Part shown: positions 1 to 64,000 of the stretch, piece by piece
Position numbering within the stretch: the first letter of the stretch is position 1
Layout: every line of letters starts with the position of its first letter
From: Malacoraja senta
Lineage: Eukaryota
Assembly: GCA_038087875.1 (NCBI GenBank)
Contig: CM075994.1
Coordinates: forward strand, 9,364,001-9,428,000
Direction: 5' to 3'
Length of the DNA stretch: 64,000 bases
The notes under the pieces: model-generated
Database searches by the model: none
What the model was told of the DNA's origin: nothing
The model's input: the letters and a program-made list of their open reading frames with translations, nothing else
Translations under genes and position numbers: made by a program

Positions 1-79
1 AATTCGATCTTTCCTTGCCTCCTCTCCCCTACCTCTGTAAGACCATCCCATAGTCAAAATCACAAGGGGGTTTTCAATA

Positions 80-172
80 AAGGCTCAGAGTGCTGGCGTA
101 ACTCGGCGAGTCGGGCAGCATCTCTGGAGAACACGCACTGGTGCCATTTCCTGTTGGGATCCTTCTTCAGAT
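80..172 (-). mobile_element. Decayed Penelope-derived repeat fragment
   Basis: Resembles the copies at 870-950 and 3248-3339 (gtgctgg..aactc.gcg.gtc.ggcagcatct...ccttcttcag); the hammerhead core is degenerate. Confidence 0.5.
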
Positions 173-253
173 TTCAGGAATTTGAAGACGTCTGTTTGAA
201 AATTTTCCTGTTTTTCTCTCTTGCCCTCAAAGCTCAGCTGTTCAAATCCAAAG

Positions 254-305
254 ATGAATTACCTTGTGGTCCTGGTAGCTGGTCTCATTCTTAGTGCCTC
301 TCCAG
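254..305 (+). CDS. Ly6/uPAR (CD59-like) gene, coding exon 1 (signal peptide)
   Basis: ATG at 254 reads MNYLVVLVAGLILSASP(G), a hydrophobic signal peptide, and ends at a phase-1 donor CAG|GTAAG (306). A polypyrimidine tract and AG at 211-237 imply a 5' UTR exon upstream of the window. Confidence 0.88.
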
Positions 306-915
306 GTAAGGAAATATAACTATTGTTGTTGTCCTCTAGTTTAACTGTGGAAAGGCATTTTAGATTCTCAAGTGGGATTGGAATTCTTGGTTATACATTT
401 AGCTTGTGTGTTCGTTCACATGTAGAGAATTTGTTACTGAATATGGAGTTAGTTATTGTCAAGTCAAGAGTGTTTTATGGTTATATGTCCCAGATAGAAG
501 GAATGGTGATGTTTCAGGTCGAGACCACTGATCCCTCTAATTTTTAGTAGTTCGTGTACGCAGACATCTTGTATAGTGCAATTTTGTTATGCCTGTATTG
601 CCATGCTTTAATATAATACAAATATCATATTTGTAGAAATATTAATGCAATTTATGAAGTTATGTGTTCAGTTAAGATTTTATCCTATACTTTGAAGTTT
701 GAACTCATTTATTCAGTTTGTTGTGCAATTAAATAAAATATCAATGAGTATTTGTTCTCCTCCCCCTCTCCCCTTCCCTTTCCCATTCCCCTCTCCACCC
801 ATCTCTCCCTTTCCCCCATCCGCCCCCTCCCCACCTCCCTCTTCCTCCTCTCCAAGGTCCAATCCCATCTATTTACTCAGCGGACTGGCAGCATCTCCGG
901 AGAGAAGGATTAGGT

Positions 916-943
916 GACGTTTCGGGTTGACACCCTTCTTCAG
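916..943 (-). ncRNA. Minimal hammerhead ribozyme motif in a Penelope-derived repeat
   Basis: Minus strand reads CUGAAGA-A-GGGU-GUCA-ACCC-GAAA-C-GUC: both core boxes, a 4-bp stem II, palindromic ACGU and a GUC triplet. Stem I is weak. Confidence 0.6.
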
Positions 944-1003
944 ACTGAGAGTCAGGAGAAAGGGAAATGACAGAAATAGACCAGTGATGTACAGAGATAT
1001 AGA

Positions 1004-1499
1004 ACAAACAGGTGGTTCCCATTGGCCCCGTTCCCCCAACGTAATATTCCACACTAACAGATAGCCCCTAACTGCCTCTTTTCCCCCCTCTTCTCCTCCC
1101 CTGCACACTCGCTCCCTCACCTCTTCCCTCCCTCTCCTTTCTTCTACCCTCAGCCACTCCCTCCTTCCCTCCATAACCCCTCTACCCTCCCTACACCCCT
1201 TGATGTAATTGAGGGGGGTAACACTGCTGAGGGGCAGACAATATGTAAATGAGATCCCATTGTGATGTCATCGTGGGGAGCATCACTGCTGAGGGGCAGA
1301 GTTGGTTTTAAGTGTTTTTAATGTTTTTAACGTGAATAACTTGTAAAAGGTTGGAACAATCTGAACAAAACTTATTTTTTGTCACATCACAGGACAATGG
1401 TGAGTATGGTGGTGCGAAAATTGTACTGCTATTGTGTACCGTTTTTGTGCAAATATAGGTACAATCTGGACAAACAAACAAGATGAGAGTTTTAGTAAT
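1004..1499 (-). mobile_element. Degenerate non-autonomous Helitron (unit A)
   Basis: Right end aagatgagagttttagtaat matches the family 5' terminus read on the minus strand; left end is a decayed copy of the 3' hairpin region seen at 3663, 7700 and 8917. Confidence 0.55.
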
Positions 1500-1504
1500 G
1501 CACT

Positions 1505-3208
1505 GGAGGAGGGGGGGAGAGAGGAGGGGGGGAGAGAGGAGGGGGGGAGAGAGGAGGGGGGGGAGAGAGGAGGGGGGGGAGAGAGGAGGGGGGGAGAGAG
1601 GAGGGGGGAGAGAGGAGGGGGGGAGAGAGGAGGGGGGAGAGAGGAGGGGGGAGAGAGGAGGGGGGGGAGAGAGGAGGGGGGAGAGAGGAGGGGGGGGAGA
1701 GAGGAGGGGGGGAGAGGAGGGGGGGGAGAGAGGAGGGGGGGGGGAGAGAGGAGGGGGGGAGAGAGGAGGGGGGGAGAGAGGAGGGGGGGGAGAGAGGAGG
1801 GGGGGGGGAGAGAGGAGGGGGGGGAGAGAGGAGGGGGGGAGAGAGGAGGGGGGGGAGAGAGGAGGGGGGGGGAGAGAGGAGGGGGGGAGAGAGGAGGGGG
1901 GGGAGAGAGGAGGGGGGGGAGAGAGAAGGGGGGGAGAGAGGAGGGGGGGAGAGAGGAGGGGGGGGAGAGAGGAGGGGGGGGAGAGAGGAGGGGGGGGAGA
2001 GAGGAGGGGGGGGAGAGAGGAGGGGGGGGAGAGAGGAGGGGGGGGAGAGAGGAGGGGGGGAGAGAGGAGGGGGGGGAGAGAGGAGGGGGGGGAGAGAGGA
2101 GGGGGGGAGAGAGGAGGGGGGGGAGAGAGGAGGGGGGGGAGAGAGGAGGGGGGGGGAGAGAGGGAGGGGGGGAGAGAGGAGGGGGGGAGAGAGGAGGGGG
2201 GGAGAGAGGAGGGGGGGGAGAGAGAGGAGGGGGGGGGGGGAGAGAGGAGGGGGGGGGGAGAGGAGGGGGGGAGAGAGGAGGGGGGGGAGAGAGGAGGGGG
2301 GGAGAGAGGAGGGGGGGGAGAGAGGAGGGGGGGGAGAGAGGAGGGGGGGAGAGAGGAGGGGGGGGAGAGAGGAGGGGGGGGGGAGAGGAGGGGGGGGAGA
2401 GAGGAGGGGGGGGGAGAGAGGAGGGGGGGGAGAGAGGAGGGGGGGGAGAGAGGAGGGGGGGGGAGAGAGGAGGGGGGGGAGAGAGGAGGGGGGGGAGAGA
2501 GGAGGGGGGGGAGAGAGGAGGGGGGGGGAGAGGAGGGGGGGGAGAGAGGAGGGGGGGGAGAGAGGAGGGGGGGAGAGAGGAGGGGGGGGAGAGAGGAGGG
2601 GGGGGGAGAGAGGAGGGGGGGGAGAGAGGAGGGGGGGGGAGTGATGGGGGGGGAGAGGGAGGGGGGGGAGAGAGGAGGGGGGGGAGAGAGGGAGGGGGGG
2701 GGAGAGAGGAGGGGGGGGAGAGAGGAGGGGGGGGAGAGAGGAGGGGGGGAGAGAGGAGGGGGGGGGGAGAGAGGAGGGGGGGGAGAGGAGGGGGGGGAGA
2801 GAGGAGGGGGGGGGAGAGAGGGAGGGGGGGGTGAGGAGGAGGGGGGGGAGAGGAGGGGGGGGGAGAGAGGAGGGGGGGGAGAGAGGAGGGGGGGGAGAGA
2901 GGAGGGGGGGAGAGAGGAGGGGGGGGAGAGAGGAGGGGGGGAGTGAGGTGGGGGGGGAGAGAGGAGGGGGGGGAGAGAGGGGGGAGGGGGGGGTGAGAGG
3001 AGGGGGGGGAGTGAGGAGGGGGGGAGAGAGGTGGGGGGGAGAGAGGAGAGGGGGGAGAGTGGAGAGGGGGGAGAGAGGAGGGGGGGGAGAGAGGAGGGGG
3101 GGGAGAGAGGAGGGGGGGGAGAGAGGAGGGGGGGGAGAGAGGAGGGGGGGGAGAGAGGAGGGGGGGGGAGAGAGGAGGGGGGGAGGAGAGAGGAGGGGGG
3201 GGAGAGAG
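1505..3208. repeat. 1.7-kb polypurine minisatellite, ~(GAGAGAGGAGGGGGGG)n
   Basis: Almost pure G/A, ~15-18 bp unit with a variable G-run. Confidence 0.97.
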
Positions 3209-3247
3209 TGCTCTAGTACAGGGCCCGACTCTAGTAATAAGCTAAGG

Positions 3248-3339
3248 TAGACAAAAGTGCTGGAGAAACTCAGCGGGTGCAGCAGCATCTATGGAGCAAA
3301 AGAAATAGGCAACGTTTCGGGCCGAAACCTTTCTTCAGT
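3248..3339 (-). mobile_element. Penelope-derived repeat with hammerhead-like core (3311-3338)
   Basis: Minus strand reads CUGAAGA-AAGGUUUCGGCCC-GAAA-C-GUU followed by gcctatttc...gatgctgctgcacccgctgagtttctccagcac. Confidence 0.6.
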
Positions 3340-3662
3340 AAAAAGCTCTCGGGAATTGTCGGGAAAGCCGAGCCCGAGACGAGCGTGCGTCGACCTCGGA
3401 AGCACTCGGAAAGTCTCGGAAGCGCCTTCGGAAGCCATCGGGATGTGCAGAACAGAGCCACTTAGTTGTTCTTTCTGCGTCTTTTGAAGAATCGAGGGGT
3501 GGGAGAACAGAGGCTGCCCGTTGGAAATTCTGCGCAGCTTGCCAAGAGGAGCAAAGGCATTGTGACGTCATCCAGCTCGCTTCAGCATGTTAGATTTAAA
3601 AAATATGTCAGAGTGGTGAGGAATTTTATTAAAAAACTCGGGAAATAAAGAATCAAAGTATA

Positions 3663-6600
3663 CTAGACCAAGTGCAGACCCGTTGGGTCTGTTCCCCCAA
3701 CGTGCGTTTGCGGGTGTGGGGGGGGGCGGCATGCGGCGTCACACACCAACTACCCTCCCGCTCACACGCTAACTACCCCCCTTGATATTATATTCATATT
3801 ATTAATATGCTCTCACCCCATAAAGGCCCTATCCACTGACGCATAGCCCCCAACTTGCAGGCGCGTCTAGAGAGGGAGGGGGGCGGGGTAGAGAGTCAGG
3901 GCAGAGAGAGAATGGGGAGAGACAGGAGAGAAAGGGGCAGAGGCAGAAGGGCAAACATAGAAACATAGAAAATAGGTGCAGGAGGAGGCCATTTGGCACT
4001 TCGAGCCAGCATCGCCATTCATTGTGATCATGGCTGATCATCCACTATCAATAACCCGTGCCTGCTTTCTCCCCATATCCTTGACTCCACTAGCCCCAAG
4101 AGCTCCATCTAACTCTCTCTTAAATCCATCCAGTGATTTGGCCTCCACTGCCCTCTGTGGCAGGGAATTCTATAAATTTCTCATCTCAGTCTTAATGACC
4201 TCCCCTTTATTCTAGGACTGTGGCCCCTGGTTCTGGACTCACCCAAAATTAGGAACATTTTTCCTGCATCTAGCTAGTCCAGTTCTTATAAAATTATATG
4301 TTTCTATAAGATTCCCCCTCATCCTTCTCAACTCCAGTGAATACAAGCCTAGTCTTTTCAATCTTTCCTCATATGACAGTCCCGCCATCCCAGGGGATTA
4401 ATCTCGTGAACCTACGCTGCACTGCCTCAATCACAAGGATGTCCTTCCTTAAATTAGGAGACCAAAACTGTACACAATACTCCAGATGTGGTCTCACCAG
4501 AGCCCTTTATAACTGCAGAAGAACCTCTTTACTCCTATACTGAAATCCTCTTGTTATGAAGGCCAACATTCATTAGCTTTCATCACTGCCTGCTGTACCT
4601 TGCACGCCAACTTTGAGGTGACCGGTGTACAAGGACACCCAGGTCTCGCTGTAAACCCCCCTTACCTAACCTAACCCCATTGAGATAATAATCTGCCCCC
4701 TTGTTTTTGCCGCAAAAGTGGATAACCCCACATTTATCTATATTATACTGCGTCTGCCACGCATCTGCCCACTCACTCAACCTGTCCAGGTCACCCTGCA
4801 ACCTCCTAACATCCTCTTCACAGTTCACACTGCCTCCCATCTTTGTGTCATCCGCAAACTTGCTAGTGTTGCTCCTAATTCCCTCTTCAAATCATTAATA
4901 TATATGGTAAACAGTTGCGGCCCCAACACACAGCCTTGCGGCACTCCACTCGCCACTGCCTGTCATTCTGAAAAGGACCCGTTCACTCCTACTCTTTGCT
5001 TCCGGTCTGCCAACCAATTATCTATCCATGTCAACACCCTACCCCCAATACCATGTGCTCTAATTTTAGTCTCCAGTCTCCCGTGCGGGACCTTATCAAA
5101 GGCTTTCTGAAAGTCTAGATACACTACATCCACTGGCACCCCTTCATCCATTTTGCTTGTCACATCCTCAAAAATTCCAGAAGATTAGTCAAGCATGATT
5201 TCCTTTCATAAATCCATGTTGACTTGGACTAATCCTTTTAATGCTATCCAAATGCCCATTATTACCTCTTTAATAATTGACTCCAGCATCTTTCCCACCA
5301 CCGATGTCAGGCTAACTGGTCTGTAATTCCTCGTTTTCTCTCTCGCACCTTTCTTGGGATAACATTAGCTATCCTCCAATCCACAGGAACTGATCCTGAA
5401 TCTATTAAACATTGGAAAATTATCACCAATGTGTCCACTATTTCTGGAGCCACCTCCCTGAGGACCCTGGGATGCAGACCATCAGGCTCAGGGGATTTAT
5501 CATCCTTCAGTTCCATTAGCCTACCGAATACTATTTCTCGCCTAATGAAAATTTATTTCGGTTCCTCTACCCCCTTAGATCCTCTATCCTCCAGTACCTG
5601 GGAGATTGTTTGTGTCTTCCTTAGTGAAGACAGATCCGAAGTACCTATTCAACTCTTCTGCCATTTCCTTGTTGCCCATAATGATTTCACCCATGTCTGC
5701 CTTCAAGGGATCCACATTGACTTTGCTACTCTTTTTCCCTTAACATAGCAGGGGGGTGGGGGAGTGGAAGGGGGGAGAGAGGGAGGTGGGAGAGTGAGAG
5801 GGGAGAGGGGGAGAGAGGGGGGAGAGAGAGAGGGGGGAGAGAGAGAGGGGGGAGAGAGAGAGGGGGGGAGAGAGAGAGGGGGGTAGAGAGAGAGAGAGAG
5901 GGGGGAGAGAGAGAGGGGGAAAGATAGAGAGAGCAAAATGCAACCGTGCGTCACGCATTCAGAATGTCCTGGAAATGAAGCGTGTGTGTCTCATGCACGA
6001 AAGCTGTCAGCATGAGGACACGCACGAATTCAGCGGAGGAGCATGCCGCGCCACACCCACACTAACCACCACCCCGACACACACACATACAGCGGGCCCG
6101 ATATAAGGTGTCAATGAAGACAGTAATTTTTTTTAACTGTCTTTGAAATTAAAAGTTAATGTTAAGAATTAGTGATGTTAAGTGGGAAATAATTAAATTC
6201 AATTCAATGAAAAACAATGGATCAACAATAATTAGTGGAGTTAATGAGAAACAATAAAATTCAATGCAATGAAAAAAGAAATAAACAATTGCTCTTGGCC
6301 CACGAGGCAGGTGGGCCAAGAGCAAAGGCATTGTGAGGTCAGCAGCTGGGCAACTGTTATTTTTTTTTAAATGTCAGTTTGGTGATAAACTTTAGTAAAA
6401 TATCTCGGGAAATAATTGACCAAATTTATAGAGGATTGGATTTTTGAAATCATAAGGATAATTTATACCAGAAGATGTTAAAAAATCACTATTATTGTAA
6501 TGTTAGCAGCTGGTCAGCGGTTCAGATTAAAAAAAAGATCAGATTGGTCAACAATTTTAATACAAAAAGTCGGGAAAATAATATATCAATGTACAGAGGA

Positions 6601-6743
6601 GTAGATTTCTAAATCACAAGGAAGATCTCTACTGAAACAAGTAAAAATGCCCCGTTTCGGCATCTGGTTTTCGAGGAGATACGTTTCAAAGGCAAAATGA
6701 CACCCCCCCCCCCCCACCCCCTCCCACACACAGTTTTAATAGA
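3663..6743 (-). mobile_element. Non-autonomous Helitron (unit B), interrupted by a CR1
   Basis: Minus-strand 3' end cagaccc-aac-gggtctg hairpin + 8 nt + CTAG|T; 5' end A|TCTATTAAAAC at 6743. Confidence 0.75.
3953..5747 (-). mobile_element. CR1 LINE, 5'-truncated and frameshifted
   Basis: RT fragments ([24 protein letters not shown]) and CR1 3' tail ending in octamer repeats (aacatagaaacatagaaa). Confidence 0.92.
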
Positions 6744-6745
6744 TA

Positions 6746-7218
6746 CTAGACCAAGTGCAGACCCGTTGGGTCTGGTCCCTGAAAGTGCTTGACACCCCGG
6801 GGTGTTGTTCCCGAACGTGCTTCAGACCCCGGGGTGAAAATCTGCTGAAAAAAAGATGGCGTCGTTTTCGAAAAAATTGGAGAAAATTGGCGAAAAAAGA
6901 TGGCGTCGTTTTCGGAGAAAATCGGGGGAAAAAAGATGGCGTCGTTTTCGGAGAAATCGGAGAAATCGGAGAAAATCACATGGGGATGGGGGGGGATGGA
7001 TTTTATTTTAAAAAAACGTGTACATAAACAGGAACGAATTTAATCAGGAGTGGCTATTCGTAAAGATAAATGTCATCTCTTTGGAAATGGTAAAAAATAT
7101 GGGCCTTTCCGCACGCTGTGGTGGGCCAGGGGCGGTATCAAAGGCGGCGTACAGACGTACAGACGTACAGACGTACAGACGTACAGACGGACGACAGCCA
7201 GAGAGTTTTAAAAGTATA
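6746..7218 (-). mobile_element. Short non-autonomous Helitron (unit C)
   Basis: Same CTAG plus hairpin end as unit B; internal aagatggcgtcgttttc repeats and (cagacgta)n; tandem paralogue of unit D. Confidence 0.75.
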
Positions 7219-7648
7219 CTAGACCAAGTGCAGACCCGTTGGGTCTGGTCCCCGAAAGTGCTTGACACCCCTGGGTGTTTTTTCCGAACGTGCTTCAGAC
7301 CCCTGGGGTGAAAATCGGCGAAAAAAGGATGGCGTCGTTTTTGGAAAAAATCGGGGAAAAAAAATATGGCGTCGTTTTCGGAGAAAATCGGAGACAATCG
7401 GAGAAAATCACATTGGGGTTGGGGGGGGGATGGATTTTATTAAAAAATCGTGTACATAAACAGGACAGAATTTAATCAGGAGTGGCTTTTTGTAAAGATA
7501 AATGTAATCTCTTTGGAAATGGTCAAAAATATGGGCCTTTCCGCGCGCTGTGTGGGCGCAGGGCGGTGTCAAAGGCCGCGCGGCAAGCAGAACGTTGGAC
7601 GTACAGCCGCACGGACGGACGACAGCCAGAGAGTTTTAAAGTATAAGA
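7219..7648 (-). mobile_element. Short non-autonomous Helitron (unit D)
   Basis: CTAG at 7219-7222 plus hairpin; 5' TCTTATACTTTAAAAC at 7648; followed by (GATA)n. Confidence 0.75.
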
Positions 7649-7699
7649 AGATAGATAGATATAGATAGATAGATAGATAGATATGATGATAGATAGATA

Positions 7700-8916
7700 A
7701 TAGACCAAGTGGGACCATAGGGTCCCTGCCAGATGGGAGGGCTGGTCCCCCCACGCAACCCATTACCCCAACGCAATATTCCACCACTCACCCATAGCCT
7801 CCAGCTGCGCAGGGGCTGCTCATTAGCCTTAGGCACCCTCCCTCATTTTAAACTTTAAAAAAAATGCAATTGCACTTGCTAGCTGGCAGAGCTCAGTGTA
7901 CTGTGACTTAAAAAAATGCAATTGCACTTTAAAAAATCTTTGCTGCCAGGAATATACTTGCTGCCAGGAATATTAAAAAAAAGGGATTGCAATATTCTAG
8001 CTTGCAATTGCACTTGCTAGTGTTGGCAGGACTAAAAGGCCTGTCTCACGAGTCTGCGGTCATTGGCGGCGAAACGGAAGAATCTGCCGCCAATGACCGC
8101 GCACTCGTGAGAACGTACAATTCGCGGGCCGTGCGGCGGTGTTCCCAACACCGCGCGGTGCTAAAATAAAATCGACAATGTCGAAAACCAAATACTCACC
8201 GCACAACCTCCACCAGTGATGCACAAGTGCGGCACGGCCGCACGCACGGGCCGCCGCCAGTGTGGCTCGAGCGCCGTGCGTCAAACCTCCACTGCCACAG
8301 CCTCCGCCAGTGAGGCACGTGTGCTGCACGGCCGCAGGCACAGCCACCGCTACAGCGCCGCGATCAGGATGGCCGCCGCCACAGCCGTCGCTGGTGAGTC
8401 ACGTGCGGCGGGCCGACGTCATCGCAGTCGGCCCGCCCTTTTATTCACTTACCGCAAGCACTTGGGACCCGCCGTGTTTGAATTAACTCGGCCCCCGCGC
8501 AGCATCCGTGCGGCGCTCCGGTGGATAGGCTCGACGCTCTCGCCGTTGCCGCGCGGTCCTCGCTACCGGCGATGCCGCGCCTCACCGCCGATGACCGCAA
8601 ACAGGTAAGACAGAGCCTTAAGTGTCCCGGGATTGCAACATTGTAGCTGGTAGTGTTACCATTCCATTGTGAAGTCATAGCTGCAGAGGAAAGATTTTTT
8701 CTCAAATTTTGATTTTTTAATTAAAAAATGTGAAATAATTTGTGAAATATAACATCAATGTGAACGAAACTTGATACAAGCCACCACATGACAATTGTGA
8801 GTAAGGTTGTGCCAAAATATCTTGCGCTACCATGTACCGTTTTGGCATAGTTCTGTGATTACAATTACACAGACACATACACACACGCGCATAGAAACAA
8901 GAGTTTTAGTAATATA
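7700..8916 (-). mobile_element. Non-autonomous Helitron (unit E) containing a Harbinger-type MITE
   Basis: Hairpin gggacc-atag-ggtccc beside a mutated CTAG; 5' end gagttttagtaatata. Confidence 0.65.
8036..8618. mobile_element. PIF/Harbinger-type MITE
   Basis: Imperfect ~37-bp TIRs (aaggcctgtctcacgagtctgcggtcattggcgg / ccgccgatgaccgcaaacaggtaagacagagcct) flanked by TAA at 8033-8035 and 8619-8621; GC- and CpG-rich interior. Confidence 0.75.
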
Positions 8917-9254
8917 TTAGACTAAGTGGGACACATTGGGTCCCATGTGAGTGCTGGTCCCCCATCGCAATATTCCACCTCTCCACTAATTCCAATATTG
9001 GTGGCCAGTGGGGGGGGGGGGCTTTCTTGAGCGCTAGTATGGGTGTTGTGGACTGAATGGACTGGCTTCCAGAGGGCTAGTATGAATATTGTGGGCAGAA
9101 TGGATTCTTGGCCAGGCAGCTCAGTCACTGAGGCCTGGCAGTACACTCTCTCGGACCTGGCAGGCTGGCAGCTGAGAAACTGCCAGAAATTCTGCCCAAT
9201 AACAGGTGACAGACTGTGAGAGAGAAGGGGGAGAGGATGGACTGAATGGATTAT

Positions 9255-9627
9255 TGGGCTGGCACTTCAGTCACTTATGGCTGGTAGGCTGGCAGTTCAC
9301 TTTCTCACGGCTCGTGGGCTGGCAGTGCAGTCACTCATGGCTGGTGGGCTGGCAGTTCAGTCACTTACAGCTGGTGGGCTGGCAGTTCACGTAGTCACAG
9401 CTGGTGGGCTGGCAGTTCAGTCACTTACAGCTGGTGGGCTGGCAGTTCACTTACTCACGGCTGGTGGGCTGGCTGTACAGTCACTCATGGCTGGTGGGCT
9501 GGCAGTTCAGTCACTGACAGCTGGTGGGCTAGCACTTCACTTAGTCGTGGCTGGTGGGCTGGCAATGCAGTCACTCTCGGCTGGTGGGCTGGCAGTTCAG
9601 TCACTCACAGCTGATGGGCTGGCAGTA
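9255..9627. repeat. 30-bp minisatellite inside Helitron F
   Basis: ~12 copies of ggctggtgggctggcagttcagtcactcac with alternating cagtcact/cacttact variants. Confidence 0.9.
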
Positions 9628-10029
9628 TCCTTAAAAAAATCGCAAACCGTACGTGGGTTTTGAATTGCATTTTACTCAGATGCAAGGCAAGGAATGGCAT
9701 AATTGTTAGCTGTTAATTGGACATAATCAACCTCAGCAAATTGACAATATCCTATTGACAGGGAGTGGATGTTTAAGCTGTCAGGCCATTTTATTATTTG
9801 CCAAAATATACATCTCAATATCATAATGATAGAAAACGTACTTTTCCACACCCCACTTGTAAGTCTGGGAGATTTTTTTAATGATAAATCTAGCTTCAGA
9901 AGCGTTTCTTTTGCATGTAAAAACCCACTTCAGAACCATGGGTGATTTTAGAATTTTACAGCCAGATTTATCACTTCTGAAACTTTTAGATACCAAAGGA
10001 ATCAAGAAAAAACACAAATAATGCCTTAC

Positions 10030-10250
10030 TCGTGATGAAATGTAGTGAGCAAACGCGATAATTCCCAATATTTTCAATCTCGATATTTGCACGGCCAATG
10101 TTCGAAAAGCACTTTAGCTGTTGTTGTCCTTTAAGCACTCGCTTCTTTTTACCTTCATTTCTCTTCACTTTTGGAATTCTGAAGTAGGATAGACGTCTCT
10201 CACGGTTACCCTGACTTCCACAATTATTTACACCACAAAAAAATCACCAT
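10030..10250 (-). pseudogene. THAP-domain exon of a DNA transposon, captured in Helitron F
   Basis: Removing one T from a T7 run gives MVIFCGVNNCGSQGNRERRLSYFRIPKVKRNEG...NIGRANIEIENIGNYRVCSLHFIT followed by A|GTAAG; pattern C-x4-C...P...C-x2-H-F. Confidence 0.8.
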
Positions 10251-10389
10251 TTTGGCGGTTTTTAACAGGTAGGAAAGTACGCATTTCGTGTATTAACAAC
10301 ATATACCGGAAGCTGCGACGTCCTCCTGATGGATTGAGCGGTTCCGTTCGTCAAGCCCTTTCACCCGGAGACCTTATGAGCAACCCCCT

Positions 10390-10591
10390 ATACACACACA
10401 CAGACTCTCAGACACACACTCACACACAGACTCACTCACACACAGACACACACACACGCACACACACAGGCTCACACACACACAGACAAACAAACACAAA
10501 CTCACACACACACACAGACACACTCACACACAAACAGGCTCACTCACAGCCACATACATACACACATACACACACCCACACACACACACAA
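10390..10591. repeat. Imperfect (CA)n microsatellite
   Basis: Direct reading. Confidence 0.95.
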
Positions 10592-10904
10592 TACTAAAAT
10601 GCCAAGTAACTTAAGAATGTGCTGAACATACAGTGTGTAAACCGAATGATTCAAACGCTTAAAGCCTCCTGTCGAGGCTGCTGCTGAAGCAAAAACGTGC
10701 TTTAAATAACGTCCAACAAACACACTCACCATAGACAGAGCAGTAAGTTCTCTTGAATTATTCAACGACGTCTTCACTCTGTGCCTTCTGCTGTCAGCGC
10801 CATCTTGCCACTAAGCGGAAGTCATGGAATGAGTGCCAATTTTGCAATTGAACACAGTCCTGATCTAATCATATGCTTATTCACGCTTTATCCATCTGAA
10901 AGCT

Positions 10905-11325
10905 GTTGAAAGCCCTTTAAAAGACAAGCCAATCGGGCAAACGCTTTGCAAGGCAACAAACACGTTTTCTGAAAGCCCTTTAAAAAGCCAAGCCAATTGG
11001 GCAAACGCTTTGCAGGCCAACAAACACGTTTTCAGAAAGCCCTTTACAAAGCCAAGCCAATTGGGTAAACGCTTTGCAAGCCAACAAACACGTTTTCTGA
11101 AAGCCCTTTAAAAAGACAAGCCAATTGGGCAAACGCTTTGCAAGCCAACAAACACGTTTTCTGAAAGCCCTTTAAAAAGCCAAGCCAATTGGGCAAACGC
11201 TTTGCAAGCCAACAAACACGTTTTCTGAAAGCCCTTTAAAAAGCCAAGCCAATTGGGCAAACGCTTTGCAAGCCAACAAACACGTTTTCTGAAAGCCCTT
11301 TAAAAAGTCAAGCCAATTGGGCAAA
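10905..11325. repeat. 60-bp tandem repeat inside Helitron F
   Basis: ~7 copies of aagccaattgggcaaacgctttgcaagccaacaaacacgttttctgaaagccctttaaaaag.. Confidence 0.92.
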
Positions 11326-11340
11326 AACCACATCGAGGGG

Positions 11341-11460
11341 ACTCACCGTAAAGTAGACTGCGTTCAGTGTTATTCGCACCTCAGAGAGCCGTGATTCTCT
11401 CGCTTCCTCCATCTCGCAGAGACTGAGTGAGGCACGACACTTCCGGGATTTATAGTCCCT
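11341..11460 (-). promoter_or_regulatory. Promoter-like head of Helitron F (TATA, ETS, Inr, splice donor)
   Basis: Minus strand TATAAA (11454-11449), CCGGAAGT, TCAGT with its A 30 nt from the TATA start, then CG|GTGAGT at 11346. Similar layout in unit H; partly deleted in G. Confidence 0.5.
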
Positions 11461-11689
11461 CCTCCCTGCCGCCAGCGGTGGCAGCAGAGAGAATGGCGAT
11501 TAAAAAAACCCCCATTAATAACTCTCTGATTTTTCATCGATGAGAAAATCCTCCAGTCCAATCCGGCGGAGGGGGGCTCTGAGCGAGGTGGCCAAAAATG
11601 ACGGCCGTACTGTGCTCTCGGAAATCACGAAACAGGAAGTCAAAAGCTGTCAAGATCTTAGTTTTAGTAGTATAGATAGATTGAAGATA

Positions 11690-11890
11690 GATGTATGAAA
11701 GATATGCAAAAAAGTTAAGATGATAGAGGAAACAGGCCATTGTTAGCTGTGGGTTGGGAGAGAACGAGTTACAGACAATGAGACTCAACTAGACCACTTG
11801 GGTGGGCGAGGGTCTCGACCAAAACATCACCTACACTTCTTCTCCAGAGAGGCTGCCTGACCCACTGAGTTACTTCAGCATTTTGTGTCG
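11690..11890. mobile_element. Decayed Penelope-derived repeat
   Basis: agggtctcgacc.aaaacatcacc...gctgcctgacccactgagttacttcagca is the reverse orientation of the 870-950 family, with core boxes mutated. Confidence 0.5.
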
Positions 11891-11998
11891 GTACTGTTCT
11901 ATCTTTATTGAAAGGAGTTGCTCGTTTTCAGAGCAGCAGCAGAACGAGCTGCAGGTGTCTCTCACACAAACTCCTCTGTTTTTGTTCTCAATGTACAG

Positions 11999-12106
11999 GT
12001 AACTCTTTGCAGTGTTACACCTGCAGTTCAACAACAGATAGCTGTGTGGGTCCAATTGCTAAATGCACTGGGGAAAAGCAATGCTACCTTGGGGTTGTGA
12101 AGACTG
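11999..12106 (+). CDS. Ly6/uPAR gene, coding exon 2 (LU domain N-half)
   Basis: Acceptor ttgttctcaatgtacAG (11998); 108-nt phase 1-1 exon reading (G)NSLQCYTCSSTTDSCVGPIAKCTGEKQCYLGVVKT; donor G|GTAAG at 12107. Carries the LxCxxC start and 5 Cys. Confidence 0.92.
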
Positions 12107-12560
12107 GTAAGTAAGAACCAATTTGAGATGAATATCTCTAGTTTAGAGATACAGCGCGGAAACATACCCCCACCACCCTTTGTGTGGTTACCCCACAGAT
12201 TCCTATTAAATCTTTTCCCCTTCACCTTAAACCTGTTCTCAATTCACCTACTCTGGGCAAGAGACTCTATGCATCTACCCCGATCTATTCCTCTCATGAT
12301 TTTTACACCTCTACAGGATCACCCCTCATCCTCCTGCGCTCCAAGGAATAGAGCCTGCTCAAGGAACGCAGCCTGCTCAACCTCTCCATATAGCTCACAC
12401 GCTCTTGTCCTGGCAACATCCTCGTAAAGATGTTAAGACTGTACGATTATGTGAATATCAAGAGAGAGCTAGATAGGGCTCTTAAAGATAGCGGAGTCAG
12501 GGGATATGGGGAGAAGGCAGGAACGGGGTACTGATTGGGGATGATCAGCCATTATCACAT

Positions 12561-14903
12561 TGATTGGGAAAAATATAGGTCCTTAAGGAATCAGTGTACG
12601 ACAAAAACACGTAATGCTAAATCAAGTCATTTTAAAAAACATCTTTCTGAAGACATGCATAATCCAAAAAAGTTTTGGAAAAGACTAAACAATGTTCTTA
12701 ATAAATCAAATCAAAATATCAGCACTCAGATTCGGGTCAACAATGACATCATTCAGGACCCTGCTGTTATATCCAATGCTTTCAACCAGCACTTCTCCAC
12801 TGTATGTAGCTCTACTGTATTTGATTCATCTATTATATGTGACTTTCCAGCTACCTCTACAAGTAGAAGCTCTTTTTCTTTTCAAAAAATTAAACCTGTT
12901 GACATTCAACATGTTATTAATGAATTAAAGGATGATTGTGGATCTGGACCAGCTGGTAATTGAGACTAAATTCATTAAGTTAGGAGCTAATATTTTAATG
13001 TACCCACTATGCGACCTGTTTAATTTGTCTTTCTCAACTTGTACCCTCCCTTCCGCATGGAAGTGTGCCAATGTTACTCCACTGCATAAGGGAGGCGACC
13101 CACAAGATATTAACAATTACCGCCCATCTCAATTATCAACTCGGTGGCTAAAATCCTCGAGAAACTAGTGTTCAACCAGCTATCACATTATGTCTCAACT
13201 TTCAATATTCTATCTCCATGCCAGTCTGGGTTCAGACCTAAACACTCCACAACTACAGCTCTGTTAAAACTTACCAGCGATGTGTTCACCGCTTCCGAGG
13301 ATGGTAAACTCACCAGTGCCATCTTTCTTGATCTAACCAAGGCCTTTGATGTTGTTGACCACTACCTACTGCTTGATAAACTTTACTCTATTGGTCTTTC
13401 TCAAAACAATGTACTGTGGTTTAACTCATACCTTCATAACAGACACCAATGTGTCACCTTTAATGGAAGTCAATCCAATTCCTTAATTGTTGAGAAGGGG
13501 GTCCGCAAGGTTCGTCCTTGGGACCACTCCTTTTCTCTATTTTCATAAACGACCTCCCTAATATCTGTTCTGACTGTCAAATACAACTATATGCCGATGA
13601 TGCGGTGCTTTATACATCTAGTACTAACAAGTCTGAAATTGAAAGAAACCTTCAATCAGATCTTACTTCTGTTCAGAAATGGCTATTATTTAACAAATTA
13701 ATTTTAAATAAAAATAAATCATGCAGTATGTTATTTGGTACCAGACAAGGCCTTGGTAATTCTGTAGATCTGACTATATCATTTAATGAAGGATCACCAT
13801 TAGAACAAGTATTGAACTTCAAATATCTTGGTGTTTGGCTCGACCCAACGCTTTCATTTACGCAGCATAGTGAGACGATTACTAAAAAACTTAGCTGTAA
13901 TCTAGCTATTCTTTACCGCCATATAAATTGTTTCACCTTTCAGATGAGAAAAAAGAATTGTCTCTCAACTAGTACTACCAACACCGGATTATGCTGATAT
14001 TGTCTATCAGAATACATTTGATATACATCTTCAACCCCTTAATGTAGTTTATAATAGTCTTTGCAGATTTATTTTAAAGTGTCCATATATAACTCACCAC
14101 TGTTCTATGTACGAAACTCTAAACTGGTTATCCCCCCACGCTCGAAGATGCTACCACTGGTTCCAGTTCATCTTTAAATGCATCCACCTCAATTACCCTT
14201 CTTATTTAAAACAAGACCTATTACCATACACACCCTCATATTCACCAAGACATATTCAGCAACCCTTCTTTTTCATTCCAAGAACTAACAAAGAAATTGG
14301 GAGACGTGCATTTAAATTGGAAGCTCCTTCTGACTGGAACACTCTGCCTAGTACCATAAGAACTATTAGTTCATTTCGTCTATTTAAAAATACACTTTTA
14401 CCATTCCTTATAAAACCATGTACCTGTTTCTAGTATTAGAGTCTTTGAGCTCCTTTATCTAGCTTGCTCTGAGTGATCATTTGGCATAACTATTGTATAT
14501 GCATGGCCATTACACTTATGTATTATTGTATTGCATAGTGTAACAAGGTCTTATATTGTATTATGTCACAATATCATGAAATAATATATTATGTAATAAT
14601 GTTGATAGTATGTATTAACGTACGATGTATGATAGGTGGTATATGGTATTATGCACTAACATTATGCTGTAACACATAACTATTGTTATTATTGGATTTG
14701 TAAAGTTAATTAAAAATTGTTATAAACTATAACAAGTGGGAATGGAGGGGTTTGGGGATTGGTGTGTGGGTAGGTGGGTCAATGAGAGCCTCTATGTATG
14801 TTATGTCTTGTGCTGTATGTTCTATGTTGGACCCCCTTGAAAACGAGATGTCTGTCCATCTCAAGGGGTTATCCATGAATAAACTTGTTTCAAACTTGTT
14901 TCA
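12561..14903 (+). mobile_element. CR1-group LINE (L2/Crack/Daphne-like), 5'-truncated, nested in a CR1 3' tail
   Basis: Frameshifted RT (NNYRP.., QSGFRPKHST, FLDLTKAFDVVDH, LYADD, YLGVWLD), AT-rich 3' UTR, stem-loop at 14829-14875 and an (aaacttgtttc)2 tail; splits the CR1 tail at attga|atggcgg. Confidence 0.8.
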
Positions 14904-15014
14904 ATGGCGGTGCTGGCTCAAAAGGTCGAATGGCCTACTCCTGCACCTATTGTCTATTGTCTATTGTCTATTGAATAAATAGCTGATTTACTCATAGAAA
15001 TGTGAAAACGCAGC

Positions 15015-15240
15015 GGCATTCACACAAAGGTTGGTGGGTGTATGGACCAAGCTGCCAGAGGAGGTAGTTGAGGCAGGGACTATCCCAACTTTTAAGAAAC
15101 AGTTAGACAGGTACATGGATGGGACAGGTTTGGAGGGATATGGACCAAACGCAGGCAGGTGGGACTAGTGTAGCTGGGACATGTTAGCCAGTGTGGGCAA
15201 GTTGGGCCAAAGGACCTTTTTCCACGCTGTATCACTCTAA
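15015..15240 (+). mobile_element. Old CR1-type 3' end fragment
   Basis: ttcacacaaagg..gtgggtgtatgga..gctgccagaggaggtagttgaggc resembles CR1 ORF2 C-termini elsewhere in the window. Confidence 0.6.
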
Positions 15241-15297
15241 AATGGTACATGAACTATGAACACAGAAATTATTTAACTGTCCATTCTGTTTTTCCAG

Positions 15298-15485
15298 CTG
15301 CTGCCACAATTTACAACGCTGGATGTATGGACCTTGTTAGTTGTAATAATCTGCCAGCTTATGATGGTGCCACCGGTGTTTACAAATGTTGCAAAACTGA
15401 CCTCTGTAACGCGAGTGACCAAGTTAAATTATCTCTGCTGCTGTTCCCCACTCTGGTCTCAGTCTGGTTTGCAATATTTATGTGA
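15298..15485 (+). CDS. Ly6/uPAR gene, coding exon 3 (LU domain C-half plus GPI-type signal)
   Basis: Acceptor ctgtttttccAG (15297); reads (A)AATIYNAGCMDLVSCNNLPAYDGATGVYKCCKTDLCNASDQVKLSLLLFPTLVSVWFAIFM*, with the CCxxDxCN signature and a hydrophobic tail. Spliced CDS 52+108+188=348 nt, 115 aa, 10 Cys. Confidence 0.93.
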
Positions 15486-15733
15486 AGCAAGTGCATAATA
15501 ATAATGCACAGTGCAATCTTCTGGATGCTTTTTGTCCGAAGATCAGGGATAATGGGTCTTAACACTTGATTTCCGAGAGATGAGCTACTTAACCTCATAG
15601 ATGTGCAAATCCTTTTCAATTCAAAATCAGTAACCCTCATCCACAATGCTTGTTATTTAGTCATCTGTATAATTATAATAATCATATAATTTGGAGTTTG
15701 TACCATTATTCTGTTCATCTGTTGCCGCATCTC

Positions 15734-15739
15734 AATAAA
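15734..15739 (+). terminator. Polyadenylation signal of the Ly6/uPAR gene
   Basis: AATAAA ~250 nt after the stop codon, at the end of non-repetitive sequence. Confidence 0.7.
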
Positions 15740-15991
15740 GTACTGATTTTGAAAAAAAAAATTTGATCATAATTCTTTCTTTCATATATTCCAAGAGCAG
15801 GATTAAGCCATTCGGCCCATCAAGTCTACTCCGCCCTTCAATCGTGGCCGATCTGTCTTTCCCACTCAACCCCATTCTCCCCATAACCCCTGACACATGT
15901 ACTATTCAAGAATCTGTCAAAGCCTCTATCAAATTCTTCAAAGCAATTTTATAAACTGTCTCACTTGTTATTATTACTACACTGTGTAATT

Positions 15992-16144
15992 CAGCGGCAC
16001 GGTGGTGCAGTGGTAGAGTTGATGCCTCGCGGCACCAGAGACCCGGGTTCCAACCTGACCACGGGTGCCGTCTGTATGGAGTTTGCATGTTCTCCCTGTG
16101 ACTGCGTATGTTTTTTCCGGGTGCTGCAGTTTCCTGCCACACAG
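15992..16144 (+). mobile_element. tRNA-derived SINE (HE1/V-SINE-like), 5' part
   Basis: A-box tggtgcagtgg, B-box-like gggttccaacc, core gtatggagtttgcatgttctccctgtgactgc. Confidence 0.75.
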
Positions 16145-16146
16145 CC

Positions 16147-16375
16147 AAAATGGTACACAATAGCACTAAAATACCACCTTACTCACCATTGTCCTGTGTC
16201 AAGTTTCGTACAGATTGATGTTATATTTTACAAGATATTGACATTTAAAACTTATCAGAACCCCGGTTTGCAGGGTGTCACAACGTCAAGTATGGTTTCA
16301 ACACATCGTGGCCCAGTTTCAGGTTCAACTCATTACCGCCAGATATTTCTACGTTTTCAAAACCCCAGTTTCTAG
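16147..16375 (+). mobile_element. Helitron fragment carrying Gypsy gag-derived sequence
   Basis: Matches the reverse complement of 56964-57225; ends in CTAG directly against the TC of unit G; 16273-16346 matches the gag segment at ~56718-56795. Confidence 0.65.
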
Positions 16376-16707
16376 TCTATATTACTAAAACTAAGCTCTT
16401 GACCACTTTCTGACTTTCTGTTTCGTGATTTCTGAAAGAACGCCGCCACTTACGGCCGTCATTTTTGGCCACCTTGCTCAGTCCCCCTCCGCTGCGCTGG
16501 ACCAGAGGATTTTTCCCATTGATGAAAAATCAAAAAGTTATTAATGTTTTTTAAAATGTTGCCATTCTCTCTGCTTCCCCCGCTGGCGACAGGGGGGAGG
16601 GACTATAAAACCCGGACGTGCCTCACTCAGTCTCTGCGAGATGGATGAAGTGAGAGGGTCACGGCTCTCTGAGCTGTGAATAACACTGAACGCATGTCTA
16701 CTCGATG

Positions 16708-16955
16708 TGGTTGTAAAACGTTTGCAAAACCGTTTGTCTTGCTTCTAAAAAAATGTTTTCAGAAAATGTATTGTTTGTAAAATGTTTGCAAAATTGTTTG
16801 TCTTGGCCTTTAAAATGGTTGCAGAAAATGTATTGGTTGTAAAATGTTTGCATAATTGTTTGTCTTGCTTCTAAAAACATGTTTTCAGAAAATGTATTGG
16901 TTGTAAAATGTTTGCAAAATTGTTTGTGTTGGCTTTTAATAAAATGGTTGCAACA
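16708..16955. repeat. Degenerate tandem repeat inside Helitron G
   Basis: Recurrent ttgtaaaatgtttgcaaaattgtttgtcttg...cagaaaatgtattg, at the position of the 60-bp array in F. Confidence 0.8.
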
Positions 16956-17051
16956 GTTTTCAGATAGATAAAGCGTGAATAAACATTTTATTAGATCAGG
17001 ACTGTGTTTAATTGCAAAATTGGCGCTCATTCCGTCACTTCCGCTTAGTGA

Positions 17052-17172
17052 CAAGATGGCGCTGATGACGTCATTTCCGGTTACCGGCAAGATGGCGCTG
17101 ATGACGTCATTTCCGATTACCAGCAAGATGGCGCAGAGTGCGTCATTTCCTGTTCGTGGCAAGATGGCGCTG
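17052..17172 (+). promoter_or_regulatory. 36-bp tandem repeat of YY1/CRE/ETS-like motifs
   Basis: CAAGATGGCG at 17052, 17088, 17124 and 17160; unit caagatggcgctgaTGACGTCAtttccggttaccgg. Confidence 0.6.
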
Positions 17173-17374
17173 AGTGCGGAAGGAACAGAGTGAAGACGGC
17201 ATTGAATAATTCAAGAGAGCTTATGCACTGTCTATGGTGAGTGTGTTTGTTGGACGTTATTTATAGCACGTTTTTGCTTCAACAGCAGCGTGGAGGCTAT
17301 AAATGTTTTAATCATTCGGTTTACACACACTATGTTTACCATGTTCTGAAGTTACTTGGCATTTTAGTATTGGT

Positions 17375-17816
17375 TGTGAGTGTGCGTAAGTGAGTCTGTG
17401 TGTGTGTGTCTGTGTGTGTGAGTCTGTGTGTCTGTGTGTATGAGTCTGTGTGTGTGTGTGAGAGTCTGTGTGTGAGTCTGTGTGTGTGTGAGTCTGTGTG
17501 TGTGTGTGTCTGTGTGTGTGAGTCTGTGTGTATGAGTCTGTGTGTGTGTGTGTGAGAGTCTGTGTGTGTGAGTCTGTGTGTGTGTGTGTGTGTGAGTCTG
17601 TGTGTGTGAGAGTCTGTGTGTGTGTGAGTCAGTGTGTGAGTCAGTGTGAGTGTGTGTGTGAGTCAGTGTGTGTGTGTGAGTGTGTGTGAGTGTGTGTGAG
17701 AGTGAGTCTGTGTGTGAGTGTGAGTCTGTGTGAGTGTGAGTCTGTGTGTGTGCGAGTGTGAGTCTGTGTGTGTGTGTGTGAGTGTGAGTCTGTGTGTGTG
17801 TGGGTGAGTGTGTGTG
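17375..17816. repeat. Imperfect (TG)n/(GAGTCTGTGT)n microsatellite
   Basis: Direct reading. Confidence 0.95.
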
Positions 17817-17987
17817 AGAGACATCTATCCTACCTCAGAATGCCAAAAGTGAAGAGAAGTGAAGGTAAAGAGAAGCGAGAGCTGAAGGGACAACAACAGC
17901 TAAAGTGCTTGGCGAACATTGGCCGTGCAGATATCGTGATTGAAAATATTGGGAATTATCGCCTTTTCTCACTGCATTTCATCAAAA
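17814..17987 (+). pseudogene. Second THAP-exon copy (5'-truncated) in Helitron G
   Basis: ERHLSYLRMPKVKRSEGKEKRELKGQQQLKCLANIGRADIVIENIGNYRLFSLHFIK aligns with 10030-10250. Confidence 0.75.
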
Positions 17988-18257
17988 GTATTTGTGTTTT
18001 TTCTTGATTTGGCGGCTGTTCCACTACTGTTGCACTCTGCACCTTGGTGACTGCCAGTCACCCCCCCCCCCCCTCCCGGACACTCCTTCCCCCGGTAAAA
18101 TTGCACTACTGCTACTGTTTCTACATATATATATCTATATTACTGTTCATTATTCTATGTTCGCTCTTCTGGGTGAGATGCTAACTGCATTTCATTGTCT
18201 CTGTACTGTACACTGCACAATGACAATTAAAGATTGAATCTTTTCTTTTGAATCTTT

Positions 18258-20397
18258 GATCCTAGCAGGAATGACGGTGGAACAGCAATGGTAGGCATAA
18301 TCCGGAAGACGCAGGATCATTTCATTCCAAAAAGGAAGAAAGAATCTAAGGGGAGTAGGAGGCAACCGTGGCTGACAAGAGAAGTTAGGGATAGAATAAA
18401 ACTAAAAGAAAAGATGTATAACACAGCAAAGAGTAGCCGGAAGCCAGAGGATTGGGAAAATTTCATAGGACAACAGAAGGAAACAAAACGGGCAATACGG
18501 GCTGAAAAGATGAAGTACGAAGGGAAGCTGGCCAGGAATATAAAGAAGGACAGTAAAAGTTCTTTCGATATGTTAAGGGAAAAAGAGTAGCAAAGTCAAA
18601 TGTGGGTCCCTTGAAGGCAGATACGGGTGAAATTACTATGGGCAACAAGGAAATGGCAGAAGAGTTAAATAGGTACTTCGGATCTGTCTTCACTAAGGCA
18701 GACACAAACAATCTCCCAGATGTACTGGAGGACAGAGGATCTAAGGGGGTAGAGGAACTGAAAGAAATTTTCAATAGGCGAGAAATAGTATTGGGTAGGC
18801 TAATGGGACTGAAGGATGATAAATCCCCTGGGCCTGATGGTCTGCATCCCAGGGTCCTCAGGGAGGTGGCTCTAGAAATAGTGGACGCATTGGTGATCAT
18901 TTTCCAATGTTCAATAGATTCAGGATCAGTTCCTGTGGATTGGAGGATAGCTAATGTTATCCCACTTTTCAAGAAAGGAGCGAAAGAGAAAACAGGGAAT
19001 TACAGTCCAGTTAGCCTGACTTCGGTGGTGGGAAAGATGCTGGAGTCAATTATTAAAGAGGTAATAATGGGGCATTTGGATAGCAGTAAAAGGATTAGTC
19101 CAAGTCAACATGGATTTATGAAAGGAAAATCATGATTGACTAATCTACTGGAATTTTTTGAGGATGTGACAAGTAAAATGGATGAAGAGGAGCCAGTGGA
19201 TGTAGTGTATCTAGACTTTCAAAAAGCCTTTGATAAGGTCCCGTACGGGAGACTGGTGACTAAAATTAGAGCACATGGTATTGGGGGTAGGGTGTTGACA
19301 TGGATAGAAAATTGGTTGGCAGACCGGAAGCAAAGAGTAGGAGTGAACGGGTCCTTTTCAGAATGGCAGGCAGTGGCGAGTGGAGTGCTGCAAGGCTCGG
19401 TGTTGTGGCCGCAACTGTTTACAATATATATTAATGATTTGGAAGAGGGAATTAGGAGCAACACCAGCAAGTTCGCGGATGACATTAAGCTGGGTGGCAG
19501 TGTGAACTGTGAAGAGGATGTTAGGAGGTTGCAGGGTGACCTGGAAAGGTTGAGTGAGTGGGCAGATGCATGGCAGATGCAGTATAATATAGATAAATGT
19601 GATGTTATCCACTTTGGCGGCAAAAACAAGGGGGCAGATTATTATCTAAATGGGGTTAGGTTAGGTAAGGGGGAGGTGCAGCGAGACCTGGGCGTCCTTG
19701 TACACCGGTCACTGAAAGTTGGCGTGCAGGTACAGCAGGCAGTGAAGAAAGCTAATGGAATGTTGGCCTTCATAACAAGAGGATTTCAGTATAGGAGTTC
19801 TTCTGCAGTTGTATAGGGCTCTGGTGAGACCACATCTGGAGTATTGTGTACAGTTTTGGTCTCCTAATTTGAGGAAGGACATCCTGTTGATTGAGGCAGT
19901 GCAGCGTAGGTTCACAAGATTGATCCCTGGGATGGCAGGACTGTCATATGAGGTAAGATTGAAAAGACTAGGCTTGTATTCACTCGAGTTTAGAAGGATG
20001 AGGGGGTATCTTATATAAACATATAATTTTATAAGGACTGGACATGCTAGATGCAGGAAAACTGTTCCCAATGTTGGGCGAGTCCAGAACCAGGGGCCAC
20101 AGTCTTAGAATAAAGGGGAGGTCATTTAAGACTGAGGTGGGAAAAAAAATTCACCCAGAGAGTTGTGAATTTGTGGAATTCCCTGCCACAGAGGGCAGTG
20201 GAGGCCATGTCACTGGATGGATTTAAGAGAGAGTTAGATAGAGCTCTAGGGGCTGGTGGAGTCAAGGGATATGGGGAGAAGGCAGGCACGGGTTATTGAT
20301 TGGGGCGATCAGCCATGGTCACAATGAATGGCGGTGCTGGCTCGAAGGGCCGAATGGCCTCCTCCTGCTCCTATTTTCTGTTTCTATGTCTCTATGT
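18258..20397 (+). mobile_element. CR1 LINE, 5'-truncated
   Basis: ORF2 fragments 18288-20226 ([24 protein letters not shown]) and CR1 3' tail. Confidence 0.93.
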
Positions 20398-20555
20398 GTG
20401 TGTGTGCGAGTCTGTGTGTGTCTCTGTGTGTGTGTGTCTGTGTGAGTGTGTGTGAGTCTGTGTGTGTGTGTGTGCGAGTCTGTGTGTGTGTGTGTGCGAG
20501 TTTGTTTGTGTGTGTGTGTCTGAAAGTCTGTGTACGTGCGAGCCTGTGTGGGTGA

Positions 20556-20592
<37 letters not shown>

Positions 20593-20860
20593 TCTGTGTG
20601 TGTGTGAGTCTCTGTGTGTGTGTGTTTGTGTGTGTGTCTGTCTGTGTATGTGTGTCTGTGTATGTATGCGTGTGTGTGTGAGTCTGTGTGTGTCTGTGTG
20701 TGTGTCTGTGTGCGTGTGTGAATGTGTGTGAGAGTGTCTCTGAGAGTGTGTTTGTGTGTATATGTGTGTGTGTGTGAGAAAGTCTGTCTGTGTGTGTGTG
20801 TCTGAGATTCTGTGTGTCTATGTGTGTGTCTGTGTGTGTGTGTCTGTGTGTGTGTATATA
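20395..20860. repeat. Imperfect (TG)n microsatellite
   Basis: Direct reading. Confidence 0.95.
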
Positions 20861-20957
20861 TAGATACATAGATACATAGAAAATAGGTGCAGGAGTAGGC
20901 CATTCGGCCCTTCGAGCCTGCACCGCCATTCAATATGATCATGGCTGATCATCCAAC

Positions 20958-23786
20958 TCAGTATCCCGTACCTGCCTTCTCTCCATACCCCCTGATCCCT
21001 TTAGCCAAAAGGGCCACATCAAACTCCCTCTTAAATATAGCCAATGAACTGGCGTCAACTACCATCTGTGGCAGAGAGTTCCAGAGATTCACCACTCTCT
21101 GTGTGAAAAAGTGTACGCAATACTCCAGGTGTGGTCTCACCAAGACCCTGTACAACTGCAGTAGAACCTCCCTGCTCCTATACTCAAATCCTCTTGCTAT
21201 GAAGGCCAACATACCATTCGCTTTCTTCACTGCCTGCTGCACCTGCATGCCTACTTTCAATGACTGGTGTACCATGACACCCAGGTCTCGCTGCACCTCC
21301 CCATTTCCTAATCGGCCACCATTTAGATAATAGTCTGCCTTCCCGTTTTTGCCACCAAAGTGGATAACCTCACATTTATCCACATTATACTGCATCTGCC
21401 AAACATTTGCCCACTCACCCAGCCTATCCAAGTCACCTTGCAGTCTCCTAGCATCCTCCTCACAGCTAAAACTGCCCCCCAGCTTAGTGTCATCCGGAAA
21501 CTTGGAGATGTTGCTTTCAATTCCCTCGTCCAGTTCATTAATATAAATTGTAAATAGCTGGGGTCCCAGCACTGAGCCTTGCGGTACCCCACTAGTCACT
21601 GCCTGCCATTGTGAAAAGGACCCGTTTACTCCTACTCTTTGCTTCCTGTTTGCCAGCCAGTTCTCTATCCACATCAATACTGAACCCCCAATACCGTGTG
21701 ATTTAAGTTTGTATCCTAATCTCTTATGTGGTACCTTGTCGAAAGCCTTCTGAAAGTCCAGATACAACACATCCACTGGTTCTCCGCTATCCACTCTACT
21801 AGTTACATCCTCGAAAAATTCTATAAGATTCGTCAGACACGATTTACCTTTCGTAAATCCATGCTGACTTTGTCCAATGATTTCACCACTTTCCAAATGT
21901 GCTGCTATCCCATCTTTAATAACTGACTCTAGCAGTTTCCCCACTACCGATGTTAGACTAACTGGTCTGTAATTCCCCATTTTCTCTCTCCCTCCCTTCT
22001 TAAAAAGTGGGGTTACGTTTGCTACCTTCCAATCCTCAGGAACTACTCCAGAATCTAAAGTATTTTGAAAAATTATCACTAATGCATCCACTATTTCTGG
22101 AGCTACTTCCTTAAGTACTCTGGGATGCAGCCTATCTGGCCCTGGTGGTTTATCGGCCTTTAATCCATTCAATTTACCCAACACCACTTCCCGACTAACC
22201 TGGATTTCACTCAGTTCCTCCATCTCCTTTGACCCGCGGTCCCCTGCTATTTCCGGCAGATTATTTATGTCTTCCTTAGTGAAGACGGAACCAAAGTAGT
22301 TATTCAATTGGTCCGCCATATCCTTGTTCCCCATGATCAATTCACCTGTTTCTGACTGCAAGGGACCTACATTTGTTTTAACTAATCTCTTTCTCTTCAC
22401 ATATCTATAAAAACTTTTGCAGTCAGTTTTTATGTTCCCTGCCAGTTTCCTTTCATAGTCTATTTTCCCTTTCCTAATTAAGCCCTTTGTCCTCCTCTGC
22501 TGGTCTCTGAATTTCTCCCAGTCCTCTGGTATGCTGCTTTTTCTGGCTAATTTGTACGCAACATCTTTTGCTTTGATACTATCCCTGATTTCCCTTGTTA
22601 TCCACGGATGCACTACCTTCCCTGATTTATTCTTTTGCCAAACTGGGATGAACTTTTTTTGTAGTTCATCCATGCAGTCTTTAAATGCCTTCCATTGCAT
22701 ATCCACCGTCAACCCTTTTAGAACTAATTGCCAGTCAATCTTGGCCAATTCACGTCTCATATCCTCAAAGTTACCTTTCTTTAAGTTCAGAACCGTTGTT
22801 TCTGAATTAACAATGTCACTCTCCATCCTAATGAAGAACTCAACCATATTATGGTCACTCTTGCCCAAGGGGGCACGCACAACAAGTCTGCTAACTAACC
22901 CTTCCTCATTACTCAATACCCAGTCTAGAATAGCCTGCTCTCTCGTTGGTTCCTCTACATGTTGGTTTAGATAACTATCCCTCATACATTCCAAGAAATC
23001 CTCTTCCTCAGCACCCCTGCCAATTTGATTCACCCAATCTATATGTAGATTGAAGTCACCCATTATAATTGTTTTGCCTTTGTTGCACGCATTTCTAATT
23101 TCCTGTTTGATGCCATCCCCAACTTCACTACTACTGCTAGGTGGCCTGTACACAACACCCACCAGCGTTTTCTGCCCCTTAGTGTTTCGTAGCTCTACCC
23201 ATACCGATTCCACATCCTCCAAGCTAATGTCCTTCCTTTTCACTGCGTTAATCTCCTCTCTAACCAGCAACGCTACCCCACCTCCTTTTCCTTTCTCTCT
23301 ATCCCTCCTGAATATTGAATATCCCTGGATGTTCAGCTCCCAGCCTTGGTCACCCTGGAGCCATGTCTCCGTGATCCCAACTATATCATAATCATTAATT
23401 GCTATCTGCACGTTCAACTCATCGAACTTATTACGAATGCTCCTTGCATTGAGACACAAAGCCTTCAGGCTTGTTTTTACAACGCTCTTACCCCTTATAC
23501 AATTATGTTGGAAAGTGGCTCTTTTTGATTTTTGCCCTGCATTTGTCTGCCTGCCACTTTTACTTTTCACCTTGCTACCTATTGCTTCCGCCCGCATTTT
23601 GCACCCCTCTGTTTCTCTGCTCACCCATTTAAGAACCCCACCACCTCTTATTCTCTGTTTATTATTGTTTTCTTCTTTCCCCCCTACATGTTGGGTCTGA
23701 GTGCTTTCCTTCTCTGCCTCCTGCCTCACACACTGTCTAATATCATTCTCTATTTGAGTCCCTCCCCCCAACCATTCTAGTTTAAA
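20958..23786 (-). CDS. CR1 ORF2 (APE endonuclease + reverse transcriptase) with an in-frame C-terminal deletion
   Basis: [57 protein letters not shown]. About 99 codons missing at 21110/21111 compared with the copy at 48606-49167. True start uncertain (frameshift at 23786 or ATG at 23597). Confidence 0.85.
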   Translation of the reverse strand, partial: FKLEWLGGGTQIENDIRQCVRQEAEKESTQTQHVGGKEENNNKQRIRGGGVLKWVSRETEGCKMRAEAIGSKVKSKSGRQTNAGQKSKRATFQHNCIRGKSVVKTSLKALCLNARSIRNKFDELNVQIAINDYDIVGITETWLQGDQGWELNIQGYSIFRRDREKGKGGGVALLVREEINAVKRKDISLEDVESVWVELRNTKGQKTLVGVVYRPPSSSSEVGDGIKQEIRNACNKGKTIIMGDFNLHIDWVNQIGRGAEEEDFLECMRDSYLNQHVEEPTREQAILDWVLSNEEGLVSRLVVRAPLGKSDHNMVEFFIRMESDIVNSETTVLNLKKGNFEDMRRELAKIDWQLVLKGLTVDMQWKAFKDCMDELQKKFIPVWQKNKSGKVVHPWITREIRDSIKAKDVAYKLARKSSIPEDWEKFRDQQRRTKGLIRKGKIDYERKLAGNIKTDCKSFYRYVKRKRLVKTNVGPLQSETGELIMGNKDMADQLNNYFGSVFTKEDINNLPEIAGDRGSKEMEELSEIQVSREVVLGKLNGLKADKPPGPDRLHPRVLKEVAPEIVDALVIIFQNTLDSGVVPEDWKVANVTPLFKKGGREKMGNYRPVSLTSVVGKLLESVIKDGIAAHLESGEIIGQSQHGFTKGKSCLTNLIEFFEDVTSRVDSGEPVDVLYLDFQKAFDKVPHKRLGYKLKSHGIGGSVLMWIENWLANRKQRVGVNGSFSQWQAVTSGVPQGSVLGPQLFTIYINELDEGIESNISKFPDDTKLGGSFSCEEDARRLQGDLDRLGEWANVWQMQYNVDKCEVIHFGGKNGKADYYLNGGRLGNGEVQRDLGVMVHQSLKVGMQVQQAVKKANGMLAFIARGFEYRSREVLLQLYRVLVRPHLEYCVHFFTQRVVNLWNSLPQMVVDASSLAIFKREFDVALLAKGIRGYGEKAGTGY

Positions 23787-24620
23787 GTCTCCCCAGTAGC
23801 CTTTGCAGATTTCCCCGCCAGGATATCGGTCCCCCTCAGGTTCAAGTGCAACCCATCCTTTTTGTACAGGTCGAACCTTCCACAAAAGAGGTCCCAATGA
23901 TCCAGAAATTTGAATCCCTGCCTTCTGCACCAGTCCTTCAGCCACGCATTTATCCTCCACCTCGCTCCATTCCTACTCTCACTGTCGCGTGGCACAGGCA
24001 GTAATCCCGAGATTGTTACCTTTGCTGTCCTTCTCTTTAACTCCCCTCCTAACTCCCTAAATTCTCCTTTCAGGACCTCTTCTCTTTTTTTACCTATGTC
24101 ATTGGTACCTATATGTATCACGACTTCGGGCTCCTCTCCCTGCCCTTTCAGGATGTCTTGGACACGTTGAGACACATCACAGACCCTGGCACCAGGGAGG
24201 CAAACTACCATCCGGGTCTCCCGACTGCGTCCACAGAATCGCCTGTCTGACCCCCTAACTATAGAGTCTCCTATTAATATTGCCCTCCTCTTCTTTTCTT
24301 TACCCTTCTGAGCAACAGGACCGGTCTCTATACCGGAGGCCCGGCCGCTGTCGCTACCCCCAGGTAGGCTGTCCACCCCAACAGTGCTCAAACAGGAGTA
24401 CTTATTGTCAAGGTGTACAGCCACCGGGGTACTCTCTAGTCCCTGCCTGTGCCCCTTGCCTCTCCCAACCGTGATCCACTTGCCTGCCTCCTGTGGTGTT
24501 GGAGTGACCACATCCCTGTAACTCCTCTCGATGACTTCCTCGCTCTCCCTGACCAGACGGAGGTCATCGAGCTGCTGCTCCAGGTTCCTAATACGGTCCA
24601 TTAGGAGCCCCATCTCGATA
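23777..24620 (-). CDS. CR1 ORF1 (coiled coil + SGNH/GDSL esterase-like domain), N-truncated
   Basis: RIRNLEQQLDDL, ILIGDSIVRG, CLPGARV, IHIGTND, DGLHL; ends ETLN*. Confidence 0.85.
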
Positions 24621-24720
24621 CACAAACCCTCCACCTCACACAGACTCACACACACACAGACAGACTCACACACACACACACAGACTCTCACACACACACA
24701 CAGACTCTCACACACACACA

Positions 24721-24760
<40 letters not shown>

Positions 24761-24989
24761 AGACAGAGACACGCACACACACACATATATGTGTGTGTGC
24801 GTGTGAGAGTCTGTGTGTGTGTGAGAGTCTGTGTGTGTGTGTGAGAGAGTCTGTGTGTGTGTGTCTGTGTGTGTGTGAGAGTCTGTGGGTGTGTGAGAGT
24901 CTGTGTGTGTGTGTGTGTGAGAGTCTGTGTGTGTGTGTGTGAGTCTGTCTGTGTGTGTGTGAGTCTGTGTGAGGTGGAGGGTTTGTGTG
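24620..24989. repeat. Inverted duplication of a CA/TG microsatellite region
   Basis: acacaaaccctccacctcacacagactc at 24620 and its reverse complement ending at 24989; strand switch near 24788. Confidence 0.85.
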
Positions 24990-25394
24990 TGATCAACAAA
25001 TAACAAATAGTACAAATAATATAGTATTTCGTAGTTCAGAGCTTATTTGTTATGTTTAATAGGCTGATGGCTGTCAGGAAGAAGCTGTTCCTCAATGTGG
25101 ATGTGACAGTTTTCAGTTTACAAAAGTCGGACGTCACTCCAGAAGTCGGCCATAAGTCAGGCAATCCATAAGCAGTGATTCAGTCTGTCAGTCCAGAGGC
25201 CATGAGTGAGTCAGTCAGTCAGTCCAGAGACCATGAGTTAGTCCCAAGGCAGTGAGTGAGTCCAGAGGCCCACGAGAGCCCCCGCCTGAAGCCGTCCCCC
25301 TCAGTCGGCTGCATAACGTTTACCACACCGACAGCCGCCGCCTCAAAAAAATGTTTTGCACAAATTCTTCAGTGAGTCCAAAGAATTAAGAATG

Positions 25395-25822
25395 ACAACA
25401 AAACAATGGAATTCTTTAATTTGCCACAACCAAGAAATTGAAGGGTGCACCTTGATGATGACAATCCAGCATTGCTGCAGGAATTGCTATAGGATAGAAC
25501 TGAACAACAGCAATTTGTTGAGGAGAATGGGCCTCTGCTGAATGCTGAGCAGCGAGCAGTGTATGCACTCAATTTAACAGAAGGTGAAGACATTCCCCTT
25601 CTGCAGACCCAATTCCCCATTCAATCAAATTTTGCTATGACGATCCATAAAGCACAAGGACAAACAATGCAGAAGGTGTTGATCTACCTCGACAAACCGG
25701 TATTTCAACATGGACAACTATATGTGTCCCTTAGCCGAGGAAAGATGAAGGGAAATGTCGAAGTTTTCCTAAAGGATGGAACATCGACCAAGAATGTTGT
25801 CATTAAAAGCGTGCTTCGTTGA
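25395..25822 (+). pseudogene. Helitron RepHel remnant (PIF1-type helicase ends, core deleted)
   Basis: [17 protein letters not shown] is joined to [43 protein letters not shown]...TKNVV (C-terminal SF1B helicase motifs). Confidence 0.85.
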
Positions 25823-26224
25823 ATGATGACTTCTGAGATAAATTCTCAGATTTTCTTTGTTAAAATTTGACCGCTCAATCTCTATATTTAAATTGTCTCT
25901 TTTTTTATCAACAGCAAAGCGACATAAAAACGCAGTGAGCAGCAACAAGAGGCACAACAAGAAATAACTTAATAATTCTCATCTTTAACATTTAAATTGT
26001 TCTTATATTTTAAGTCATTCACATTTTAAACTTTAATAAATCCTTTTTCCACTTTTCATGCTTGCGTATTCTTCATCACAATGGGAACCTAATGGGCAGG
26101 AATGGCCACTGTGGGAGAACCACTAAGAGTGCATGTGGGGAGGTTGTGGGGAGATGGACTGAATGCGCGGGGGGGAGTGGAATGGCAAGGAGCAGAGTGG
26201 GGAGGGGGGGTGAAGGGAAGAGGG

Positions 26225-26580
26225 GTGACTAAGTGAACCGCCAGCGTACCAGGCGTGAGTGACTGCACTACCAACCCACCAGCCGTGAGTAAGTGAACTG
26301 CCAGCCCACCAGCTGTCAGTGACTGAACTGCCCGCCCACCAGCCGTGATTAAGTGAACTGCCAGCCCACCAGCTGTAAGTAAGTGCACTGCCAGCCCACC
26401 AGCTGTATGTGACTGAATTGCCAGCCCACCATCCATGAGTGACTGTACTGCCAGTCCACCAGCCGTGAGTAAGTGAACTGCCAGCCCACCAGCCGCGAGT
26501 GACTGCACTGCAAGCCCACCAGCCCTGAGTAAGTGAACTGCCAGCCCACCAGCCATAAGTGACTGAACTGCCAGCCCAAT
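26225..26580. repeat. 30-bp minisatellite, reverse complement of 9255-9627
   Basis: ~12 copies of gtgactgaactgccagcccaccagccgtga. Confidence 0.9.
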
Positions 26581-28047
26581 AATCCATTCAGTCCACCCTC
26601 TCTCCCTTCTCTCTCACAGTCTGTCACCTTTTGGGCAGAATTTCTGGCAGTTTCTCAGCTGCCATCCTGCCAGGTCTGAGTGACTGTACTGCCAGGCATC
26701 AGTGACTGAGCTGCCTGGCCTCAGTGACTGAGATGCCAAGAATCCATTCGGCCCACAATGTCTATACTAGCCCTCCGGAAAACAGTCCCTTCGGCCCAAA
26801 ACACCCATACTAGCGCAACAGAAAGTCTCCCAACCCGATAATAATAAGATAATAGTCCAAAACTTTGATAGCATGAAACGTCTTCCTCCATGTCCGATCA
26901 ACTCATTGATGTGTTGTAACAGCAATGTTGAAGTATGAAAATCCTTCAAAAGAATAACAGGATCTTTAACAATAAAGTTCACCGTTAAGTTTGATTTAAT
27001 GTCTGAGTCATTAGCAGGGATTTCAAATCCCATCTCAAGCCTTGGCCATTCTCTGTCTGGCTTGCAGAGAGATTTTAGTTCATTGATTCATTTCTTCTCG
27101 CTTAAGAAGCGGTTCACTGTCAGTTCTGTGGAAACTTCATTCGCAGAATTTTCTTCTGTGTCAACATATTTCAGTTGTACAACAATAGTAACTCCCAATG
27201 CTCTCTCCATTGGCAGATTGTCTTTGTCCAAATCCAACTCTCTGGTTTCTTTGGCTCTGTCATCTAGTGAAATGCTTTCACAATTGTCGCTGTCCTACTT
27301 TGAAAGTATAAATCCTCCCTTATTGCAAAGAGAAGTCAGATGTTCTACTGGTAGAATTGCTTCCTGCTCAGTAGACATAGATTTTAAGCAATCATCCTTG
27401 TAGAAGTTATTCTTCAAAGAGATTCTTCATTCATGAAATTTACTATTCTCGCCAAACTTGTGTCTCAAAGGCTGGGTACGTTGCTCTGCCATACGACGAT
27501 TATTCGGCAGATTAACACTTTCTTGTTTGAAAGGTAAGTCCCCACAACAGTGTCCATCAGTTTTCACTGAATAGTTCATAACATCCATGAACTTCAACTC
27601 TTCATTCGACATCGCTTCAGATGGTTTGCTGGTACTTTCATTAGAGTCATGATTGTATGGCTTCATCACCGACTTTTCTAATTCATCAGTAGATATTTGA
27701 TTAACAGCAATGGCAGGACAGTTCATCTGATTTCTGATTTCGTGGTTCCTTTTCAAGGAGCCATAGATAACCCATCAAAGTCGGGTTTTTGTAGCATACG
27801 GTCCTTCCCCTTGGCTCCTAACAATCTGTATAGGTTCCAAAGCCTTCAAAACATTCATTCCGATCAGTAGATCAACACTAGAATTTATTTGACTTCCGGT
27901 GGCGCTATGGAGGCATAAAGCCCAGCGTCAACTAGCTCCGTGCTGTAAATCTGAAAACGGGAGAAAAATCGGGACTTACCTGTGGCGACTGCGATTTGAA
28001 CGGCTGCCTGCTGCGAGTGACGTCATCAGGCGAGCGACTCTACCGGT

Positions 28048-29080
28048 ATGTCGATGCAACATACCCCCCCCAGGGGGACAAAAAAGGCCGGTAAAGCAAA
28101 AGAACCGACGGAAGAGGTAGGCCTAACCGAGGCCTTGGCCTCAGGTGCAACGATGCCCCAGGAAGACACATTGAAGAAAACAAGGCAAAAAAAATCGGAA
28201 GTTGAAGAACTTAAAAACTTTCTCACCATTGAAATTAAAAATATTCAAGTACAGTTGAAAGCCTTTGAGAAAAAGCTGAATTTTAAAGAGGAACTTAACT
28301 CTTTTAAGGTAGATTTTAAAGCAGAAATGATTTCTACCGTCCAAGGCATACTGGAGGATTGGAAGGGGTCAGATGGAAGAGGTGGAAGACAGGATCACTT
28401 CGGTGGAATCGAACCTTAATGAAAAGTTGGACCCCATCCATCTGATATTGGATCAACAAAATACAGCAATAACTGAACTAGAGAAATGTGCTGTGACAAG
28501 TGCGGAAACTGTAAATCGACTCCTTACCGAAAATCAACGCCTCTCCGAAATGGTGACTAAACTAAGTGGAAAGTGTACTGACCTGGAGGGGTGTCAAAGA
28601 CGCCAGAACTTAAGAATTGTAGGTGTTAAAGAAGGAAGAGAGAGGGGTACTGGCCCTCGGGATTTTGCGGCAGATTTACTACAAAAAGCCCTAAAATTGG
28701 ATCAAAAACCTTTACTTGGTCGAGCACATAGAGCGCAGGGGCGTCGTACACGAGATGATGCTCACCCAAGACAAATTATAGTAAAGGTGCAACTTGATCA
28801 CGAATTTGATGATATAATGAAGAAAATTGTCCGTAGCAGAGAGCTCTATTTTGAAGGAGAGAGGATCAGTATCTACCGAGACTACCCGGCGGAGGTGTTC
28901 AAGAAGAGAGCGCTGTTTACTGGGACAAAAAGAATACTGAGGAACATACCTGATTTGAGATACGGCTTGATTTATCCCGCAACACTAAGAGTCACCTACA
29001 AAGAGAAGGAGCAACTTTTTATAGACCATGAAAAAGCACTGGAATATGCCAAAGGCATCGGGAATGTGACCACAGACTGA
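28048..29080 (+). pseudogene. L1 ORF1 (coiled coil, RRM, CTD), one frameshift near 28370
   Basis: DLEGCQRRQNLRIVGVKEG, RAHR, IYRDYP, YGLIYPATLRV. Confidence 0.88.
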
Positions 29081-30054
29081 ACAATATACATCACTCCCCA
29101 GGAGTCAAGGAGCAACGGGACCTTGCCAGGTCTAAAAGGAACTTTAAAGTACTTTTAAGAACTTTAAGGACTACTGAAAATTGAAAAGGACATTGGAGAA
29201 AACCTGGGTTTTTTTTTCTCTCTTAATTTCTTCATTTTTATATTCATCTTTTGTGTTTAGTATAAATTCCAAGAACAATAATATCACAGTTATTGTTAAT
29301 TGTTACTAATCACTATTACTATTTAGTATATTCACATTTAACCATACATTTAACTACTAATACTTATTAAATATCAATATTACTACTAAATTTATTAACA
29401 TCTATATTATTCATAAATATTTCCTATTGTGTATGATTACTAACAATGATTAATAACTAACAGTTTCTGGTTAACGTAGAAATAGTTTATATATATATTA
29501 TATGATTATAAGTAAGAGTTAATTTAGCTCATGTATTAATAAGGCTTGATGGTTTTTCTCTTTATTTTTCAACTAAAAATTAAAAATACATACTTAAAGA
29601 GGATATTAACACGGTATTTAGAGAATAATGATGTTGTTAACTAAGGAATTAACAAATCCTTTTGTTTAATTTTTTTTGTTACTCCCAAAGAAATTATTTT
29701 ATTGTTAAAAATATTTTCATTATTTTTTTGGAAAGCACGGAGCTAGGATTTTTTCTTTTACAAAGGCTACGGAAGTCTTTAGAATTCTAGCCACGCTAGT
29801 GTGGCTATCACTAACTACACTAATTGTAGATGTAGTTTCTTTTCTCTCTCACTATACTAACCAATTATATTACTTCTTTCACTTTAAATATTGTTATAAT
29901 TTTAAGTTTGAATGGAACTTCAAGATTAATTCAAGGAGATGTGTTCGGAAGAGCGATGTACGTAATTTAAAATTCATCTATCTGAGGTTCGGGGACAGGA
30001 TCAGGTCTTGTGTGTTGTACCTTCTGCTCGGTTATAGACCACCCTAGAAACAAT

Positions 30055-33000
30055 ATGCAAGATGGTAATATGACAAGAGGGGGTGAAGGAATAATGTTTT
30101 GTAGTTGGAATGTTAAGGGAATTAATGAACCAATTAAGAGAGGTAAAGTTTTAGCACATTTAAATTCACTCAAGACAGATATAATATTCCTCCAAGAAAC
30201 ACACCTTAAAAAGGAATCACAACATAGACTAAAAGCTAAGTGGATTGCTGAAGCGTACCATTCCTCTTTTTCACACAAGTCCAGAGGAGTTGCAATATTA
30301 ATTCGTAAAGGGATATCTTTTACTCATTCATCAACAATAGCGGATATTGATGGTAGATATATTTTATTAGTTGGAGAGTTAAATGGAAAAAAAGTGATTC
30401 TTCTTAATGTATATGGACCAAATTTTGATAATCCTATGTTTTTTAATAAAACATTTAATATAATCCCAGAATGTACACAATATAAATTAATAATTGGAGG
30501 AGACTTAAATTGTACATTAGACCCTTATTTAGATAGATCATCAAGGCAAAAAAAAGTTAAATCTCAATCAAATGTATTTCTAAATTCATTTATTAATACC
30601 ACTAATATTAAGGATGTCTGGAGAATTGAAAATCCAACTGGACAGGAATATTCACTTTTTTCACCGGTACATAAAACATACTCAAGAATAGACTATTTTT
30701 AAGTTGATTCAACGTTTATCCCATTTACTTATAACTCAAAATACCATAATATTATAATCTCAGACCATGCACCTTTAACATTTATGATTAAATTAAATGG
30801 AATGGCCGAGAAACAAACATATTGGAGACTTAACCCACAAATCTTGAATGAAAGATCATGTCAGGAATATCTTATTAAACAGATTCAAACATTTTTTGAG
30901 ACTAATGACACCCCTGGCACATCTGTTTCTCTTATTTGGGAAACATTTAAAGCATTTGTACGAGGTGCATTAATTTCCTCCCAAGTATTTTATAACAAAG
31001 AGAACCGGATTAAACAACAGACATTGGAAAGGGAAATAAAGCAACTAGAATTAGAAAATGCGACAATGCCATCTATGTTAAAACATAATAAAATCGCTGT
31101 ATTGAAATATAAATTAAACAAAATGTATTCAGAACAAGTAATAAAACTTTATCAACACACTAAACAATTACATTTCAAATTCGGAGACAAACCACAAAAA
31201 CTATTAGCACGTCAGCTCCGAAAATTGGAGGGGGAAAAAATAATTCATAAAATTAGATCAGATACGGGAGAATTATTAAAACTGCCTAAGGATATAAACG
31301 AGAGATTTCTCCAATACTATCATAATCTTTATTCAACTAAAACTATAGAACTACCGGAAGGAATAGCAGAATTTTTACAAAAATGTAATTTACAAAGGTT
31401 TAGACTCAAAAGATAGATAATTATTAGAAGCTGAAATTACGATAAAAGATATTGAAGAGTCTATTAGATCTTTAAAAAATGGTAAAGCAGTAGGTCCAGA
31501 TGGTTTAGGATCTGAATTTTATTTAAAAATTTACGATTTGCTCTCTCCACGTTTACAAATACTGTATGAGTATATTTATACTCAACAGAAACTCCCAGAT
31601 ACCTTAAACGAATCTATAATAACACTTATACCAAAGGCTGATAAGGATCCTGAAGATCCAGGATCATATAGAGCAATTGCACTTTTAAATACAGATCAGA
31701 AAATACTAACTAAAATTCTAGCGCACAGATTAAGTACAGTGATGAATAAATTAATACACCCTGACCAAACAGGCTTTATTCAAAAACGGTATTCATATTT
31801 TAATTTGAGACGATTATTTAATATAATATACTCAAAGAGAATCACTAATGAAGACCTAGCAATAATCTCACTTGTTGCCGAAAAAGCTTTTGATCAGGTT
31901 GAATGGCCCTATTTATTTTCGGTGATGGAAAAATTGCAACTGGGCGAGAAATTCTGCGCATGGATAAAACTGTTATATACTAACCCAATGGCTAGAATAT
32001 TAACAAACCAAAGGTTATCATCTAAATTTAACCTATCTAGAGGTTGCAGACAAGGTTGCCCGTTGTCTCCACTATTATTTGCGCTTGCTATTGAGCCCCT
32101 CGCAGAAAGAGTTAGGACCCACCCGGAAATATATGGGTATAATACAAAGGACACAGTGAATAAAATTTCTCTATATGCAGATGATGTATTAAATTACATT
32201 ACAAAACCAGAAATGAGTGTTCCAAATTTATTAAAGCTAATAACCCAATTTGGTTCACTCTCTGGATAGAATAAATTGGAATAAAAGTGAAATTATGCCA
32301 ATAAGGGAACATAATAAACATATACTACAACAATTCCCGTTTAAAATAGTAAATGAAAAATTTAAATATCTAGGAATTTATGTCACTAAGACATATACAT
32401 CAGCGCTATATAAATAAAATGTATTATTATTATTATTATTATTATTATTTAAATCAAATTTCCCCCCATTACTGAATAAACTACATAAGAATATTCAGTA
32501 CTGGAAAACACTTCCTATCTCAATGGTTGGTAAAATTAATGCCATAAAAATGATTTTCTTACCGCAAATATTATACCTTTTTCAAACTATTCCGATATAC
32601 TTGTCAAAAAACTTTTTCAAAAAGTTGGATTCCATTATCAGTGACTTTATCTGGGATTATAAGAATCATAGGATAAGCAAAAAACATCTGTGCAAATCAA
32701 AAATAAATGGAGGTTTAGTTCTACCAAACTTTTTGTTTTATTTTTGGGCAGTTAACATTAAAAATATGAATTTTTGGTTGAAAAAAATAGATCAACAACC
32801 AGATTGGTTAAAAATGGAAAAGGAAGATTGTTTACCTTTTGAAATCGGCTCGATACTATTTGCTACTTCTAAATTAAACAAAAAAATTGATAGGGAAAAT
32901 CCTATAATATATAGTGCTATGCGAATTTGGAAACAATTAATAAAGACATTAAAATTAGATAATTTATCACTTTTTCTTCCAATTGTGAATAACCCTTTAT

Positions 33001-33908
33001 TTAAACCCTCATGGTTGGATAAAGGTTTCACACAATGGAAAAATTATGGAATTAAAATGATGGGACAACTTTACAAAGAAGGCACTTTTCTTTCATTTCA
33101 GGAGCTGCAACAGACTTATGGACTTCAAGTAAATGATTTTTTCAGATATCTTCAACTTAGAGATTATGTAAAAGCAAGTAAAAACTTTAGAATTAGAAAT
33201 TCAGAAATTCTTGATGACTGTTGGAATAAACACCCTAATACAGAAAAATTTATATCTTACATATATAATATTTTATTAGATAGCGAGATTCCATCGACGG
33301 ATTTACACAGACAAACATGGGAAAAAGAACTAAATCAAATAATAACGAAAGATACTTGGGAAGAAAGTTTACAACACATACATCAATGTTCATTAAATGC
33401 CAGACACTCTCTAATACAATTCAAAGTACTACATAGGTTACATTATTCTAAAACAAAATTAAATAAAATCTTCCCACATATTTCCCCTATACGTGATAAA
33501 TGTCAACATTTAGATGCTAACTTAACTCATACGTTTGCGAATTGTATAAAAATTAAAAAATTCTGGGCAAATATTTTTAGAATAATATCTATAGTTACCA
33601 GCACTCAATTGGACCCGGATCCAAAATTAATAATACTAGGAATATTAGAACCAAATCAAACATTTACAGCAACTCAAAGAAACTTTATTGATTATAGTAT
33701 AATAACTGGGAAAAAATTAATTCTAAAATTTTGGAAAGGTCCTATATCCCCCACAATTAAAATGTGGATTATAGAAATGACGGAGACCTTACACTTGGAA
33801 AGAATTAGATTTGTCCTGTTGGACAAACAAGAATTATTTGTTGGAACATGGTCTCCATTTATTGATTATCTAAAGGGTCAGAATGGTTCTGCACGGGAAC
33901 CTGACTAG
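30055..33908 (+). pseudogene. L1 ORF2 (APE-RT), several frameshifts and stops
   Basis: SWNVKG, FLQETH, GGDLN, YSRIDYF, RQGCPLSPLLF, LYADD, split across the ORF track. Confidence 0.92.
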
Positions 33909-35711
33909 CACTCGAGACAAGGATTAGATGAAATGTTATACTCTGAAATGTACGAACATATCTCGAATGAAGTTTTTTTTAGTAAGTTATTCCATTCTTC
34001 TCTATTATCTCTTTCTTTTTTTTCTTTTCTTTTCTCTCTTTTCTCTCTTTCTTTCATCTATCTTTTTATTTCTACTTACTTTAAAAAAAATTAAAAAATC
34101 ATTGGAGACAACGTGAATAATGTTTGACAATATTATTAATTTAGAAATGAAAGACTGGTAACGATTTTAATATGATATGTATTTACCTCCAATAAAAAAT
34201 ATTATTACAAACACTAGAATTTATTTCAGATATCTTGACATCCTTCAGGTAAGGCCATTGTATAAAATTCTTTATGTCTTGGTATATTTTAACGACCAAC
34301 AGGCATAGTTCCATGCGGAAACACTTCAGATATCGGTATGAAATTATCTTCATCCAGACTGGATATCTCCATATTTATAATACAACGACTCATGCTCTCT
34401 TTATCTTTAGTCATGGTACGTAATCGAATCGAATCCTAGTCTCTTCTCTGATATTCAGCCTTCTCGTCAGGTTTTCTGTGCAAAAGGTAGTCGAATTTCA
34501 GTGATCCACAAAAGCATATGTTTGCAACACTGTATTCGTTTTACTGTTCCTTCCTTGCACTGGTAAGATTGAAAAATTACGAGCTTCTACCCCGGCCCCA
34601 ATATGAGCAGTTACTTGAGGCGAGGTGATAGCATTTCTAGTAATTAGCTTCTCGCCCTCTTCTGTTTGTTCCGGCTCATCTTCTTCTATTTGCTCTGGTA
34701 TTTCATCATCCGTTTGTTCCAGTTCTTCTTCTTCTTCTTCATGGCGCTCTAGCAGCTCTTCTTCAGTGTGAAGTGCTTCAGGATGATATTGATTGCACTT
34801 ATAACAAATTATAGGACACTTACAGTCTCTTACCATATGTCCTTTTTTCAAACATCCAAAACAGATGCCCTTCTCTTTCAAGAAATCCACCTTGTCTTCA
34901 TATTCTTTCATCTTCAATCTACGACACCATCTTATGGAGTGACCAACTTCATCACATAACAAACAAAATGCTATTTTGCTTGCTAGTGGACACATTTATT
35001 TTTCTTTCATCTGTCTTTTCCACAGGTCTGGTAGTGATAGCAAAATTACTTCTCTTAGGTTCAGATCTTCCTTCAGTTTTGGAAAAGGTAAAACCTTTGT
35101 TAGTTGCCATTGGTTTGTAATCTTCAATATTCCCGTAGTGTTGGTCTAACATGTTCCGTACTTCCCTGTCCAAGAATTCCACCAGGTCTGGTAGCCTGGC
35201 TACTTGTTTCCTCTCATCTCTAATTTTGCCTGCTTCATCTCTACACTTTTCTCTCAATCTTCTGGGCAACATGCTCAAGATGATTCTAGTATTACTCGCA
35301 AGATTCATTTCCTCCATGTAGCCGAGATTTTTAATCGAGCTGCAACATTCTCACAGAAATATTGCATAATCACTCAATTTTTCCCTCCTGGCTTGATTTC
35401 TTTCCAAGAATGGGCCTTCTCAATGTATGCGTTCGCAATCCTCTGTTCATCACCAAAACATTCTTTTAGTAATCTTCTCGCCTTTTTATAGCCCTGGTTG
35501 CCTGGCTCCATCTGACAACTTTTAACAAGTACCTTCACACTACCACTTGTGTACTTCACCAGAAATCGTAAGCGCTCTTTTTCATCCTTAACTTTCGTCA
35601 CTAATACCTCCTCTAGTGCCCCTACGAAAGCTTCATACTCCAAAGGATCTACACCTTACGTAGGAATTTCTACTGATGGTAAAATGAGAGAGGTATTTTG
35701 TCGAGCTATAA

Positions 35712-37887
35712 TACATAGAAACATAGAAACACAGAAAATAGGTGCAGGAGTAGGCCATTCGGCCCTGATCTATTCAATATGATCATGGCTGATCATCCAA
35801 CTCAGTATCCTGTACCTGTCTTCTCTCCATACCCCCTGATCCCTTTAGCCACAAGGGCCACATCTAACTCCCTCTTAAATATAGCCAATGAACTGGCCTC
35901 AACTACCTTCTGTGGCAGAGAATTTCACAGATTCACCACTCTCTGTGTGAAAAATGATTTTCTCATCTCTATCCTAAAAGACTTCCCCCTTATACTTAAA
36001 CTGTGACCCCTTGTTCTGGACTTCACCAACATCGGGAACAATCTTCCTGCATCTAGCCTGTCCAACCCCTTAAGAATTTTGTAAGTTTCTATAAGATCCC
36101 CCTCAATCTTCTAAATTCTAGCGAGCACAAGCTGAGTCTATCCAGTCTTTCTTCATATGAAAGTCCTGCCATCCCAGGAATCAGTCTGGTGAACCTTCTC
36201 TGTATTCCCTCTATGGCAAGAATGTCCTTCCTCAGATTAGGAGACCAAAACTGTACGCAATACTCCAGGTGTGGTCTCACCAAGGCCCTGTACAACTGCA
36301 GTAGAACTTCCCTCCTCCTATACTCAAATCCTTTTGCTATGAATGCTAACATACCAATCGCTTTCTTTACTGCCTGCTGCACCTGCATGCCTACTTTCAA
36401 TGGCTGGTGTACCATGACACCCATATCTCGTTGCATCTTCCCTTTTCCTAATCGGCCACCATTCAGATAATAGTCTACTTTCCTGTTTTTGCCACCAAAG
36501 TGGATAACCTCACATTTATCCACATTATACTGCATCTGCATTGCATTTGCCCACTCACCCAACCTATCCAAGTCACCTTGCAGCCTCCTAGCATCCTCCT
36601 CACAGCTAACATTGCCCCCCAGCTTCGTGTCATCCGCAAACTTGGAGATGTTGCATTCAATTCCCTCATCCAAATCATTAATATATATTGTAAATAGCTG
36701 GGGTCCCAGCACTGAGCCTTGCGGTACCCCACTAGTCACTGCCTGTCATTCTGAAAAGGACCCGTTTACTCCTACTCTTTGCTTCCTGTCTGCCAGCCAG
36801 TTCTCTATCCACATCAATACTGAACCCCCAATACCGTGTGCTTTAAGTTTGCATACTGATCTCTTATGTGGGACCTTGTCGAAGGCCTTCTGAAAGTCCA
36901 GATACAACACATCCACTGGTTCTCCCTTATACACTCTACTGGTTACATCCTCGAAAAATTCTATAAGATTCGTCAGACATGATTTAACTTCATAAATCCA
37001 TGCTGACTTTGTCCAATGATTTCACCACTTTCCAAATGTGCTGCTATCCCATCTTTAATAACTGACTCTAGCATTTTCCCCACTACCGATGTTAGACTAA
37101 CTGGTCTGTAATTCCCCGTTTTCTCTCTCCCTCCCTTTTAAAAAGTGGGGTTACATTAGCTACCCTCCAATCCTCAGGAACTACTCCAGAATCTAAAGAG
37201 TTCTGAAAAATTATCACTAATGCATCCACTATTTCTGGGGCTACTTCCTTAAGTACTCTGGGATGCAGCCTGTCTGGCCCTGGGGATTTATCGGCCTTTA
37301 AACCATTCAATTTACCTAACACCACTTCCCGGCTAACCAGGATTTCACTCAGTTCCTCCATCTCATTTGACCCCCGGTCCCCTGCTATTTCCGGCAGATT
37401 ATTTATGTCTTCCTTAGTGAAGACAGAACCAACGTAGTTATTCAATTGGTCTGCCATATCCTTGTTCCCCATGATCAATTCACACAGTTTCTGACTGCAA
37501 GCGACCTACATTTGTTTGAACTAATCTTTGTCTCTTCACATATCTATAAAAACTTTTGCAGTCCGTTTTTTATGTTCCCTGCCAGGTTTTTTTCATAATC
37601 TATTTTCCCTTTCCTAATTAAGCCCTTTGTCCTCCTCTGCTGGACTCTGAATTTCTCCCAGTCCTCTGGTAGGCTGCTTTTTCTGGCTAATTTGTATGCT
37701 TCATCTTTTGTTTTGATACTATCCCTGATTTCCCTTGTTATCCACGGATGTGCTACCTTCCCTGATTTATTCTTTTGCCAAACTGGGATGAACAACTGTT
37801 GGAGTTCATCCATGCAGTCTTTAAATGCCTTCCATTGCATATCCACCGTCAACCATTTAAGAATCACTTGCCAGTCTATCTTGGCCA
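35712..37887 (-). mobile_element. CR1 LINE, 5'-truncated, inserted in BEL gag
   Basis: RT ORF fragments 36089-37888 and tail acatagaaacatagaaac; BEL gag resumes on both sides. Confidence 0.93.
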
Positions 37888-38899
37888 TCGAATAATCTCG
37901 TTGAATTCAGATTGCCTATTCAACAGTGCCAATAATCCATCCTGATAACTCTGGCTTGGCTCCACCTGTTGATAAAGAGGCCTTTGTGATTCAAACTGGC
38001 TTGCTCGAGCCTGTGTACCAGGCCTCGAAAAAGCGTGGTCCGCTATTGGTTTGTCTCGAGCATCCACAGACGCTCCAATAGTAATTGGTTTCGATCTAGT
38101 ACCCATTTGCTGAAATGAAGTTTTACCCATCTTATTCTGTTCCAATGGGATTTTCAAAGCCTAGAAATTCAATGGATCTCGATTGTGGAATTGTTCCAAC
38201 TGTTGATTCACTTTGAGCAGTTTTCTCTCTCGGTCCAGAGCTCATCGTTCTCGACGATCTAGAGCTGCATCTTGACCCCTCACTTTCCAATATGTCCTTC
38301 CTGGCTTTGGCCACCGCCATCTTTGTGTCTAATTCCAGTTGTTCCTTATATCGCGTCATCTATTCTCGCTGTCGAGTCATCTCTTGCGTCATCTCTTCTT
38401 GCTGTTGCGTCATCTCTCGCTCGATCTCATGTTTTTTCTTCATGGCATCCGCTTCTATATCAGCTTTTGCTCCCAATTGAGCAGAAGCCCTCGAAACCGA
38501 ACTGGCTGAGCAACCAGATCTGCAGCCTGATTTTCTTGAAGATACATTTGAGATACTGTCTCCCGGTGCAATATCACCGTATTGCACCGACAGACTTCTT
38601 CTTCTTCTTGCTTAGCATCTCCTTTTCTGTAACATTCACTTTGGTTAACTTCAGCTAACGATTTTTCTGCAACTTCCATGAATTCATCATAATACTCCGT
38701 ATTTTCTGAATACCACTTATAATGTCTTTCACGTTCCTCTTGAGATTGCTCTGCTTCCAGTAGTGTGTCCTGCTTTTCTTTAAGTTCATTATTAAGACTA
38801 CGTATCAGTCGTAATTTATCCTCCACATTATCCAGGTTGGCATCTGATTCCATGGCTACCTTCACACTTTCAAGCAGCCTTCTAATCCTCTTCCACAAC

Positions 38900-39323
38900 T
38901 CGCTAGAATTTAGGAGATTGAGAGGGGATCTTATAGAAACGTACAAAATTCTTATGGGGTTGGACAGGCTAGATGCAGGAAGATTGTTCCCGATGTTGGG
39001 GAAGTCCAGGACAAGGGGTCACAGCTTAAGGATAAGGGGGAAATCCTTTAAGACCGAGATGAGGAAAAACCTTTTCACACAGAGAATGGTGAATCTCTGG
39101 AACTCTCTGCCACAGACGGTAGTTGAGGCCAGTTCATTGGCTATATTTAAGAGGGAGTTTGATGTGGCCCTTTTGGCTAAGGGGATCAGGGGGTATGGAG
39201 AGAAGGCAGGTACGGGATACTGAGTTGGATGATCAGCCATGATCATATTGAATGGCGGTGCAGGCTCGAAGGGCCGAATGGCCTACTCCTGCACCTATTT
39301 TCTATGTATCTATGTATCTATGT
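38900..39323 (+). mobile_element. Short CR1 3' fragment inserted in BEL gag
   Basis: SLEFRRLRGDLIETYK...GTGY* and (ctatgtat)n tail; splits KETESDR|ELWKR. Confidence 0.92.
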
Positions 39324-40355
39324 TCTATCCGATTCGGTTTCCTTCACCATGACATCCGCTTCTATTGAGAGCGCAGCTAACTCAGCTTTAACTCCCAGTT
39401 GAGCAGAAGCCCTCGAAACAGAACTGGCTGAAGAACCAGATTTATATCCTGAACTATCGGAGCTGCAACTGCAGCCTCTGCTACTGCTGTCGGCTCTTTT
39501 GGCCACAGACTTTGCAGGCAGTAATGAAGGCTTGGCCTTTGCCATTCGTAGTTGGGCTACGGGGGTCTTCAACTGAGGCTCTTCATCGCTTGAAGACTCT
39601 TCGGTATTTTCAGAATCGGACTCGCTGTCTGAGCTGGTACTGGCCTTCTTGGCCGCAGGCTTCTGAGCGGCAGCTGCCGCCTTGGCCAGCGTAGGGTCAG
39701 CTTTCCTCTGTGCAATTGTTGTGGCAGGTTTTAGGGTTGCCTCTTCATCACTACTGCCTGAGCTGTCGTCTGACAAGTCACTGATTTCCATTTTACTCAC
39801 TCCTGCGGCTAGTTTCTTCTCGGTCACGCCTGCTTTTCCATTCTGAACTTTGGGAGATGGTACAGCACTGTACAAACCTTGTTGTGCTTTGCCTTTCGCA
39901 GGAGACTCATCATCTGATCTATCAGACTCTTCACTGCTTGAACTTTCATCTTCCATTCTGGCACCTTGTTGCTTCGCACTTCCAGCTACTAAGCTCGTAA
40001 CTTGTGACATAGTTTCAGATAGCCAGTTCTCTGCCTTATCGATGAAACCATTAAATAACTTCCACTTGTCTTCCCACCACTGGGTGTGTCTTCTATCTTC
40101 TTCCCGAGACAGCTGTGAAAACAGCAGTACATTCTGTTTCTTGCCAACCTCCTGGTAGAGGTTCCATAGTTGGCTCATATTAGATTGCACCTTGATCGCG
40201 TTCTCTTCTGATTCCATTAGTTTCTTCTGTGTATCAATTAATCTGTTAACCTGCGACCATAATTCGTTTCTCTCTCTCTTGGTTTCTCTCAAACAAGCAG
40301 CTAGTGAAATATCTGTTTCTTTGTCTGGGTCTTTCTTCACCACCACGTGGTCCAT
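39324..40355 (-). CDS. BEL gag N-terminal ORF containing a Nopp140/NOLC1-like segment
   Basis: Stop-free 345-aa ORF: helical gag module, alternating acidic-serine and K/A/P blocks (aa ~135-302), then SASSVSRASAQLG. Cut at its 3' end by the CR1. Confidence 0.65.
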
Positions 40356-41633
40356 CTGGCATAGCTCATTCTTCTTCTAATTTCATGATTTTAAAGGGGT
40401 CTTGGCAGATTGCCAAGTCTTTAAATTAATCGAACAAAAGTCTCTGCTAGTAGTTGTGGCTTTGTTTTGTCAACATTTCTTTCAAAATCATAACATACTG
40501 ATAATGTAGAGAACACCTCTCTAACTCCAGGTGCAAAAAGAATGATGCTAATTCAAATGGAATGCGCTTATCACAAGCAATTCAAAACAATCCAAGGTCG
40601 GTCTGTTTTCCCCAGACAACCTGGAGAAAACACCTTCTGAGTTCTCTGTTACAGAAGTCTTTTAAAATAAAGCTGTGATTTCAATTCAAAGAGTAATAAT
40701 CGATTTGTACTCACAAATCCAGTGATACGTCTTCAGATACGTCTTGACGCTATAGATAGACCTCAAGGCCCTTCTCTGGCCGAGATCTAGTTCCTCCTGG
40801 AACCACTTTCTTCTGGCTAAAACCTCTCCGAGAATCTTAGCCAATCTTTTGTTTTCATCTCTGGGACTTGTTTGGCTCCTGTGATGGAGGTCTTCTTCGA
40901 TTTAATCTTCTGTCCCTCTCTCTGAGACTGGTATTTAACCCCCCTGCCAGAGGTTGCCTTCTACTTAATGTATCGGCAGATTTTCATATCTTTCAGGTAA
41001 TTAGCACCCTAGCCGCTATTTGGATGAGAATGGTTGAAGTGGGAGTCTTCTAAACGCATGTGAGCTCACTCACAGAGACCTTCAGAGCTTCTTCTCAGAT
41101 ATGGCTTAAAAACACAGTCTTTCGATGAATAAATGCTTTTATTGTTGATAGAAAACAGTAAGATACATTAAGTTTCTTCCGACTAGGAAACTCCTCGTGT
41201 CTCCGTAACACTGGCAAGATCCGCATGATCCCGCATGATCTCCTTTAGATTTCCCATAGACCCTGCATGGCCCGCATGGTAGAAGGGTTAACCTTCCCCC
41301 ATTGTCTCTCCAAACTAACCAAAAAAATTAAACTTCTGCGCAAGCATCTAAGCTCCAAACACGCCCCAAAACACATCATAAATCCACCCACAATATAACG
41401 GGCAGTCTAAAATTTAAAGGCATCAATGACATGCAAAACAGGCCAAATGGCCACAACATTAAGGTCAAGACTGCTTTATCAAAGGGAGCTGAGGGAATGC
41501 TCTGTGTTCTGTTTCACAGAGACATGGCTCACCCCAAGCTCCCCAGACTCAGCGGTCCAGCCTGAAGGGTTCTCCATCCACCGTATGGACCACATCTGGG
41601 AAATGGAGAGGAGGGGGCGTCTTGGTCAACTCT

Positions 41634-44315
41634 TTTTTTTATTTATTTTTATTTTTATTTTATTAGAAGTACAATTGTATACAATCATATTTTCATAATA
41701 CATTTTATGTACAGCTTCTTATTTTTTTAATTTTTATAATAAAGAAGAAAAAGAAAAATAAGTTAGATAATGAAATATAGAAAAATGTGTGATATATAGT
41801 GTGTGGAAAAGAAAAATAGAGAGTGAAAAAAGAAAGTTAAAGAATAGAAAATAGGAAAAAGAGAATAAAAGAAGAAAAGGGAAGAAAAAGAAAAAAGAAA
41901 TAAGGAGATCTTATTTATAATCTTGACCATCCCTCGCCCAGTCACGAGTTAGCTTTTACAATTGTGTTGGACCATATGATTCCAAAAAGACGACAAATGG
42001 AGACCAACTCGTTGTGAATTGGTCAAATTTATCTATTAGGAGGAATCGCATTTCCTCAAGATGTGCGGTGTTCAACATACTTGCAATCCACATTTTGAGC
42101 GTTGGTATTGGTGTATTTTTCCAAAATTTCAATATTAATTTTGTTGCTATTATTAAACCATAATTAAAAAATATTTTTTGAGATGGATTCAATTTATTCC
42201 CATCTTCCATTACCCCAAATATAATCAATTCATTATTAGGTTCCATTTTTATCTTAAATAATTTTGTGAATATTTTGAAAATATCACTCCAAAATCTATA
42301 AAGTTTTATACAGGAAACAAAAGAGTGTGTTATAGTTGCATCTTGGATTAAACATTTATCGCAAGTGGGGGATATATTTGGGTAAAATTTATTTAATCTT
42401 GTTTTTGAGTAATATAATCTATGTAAATTTTGTAATTGAATTAGATTATGCCTTGCATTAATCGAACATTTGTGAATGTATGTCAAATACTTTTCCCATG
42501 TAACCTTTGTAATTTTTATCATTAATTCCCGTTCCCACTCTTCTCTAATTACCTCTGTCGCAGGTAAATCTATATTTAAAATACTATTATATAAATATGA
42601 TATTAATTTTTGTGTATCAGCTTTAATATTCATTACTTCTTCCAATAAATCAGGAATTATTTTTTGATATCCTTGTATGTATGTCTTCAAGAAATTGCAA
42701 ATCTGAAAATATTTAAAATAATGATTGTTTTTCAATTTACATTTTAATTGTAATTGTTGAAATGATAGTAAATCTCCCATTTCATACATGTCCCCGATCC
42801 TTTTAATTCCTAAACTTTCCCATTGATTATATATTTTGTCCATAAGAGATGGTTTAAATAAAGGATTATTTGCTATCGGTGTTAACAATGATAGGTTTCT
42901 TAATTTTAAGGATAATTTTATTTGTTTCCATATTCTTATTGTATCTTGTATAATTGGGTTCTTCTTATATATTGTATTGTTCATTTTTTTCGGGGAGAAG
43001 AGGATCGTTCCTATATTACAAGGGTAACAATCCTCTTTCTCCATTTTTATCCATTCTGTCTGTTGGGTTGAACTATCCAACCAGTAAATTATATTCTTAA
43101 TATGTATTGCCCAATAGTAATACAGAAAATTCGGGAGTGAAAGTCCCCCGACATCTTTTGGTTTACATAAGTGTTCTTTTTTAATTCTATGTGATTTATA
43201 GTCCCAAACAAAATTAGTAATATTAGAGTTTAATTTAGAAAAAAAATATTTTGGTACATATACTGGTATAGACTGAAATAGGTATAATAACTGTGGTAGA
43301 AAGATCATTTTTATAGCATTTATTCTACCTATTAATGATAAAGGAAGTGTTTTCCAAAATTTAATCATTATATTAAGTTTATTTATTAAAGGTATAAAAT
43401 TGGCATTGAATAAAGCTTTATGTTTTCTAGTAATCTGAATACCCAGATATTTAAATTTTTCTGTTGCTATTTTAAAGGGGAACTTCAGTAAGTGTGTGGA
43501 TTCTTGAGGTTTTAACGTCATGATTTCACTTTTGTTCCAATTTATTCTATATCCAGAAAAGGACCCAAATTCCTCTATTAAGTTTAATAAATTTGGTATG
43601 CTCGTTTGTGAGTTTGTTATATATAACAGAATATCGTCTGCACATAATGAAATTTTATTATTTGAGTCCCTAGTATTATAACCCTGAATATTCGGATGAC
43701 TTCTTATACTTTCAGCCAAAGGTTCTATCATAAGGGCAAATAGCAGGGGTGATAAAGCACATCCCTGCCTATTATCCCTTGATAATTGAAATTTTTGAGA
43801 TAACATACTATTAGTTAATATTCTTGCCATCGGTTTATCATATAATAATTTCACCCATGTAATAAAATTCTCTCCCATATTAAATTTTTGTAATACTTTG
43901 TATAAATACTGCCATTCTACCTGATCAAATGCTTTCTCTGCATCCAAAGAAATAATTGATATGTCTTCTTCCTCCACTTTATGTGAGTACATTATATTGA
44001 ACAGGCGTCTCAAATTATTAAATGAATATCTTTTGGGTATAAACCCCGTTTGATCAGGGTTTATCAATTTACTAATATATTTGCTTAATCTTCTAAAGTC
44101 TTTGCTAAAATTTTCTGATCTGTATTTAAAAGTGATATAGCTCTATATGAGCCCGGTTCCTCTAGATCTTTATCTTTCTTTGGAATAAGCGTGATAGTTG
44201 ATTCTGCTAATGTTTCAGGTAATTTATTTTCTTTAAAAGTGTGAGTATATAAATTAAATAAATAGGGAGTCGTTATCTCATGAAATTTTCTATAAAATTC
44301 ATTACTAAAACCATC
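41634..44315 (-). mobile_element. 5'-truncated L1 with an uninterrupted 703-aa RT/C-terminal frame
   Basis: ORF 41956-44067 (DQTGF, SLDAEKAFD, RQGCALSPLLF, CADD, CDKC...H...C); poly(A)-like tail at 41634; tggtcaactct duplicated at 41623-41633 and 44324-44334. Confidence 0.92.
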
Positions 44316-44601
44316 TGGTCTCATGGTCAACTCTGCGTGGTGCTCAGACGTGGCAGTCCTGTCCAACTCCTGGTCTCCACACCTCGAACATCTGGCGGTG
44401 AAGTGCTGTCCCTTCTACCTCCCAAGGGAGTTCACCTCCATCATCCTGACCGTGGCCTACATCCCACCCCAGGCAGACGTCCATCTGGCACTGGAGGAGC
44501 TGCACGCCGTGGTCAACAAACACCAGACGTCTTACCCTGAGGCATTCACCACCATAGCCGGGGACTTCAATAAAGCAAACCTGAAGAAATCGCTCCCTAA
44601 C

Positions 44602-44805
44602 TGTAGATGTGATATGCATGTGCCTTTAACATAGTGACCTCATACCTACTAACCACTCCCCATATCACAAGTATATCTACAACCTCCCCACCCACAGATC
44701 GCTCTCTAGTTCCTGTGACAGACCACGTACAGCTAGTGCAATGTGTAATGCTCCAGTATGAATAAAGATAGTAAAGTAACGATGCCTCGTTATACACTCT
44801 TTACA
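44602..44805 (+). mobile_element. Solo LTR (204 bp)
   Basis: TGTA...TACA ends, 5-bp TSD CTAAC (44597-44601, 44806-44810), AATAAA at 44761; interrupts the Rex1 frame. Confidence 0.85.
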
Positions 44806-47800
44806 CTAACTTCCACCAACATGTCTCCTGCTGCACCAGAGGACCAAACACCCTCAACTGCTGTTACACCACCATCAAGAATGCCTATCGTTCTATCCCT
44901 CGCCCTCACTTCGGTAAATCCGACCATACCGCGGTGCTGCTTCTTCCTGGCAGGCAGCAATTGAAGAGCGCACCCCCGAGGTGAGGACTGCACATAGCTG
45001 GTCGGTGGAGGGGGATGGGCAGAGGAACAACTACAGGATTGTTTGGAGTCTGTAGACTGGGCAATGTTCAGGGAGTCGGCAACGGACTTGAACGAATACG
45101 CCACAGTCGTTACAGACTTCATAAAGAAATGTGTGGAGGACTGCATCCAAACAAAATCCTTCCGAGTGTTTCCCAACCAGAAGCCTTGGATGAACTATGA
45201 GATCCGCACTGTTCTGAAGACCAGACACCGGGCATTCATGTCTGATGATGCAATGGTCTACAAGAAGTCCAGATACGACCTTGGTAAGGCCATCAATAAG
45301 GCCAAAAGGGACTTCTGCTCCAAGCTGGAGGATGAGACAGATGTTCGGCAGCTGTGGTAGGGCCTGAATGCAATCAACTCCTAAAAGGCGAGATCAGGAG
45401 GCAGCTCGAATGTCGGCGAAACATCACTCCCTGATGAGCTCAATGCGTTTTAAGCATGCTTTGAAAGGGAAAATATTGATGTGCCTTCTCGAGGCCCCAT
45501 TCGCTGTGATGGTATTTCAGTCACAGTCACAGAGGCCGACGTCAGAAAATCCTTCAGAGGGGTGAACCCTCGAAAAGCGCCTGGATCTGATGGTATACCT
45601 AGTCGTGCTCTAAAAACCTGTGCGGACCAACTGGCTGGAGTTTTTACGGACATTTTCAACCTCTCACTTATGAGGTCTGAGTTTCCCACCTGCTTTAAAA
45701 GGGCATCAATTATACCAGTGCCCAAGAAGAGCAAGGTGATGTGCCTCAATGACTATCGACCAGCAGCACTAACGTCTGTGGTGATGAAGTGCTTTGAGAG
45801 GTTGATCATGGCGCAAATCAACTCCTACCTCGACAAAAACCTGGACCCTCTGCAGTTCGCTTACCGCCCCAACAGGTGGATGCGATCACGCTGGCTCTCC
45901 ACTCCGCTCTGGACCACTTTGACAACAAAAACTCATATGTCAGGCTTTTATTCATTGATTACAGCTTGGCATTTAATACAATCATCTCCTCCAAGCTGGT
46001 TACCAAACTCGCAGAACTGGGTCTCTGCGCATCCCTCTGCAATTGGATCCTCGACTTACTCATTCACAGACGACAGTCAGTTCATATTGGTGGAAATGTG
46101 TCAGCCTCAATAACAATCAGCACGGGAGCACCTCAAGGCTGCGTGCTTAGCCCCCTGCTGTACTCACTCTATACTCATGACTGCGTAGCCGGTCATAGTG
46201 CGAACTCCATCATCAAGTACGCTGATGACACCACTGTTGTGGGACGTATCACTAAACGGGACGAGTCAGAGTACAGAACAGGGATCGAGCAATTGTCCGG
46301 GCCCTCAACACCAGCAAAACGAAGGAACTGATTGTGGACTTTGGAAGGGGGAGGATGGGGACCCACAGTCCCGTTTATATCAACGGGTCGATGGTTGAAA
46401 GGGTCAAGAGCTTCAAATTCCTGGGCGTCACATCTCTGAAGATCTTTCCTGGTCCAAGAACACTGATGCAATCATAAAGAAAGCTCATCAGCACCCCTAC
46501 TTCCTGAGAAGATTACGGAGAGTCGGTTTGTCAAGGAGGACTCTCTCTAACTTCTACAGGTGCACAGTAGAGAGCATGCTGACCGGTTGCATCGTGGCTT
46601 GGTTCGGAAACTTGAGCGTCCAGGAGCGAAAAAGACTACAACAAGTAGAAAATACTGCCCAATCCATCATCGGCTCTGACCTCCCTTCCATCGAGGGGAT
46701 CTATCACAGTCGCTGCCTCAAAAAGGCTGGCAGCATCATCAAGGACCCACACCATCCTGGCCACACACTCAACTCCCCGCTGCCTTCAGGTGGAATGTAC
46801 AGGAGCTTGAAGACTGCAACGACCAGGTTCAGGAATAGCTGCTTCCCCACAGCCATCAGGCTATTAAACTCGGATCGAACAAAATTCTGAACATTAATAG
46901 CCCATTATCTGTTTATTTACACTTTATCAGTTTATTTATTCATGTGTATATATTTATACAATGGTATATGGACACACTGATCTGTTCTGTATTCATGCCT
47001 ACTATGTTCTGTTGTGCTAAAGCAAAGCAAGAATTTCATTGTCCTATCAGGGACACATGACAATAAAACTCTCTCTTGAACAATCTTGAACTGTGAGGAG
47101 GATGCTATGAGGATGCAGGGTGAGTTGGACAGGTTGGGTGAGTGGGCAGATGCATGGCAAATGCAGTTTAATGTGGATAAATGCTATGAGGATGCAGGGT
47201 GACCTGGACAGGTTGGGTGAGTGGGCAGATGCATGGCAGATGCAGTTTAATGTGGACAAATGTGAGGTTATCCACTTTGGTGGCAAAAACAGGAAGGCAG
47301 ATTATTAACTAAATGGTGTCAAATTAGGAAAAGACGAAGTACAACGGGATCTGGGAGTCCTTGTTCATCAGTCACTGAAAGTTTTTTAATAATTGAATAC
47401 ATTTTTTGATTTAAAAAAAAGAGTGAATAAAAGAAAGCAAATGGCATGTTGGCCTTCATAACACGAGGAGTTGAGTATAGGAGCAAAGAGGTCCTCCTGC
47501 AGTTGTACAGGGCTCTAGTGAGACCACACTGGAGTATTGTGTGCAGTTTTGGTCTCCAAACTTGAGGAAGGATATTCTTGCTATTGAGGGAGTGCAGCGT
47601 AGGTTTACAAGGTTAATTCCCGGGATGGCGGGACTGTCATATGCTGAGAGATTGGAGCGGCTGGGCTTGTATTCTCTGGAATTTAGACAGATGAGAGGGG
47701 ATCTTATTGAAACATATAAGATTATTAATGGTTTGGACACGCTAGAAGCAGGAAACATGTTCCCAATGTTGGGGAAGTCTAGAACTAGGGGCCATACAGT

Positions 47801-48130
47801 TTAAGAATAAGTGGTAAGCCATTTAGAACGGAGATGAGGAAAAACCTTTTCACACAGAGAGTTGTGTGTGTGTGGAATTCTCTGCCTCAGAGGGCGGTGG
47901 AGGCTGGTTCTAGGGTTTTTTTTTTAATAAAAAATGTATTAGAAGCAAATGTACAAAAATAGAACCTACAGCATATAAAATTATACAGATATTGCACAGC
48001 TTCAATTTTAACTTTTTTGCATTGAATTAGGAGAAAAGAAAGGAGAAAAAGCAAGAAAGAGAAAAAGTGAGATGTGCAAAGATAGAATCCCTAGACTACC
48101 AAAGTAGTGTCGCCAAAGGGTGAATAAAAG

Positions 48131-48327
48131 GGCACCCTGAGGGAGTTCCGGGACCGCTGGACTCCGCAGGGTGTTGAATGTATCCTCAATAAGGATTGTA
48201 TCATAGTTGTATAGTAGGTTATTATGGATATATGTTTGTATTGTATCATGGTGGTGGGTTCTGGCTTATTTTATTGTATTGTAATTATTATTTTTTAATA
48301 ATTGAATAAATGTTTTGATAAAAAAAA
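48131..48327 (+). mobile_element. Short poly(A)-tailed LINE 3' fragment (Tx1-like, tentative)
   Basis: Flanked by gtgaataaaag at 48120-48130 and 48330-48340; AATAAA plus A-tail. Confidence 0.5.
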
Positions 48328-48509
48328 GAGTGAATAAAAGAAAGAAAAAAGAGAGGAATTTAAAAAAAAAATTGTGTGTGTGTGGAATTCTCTGCCTCAG
48401 AGGGCGGTGGGGGCCGGTTGTCTGGATGCTTTCAAAGAGTTAGATAGAGCTCTTAGGGATAGCTGGGTTAACTGGGATATGGAGAGAAGGCAGGAACGGG
48501 GTACTGATT

Positions 48510-49167
48510 AGATACATAGATACATAGAAAATAGGTGCAGGAGTAGGCCATTCGGCCCTTCGAGCCTGCACCGCCATTCAATATGATCATGGCTGATCAT
48601 CCAACTCAGTATCCCGTACCTGCCCTCTCTCCATACCCCCTGATCCCCTTAGCCAAAAGGGCCACATCTAACTCCCTCTTAAATATAGCCAATGAACTGG
48701 CCTCAACTACCCTCTGTGGCAGAGAGTTCCAGAGATTCACCACTCTCTGTTTGAAAAAGTTTTTCCTCATCTCGGTCTTAAAGGATTTCCCCCTTATCCT
48801 TAAGCTGTGACCCCTTGTCCTGGACTTCCCCAACATCGGGAACAATCTTCCTGCATCTAGCCTGTCCAACCCCATAAGAATTTTGTACGTTTCTATAAGA
48901 TCCCCTCTCAATCTCCTAAATTCTAGCGAGTATAAGCCAAGTCTATCCAGTCTTTCTTCATATGAAAGTCCTGACATCCCAGGAATCAGTCTGGTGAACC
49001 TTCTCTGCATTCCCTCTATGGCTATAATGTCCTTCCTCAGATTTGGAGACCAAAACTGTACGCAATACTCCAGGTGTGGTCTCACCAAGACCCTGTACAA
49101 CTGCAGTAGAACCTCCCTGCTCCTATACTCAAATCCTCTTGCTATGAAGGCCAACATACCATTCGCT
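48510..49167 (-). mobile_element. CR1 3' fragment inserted in another CR1 tail
   Basis: ORF 48606-49184; host tail split at actgatt|gtgggtgatcagcc. Confidence 0.9.
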
Positions 49168-50267
49168 TGTGGGTGATCAGCCATGATCGCATTGAATGGC
49201 GGTGCTGGCTCGAAGGGCCGGATGGCCTACTCCTGCACCTTTTGTCTATTGCCTATTGTCCATTGAATGACTCCGTGAGATGTGAGTGTGTCTTTTTTAT
49301 GCAGAGGCTGGTGAGTGCCTGGATCATGGAGGTGGAAACAGGTACCACAGTGGTATTTAAATGACGTTTAGCTGGGCGTACATCTGCATACCACTGAGCT
49401 CTTGGCCCATCTCCACGTACGTGACATTTATCCCGCAGCTCTTACCCAGTCTTGAAATGGGAAAAATGAAAGGTGTGTCCTGGAAATTGTTGAGTGAATT
49501 TAAGATACACTCCGTTCCCTATCGATGTGTTACTAATGCAGAATTGTCCCACCTGTTGAGCACATTTTCCGGGAATAACCGTGACCTTGCCGAATTGCTC
49601 GGAGGGATGGAATGTCGAGCTTCATTGGGTGCAAGCACGTGCCGTGACTAATCACTCAGGGTCGGCAGCCAGTCGGCTTTTTATAAAGTCTGCAAAAGCC
49701 ATATCTCTTAATAAAGTACCCTATTTCTCACGCTCAAAAAAATAAAAAAATTTAAATCAAGAAAAGTAACAATTCAATTTGCCCAAGGCTTCAAGGTCTC
49801 TTTCATTCTGAATGACTGAATGGGTGGGGGGTGGAGGGTGGAGGGTGACGGCAGGTGGGAAAAACGGGAGCACACCGGGGACAACTTGAATCAGTTGTGA
49901 TCTTATAGGGAGGTTGCACGGCAGTTGAGGTCACCACCCGTGACCCGTACTGTTGCAACGCAACGCCTTCTGGAGTACATGCGATGAACTGCACCCATTC
50001 ACTATGGCTGCCAGCACAGCGGGCCCTTCTTCTGGCCCAGCACCCGGACCATCCCCGCGGCCATGGGTGGGGGTGGGGCGGGGGGACGGGGGGGAGGAGG
50101 TCGGAGGGTGGGGGGAGAGGAGGTCGGGGGGGGCAAGAGGTCGTGGGGAAGGGGGGAAGGAGGTCGGGGGGAAGGAAGAGGTCAGGGGGTAGGGAATGGG
50201 GAGGTCGGGCCCCGCTCTATTTGGAATAGCATTTTCATTCCAAAGGCAAAGCAAACCAAAGATGAGA

Positions 50268-50503
50268 AAAACATTTTTCACACAGAGAGTGGTGAATCTG
50301 TGGAATTCTCTGCCACAGAAGGTAGTTGAGGCCAGTTCATTGGCTATACTTGAGGGAGTTAGATGTGGCCCTTGTGGCTAAAGGGATCAGGGGGTATGGA
50401 GAGAGGGCAGGTACAGGATACCGAGTTGGATGATCAGCCATGATCATATTGAATGGCGGTGCAGGCTCGAAGGGCCGAATGGCCTACTCCTGCACCTATT
50501 TTC
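50268..50503 (+). mobile_element. CR1 3' end fragment
   Basis: MRKTFFTQRVVNLWNSLP and conserved tail. Confidence 0.88.
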
Positions 50504-50870
50504 TAGGTTTCTACCCGGTCCCGTGTGTGGGCACTGCCGACCCACAGCCCCTGACAATGCGGCCCACAGGGGGAGACGGGGCGGAGGGCGGCCGTGGCCG
50601 GACAGCGCTGATCCCGGGGGGATAGTGGTGGCTGTCCCGAGGGATGCGCTCCTTCGGCCGATTACATCTTGGTGCTCGGGTTCAGAGCAAAGATACTAGA
50701 GTATTTGGTTCTGAGCGCTCAGTCACCCAAAAAAATAACCCCACAATATTGCAATCAAATTGCTCTGAGTTTGAGCTCGCTTTATATAGCAAAGGCTTAT
50801 CGAGATGGTACTGTCTGGACACGACAATGAATGCGGCTATTAGTCGCAGATTGTAAAAGACGCTACACCA

Positions 50871-51038
50871 TAATTATTTACAGCGCAAAAAATTACCATT
50901 TCGGCGGTTTTTAACAGGTAAGAAAGTACGTGTTTCGTGTATTAACTTTGTATGCTGAGGCTGCCATGTACTCCAGAAGGATTGAGCTGCTCCGTGCGTC
51001 ACGCCCTTTGACCCGATGACCTTACGTGCAACCCCCTA
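50871..51038 (-). mobile_element. Terminus and THAP start of the same DNA transposon, with no Helitron context seen
   Basis: Colinear with 10222-10390; ends AT|AGGGGGTTGC on the minus strand; ATG at 50899 reads MVIFCAVNN. Confidence 0.7.
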
Positions 51039-51072
51039 TTGAATGACAATACTAGTTCAAGGGACCAATTGC

Positions 51073-51586
51073 GGGGAGAGTTCCTTTCACAGCGTGTGTG
51101 CAGTCTGGCCCGGGGTAAAGTTGCGGGGAGGGCAGGAGCGTTGAGAAGGAGGGGGTCGGGGATCATGCCAGTAACCCACTCACTCACCGCTGCCGCGGCC
51201 CGGAGCCACCACATTGTGGCCGGGGAAGGAAGTAGCTCGGGAGGCTGCGAGCGGCCGCTGGGACCTCAGTTCTTTCTGCCGGCCTGCTCACCTCTGGCAG
51301 TGTTCGCCGTCTGAACAACTCTCTCCTGCCGCTCGCCGGCCTCGCTCATGTCAGCTGCTTCCCGATCTGCTCAAGAGCAAAGATCATAGAGCGGAGAAGG
51401 TCAAAGGGCGATGGATAACAGGACAGCGAGCGGTGGAGCTTGCTGTCCTGTTAACCATCGCCCGCTGACCCACTCTTGAGCTGGTTGCTGGCATGATCGC
51501 CGACCCCCTCCTTCTCAAAGCTCCTGCCCTCCCCATAACTTTACCCCTGGCCAGACTCCCCACATGCTGTGAAAGGAACTCTACCC
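51073..51586. repeat. Foldback structure with ~105-bp inverted arms
   Basis: 51073-51178 is the imperfect reverse complement of 51482-51586. Confidence 0.8.
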
Positions 51587-51714
51587 CCCCCCCCCCCCAG
51601 CGGCGCTGTCCTTTTACAGCCGCTTCCCACTTTACAGCCGCTTCCCATCAGCATTCTTGATGTTGCTGTACTGTGTGATAGCCAAGTCAATCTTTCTTGG
51701 CTAACAACCTTTGG

Positions 51715-51788
51715 CCTCCAAGACGCATGTAAATTTTCGTGCCTTATTTTGGGGTAAAATTGGCATCTTCATTGCCGGGAAATACGGT
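51715..51788. mobile_element. Tc1/mariner pogo-like terminal sequence
   Basis: Ends ...ccgggaaatacgg|ta, resembling the CCGTATTT terminus plus TA target; partner end not seen. Confidence 0.4.
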
Positions 51789-52057
51789 ATTTAAAAACAT
51801 ATAGCTCAAAGAAATCTACTTACCACATTATTCGTACACGAACTCCATTCTTCTCTCTTTGTTTCTTAAGATAATGGCAATCGATGTTTGAAAAACCCGC
51901 CAGCGCAGTACGCAGTGCATGGTGCAAAGGCAGAATTTCAGTTGTCTTCAGCTCCCCTTGTCATTGAAGGCTTGAAGCAGTGTCGACGGTATGCCAGCTG
52001 CACACACTTTCACGTATTACATGTACTGCGCATGAACTGACCGCGCCAAAAACTGAC

Positions 52058-53960
52058 GGTCTGGTGCACTAACAATAACCTGGTACTCAACCCAACCAAA
52101 ACAAAAGAACTGGTGATTGATTTCAGGAGGAGGAGAGAGGAACCTGCTCCTCTCTACTAGGTATGTTACAATACTTACCTTCAATGGCGCTGTAATTCTG
52201 CCACTGGCCGTGTGCGCGATTTTGGCGCCTTTAAGGGGGGGGGGGTTTAAAACGCGTGTTTCTCCAACCTTGTCCTGAATTATATTTCGTTGGAGTACAA
52301 GCGTTTGCTGAAAAATCTTTCCTAGGGGCGTTTTGTGAATTTTTTATTTTTATTAAATCGTCAATGTCAGCCCTGGAGTCATTTTGAAATCAGCTCCTGA
52401 AGCCGTCAACGCCGATAACGGGGACGGATTTCACGTACGGGACAGGTAAATGAAAGTTGTTTCTTTTAATGTATAAAAGTGCTTCTTAAGAAGCCTTTAA
52501 TTCACATTTATTCATGCGAAACGGTGATTTTATTCCCCGAACTAACGGCAGTATTTTTCATGCCGATACAGGGTTAAATTCACCGCAAATGAACGTTCCA
52601 AAAGATCGCATTCCAGAAATCCTCAATCACAAGATGATTTAAATGCGCATTAATTTACAGGTATTAAACATTCAATTCCTTCCATTTGGCCTGTAAATTC
52701 ATGACAATGAGATTTAAAAATTATGTTATATTGTGAATTCTTGTGTGAATGTTATTTGGACACTTAGGCTATTTAAAAATGTTAATCTATTCTTAAGAAA
52801 TTGATAGATGTTTAGATCTAGTAATTGAATTTTGTAATTAGCTACAATTAGGTAACTAACTAATTATATGCTTTAATTTCATGTCATCTAAGTAAGATTG
52901 TTTCATATTTGTTTCAGAATGCTTCAATCTATAATAACTGAACATTTATTTCAGTTCTCTTAATTTTTAAGAAAGTTATGGGCTTTTGACTGTCCTCGAT
53001 CACAGCTTTTGTGTTAAGTCAATGGGAAAGCAATCGGGAACAAGATGCTAATTTCCGAGTATGAAAATGGCCATAATTTTTTTAATACTGAACATATGAA
53101 AGTGAATTAGGTGTCAAATTAAACTTCTTTTTATGCTTTATCTGATGGGATAAATTGCAGATTTTATTTTTTAAATCTCAAAATTTTGTAACGTTGCTAT
53201 CTCTACATCAAAGGAGACATGGTGGAGAGAGTCCCCGACTTTAAGTTCCTGGGTACATACATCTCCCAGAACCTCACATGGACAGTGAACACCATCACCC
53301 TCGTGAAGAAGTCACAGCAGCGGCTATATTTCCCGAGGTCTCTGCGGAGAGCAAACGTTCCACAGCAGAGACCTCAGCAGAGACCCCAGGGTGGAAAGCA
53401 TCCTCTCCTATGGCATCCTGGTGTGGTTTGCTAGCTGCACTGTGGCTGAAAGGAAGGCACTACAGAGAGTTATTAAAACAGCACAGAGCATCACAAACGC
53501 TCAGCTACCCTCCCTGGATGACATTTGCAGGGCCCGATGTTTACGCCGGGCCACAAACATCAAACAGGACTCATCCCACCCTGCCAACCACCTTTTCACT
53601 CTACTGCCCTCTGGGAGGCGATACAGGTCTCTGAAGGCCTGCACTTGTAGACGAATTAACATTTCTACCCACGTGCCACTAAAGAACTAAACTCAAGTGG
53701 ATAACACTGCTGGCAACACAACACTATGCGTGGGGTTATATAATGCGCAATATTTTTTTTAATATTTCTATTATCTATTTATTAATATAAATTTATTAAT
53801 TTCATTTACTGATCTTGCCGGTATATGAGAGTCAATGGTTGTTTGTGTTTTTGTTCTTTTAATCTTTATCATGCGTCTTCTATGTATACCACTGAAGGAG
53901 ATGCAATGGAATTTCGTTGTACAGTTGTTGTGCAATGACAATAAATGTATTTGATTGATC
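52058..53960 (+). mobile_element. Rex1/Babar-type 3' fragment interrupted by a DNA transposon
   Basis: NNLVLNPTKTKELVIDFRR, then VERVPDFKFLG, ESILSYGILVW, LLPSGRRYRS; tail aatgacaataaa..ttgattga. Confidence 0.8.
52158..53199. mobile_element. Non-autonomous hAT-like DNA transposon (1042 bp)
   Basis: Imperfect TIRs taggtatgttacaata / ttttgtaacgttgcta; tctctac duplicated at 52151-52157 and 53200-53206 (7 bp visible; hAT normally gives 8). Confidence 0.7.
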
Positions 53961-54443
53961 GATTTGAAAGGCACTAAGAATTATGCTACCTAAGGGATCG
54001 ATCTCTGAGGTAGGTATAATTCTCCCGTGCCTTTACTATTTATTTAATATTTACCATTTCATAATTTTAGTCGGGGTAGGCAGTGCCTACCTTGCCTACC
54101 CTGATGGCACGTGCCTTTTCCGGGGTTGGTTCCATTCTGTCAGGGCACACAGTTGGGAGCCGGGTCCGGGTGACCGGGCGGTGATAAGGATGAGAATTTG
54201 CAGCCATTTGAACCGCAGCCAAACTAGAGGCTTCACCCAGGAGCGGGTCGCAGCTCCCCAGCTGACGGGACCTGTTCTCGCTCTCATTGAAGGAGGCGCC
54301 GCCCGCCCCAGCGAGTGGACAAACGCGGAGCCAACACGTGATATGAGTGGGAGCATTTTCTCAGTCAGACTTTGTCGACCGTTGGGGTGGGGGATCTGGG
54401 AGAGAGAGAGAGAGCTGGCAATACCGCACAGACGGAACAGCTT

Positions 54444-54893
54444 AGACAATAGACAATAGACAATAGGCGCAGGAGTAGCCAGCGTCCTTCGAGCCAGCAC
54501 CGCCATTCAATGTGATCATGGCTGATCATTCCCAATCATTACCCCATCCCTGCCTTCTCCCCATATCCCCTGACTCCGCTATCTTTAAGAGCCCTATCTA
54601 GCTCTCTCTTGAAAGTATCCAGAGAACCGGCCTCCACCGCCCTCTGAGGCAGAGAATTCCACAGAATCACAACTCTCTGGGAGAAAAAGTGTTTCCTTGC
54701 ATCCGTTCTAAATGGCTTACCCCTTATTGTTAAACTGTGGCCCCTGGTTCTGGACTCCCCCAACATCGGGAACATGTTTCCTGCCTAGAGAGCATGTCCA
54801 AACCCTTAATAATCTAATGTTTCAATAAGATCCCCTCTCATCATTCAAAATTCCAGACAATACAAGCCCAGCGGCTCCATTCTCTCAGCATAT
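54444..54893 (-). mobile_element. CR1 3' fragment, (agacaat)n-tail subfamily
   Basis: ORF 54539-54775 and tail repeats at 54444-54465. Confidence 0.88.
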
Positions 54894-54897
54894 GGTA

Positions 54898-56288
54898 AAC
54901 ATAGAAACATAGACAATAGGTGCAGGAGTAGGCCATTTGGCCCTTCGAGCCTGCACCGCCATTCAATATGATCATGGCTGATCATCCAACTCAGTATCCT
55001 GTACCTGCCTTCTCTCCATACCCCCTGATCCCTTTAGCCACAAGGGCCACATCTAACTCCCTCTTAAATATAGCCAATGAACTGGCCTCAACTACCTTCT
55101 GTGGCAGAGAATTCCGCAGATTCACCACTCTCTGTGTGAAAAATGTTTTTCTCATCTCGGTCATAAAAGACTTCCCCCTTATCTTTAAACTGTGACCCCT
55201 TGTTCTGGACTTCCCCAACATCGGGAACAATCTTCCTGCATCTAGCCTGTCCAACCCCTTAAGAATTTTGTAAGTTTCTATAAGATCCCCCCCAATCTTC
55301 TAAATTCTAGCGAGTACAAGCCAAGTCTATCCAGTCTTTCTTCATATGAAAGTCCTGCCATCTCAGGAATCAGTCTGGTGAACCTTCTCTGTACTCCCTC
55401 TATGGCAAAAATGTCTTTCCTCAGATTAGGAGACCAAAACTGTACACAATACTCCAGGTGTGGTCTCACCAAGGCCCTGTACAACTGCAGTAGAACTTCC
55501 CCGCTCCTATACTCAAATCCTTTTGCTATGAATGCTAACATACCAATCGCTTTCTTCACTGCCTGCTGCACCTGCATGCCTACTTTCAATGGCTGGTGTA
55601 CCATGACACCCAGGTCTCGTTGCATCTCCCCTTTTCCTAATCGGCCACCATTCAGATAATAGTCTACTTTCCTGTTCTTGCCACCATAGTGGATAACCTC
55701 ACATTTATCCACATTATACTACATCTGCCACGCATTTGCCCACTCACCCAACCTATCCAAGTCACCTTGCAGCCTCCTAGTATCCTCCTCACAGCTAACA
55801 CTGCCCCCCAGCTTCGTGTCATCCGCAAACTTGGAGATGTTGCATTCAATTCGCTCGTCCAAATCATTAATATATATTGTAAATAGCTGGGATCCCAGCA
55901 CTGAGCCTTGCGGTACCCCACTAGTCAATGCCTGCCATTCTGAAAAGGACCCGTTTACTCCTACTCTTTGCTTCCTGTCTGCCAGCCAGTTCTCTATCCA
56001 CATCGATACCGAACCCCCAATACCGTGTGCTTTAAGTTTGCATACTAATCTCTTATTTGGGACCTTGTCGAAAGCCTTCTGAAAGTCCAGATATAACACA
56101 TCCACTGGTTCTCCCTTATCCACTCTACTTGTTACATCCTCGAAAAATTCTATAAGATTCGTCAGACATGATTTACTTTTCATAAATCCATGCTGACTTT
56201 GTCCAATGATTTCACCACTTTCCAAATATGCTGCTATCCCATCTTTAATAACTGACTCTAGCATTTTCCCACTACCGATGTTAGACTA
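54898..56288 (-). mobile_element. CR1 LINE, 5'-truncated
   Basis: RT fragments 54991-56264; near-identical to 35712-37100. Confidence 0.92.
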
Positions 56289-56389
56289 TGGTAGTGGTAA
56301 CGATGGTAGTCCCGCCATCCCGGGAATTAACCTTGTAAACCTATGCTGCACTCCCTCAATAGCAAGAATGTCCTTCCTCAAATTAGCTG

Positions 56390-56830
56390 GATGTCGTCCT
56401 CAAACTGACACCTGTCAACTGTCAGAGGCCTGAAACCTGTCACGTGAATGTTGACCTGGCTGTTGACAGTGGTCAGTTGTCCAGCTGGTGCTCTTCCCAA
56501 TAACAAGAGCTCAAAAACCCGTTTTCCCCTGGACCAGATGCCTGTGTGGTTTAAATGTTGTTTTGACAATAAAACTATTTTACTCTTCCTGTTTGGTCTC
56601 GCTACATTGGTGACCCCGACGGTCTGAACGTATTCGGATCGGCCGTTATGGACGCAGCAAATAACCTCGACGCCAACCCGCCCCAGTTAAACACAGTCTC
56701 ATTAAAGTTGCCCTTTTCTGGGTGTCACAGCCTCAAGTATGGTTCCAGCACATCGAGGCCCAGTTTCAGGTTCGACTCATAACTGCCAGATATTTTAACG
56801 TGGTCGGCGTCTACCAGCAGGGAGTGGGCC
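56390..56830 (+). mobile_element. Gypsy LTR 3' part, primer-binding site and gag start
   Basis: AATAAA at 56568, ...ctaca|ttggtgaccccgac (PBS-like), ATG at 56648 reading MDAANNLDANPPQLNTVSLKLP-FWVSQPQVWFQHIEAQFQVR with one frameshift. Confidence 0.78.
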
Positions 56831-56889
56831 CGTAGAAAATCGGCACCTAACAATGATTGGGAGACATCGGCGTTGGTGAACGGCCACAT

Positions 56890-57225
56890 GAAATACCGTT
56901 TTGGAGTAATTCAGGACATCAGACACGCATGCACGCAGACAAGATGAGTGTTTTAGTAATATACTTGAAAGTGGGGTTTTGATAAGGTAGAAATATCTGT
57001 CGGTAATGAGTTGAACCTGTAACTGGGCCACGATGTGCTGGAACCATACTCGAGGTTGTGACGCCCAGAAAAAGGGCAGCTTTAGTGAGACTGCGTTTTG
57101 CTGGGCCGGGGTTTTGATAAGTTTTAAATGTCAATATCTTGTAAAATATAACATCAATCTGAACGAAACTTGACACAGGACAATGGTGAGTAAGGAGGCA
57201 TTTTGGTGCTATTGTATACCATTTT
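56890..57225 (-). mobile_element. Helitron head-to-tail junction with captured gag fragment
   Basis: 5' end aagatgagtgttttagtaatata at ~56963 abuts a unit ending CAAG whose interior (~56990-57097) is gag-derived. Confidence 0.65.
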
Positions 57226-57425
57226 NNNNNNNNNNNNNNNNNNNNNNNNNNNNNNNNNNNNNNNNNNNNNNNNNNNNNNNNNNNNNNNNNNNNNNNNNNN
57301 NNNNNNNNNNNNNNNNNNNNNNNNNNNNNNNNNNNNNNNNNNNNNNNNNNNNNNNNNNNNNNNNNNNNNNNNNNNNNNNNNNNNNNNNNNNNNNNNNNNN
57401 NNNNNNNNNNNNNNNNNNNNNNNNN
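57226..57425. other. Assembly gap (200 N)
   Basis: Direct reading. Confidence 1.
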
Positions 57426-58617
57426 GATCTCACTGGCGCTCCACTCCGCTCTGGACCACTTGGACAACAAAAACTCAAATATCAGGCTGTTATTCATTGA
57501 CTACAGCTCGGCGTTTAATACCATCATCCCATCCAAGCTGGTTACCAAGCTCTCAGGTCTGGGTCTCTGCGCAACCCTCTGCAACTAGATCCTCGACTTC
57601 CTCATCCACAGACCACTGTCCGTATTGGTGGACATGTGTCATCCTCGATAACAATCAGCACGGGAGCACCTCAAGGCTGCGTGCTCAGCTCCCTGCTGTA
57701 CTCACTCTATACTCATGGACATAGTGCAAACTCCATCATCAAGTTTGCCGACGACACCACTGTTCTGGGACGTATCACTGATGGTGACGAGTATAGAAGT
57801 GAGATCGACCGATTGACCAAATGGTGCCAGCACAATAACCTGGCTCTCAACACCAGCAAAACCAAGGAACTGATTGTGGACTTTGGAAGGGGTAGGATAG
57901 GGACCCACAATCCCGTTTATATCAACGGGACGATGGTGGAAAGGGTCAAGAACTTCAAATTCCTGGGTGTGCATATTTCCGAAGATCTTTCCTGGTCCCA
58001 GCACACTGATGCAATTATATAAAAAGCACATCAGCGCCTCGACTTCCTGAGAAGATTACAGAGAGTCGGTTTGTCAAAGAGGACTCTCTCGAACTTCTAC
58101 AGGTGCACAGTAGAGAGCATGCTGACTGGTTGCATAGTGGCTTGGTTCAGCAATATGAGCATCCAGGAGCGGTAAAGGATGCAGAAAGTTGTGACCACTG
58201 CCCAGTCCATCATCGGCTCTGACCTCCCCACCATCGAAGGGATGTATCGCAGTCGCTGCCTCAAAAAGGCTGCAGCATCATCAAGGACCCACACCATCCT
58301 GGCCACACACTCATCTCCCCGCTGCCTTCAGGTAGAAGGTACAGGAGCCTGAAATCTGCAACATCCAGGTTCAGGAACAGCTACTTCCCCACAGCCATCA
58401 GGTTATTAAACTCACCATCAAACAACCCCTGAACTGTAAGAGCCTATTGCACTTTATCTGTTTATTTATGTGTGTATATATATATGGTCTATGCTATGTA
58501 GACACACTGATCTGTTCTGTATTTATGCTTACAATTCTCTGTTGTGCTGCAGCAAAGCAAGAATTTAATTGTCCTATCTGGGACACATGACAATAAAACT
58601 CTCTTGACTTGACTTGA
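57426..58617 (+). mobile_element. Rex1/Babar-type LINE 3' part
   Basis: Paralogous to 45884-47082; [13 protein letters not shown]; tail (ttgac)n. Confidence 0.9.
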
Positions 58618-59414
58618 ATCTATCTATCTCTGACGTAAAAATATCAATTCACTTGGCCTCCACAGCCTTCTATTGGAGTTACTGAAGCTGTAAATATACG
58701 TAACCAGCTCCAAAACATAATTCAAATTAATAACAAACAAAAAAGAAAAATGGAAGCAGAATAAGGCCATTCTGCCCATCAAGTCTACTCCATCATTCAA
58801 TCACGGCTGATGTATCTCTCCCTCCTAAGCCCATTCTCCTGCCTTCTCCCCATAACCTCTGACACCCGTACTAATCAAGAATCTATCTGTGCCTTAAAAA
58901 AATATCCATTGACTTGGCCTCCACAGCCGTCTGTGGCAATGAATTCCTCAGATTCACCCTCCTCTGACTAAAGAAATTCCTCCTCATCTCCTTCCTAAAG
59001 GAGCGTCGTTTAATAAGTGAACTCGGTATCACAACTGCCCAGGTCATGGGTCATTCGGGATAAACACTCTCGCCAGCTGAGCGACTGTGTGTGTACGGAC
59101 CTGCGTATTCATTTCAGTGAGATTTATAAATGAACTAGACTAAGTGGGACCCGTTGGATCCCTGCTTCACACGGGAGGGCTGATCCCCCAACACAATATT
59201 CCACCTTTCCACCAATTCCAATATTGGAGGCGTACTGGAGCGCTAGTATGAATGTTGTGGGCTGAAGGGACTGGTTTCCAGAGGGCTAGTATGGACATTG
59301 TGGGCCGAATCGATTCTTGGGCTGGCAGCTCAATCACTCAAGCCTGGTGTGCTGGTAGCTCACTCACTCACGGCTGGTGGGCTGGCAGTTGACTCACGGC
59401 TATTCCCTTGAAAT

Positions 59415-59795
59415 TCCATTTCAGGCAGGGTGCAAGGCCGCCAAGTACAAGTGCAGTTTCATGCCACTTCAGGCAGGGTGCAAGGCCACCAAGCTCAAGT
59501 GCAGTTTCATGCCACTTCAGGCAGGGTGCAAGGCCACCAAGCTCAAGTGCAGTTTCATGCCACTTCAGGCAGCGTGCAAGGCCGCAAAGCTCAACTACAG
59601 TTTCATGCCACTTCAGGCAGCGTGCAAGGCCGCCAAACTCAAGTGCAGTTTCATGCCACTTCAGGCACGGGTGCAAGGCCGTCAAGCTCAAGTGCAGTTT
59701 CATGCCACTTCAGGCAGCGTGCAAGGCCGCCAAACTCAAGTGCAGTTTCATGTCACTTCAGGCAGTGTGCAAGGCCGCCAAGAGCAAGTGCACTT
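59415..59795. repeat. 48-bp minisatellite inside Helitron H
   Basis: ~8 copies of ttcaggcagggtgcaaggccgccaagctcaagtgcagtttcatgccac. Confidence 0.92.
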
Positions 59796-59814
59796 TTCAA
59801 TAAGGCAACACAGC

Positions 59815-60340
59815 TGTTGCATTTTCAAACCAAAGGCAAAGGCCTCACAATTTTGCATTTTCAAGCCAAAGGCAAAGGCCTCACACTTTAGCATTTTCAA
59901 AAGCAAAGGCCACACACTTTAGCGTTTTCAAAGCAAAGGCCACACCTTTAGCGTTTTCAAAGCAAAGGCCACACACTTTAGCGTTTTCAAAGCAAAGGCC
60001 ACACACTTTAACGTTTTCAAAGCAAAGGAACACTTTAACATTTTCAAAGCAAGCAACACTTTAGCACTTTCAAAGCAAGCAACACTTTTAGCTAGCATTT
60101 TCAAACCTTAAAAACACTTTTAGCAAGCATTTTCAAACCAAAAAACACTTTTAGCAAGCATTTTCAAAGCAAAAAAACACTTTTAGCAAGCATTTTCAAA
60201 GCAAAAAACACTTTTAGCAAGCATTCTCAAAGCAAAAAACACTGTTAGCATTTTCAAACCAAAAAACACCTTTAGCATTTTCAAACCAAAAAACACTTCT
60301 GCATTTTCAAACTACATTTTCAAACTACATTTTCCAAACC
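59815..60340. repeat. Graded 14-36 bp tandem array inside Helitron H
   Basis: Recurrent gcattttcaaa core with a progressively changing spacer. Confidence 0.9.
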
Positions 60341-60416
60341 ACATTAAGGCCACTCACAGTTTAGTAGACTTGTGTTCAGTGTTATTCACAGCTCAGACTG
60401 AGAGACGTGACCCTCT

Positions 60417-60510
60417 CGCACCCCGCACCCCGCACCCCGCACCCCGCACCCCGCACCACGCACCCCGCACCCCGCACCCCGCACCCCGCACCCCGCACCC
60501 CGCACCCCGC
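60417..60510. repeat. (CCCCGCA)n heptamer repeat
   Basis: ~13 copies, inside the Helitron H leader. Confidence 0.95.
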
Positions 60511-61344
60511 CCCCCCATCTTGCAGAGACTGACTGAGGCACTCAACACTTCCGGGTTTTATAGTTCCCTCCCCCTCCCACCGGAAGGGGCGTGGCCTTCA
60601 AGGAATGATTGACAGGAGAGAGAATCTCAACATTATTTACCATTAATAAGTCTTTTATTTTTCATTGATGGGAACAATCCTCTTGTCCTGCCCAGTGGAG
60701 GGGGACTCTGAGTAAGATGGCCAAAAATCACAGCCGTAAGTGGCAGCGTTTTTTCTAAAATCAATATGCAGTGCAACAGGAAGTGGTCAAGATGAGACTT
60801 TTAGTAATAATCCGTCAAATATGTTCGCTGAAGGCCACAGCGTACTGCAGGCTGCACTAATCCACAATTGTATCCATTTAATTTATTCACTCAATACAGC
60901 ACCAGCCTTGAAAAGGCAAGAATGCCTGGAACGAACCTGTCAATGATCAAATCCCTGGCATTAGCCTGAGTCACAGCCATTCATTTTTGATATTGATTTA
61001 TACGAATTACAAGTTGTGTGGTCAACCAATTTGAGACAGTCCTTACATTCCTATCTAAACAACCTCCCTGGATTGAAGGAAACGAGGAGAATGTGCTGTG
61101 TGGGGGGGTGGGTTGGAAAGTTCAGATTGGATTCCAACAGGCTGGTTAAACTTTCCAGGTGGGTTGGCTTAAATAAAGATGCTGTCGCTTTAACCTCTGG
61201 GGTTGGTTACTCCCTTCGGCCACTTGGCAACCTGGGTTGATCTGGTCTGACAACCATCTCGCTAGCTCGCCGCATGACCGATCCTAACGCAGGCTTAATT
61301 CTGCTCCTACCACTTAAATAACTTGTGAGGCCACGTCATTTAAC

Positions 61345-61575
61345 AAGTTGCTGCCTCACACCGCCAGAGACCCAGATTCGATCCCGACCACGGGCGCTGC
61401 CTGTACGGAATTGTACGTTTCTCCCCGTGACCTGCGTGGGTTTTCCCCGGGTGCTCCGGTTTCCGCCCGCACTCCAAAGACGTACAGGTTTGTCAGTTAG
61501 TTGGCTTCGGTAAAAGAGTCCCCAGTGTGTGTCGGATAGTGCTGGTGTGCGGGACAACGGCTGGTCAGCGTGGTA
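61345..61575 (+). mobile_element. HE1/V-SINE-like SINE, decayed
   Basis: gagaccc.g.ttcgatcccgac..cgggcgctg.ctgtacgga.ttgtacgtt core. Confidence 0.72.
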
Positions 61576-61669
61576 AAGTCTAAACTCAGTTTGGATTCCC
61601 CAATGAGAAATGGAGATGTGAAATTAGTTAAAATTGGCATGACACAAAGGTAATGCCAATTTGGCATGA

Positions 61670-63607
61670 CATAAAGGTGGTTATGGGAGATTTCAACATG
61701 CAGGTAGACTGGGAAAATCAGGTTGGTGCTGGACCCCAAGAAAGGGAGTTTGTGGAGTGCCTCCGTGATGGATTCTTAGAGCATCTTGTACTGGAGCCTA
61801 CCTGGGAGAATGCAATTCTGGATTTAGTGTTATGTAATGAACCGGATTTGATAAGGGAGAACTCGAGGTAAAGGAGCCATTAGGAGGTAGTGACCATAAT
61901 ATGGTCAGTTTTAATCTACAATTTTAGAGGGAGAAGGGTAAATAGGAGGTGTTGGTATTACAGTTGAGCAAAGGGGACCATGGAGCCATGAGGGAGGAGC
62001 TGGTCAAAGTTGACTGGAAAGATACCCTAGCAGGGATGACAGTGGAACAACAATGGCAGGTATTTCTGGGAATAATACAGAAGGTGCAGGATCAGTTCAT
62101 TCCAAAGAGGAAGAAAGATTCCAAGGGGAGTAAGGGGCGACCGTGGCTGACAAGGGAAGGCAAGGACAGTATAAAAATAAAAGAGAAGAAGTACAACGTA
62201 GCAAAGATGAGCGGGAAGCCAGAGGATGGGGTAACATTTAAAGAGCAACAGAAGATAACTAAAAAGGCAATATGGAGAGAAAAGATGAGGTACGAAGGTA
62301 AGCTAGCCACGAATATTAAGGAGGATAGTAAAAGCTTCTTTAGGTAAGTGAAGAGGAAAAAACTAGTTAAGGCCAAAGTTGGACCCTTGAAGACTGAAAA
62401 GGGTGAAATTATTATGGGGAACAAGGAAATGGCAGATCTGTTAAACAGGTACTTTGGATCTGTCTTCACAAAGGAGGACACAAACAATCTCCCTGGTATT
62501 AGAATTCATTTGATAAGGTCCCACATGGGAGGTTAGTGGGCAAAATTAGAGCACATGGTATTGGGGTAGGGTGCTGACGGATAGAAAATCAGTTGGCAGA
62601 CAGGAAACAAAGGGTAGGAATTAACGGGTCCCTTTCAGAATGGCAGGCAGTTGCCAGTGGGGTACCGCAAGGCTCGGTGCTGGGACCGCAGCTATTTGCA
62701 ATATACATCAATGATTTAGATGAAGGGATTAAAAGTACCATTAGCAAATTTACAGATGACGCAAAGCTGGGTGGCAGTGTGAACTGTGAGGAGGATGCTA
62801 TAAGGATGTAGGGTGACTTGGACAGGTTTGGTGATTGGGCAGATGCATGGCAGATGCAGTGTAATGTGGATAAATGTGAGGTTATCCACTTTGGTGGCAA
62901 AAACAGGAAAGCAGATTGTTATCTAAATGGTGTCAAATTGGGAAAAGACGAAGTACAACGGGATGTGGGAGTCCTTGTTCATCAGTCACTGAAAGTAAGC
63001 ATGCAGGTACAGCAGGCAGTGAATAAAGCGAATGGCATGTTGGCCTTCATAACACGAGGAGTTGAGTATAGGAGCAAAGAGGTCCTTCTGCAGTTGTACA
63101 GGGCTCCAGAGAGACCACACCTGGAGTATTGCGTGCAGTCTTGGTCTCCAAACTTTAGGAAGGACATTTTCTTGCTATTGAGGGAGTGCAGCGTAGGTTC
63201 ATGAGGTTAATTCCTGGGATGGAGGGACTGTCATATTCTGAGAGAATCGAGCGGCTGGGCTTGTATACTCTGGAATTTAGAAGGATGAGAGGTTATCTTA
63301 TTGAAACATATAAGATTATTAAGGGTTTGGACACGCTTGAGGCAGGAAACATGTTCCCAATGTTGGGCGAGTCAAGAATCAGGGGCCACAGTTTAAGAAT
63401 AAGTGGTAAGCCATTTAGAAACGGAGATGAGGAAAAACCTTTTCACACAGAGAGTTGTGTGTGTGTGGGAATTCTCTGCCTCAGAGGGCGGTGGATGCTG
63501 GTTCTCTGGATGCTTTCAAAGAGTTAGATAGAGCTCTTAGGGATAGCGGAGTCAGGGGATATGGAGAGAAGGCAGGAACGGGTACTGATTGTGGGTGATC
63601 AGCCATG
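61670..63607 (+). mobile_element. CR1 LINE with internal deletion
   Basis: APE end (MGDFN, LDLVL) to RT end; jumps at ~62495-62510 from NNLP to FDKVPH. Confidence 0.9.
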
Positions 63608-63905
63608 GAACCCGGGTTGATGCCTCACTGCTCCAGAGACCCGGGTTCCATCCTGAATACGGGCGCTGTCTGTACGGAGTTTGCACGTTCTCCCAGTGAC
63701 CTGCGTGGGTTTTCCCCGGGTGCTCCGGTTTCGTCCCACTCACACTCCAAACACGTGCGGGTTTGCAGGTTAATTTGCTTCTGTAAAAATTGTCAGTTGT
63801 CCCTGGTGTGTAGGATAGTGTTAGTGTACGGGGTGATCGCTGGTCGGGGCGGACTCGATGGGCCGAAGGGCCTGTTTCCGCGCTGTATCTCTAAACTAAA
63901 CTAAA
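63608..63905 (+). mobile_element. HE1/V-SINE-like SINE with (ctaaa)n tail
   Basis: Core ctgtacggagtttgcacgttctccc; 3' gggccgaagggcctgtttccgcgctgtatctctaaactaaactaaa. Confidence 0.8.
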
Positions 63906-64000
63906 TTCTGTGCCAAGAGCTAACGTGCAACTTGCTTGCTATCCGTCAGGGAAATCCCATGCTTTAGAAACAAGGAACTGCAGATGCTGGTTTACACAAA

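Follow-up and report, generated by a model that had tools for sequence, protein, structure and literature searches.

A pol-poor BEL/Pao retrotransposon of Malacoraja senta with host-derived, likely NOLC1, sequence in frame within Gag

Analysis of a 64-kb window of the Malacoraja senta genome (64,000 nucleotides; GCA_038087875.1, contig CM075994.1, positions 9,364,001 to 9,428,000) and of related loci indicates that a pol-poor BEL/Pao element probably acquired three collinear pieces of a host sequence, likely the NOLC1 mRNA, by template switching, and that these pieces, placed in frame in a disordered linker of Gag, spread most likely as a tolerated passenger. The segment is of foreign origin, has defined breakpoints, preserves the reading frame, occupies a disordered-linker position and is dispersed with separate target duplications among copies with mosaic flanks.

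Organization of the window copy

The minus strand of the window contains a stop-free frame (39318-40376) of 352 amino acids from stop to stop, or 345 from the first methionine, as reported in an earlier note on this DNA. At the place given there, three acidic-serine blocks alternate with K/A/P-rich blocks, between flanks that align to P0002, a named 910-aa BEL Gag-protease from Leucoraja erinacea which itself lacks the Ser/Lys segment. The limits proposed in that note (39450..39953) lie within 10 bases of the breakpoints recovered here (39449-39944), and the second gag module is indeed without the segment. The first methionine of the frame is not the element's own start, and its end is the CR1 insertion at 39322; upstream of a lesion near 40321, the native N-terminal part of Gag is read in a different frame that contains a stop. 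The GC content is 0.515 in the segment and 0.40-0.42 in the flanking gag. CK2-type S/T-x-x-D/E sites number 13 in its 164 amino acids (7.9 per 100), as compared with 7.6 per 100 in a bird NOLC1 fragment and 1.1 in BEL Gag. In a single-sequence structure model (mean pLDDT 55, mostly 65-92 in the N-terminal helical block, and used in outline only) three long helices (residues 21-143) are followed by disorder over the segment and then by a further helix (320-349).

The window copy is dead, with a misframed native start, two CR1 fragments, an L1 and additional frameshifts (Table 1). The near full-length L1-type element (27891-34209) has its ORF1 at 28331-29080 and its ORF2 in pieces up to 33908. 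The CR1 3' fragment at about 38898-39322 is 99% complementary to 48509-48931, which suggests a recent CR1 wave, later than the BEL insertion. No 3' LTR of the copy was found within the 64-kb window.

Table 1. Parts of the BEL/Pao copy in the window and elements nested in it
Feature	Position	Strand	Basis
5' LTR of BEL/Pao element	40969..41458	-	matches both ends of full copies (TG...CA, 5-bp target duplications)
Gag N-terminal helical domain, module 1 (ORF residues 21-143)	39948..40316	-	32% identity to BEL Gag P0002
Tract of host origin, probably the NOLC1 repeat region	39449..39944	-	empty-site alleles and non-element contigs matching here alone
Captured piece A: first acidic block and YSAVPP motif	39829..39944	-	donor contig records X6, X17
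Captured piece B	39608..39833	-	donor record X6/19: 808-926, then 1096-1321
Captured piece C	39449..39602	-	donor contigs; last 28 bases by eye from loose ends
Element's own Ser-rich linker end and coiled-coil start	39323..39448	-	77% identity to P0002 158-204; predicted helix 320-349
CR1-type LINE 3' fragment between modules 1 and 2	38901..39322	+	missing from other two-module copies
Insert-free second N-terminal module with the gag downstream of it, frameshifted	37892..38900	-	mapping of copies on window
CR1-type LINE fragment nested in gag	35713..37891	-	other copies join 37892 to 35712; RT-like ORFs
Gag DUF1759 region, zinc knuckle, protease start; several frames	34210..35712	-	tblastn of P0002 on copies; weak zf-CCHC match, E 0.059
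L1-type element nested in protease region	27891..34209	+	16-bp target duplication
Protease end and short pol remnant	26846..27890	-	mapping of copies

The window also holds features outside this copy. Just beyond the 5' LTR, a 728-aa open frame on the minus strand (41956-44142) with RVT_1 and zf-RVT domains represents a second L1-type fragment. Related 30-bp and 48-bp tandem repeats occur at 9195-9674, 26174-26638 and 59288-59844, two of the arrays being inverted and 16.6 kb apart, and a pure G/A repeat of about 2.4 kb, built on a unit of 15-18 bases, occupies positions 1448-3900.

The segment is foreign to the element

A search of the genome with the insert DNA recovered 41 matches at 87-95% in 40 loci, to which a search with the insert protein added four. 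At these loci, at least 44 in number (about 38 without near-duplicates), the insert is in frame with identical breakpoints. Empty relatives are frequent: the insert is missing from its site in 8 of 30 loci found with the N-terminal domain and in 17 of the 20 further stretches taken, and a junction pattern that recovers 15 of 17 known empty loci and none of 43 insert loci detected at least 96 empty junctions genome-wide. Empty elements have the same flank as far as the codons for M-E-D-E and rejoin it at K-S-G-S-S-A-S-S. From one shared junction base to the other, 491 bases replace 41 bases of the element, a net gain of 150 codons. Within the LTRs the host tract takes the place of part of an internal ORF, and it has neither a poly(A) nor a target duplication of its own.

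Even empty elements are Ser-rich at this site, a property that would suit growth of the segment in place from this linker, a course that the earlier note had itself raised as an alternative. Such expansion is ruled out by the all-or-none state of the insert, its fixed breakpoints and its nucleotide-level match, found in three organisms, to a longer contig not belonging to the element (see below); no intermediates between the two forms were seen beyond a few deletion derivatives with partial inserts, which excludes a gradual process. The converse transfer, from element to host, conflicts with the presence of a motif of the segment in tetrapod and other NOLC1-family proteins and with the closeness of basal copies to the donor, so that expansion and reverse transfer together are scarcely credible.

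One cluster of insert copies has a distinct history: five copies on a single contig (L063 and L070-L073; C18, 1.18-1.47 Mb) with one common truncation and 97-99% identity reflect local segmental duplication rather than separate jumps.

Probable identity of the donor

Twenty-four public runs were listed via the last exon of NOLC1, and four of them, from three organisms (A, B and C), were aligned to positions 39330-40400; the runs are presumed to be RNA, none of the 24 being recorded as such and one (X3) being marked 'probably DNA'. Every one of the four provided one long non-element contig (2193, 1310, 2163 and 1771 bases) that matches only inside 39478-39944. Identity at the nucleotide level is about 88-92%, each piece having 6-28 differences (for example 14 in 125 bases, 26 in 226 and 12-13 in 116). 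Nucleotide-level similarity to a host sequence, on which the proposal of the earlier note depended, is therefore present. The match consists of three collinear pieces separated by in-frame gaps. Pieces A and B are joined over a 5-base overlap with 174 donor bases (58 codons) skipped, and between B and C a net 387-405 bases (129-135 codons; raw skip 392-416) are skipped inside an acidic-serine block, all of these skipped lengths, 174 and 387-405, being multiples of three. Loose contig ends at 39944 in all four runs encode A-K-A-A-A-A/S-T-A-K-E in the frame of the insert, an Ala/Lys-rich spacer, and those at 39478 in two runs lead into a serine block, 17 of the first 18 letters of which agree by eye with 39449-39466. 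The donor contigs (1.3-2.2 kb, two abutting ones summing to about 2.7 kb) run on beyond the segment in Ser/Ala/Lys coding sequence, and from this continuous coding character we infer that they represent mRNA.

The same runs contain low-depth element contigs with empty joints in two organisms. In organism A, a 187-base contig spans the B/C joint with no skip and bears the element's letters at diagnostic sites, implying that the insert form exists there too. Among 40 of 202 rows, the element shares the letter of organism C, and not that of A and B, at four sites, and the letter of A and B, and not that of C, at four others, which suggests that the capture is about as old as the split between A+B and C, or older.

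The capture of host exonic sequence in frame, as the earlier note had it, is borne out as far as host coding sequence is concerned by the empty sites, shared breakpoints and donor contigs, and the identity of the gene can be argued from motif and architecture, which make NOLC1 very probably the donor. The insert displays alternating acidic-serine and K/A/P-rich repeats with CK2 sites, and contains a YSAVPP motif, noted in the course of this analysis, for which no published mention was found. The motif is exact in 5 of 14 intact insert translations and one change away in the others, including the window copy. Motifs of this type are conserved in tetrapod and other NOLC1-family proteins; the form Y[ST][AS]VPP occurs in 5 of 120 proteins bearing the SRP40_C domain, one of them a named bird NOLC1, many of the remainder being too short to include it. 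With serine blocks masked, the local-alignment score of copy L037 to a lizard protein (P0072) was reached in 1 of 500 block-preserving shuffles, and that of the window copy in 4 of 500; for L037 against P0065 and P0082 the counts were 3 and 8 of 500. For 7 of the 10 NOLC1-family targets, several of which lack the motif region, at least 22 of 500 shuffles scored as high, which is not clearly above chance.

A single locus with the SRP40_C domain, the C-terminal domain of NOLC1, is present in the genome, on a 56.8-kb contig (C5830) that ends 1.5 kb above the last exon. Only the last two NOLC1 exons were found in the assembly (L021-L023, C5830); searches of it with the insert DNA and protein, a reptile LisH exon, lizard NOLC1 and two donor-specific 30-mers did not find the central or 5' exons. 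Interruption of NOLC1 by the contig end fits this absence of the donor exons. The lizard NOLC1 search returned the two 3' exons and one insert copy at E 9.6, and eight further match regions of the insert search comprised six element copies and two chance matches. P0003, a protein with a 100% match to the last exon, was considered as a source of upstream exons and set aside, being an intron-containing ORF from which none was gained.

Searches for a named donor protein were blank. The whole ORF against longer proteins gave BEL Gag alone, and the insert region had no match at E<=10 among 6134 candidates, none by phmmer among 1.84 billion representatives, no usable one in an Atlas search and no Pfam family above cut-off for the window insert; low complexity renders these blanks uninformative. 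Along with the lack of a join between the donor contigs and SRP40_C exons, the failure of phmmer and homology searches to name a protein leaves some room for a treacle/TCOF1-like paralogue or another Ser/Lys repeat gene as the donor. The sole genome match of the Treacle model (PF03546) is one insert copy, at a borderline 23.1 bits (21.9 in another search; cut-off 23). The model did not match the window insert, and no TCOF1 locus was found in the genome. Such a donor is improbable: the bird NOLC1 fragment itself matches Treacle weakly (E 0.9), the YSAVPP-type motif lies in SRP40_C-bearing proteins including a named NOLC1, and the lengths of the contigs, singly and in sum, presumably suit NOLC1 better than treacle. 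The zebrafish gene named nolc1 has, moreover, been described as encoding treacle-like domains (PMC3266255, PMC10980799).

The carrier family and its coding capacity

The structure of the element was derived by mapping 40 and a further 20 10-kb genome stretches on the window. The carrier is a BEL/Pao element of roughly 6 kb, comprising a 0.5-kb LTR, gag-protease, 1.1-1.4 kb with short pol remnants, and a second LTR. A complete pol (RT, RNase H and integrase) is absent, with only the short remnants present in insert and empty copies alike; this suggests that pol was lost before the capture, or that the loss itself spread by recombination. Pol-bearing BEL elements, which could provide the enzymes in trans, are plentiful elsewhere in the genome (150 scored of 803 candidates). 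Copies of the family align along P0002 at about 50-80%. Pfam searches of P0002 recover DUF1759 above cut-off and weak protease matches, and a profile search for DUF1759 in the window's own gag fragments gave no match. The LTRs are of the TG...CA type, both ends being seen in 12 of 41 insert stretches; 11 of the 41 have their own 5-bp duplication, and both ends with a 5-bp duplication were found in 3 of 17 empty stretches. Stretches without both ends are either truncated copies or longer than the 10 kb taken. With or without the insert, the family as a whole is a gag-protease-only BEL lineage under purifying selection during its spread, which is non-autonomous and seems to package itself.

A second, insert-free N-terminal module is present in 9 of the 35 independent copies analysed, including the window copy, and the frame is preserved across its joint in 5 of the 8 stretches inspected. 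This tandem arrangement (window 38436-39339; L038, L041, L044, L056, L063, L069) appears to be a duplication via recombination with a diverged relative.

Spread, recombination and selection

In basal insert copies the polymorphic sites agree with the donor in up to 9 of 9 cases (L064), which indicates transfer from host to element and continued change of the insert in replicating lineages. In a small, non-random sample (sites from 40 of 202 rows), 8 of 9 changes derived relative to the basal copies are non-synonymous. Divergence within LTR pairs is 2.4-9.4% in insert copies (median 5.1%, n=19) and 2.8-5.6% in empty ones (median 3.3%, n=10), and empty copies outnumber insert copies at least 2 to 1. 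Diversity is lower in the insert (0.080 as against 0.105-0.112), as expected from its single origin. For trees and selection counts, seven near-duplicate loci and two or three partial rows were left out, and the partial insert copy L068 was wrongly entered as empty in the trees and in one set of counts. The insert and empty labels require 6 changes on the tree of the N-terminal flank and 11 on that of DUF1759, the latter value being as low in 150 of 500 shuffles. Monophyly of the insert copies on flanking gag was set aside as a test, the labels being intermixed on both trees, a pattern that may be read as recombination between co-packaged RNAs.

Selection was assessed by taking variants present in at least three copies as a proxy for changes during replication and singletons as post-insertion decay; the reference copy has four stops and a short out-of-frame stretch, which add noise. 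In the downstream gag-protease the shared pN/pS is 0.51 as against 0.90 for singletons (p=0.0004, 37 copies), and 0.45 as against 0.77 in the 23 insert copies (p=0.006). In the insert the corresponding values are 0.48 and 0.86 (p=0.064), or 0.59 and 0.87 without CpG sites (p=0.47). A singleton value near 0.86 denotes ordinary decay after insertion. The shared value of the insert is no higher than in the N-terminal domain (0.48-0.55), and stops common to several copies are confined to CpG sites; power is low (26-53 shared variants). Thirty-five copies have no shared stop in the insert and a 1-base deletion common to two; a TGA at one CpG codon in five copies is scattered on the tree and is best read as repeated decay. 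Collection of further copies and computation of selection, which the earlier note had called for, thus uphold retention of the frame, while amino-acid constraint on the insert is not significant. Weak selection on the insert may exist, and the sequence evidence leans against strong selection. The constraint on gag-protease suggests that Gag was still being made, and the insert, lying within its frame, would then be translated; this is weakened by the mosaic flanks, since constraint downstream of the insert may have arisen in empty elements.

The segment had also been claimed to be better preserved than the rest of the element. It does have fewer lesions, at 2.05 per kb, than three stretches of gag (3.04, 5.53 and 2.69), but intact copies are about as frequent for the insert (14 of 35) as for the N-terminal domain (13 of 31), and any better preservation appears weak. 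Both parts are intact in 5 of 31 copies, and hence the open frame of the window copy is not exceptional.

Proposed mechanism of capture and alternative explanations

In the mechanism considered probable here, reverse transcriptase supplied in trans by a pol-bearing BEL would have jumped from the element RNA to a co-packaged host mRNA and back at microhomologies of 1-4 bases. Two internal donor stretches would have been dropped in frame, the first at a splice-junction-like joint and the second by a jump between serine blocks. By eye, the microhomology is one exact base at the 5' joint (3 of 4 alike), 3-4 bases at the 3' joint and 5 at the A/B joint, the outer joints being too short to exceed chance. 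If gag-protease is needed in cis, only an in-frame product in the flexible linker would have continued to replicate, and recombination with empty relatives could then have moved the insert among backgrounds. The short microhomologies would equally fit end-joining, and the host sequence might have entered a single copy as DNA, by break repair or gene conversion from a large exon or processed pseudogene, before being retrotransposed. This is improbable in view of the sense orientation, the three collinear pieces, the in-frame skips and the AG|G-type first joint, and of the resemblance to known template-switch captures, which substitute for part of an internal ORF (PMC5131818).

Given the same capture, the three Nopp140 repeats might have benefited the element: after phosphorylation by CK2 they could bind NLS-rich disordered tails and draw Gag or its particles into nucleoli, Cajal bodies or condensates, or else aid import. 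The fusion protein would be a CK2 substrate, its site density equalling that of NOLC1, and one to three phosphorylated repeats of human Nopp140 bind NLS-type tails in pull-downs (PMC12951762). The frame held at both breakpoints and both internal joints, the virtual lack of shared disabling changes across the 35 copies and the number of loci reached are in line with such a role. Against this, amino-acid constraint is not significant, empty elements are the more numerous and their LTR pairs somewhat younger, retention of the frame is explained by the need for downstream gag, and nothing shows a benefit to the element. A useful module is hence unlikely, and a tolerated passenger is preferred over it because there is neither a sweep nor clear constraint. 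The phospho-regulated nucleolar or condensate function proposed in the earlier note is accordingly hypothetical.

A value at the RNA level can also be envisaged, wherein resemblance to the host would protect the element against silencing, or the stretch would give rise to small RNAs against the host gene, as in Drosophila telomeric elements. NOLC1 is not known as a piRNA-pathway gene, the insert drifts away from the host sequence and its copies are a minority. While the identity of about 90% to the donor resembles that of the telomeric captures, those captures are mostly of piRNA-pathway genes (PMC13534243), and this explanation is very improbable.

Relationship to known systems and implications

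Gag-oncogene fusions of acutely transforming retroviruses likewise place host mRNA in frame with gag in pol-defective, helper-dependent genomes. In these the captured gene usually takes the place of the remaining genome, and selection favours it for its activity, whereas the present insert is of low complexity and internal, the capsid, knuckle and protease are kept, and amino-acid constraint on the insert is not significant. The maize LTR retrotransposon Bs1 is reported also to have host sequence fused to gag. It resembles the present element in having transduced pieces of host genes (PMC7264820), and differs in drawing on several donor genes and in being a plant Copia-type element.

LTR-mediated retroposition is known in animals, including the Pao elements BATUMI and BEL18_AG, where partial host mRNA lies in an LTR element with part of an internal ORF replaced (Tan et al. 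2016, PMC5131818). More than two switches and non-autonomous further spread are shared with those cases, in which the switch points show microsimilarity (PMC5131818). Here, only 41 bases are replaced, gag is open on both sides and at least 44 loci are occupied, as against two Drosophila cases with more than one site in that work (Tan et al. 2016), the species survey of which is without cartilaginous fish (PMC5131818). The Drosophila telomeric TART/TAHRE-type captures are similar in having host fragments at about 90% identity in an amplifying family, and differ in being non-LTR, in their piRNA-pathway donors and in their higher copy number, the capture lineage here being a minority (PMC13534243). 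With the central repeat domain of NOLC1/Nopp140, the repeats of which bind NLS-rich tails once phosphorylated, the insert shares the alternation of acidic-serine and K/A/P-rich blocks and the dense CK2 sites (PMC12951762); it has three full blocks and part of a fourth in place of ten, and no LisH or SRP40_C domain. No report of such a capture was found in the open-access literature, and supplements and repeat libraries may list the family. LTR-mediated capture is known in itself, and what differs here is a near-pure in-frame insertion into a still-constrained gag, a condensate-type domain and spread to dozens of sites in a vertebrate.

It is doubtful, though conceivable, that a vertebrate LTR retrotransposon thereby gained a working nucleolar-condensate module of three CK2-phosphorylated Nopp140 repeats, which would direct Gag or its RNA into nucleoli or Cajal bodies, would have been kept through tens of rounds of retrotransposition and would have been passed among backgrounds by recombination in the manner of a mobile domain. 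In any event, the family is an unusually clean fossil of host-gene capture, in which the empty parent, the donor sequence, the breakpoints, the skips, a basal-to-derived series and dozens of insertions are all present. The capture implies that the donor mRNA met BEL particles in the germ line. That a Gag linker took up 150 extra charged, disordered residues while the element replicated points to a route by which condensate-type domains may be shuffled onto capsid proteins. If the repeats changed the location of Gag, this would be a rare gain of a host condensate module by a retrotransposon; if they did not, it would be a measured case of neutral tolerance.
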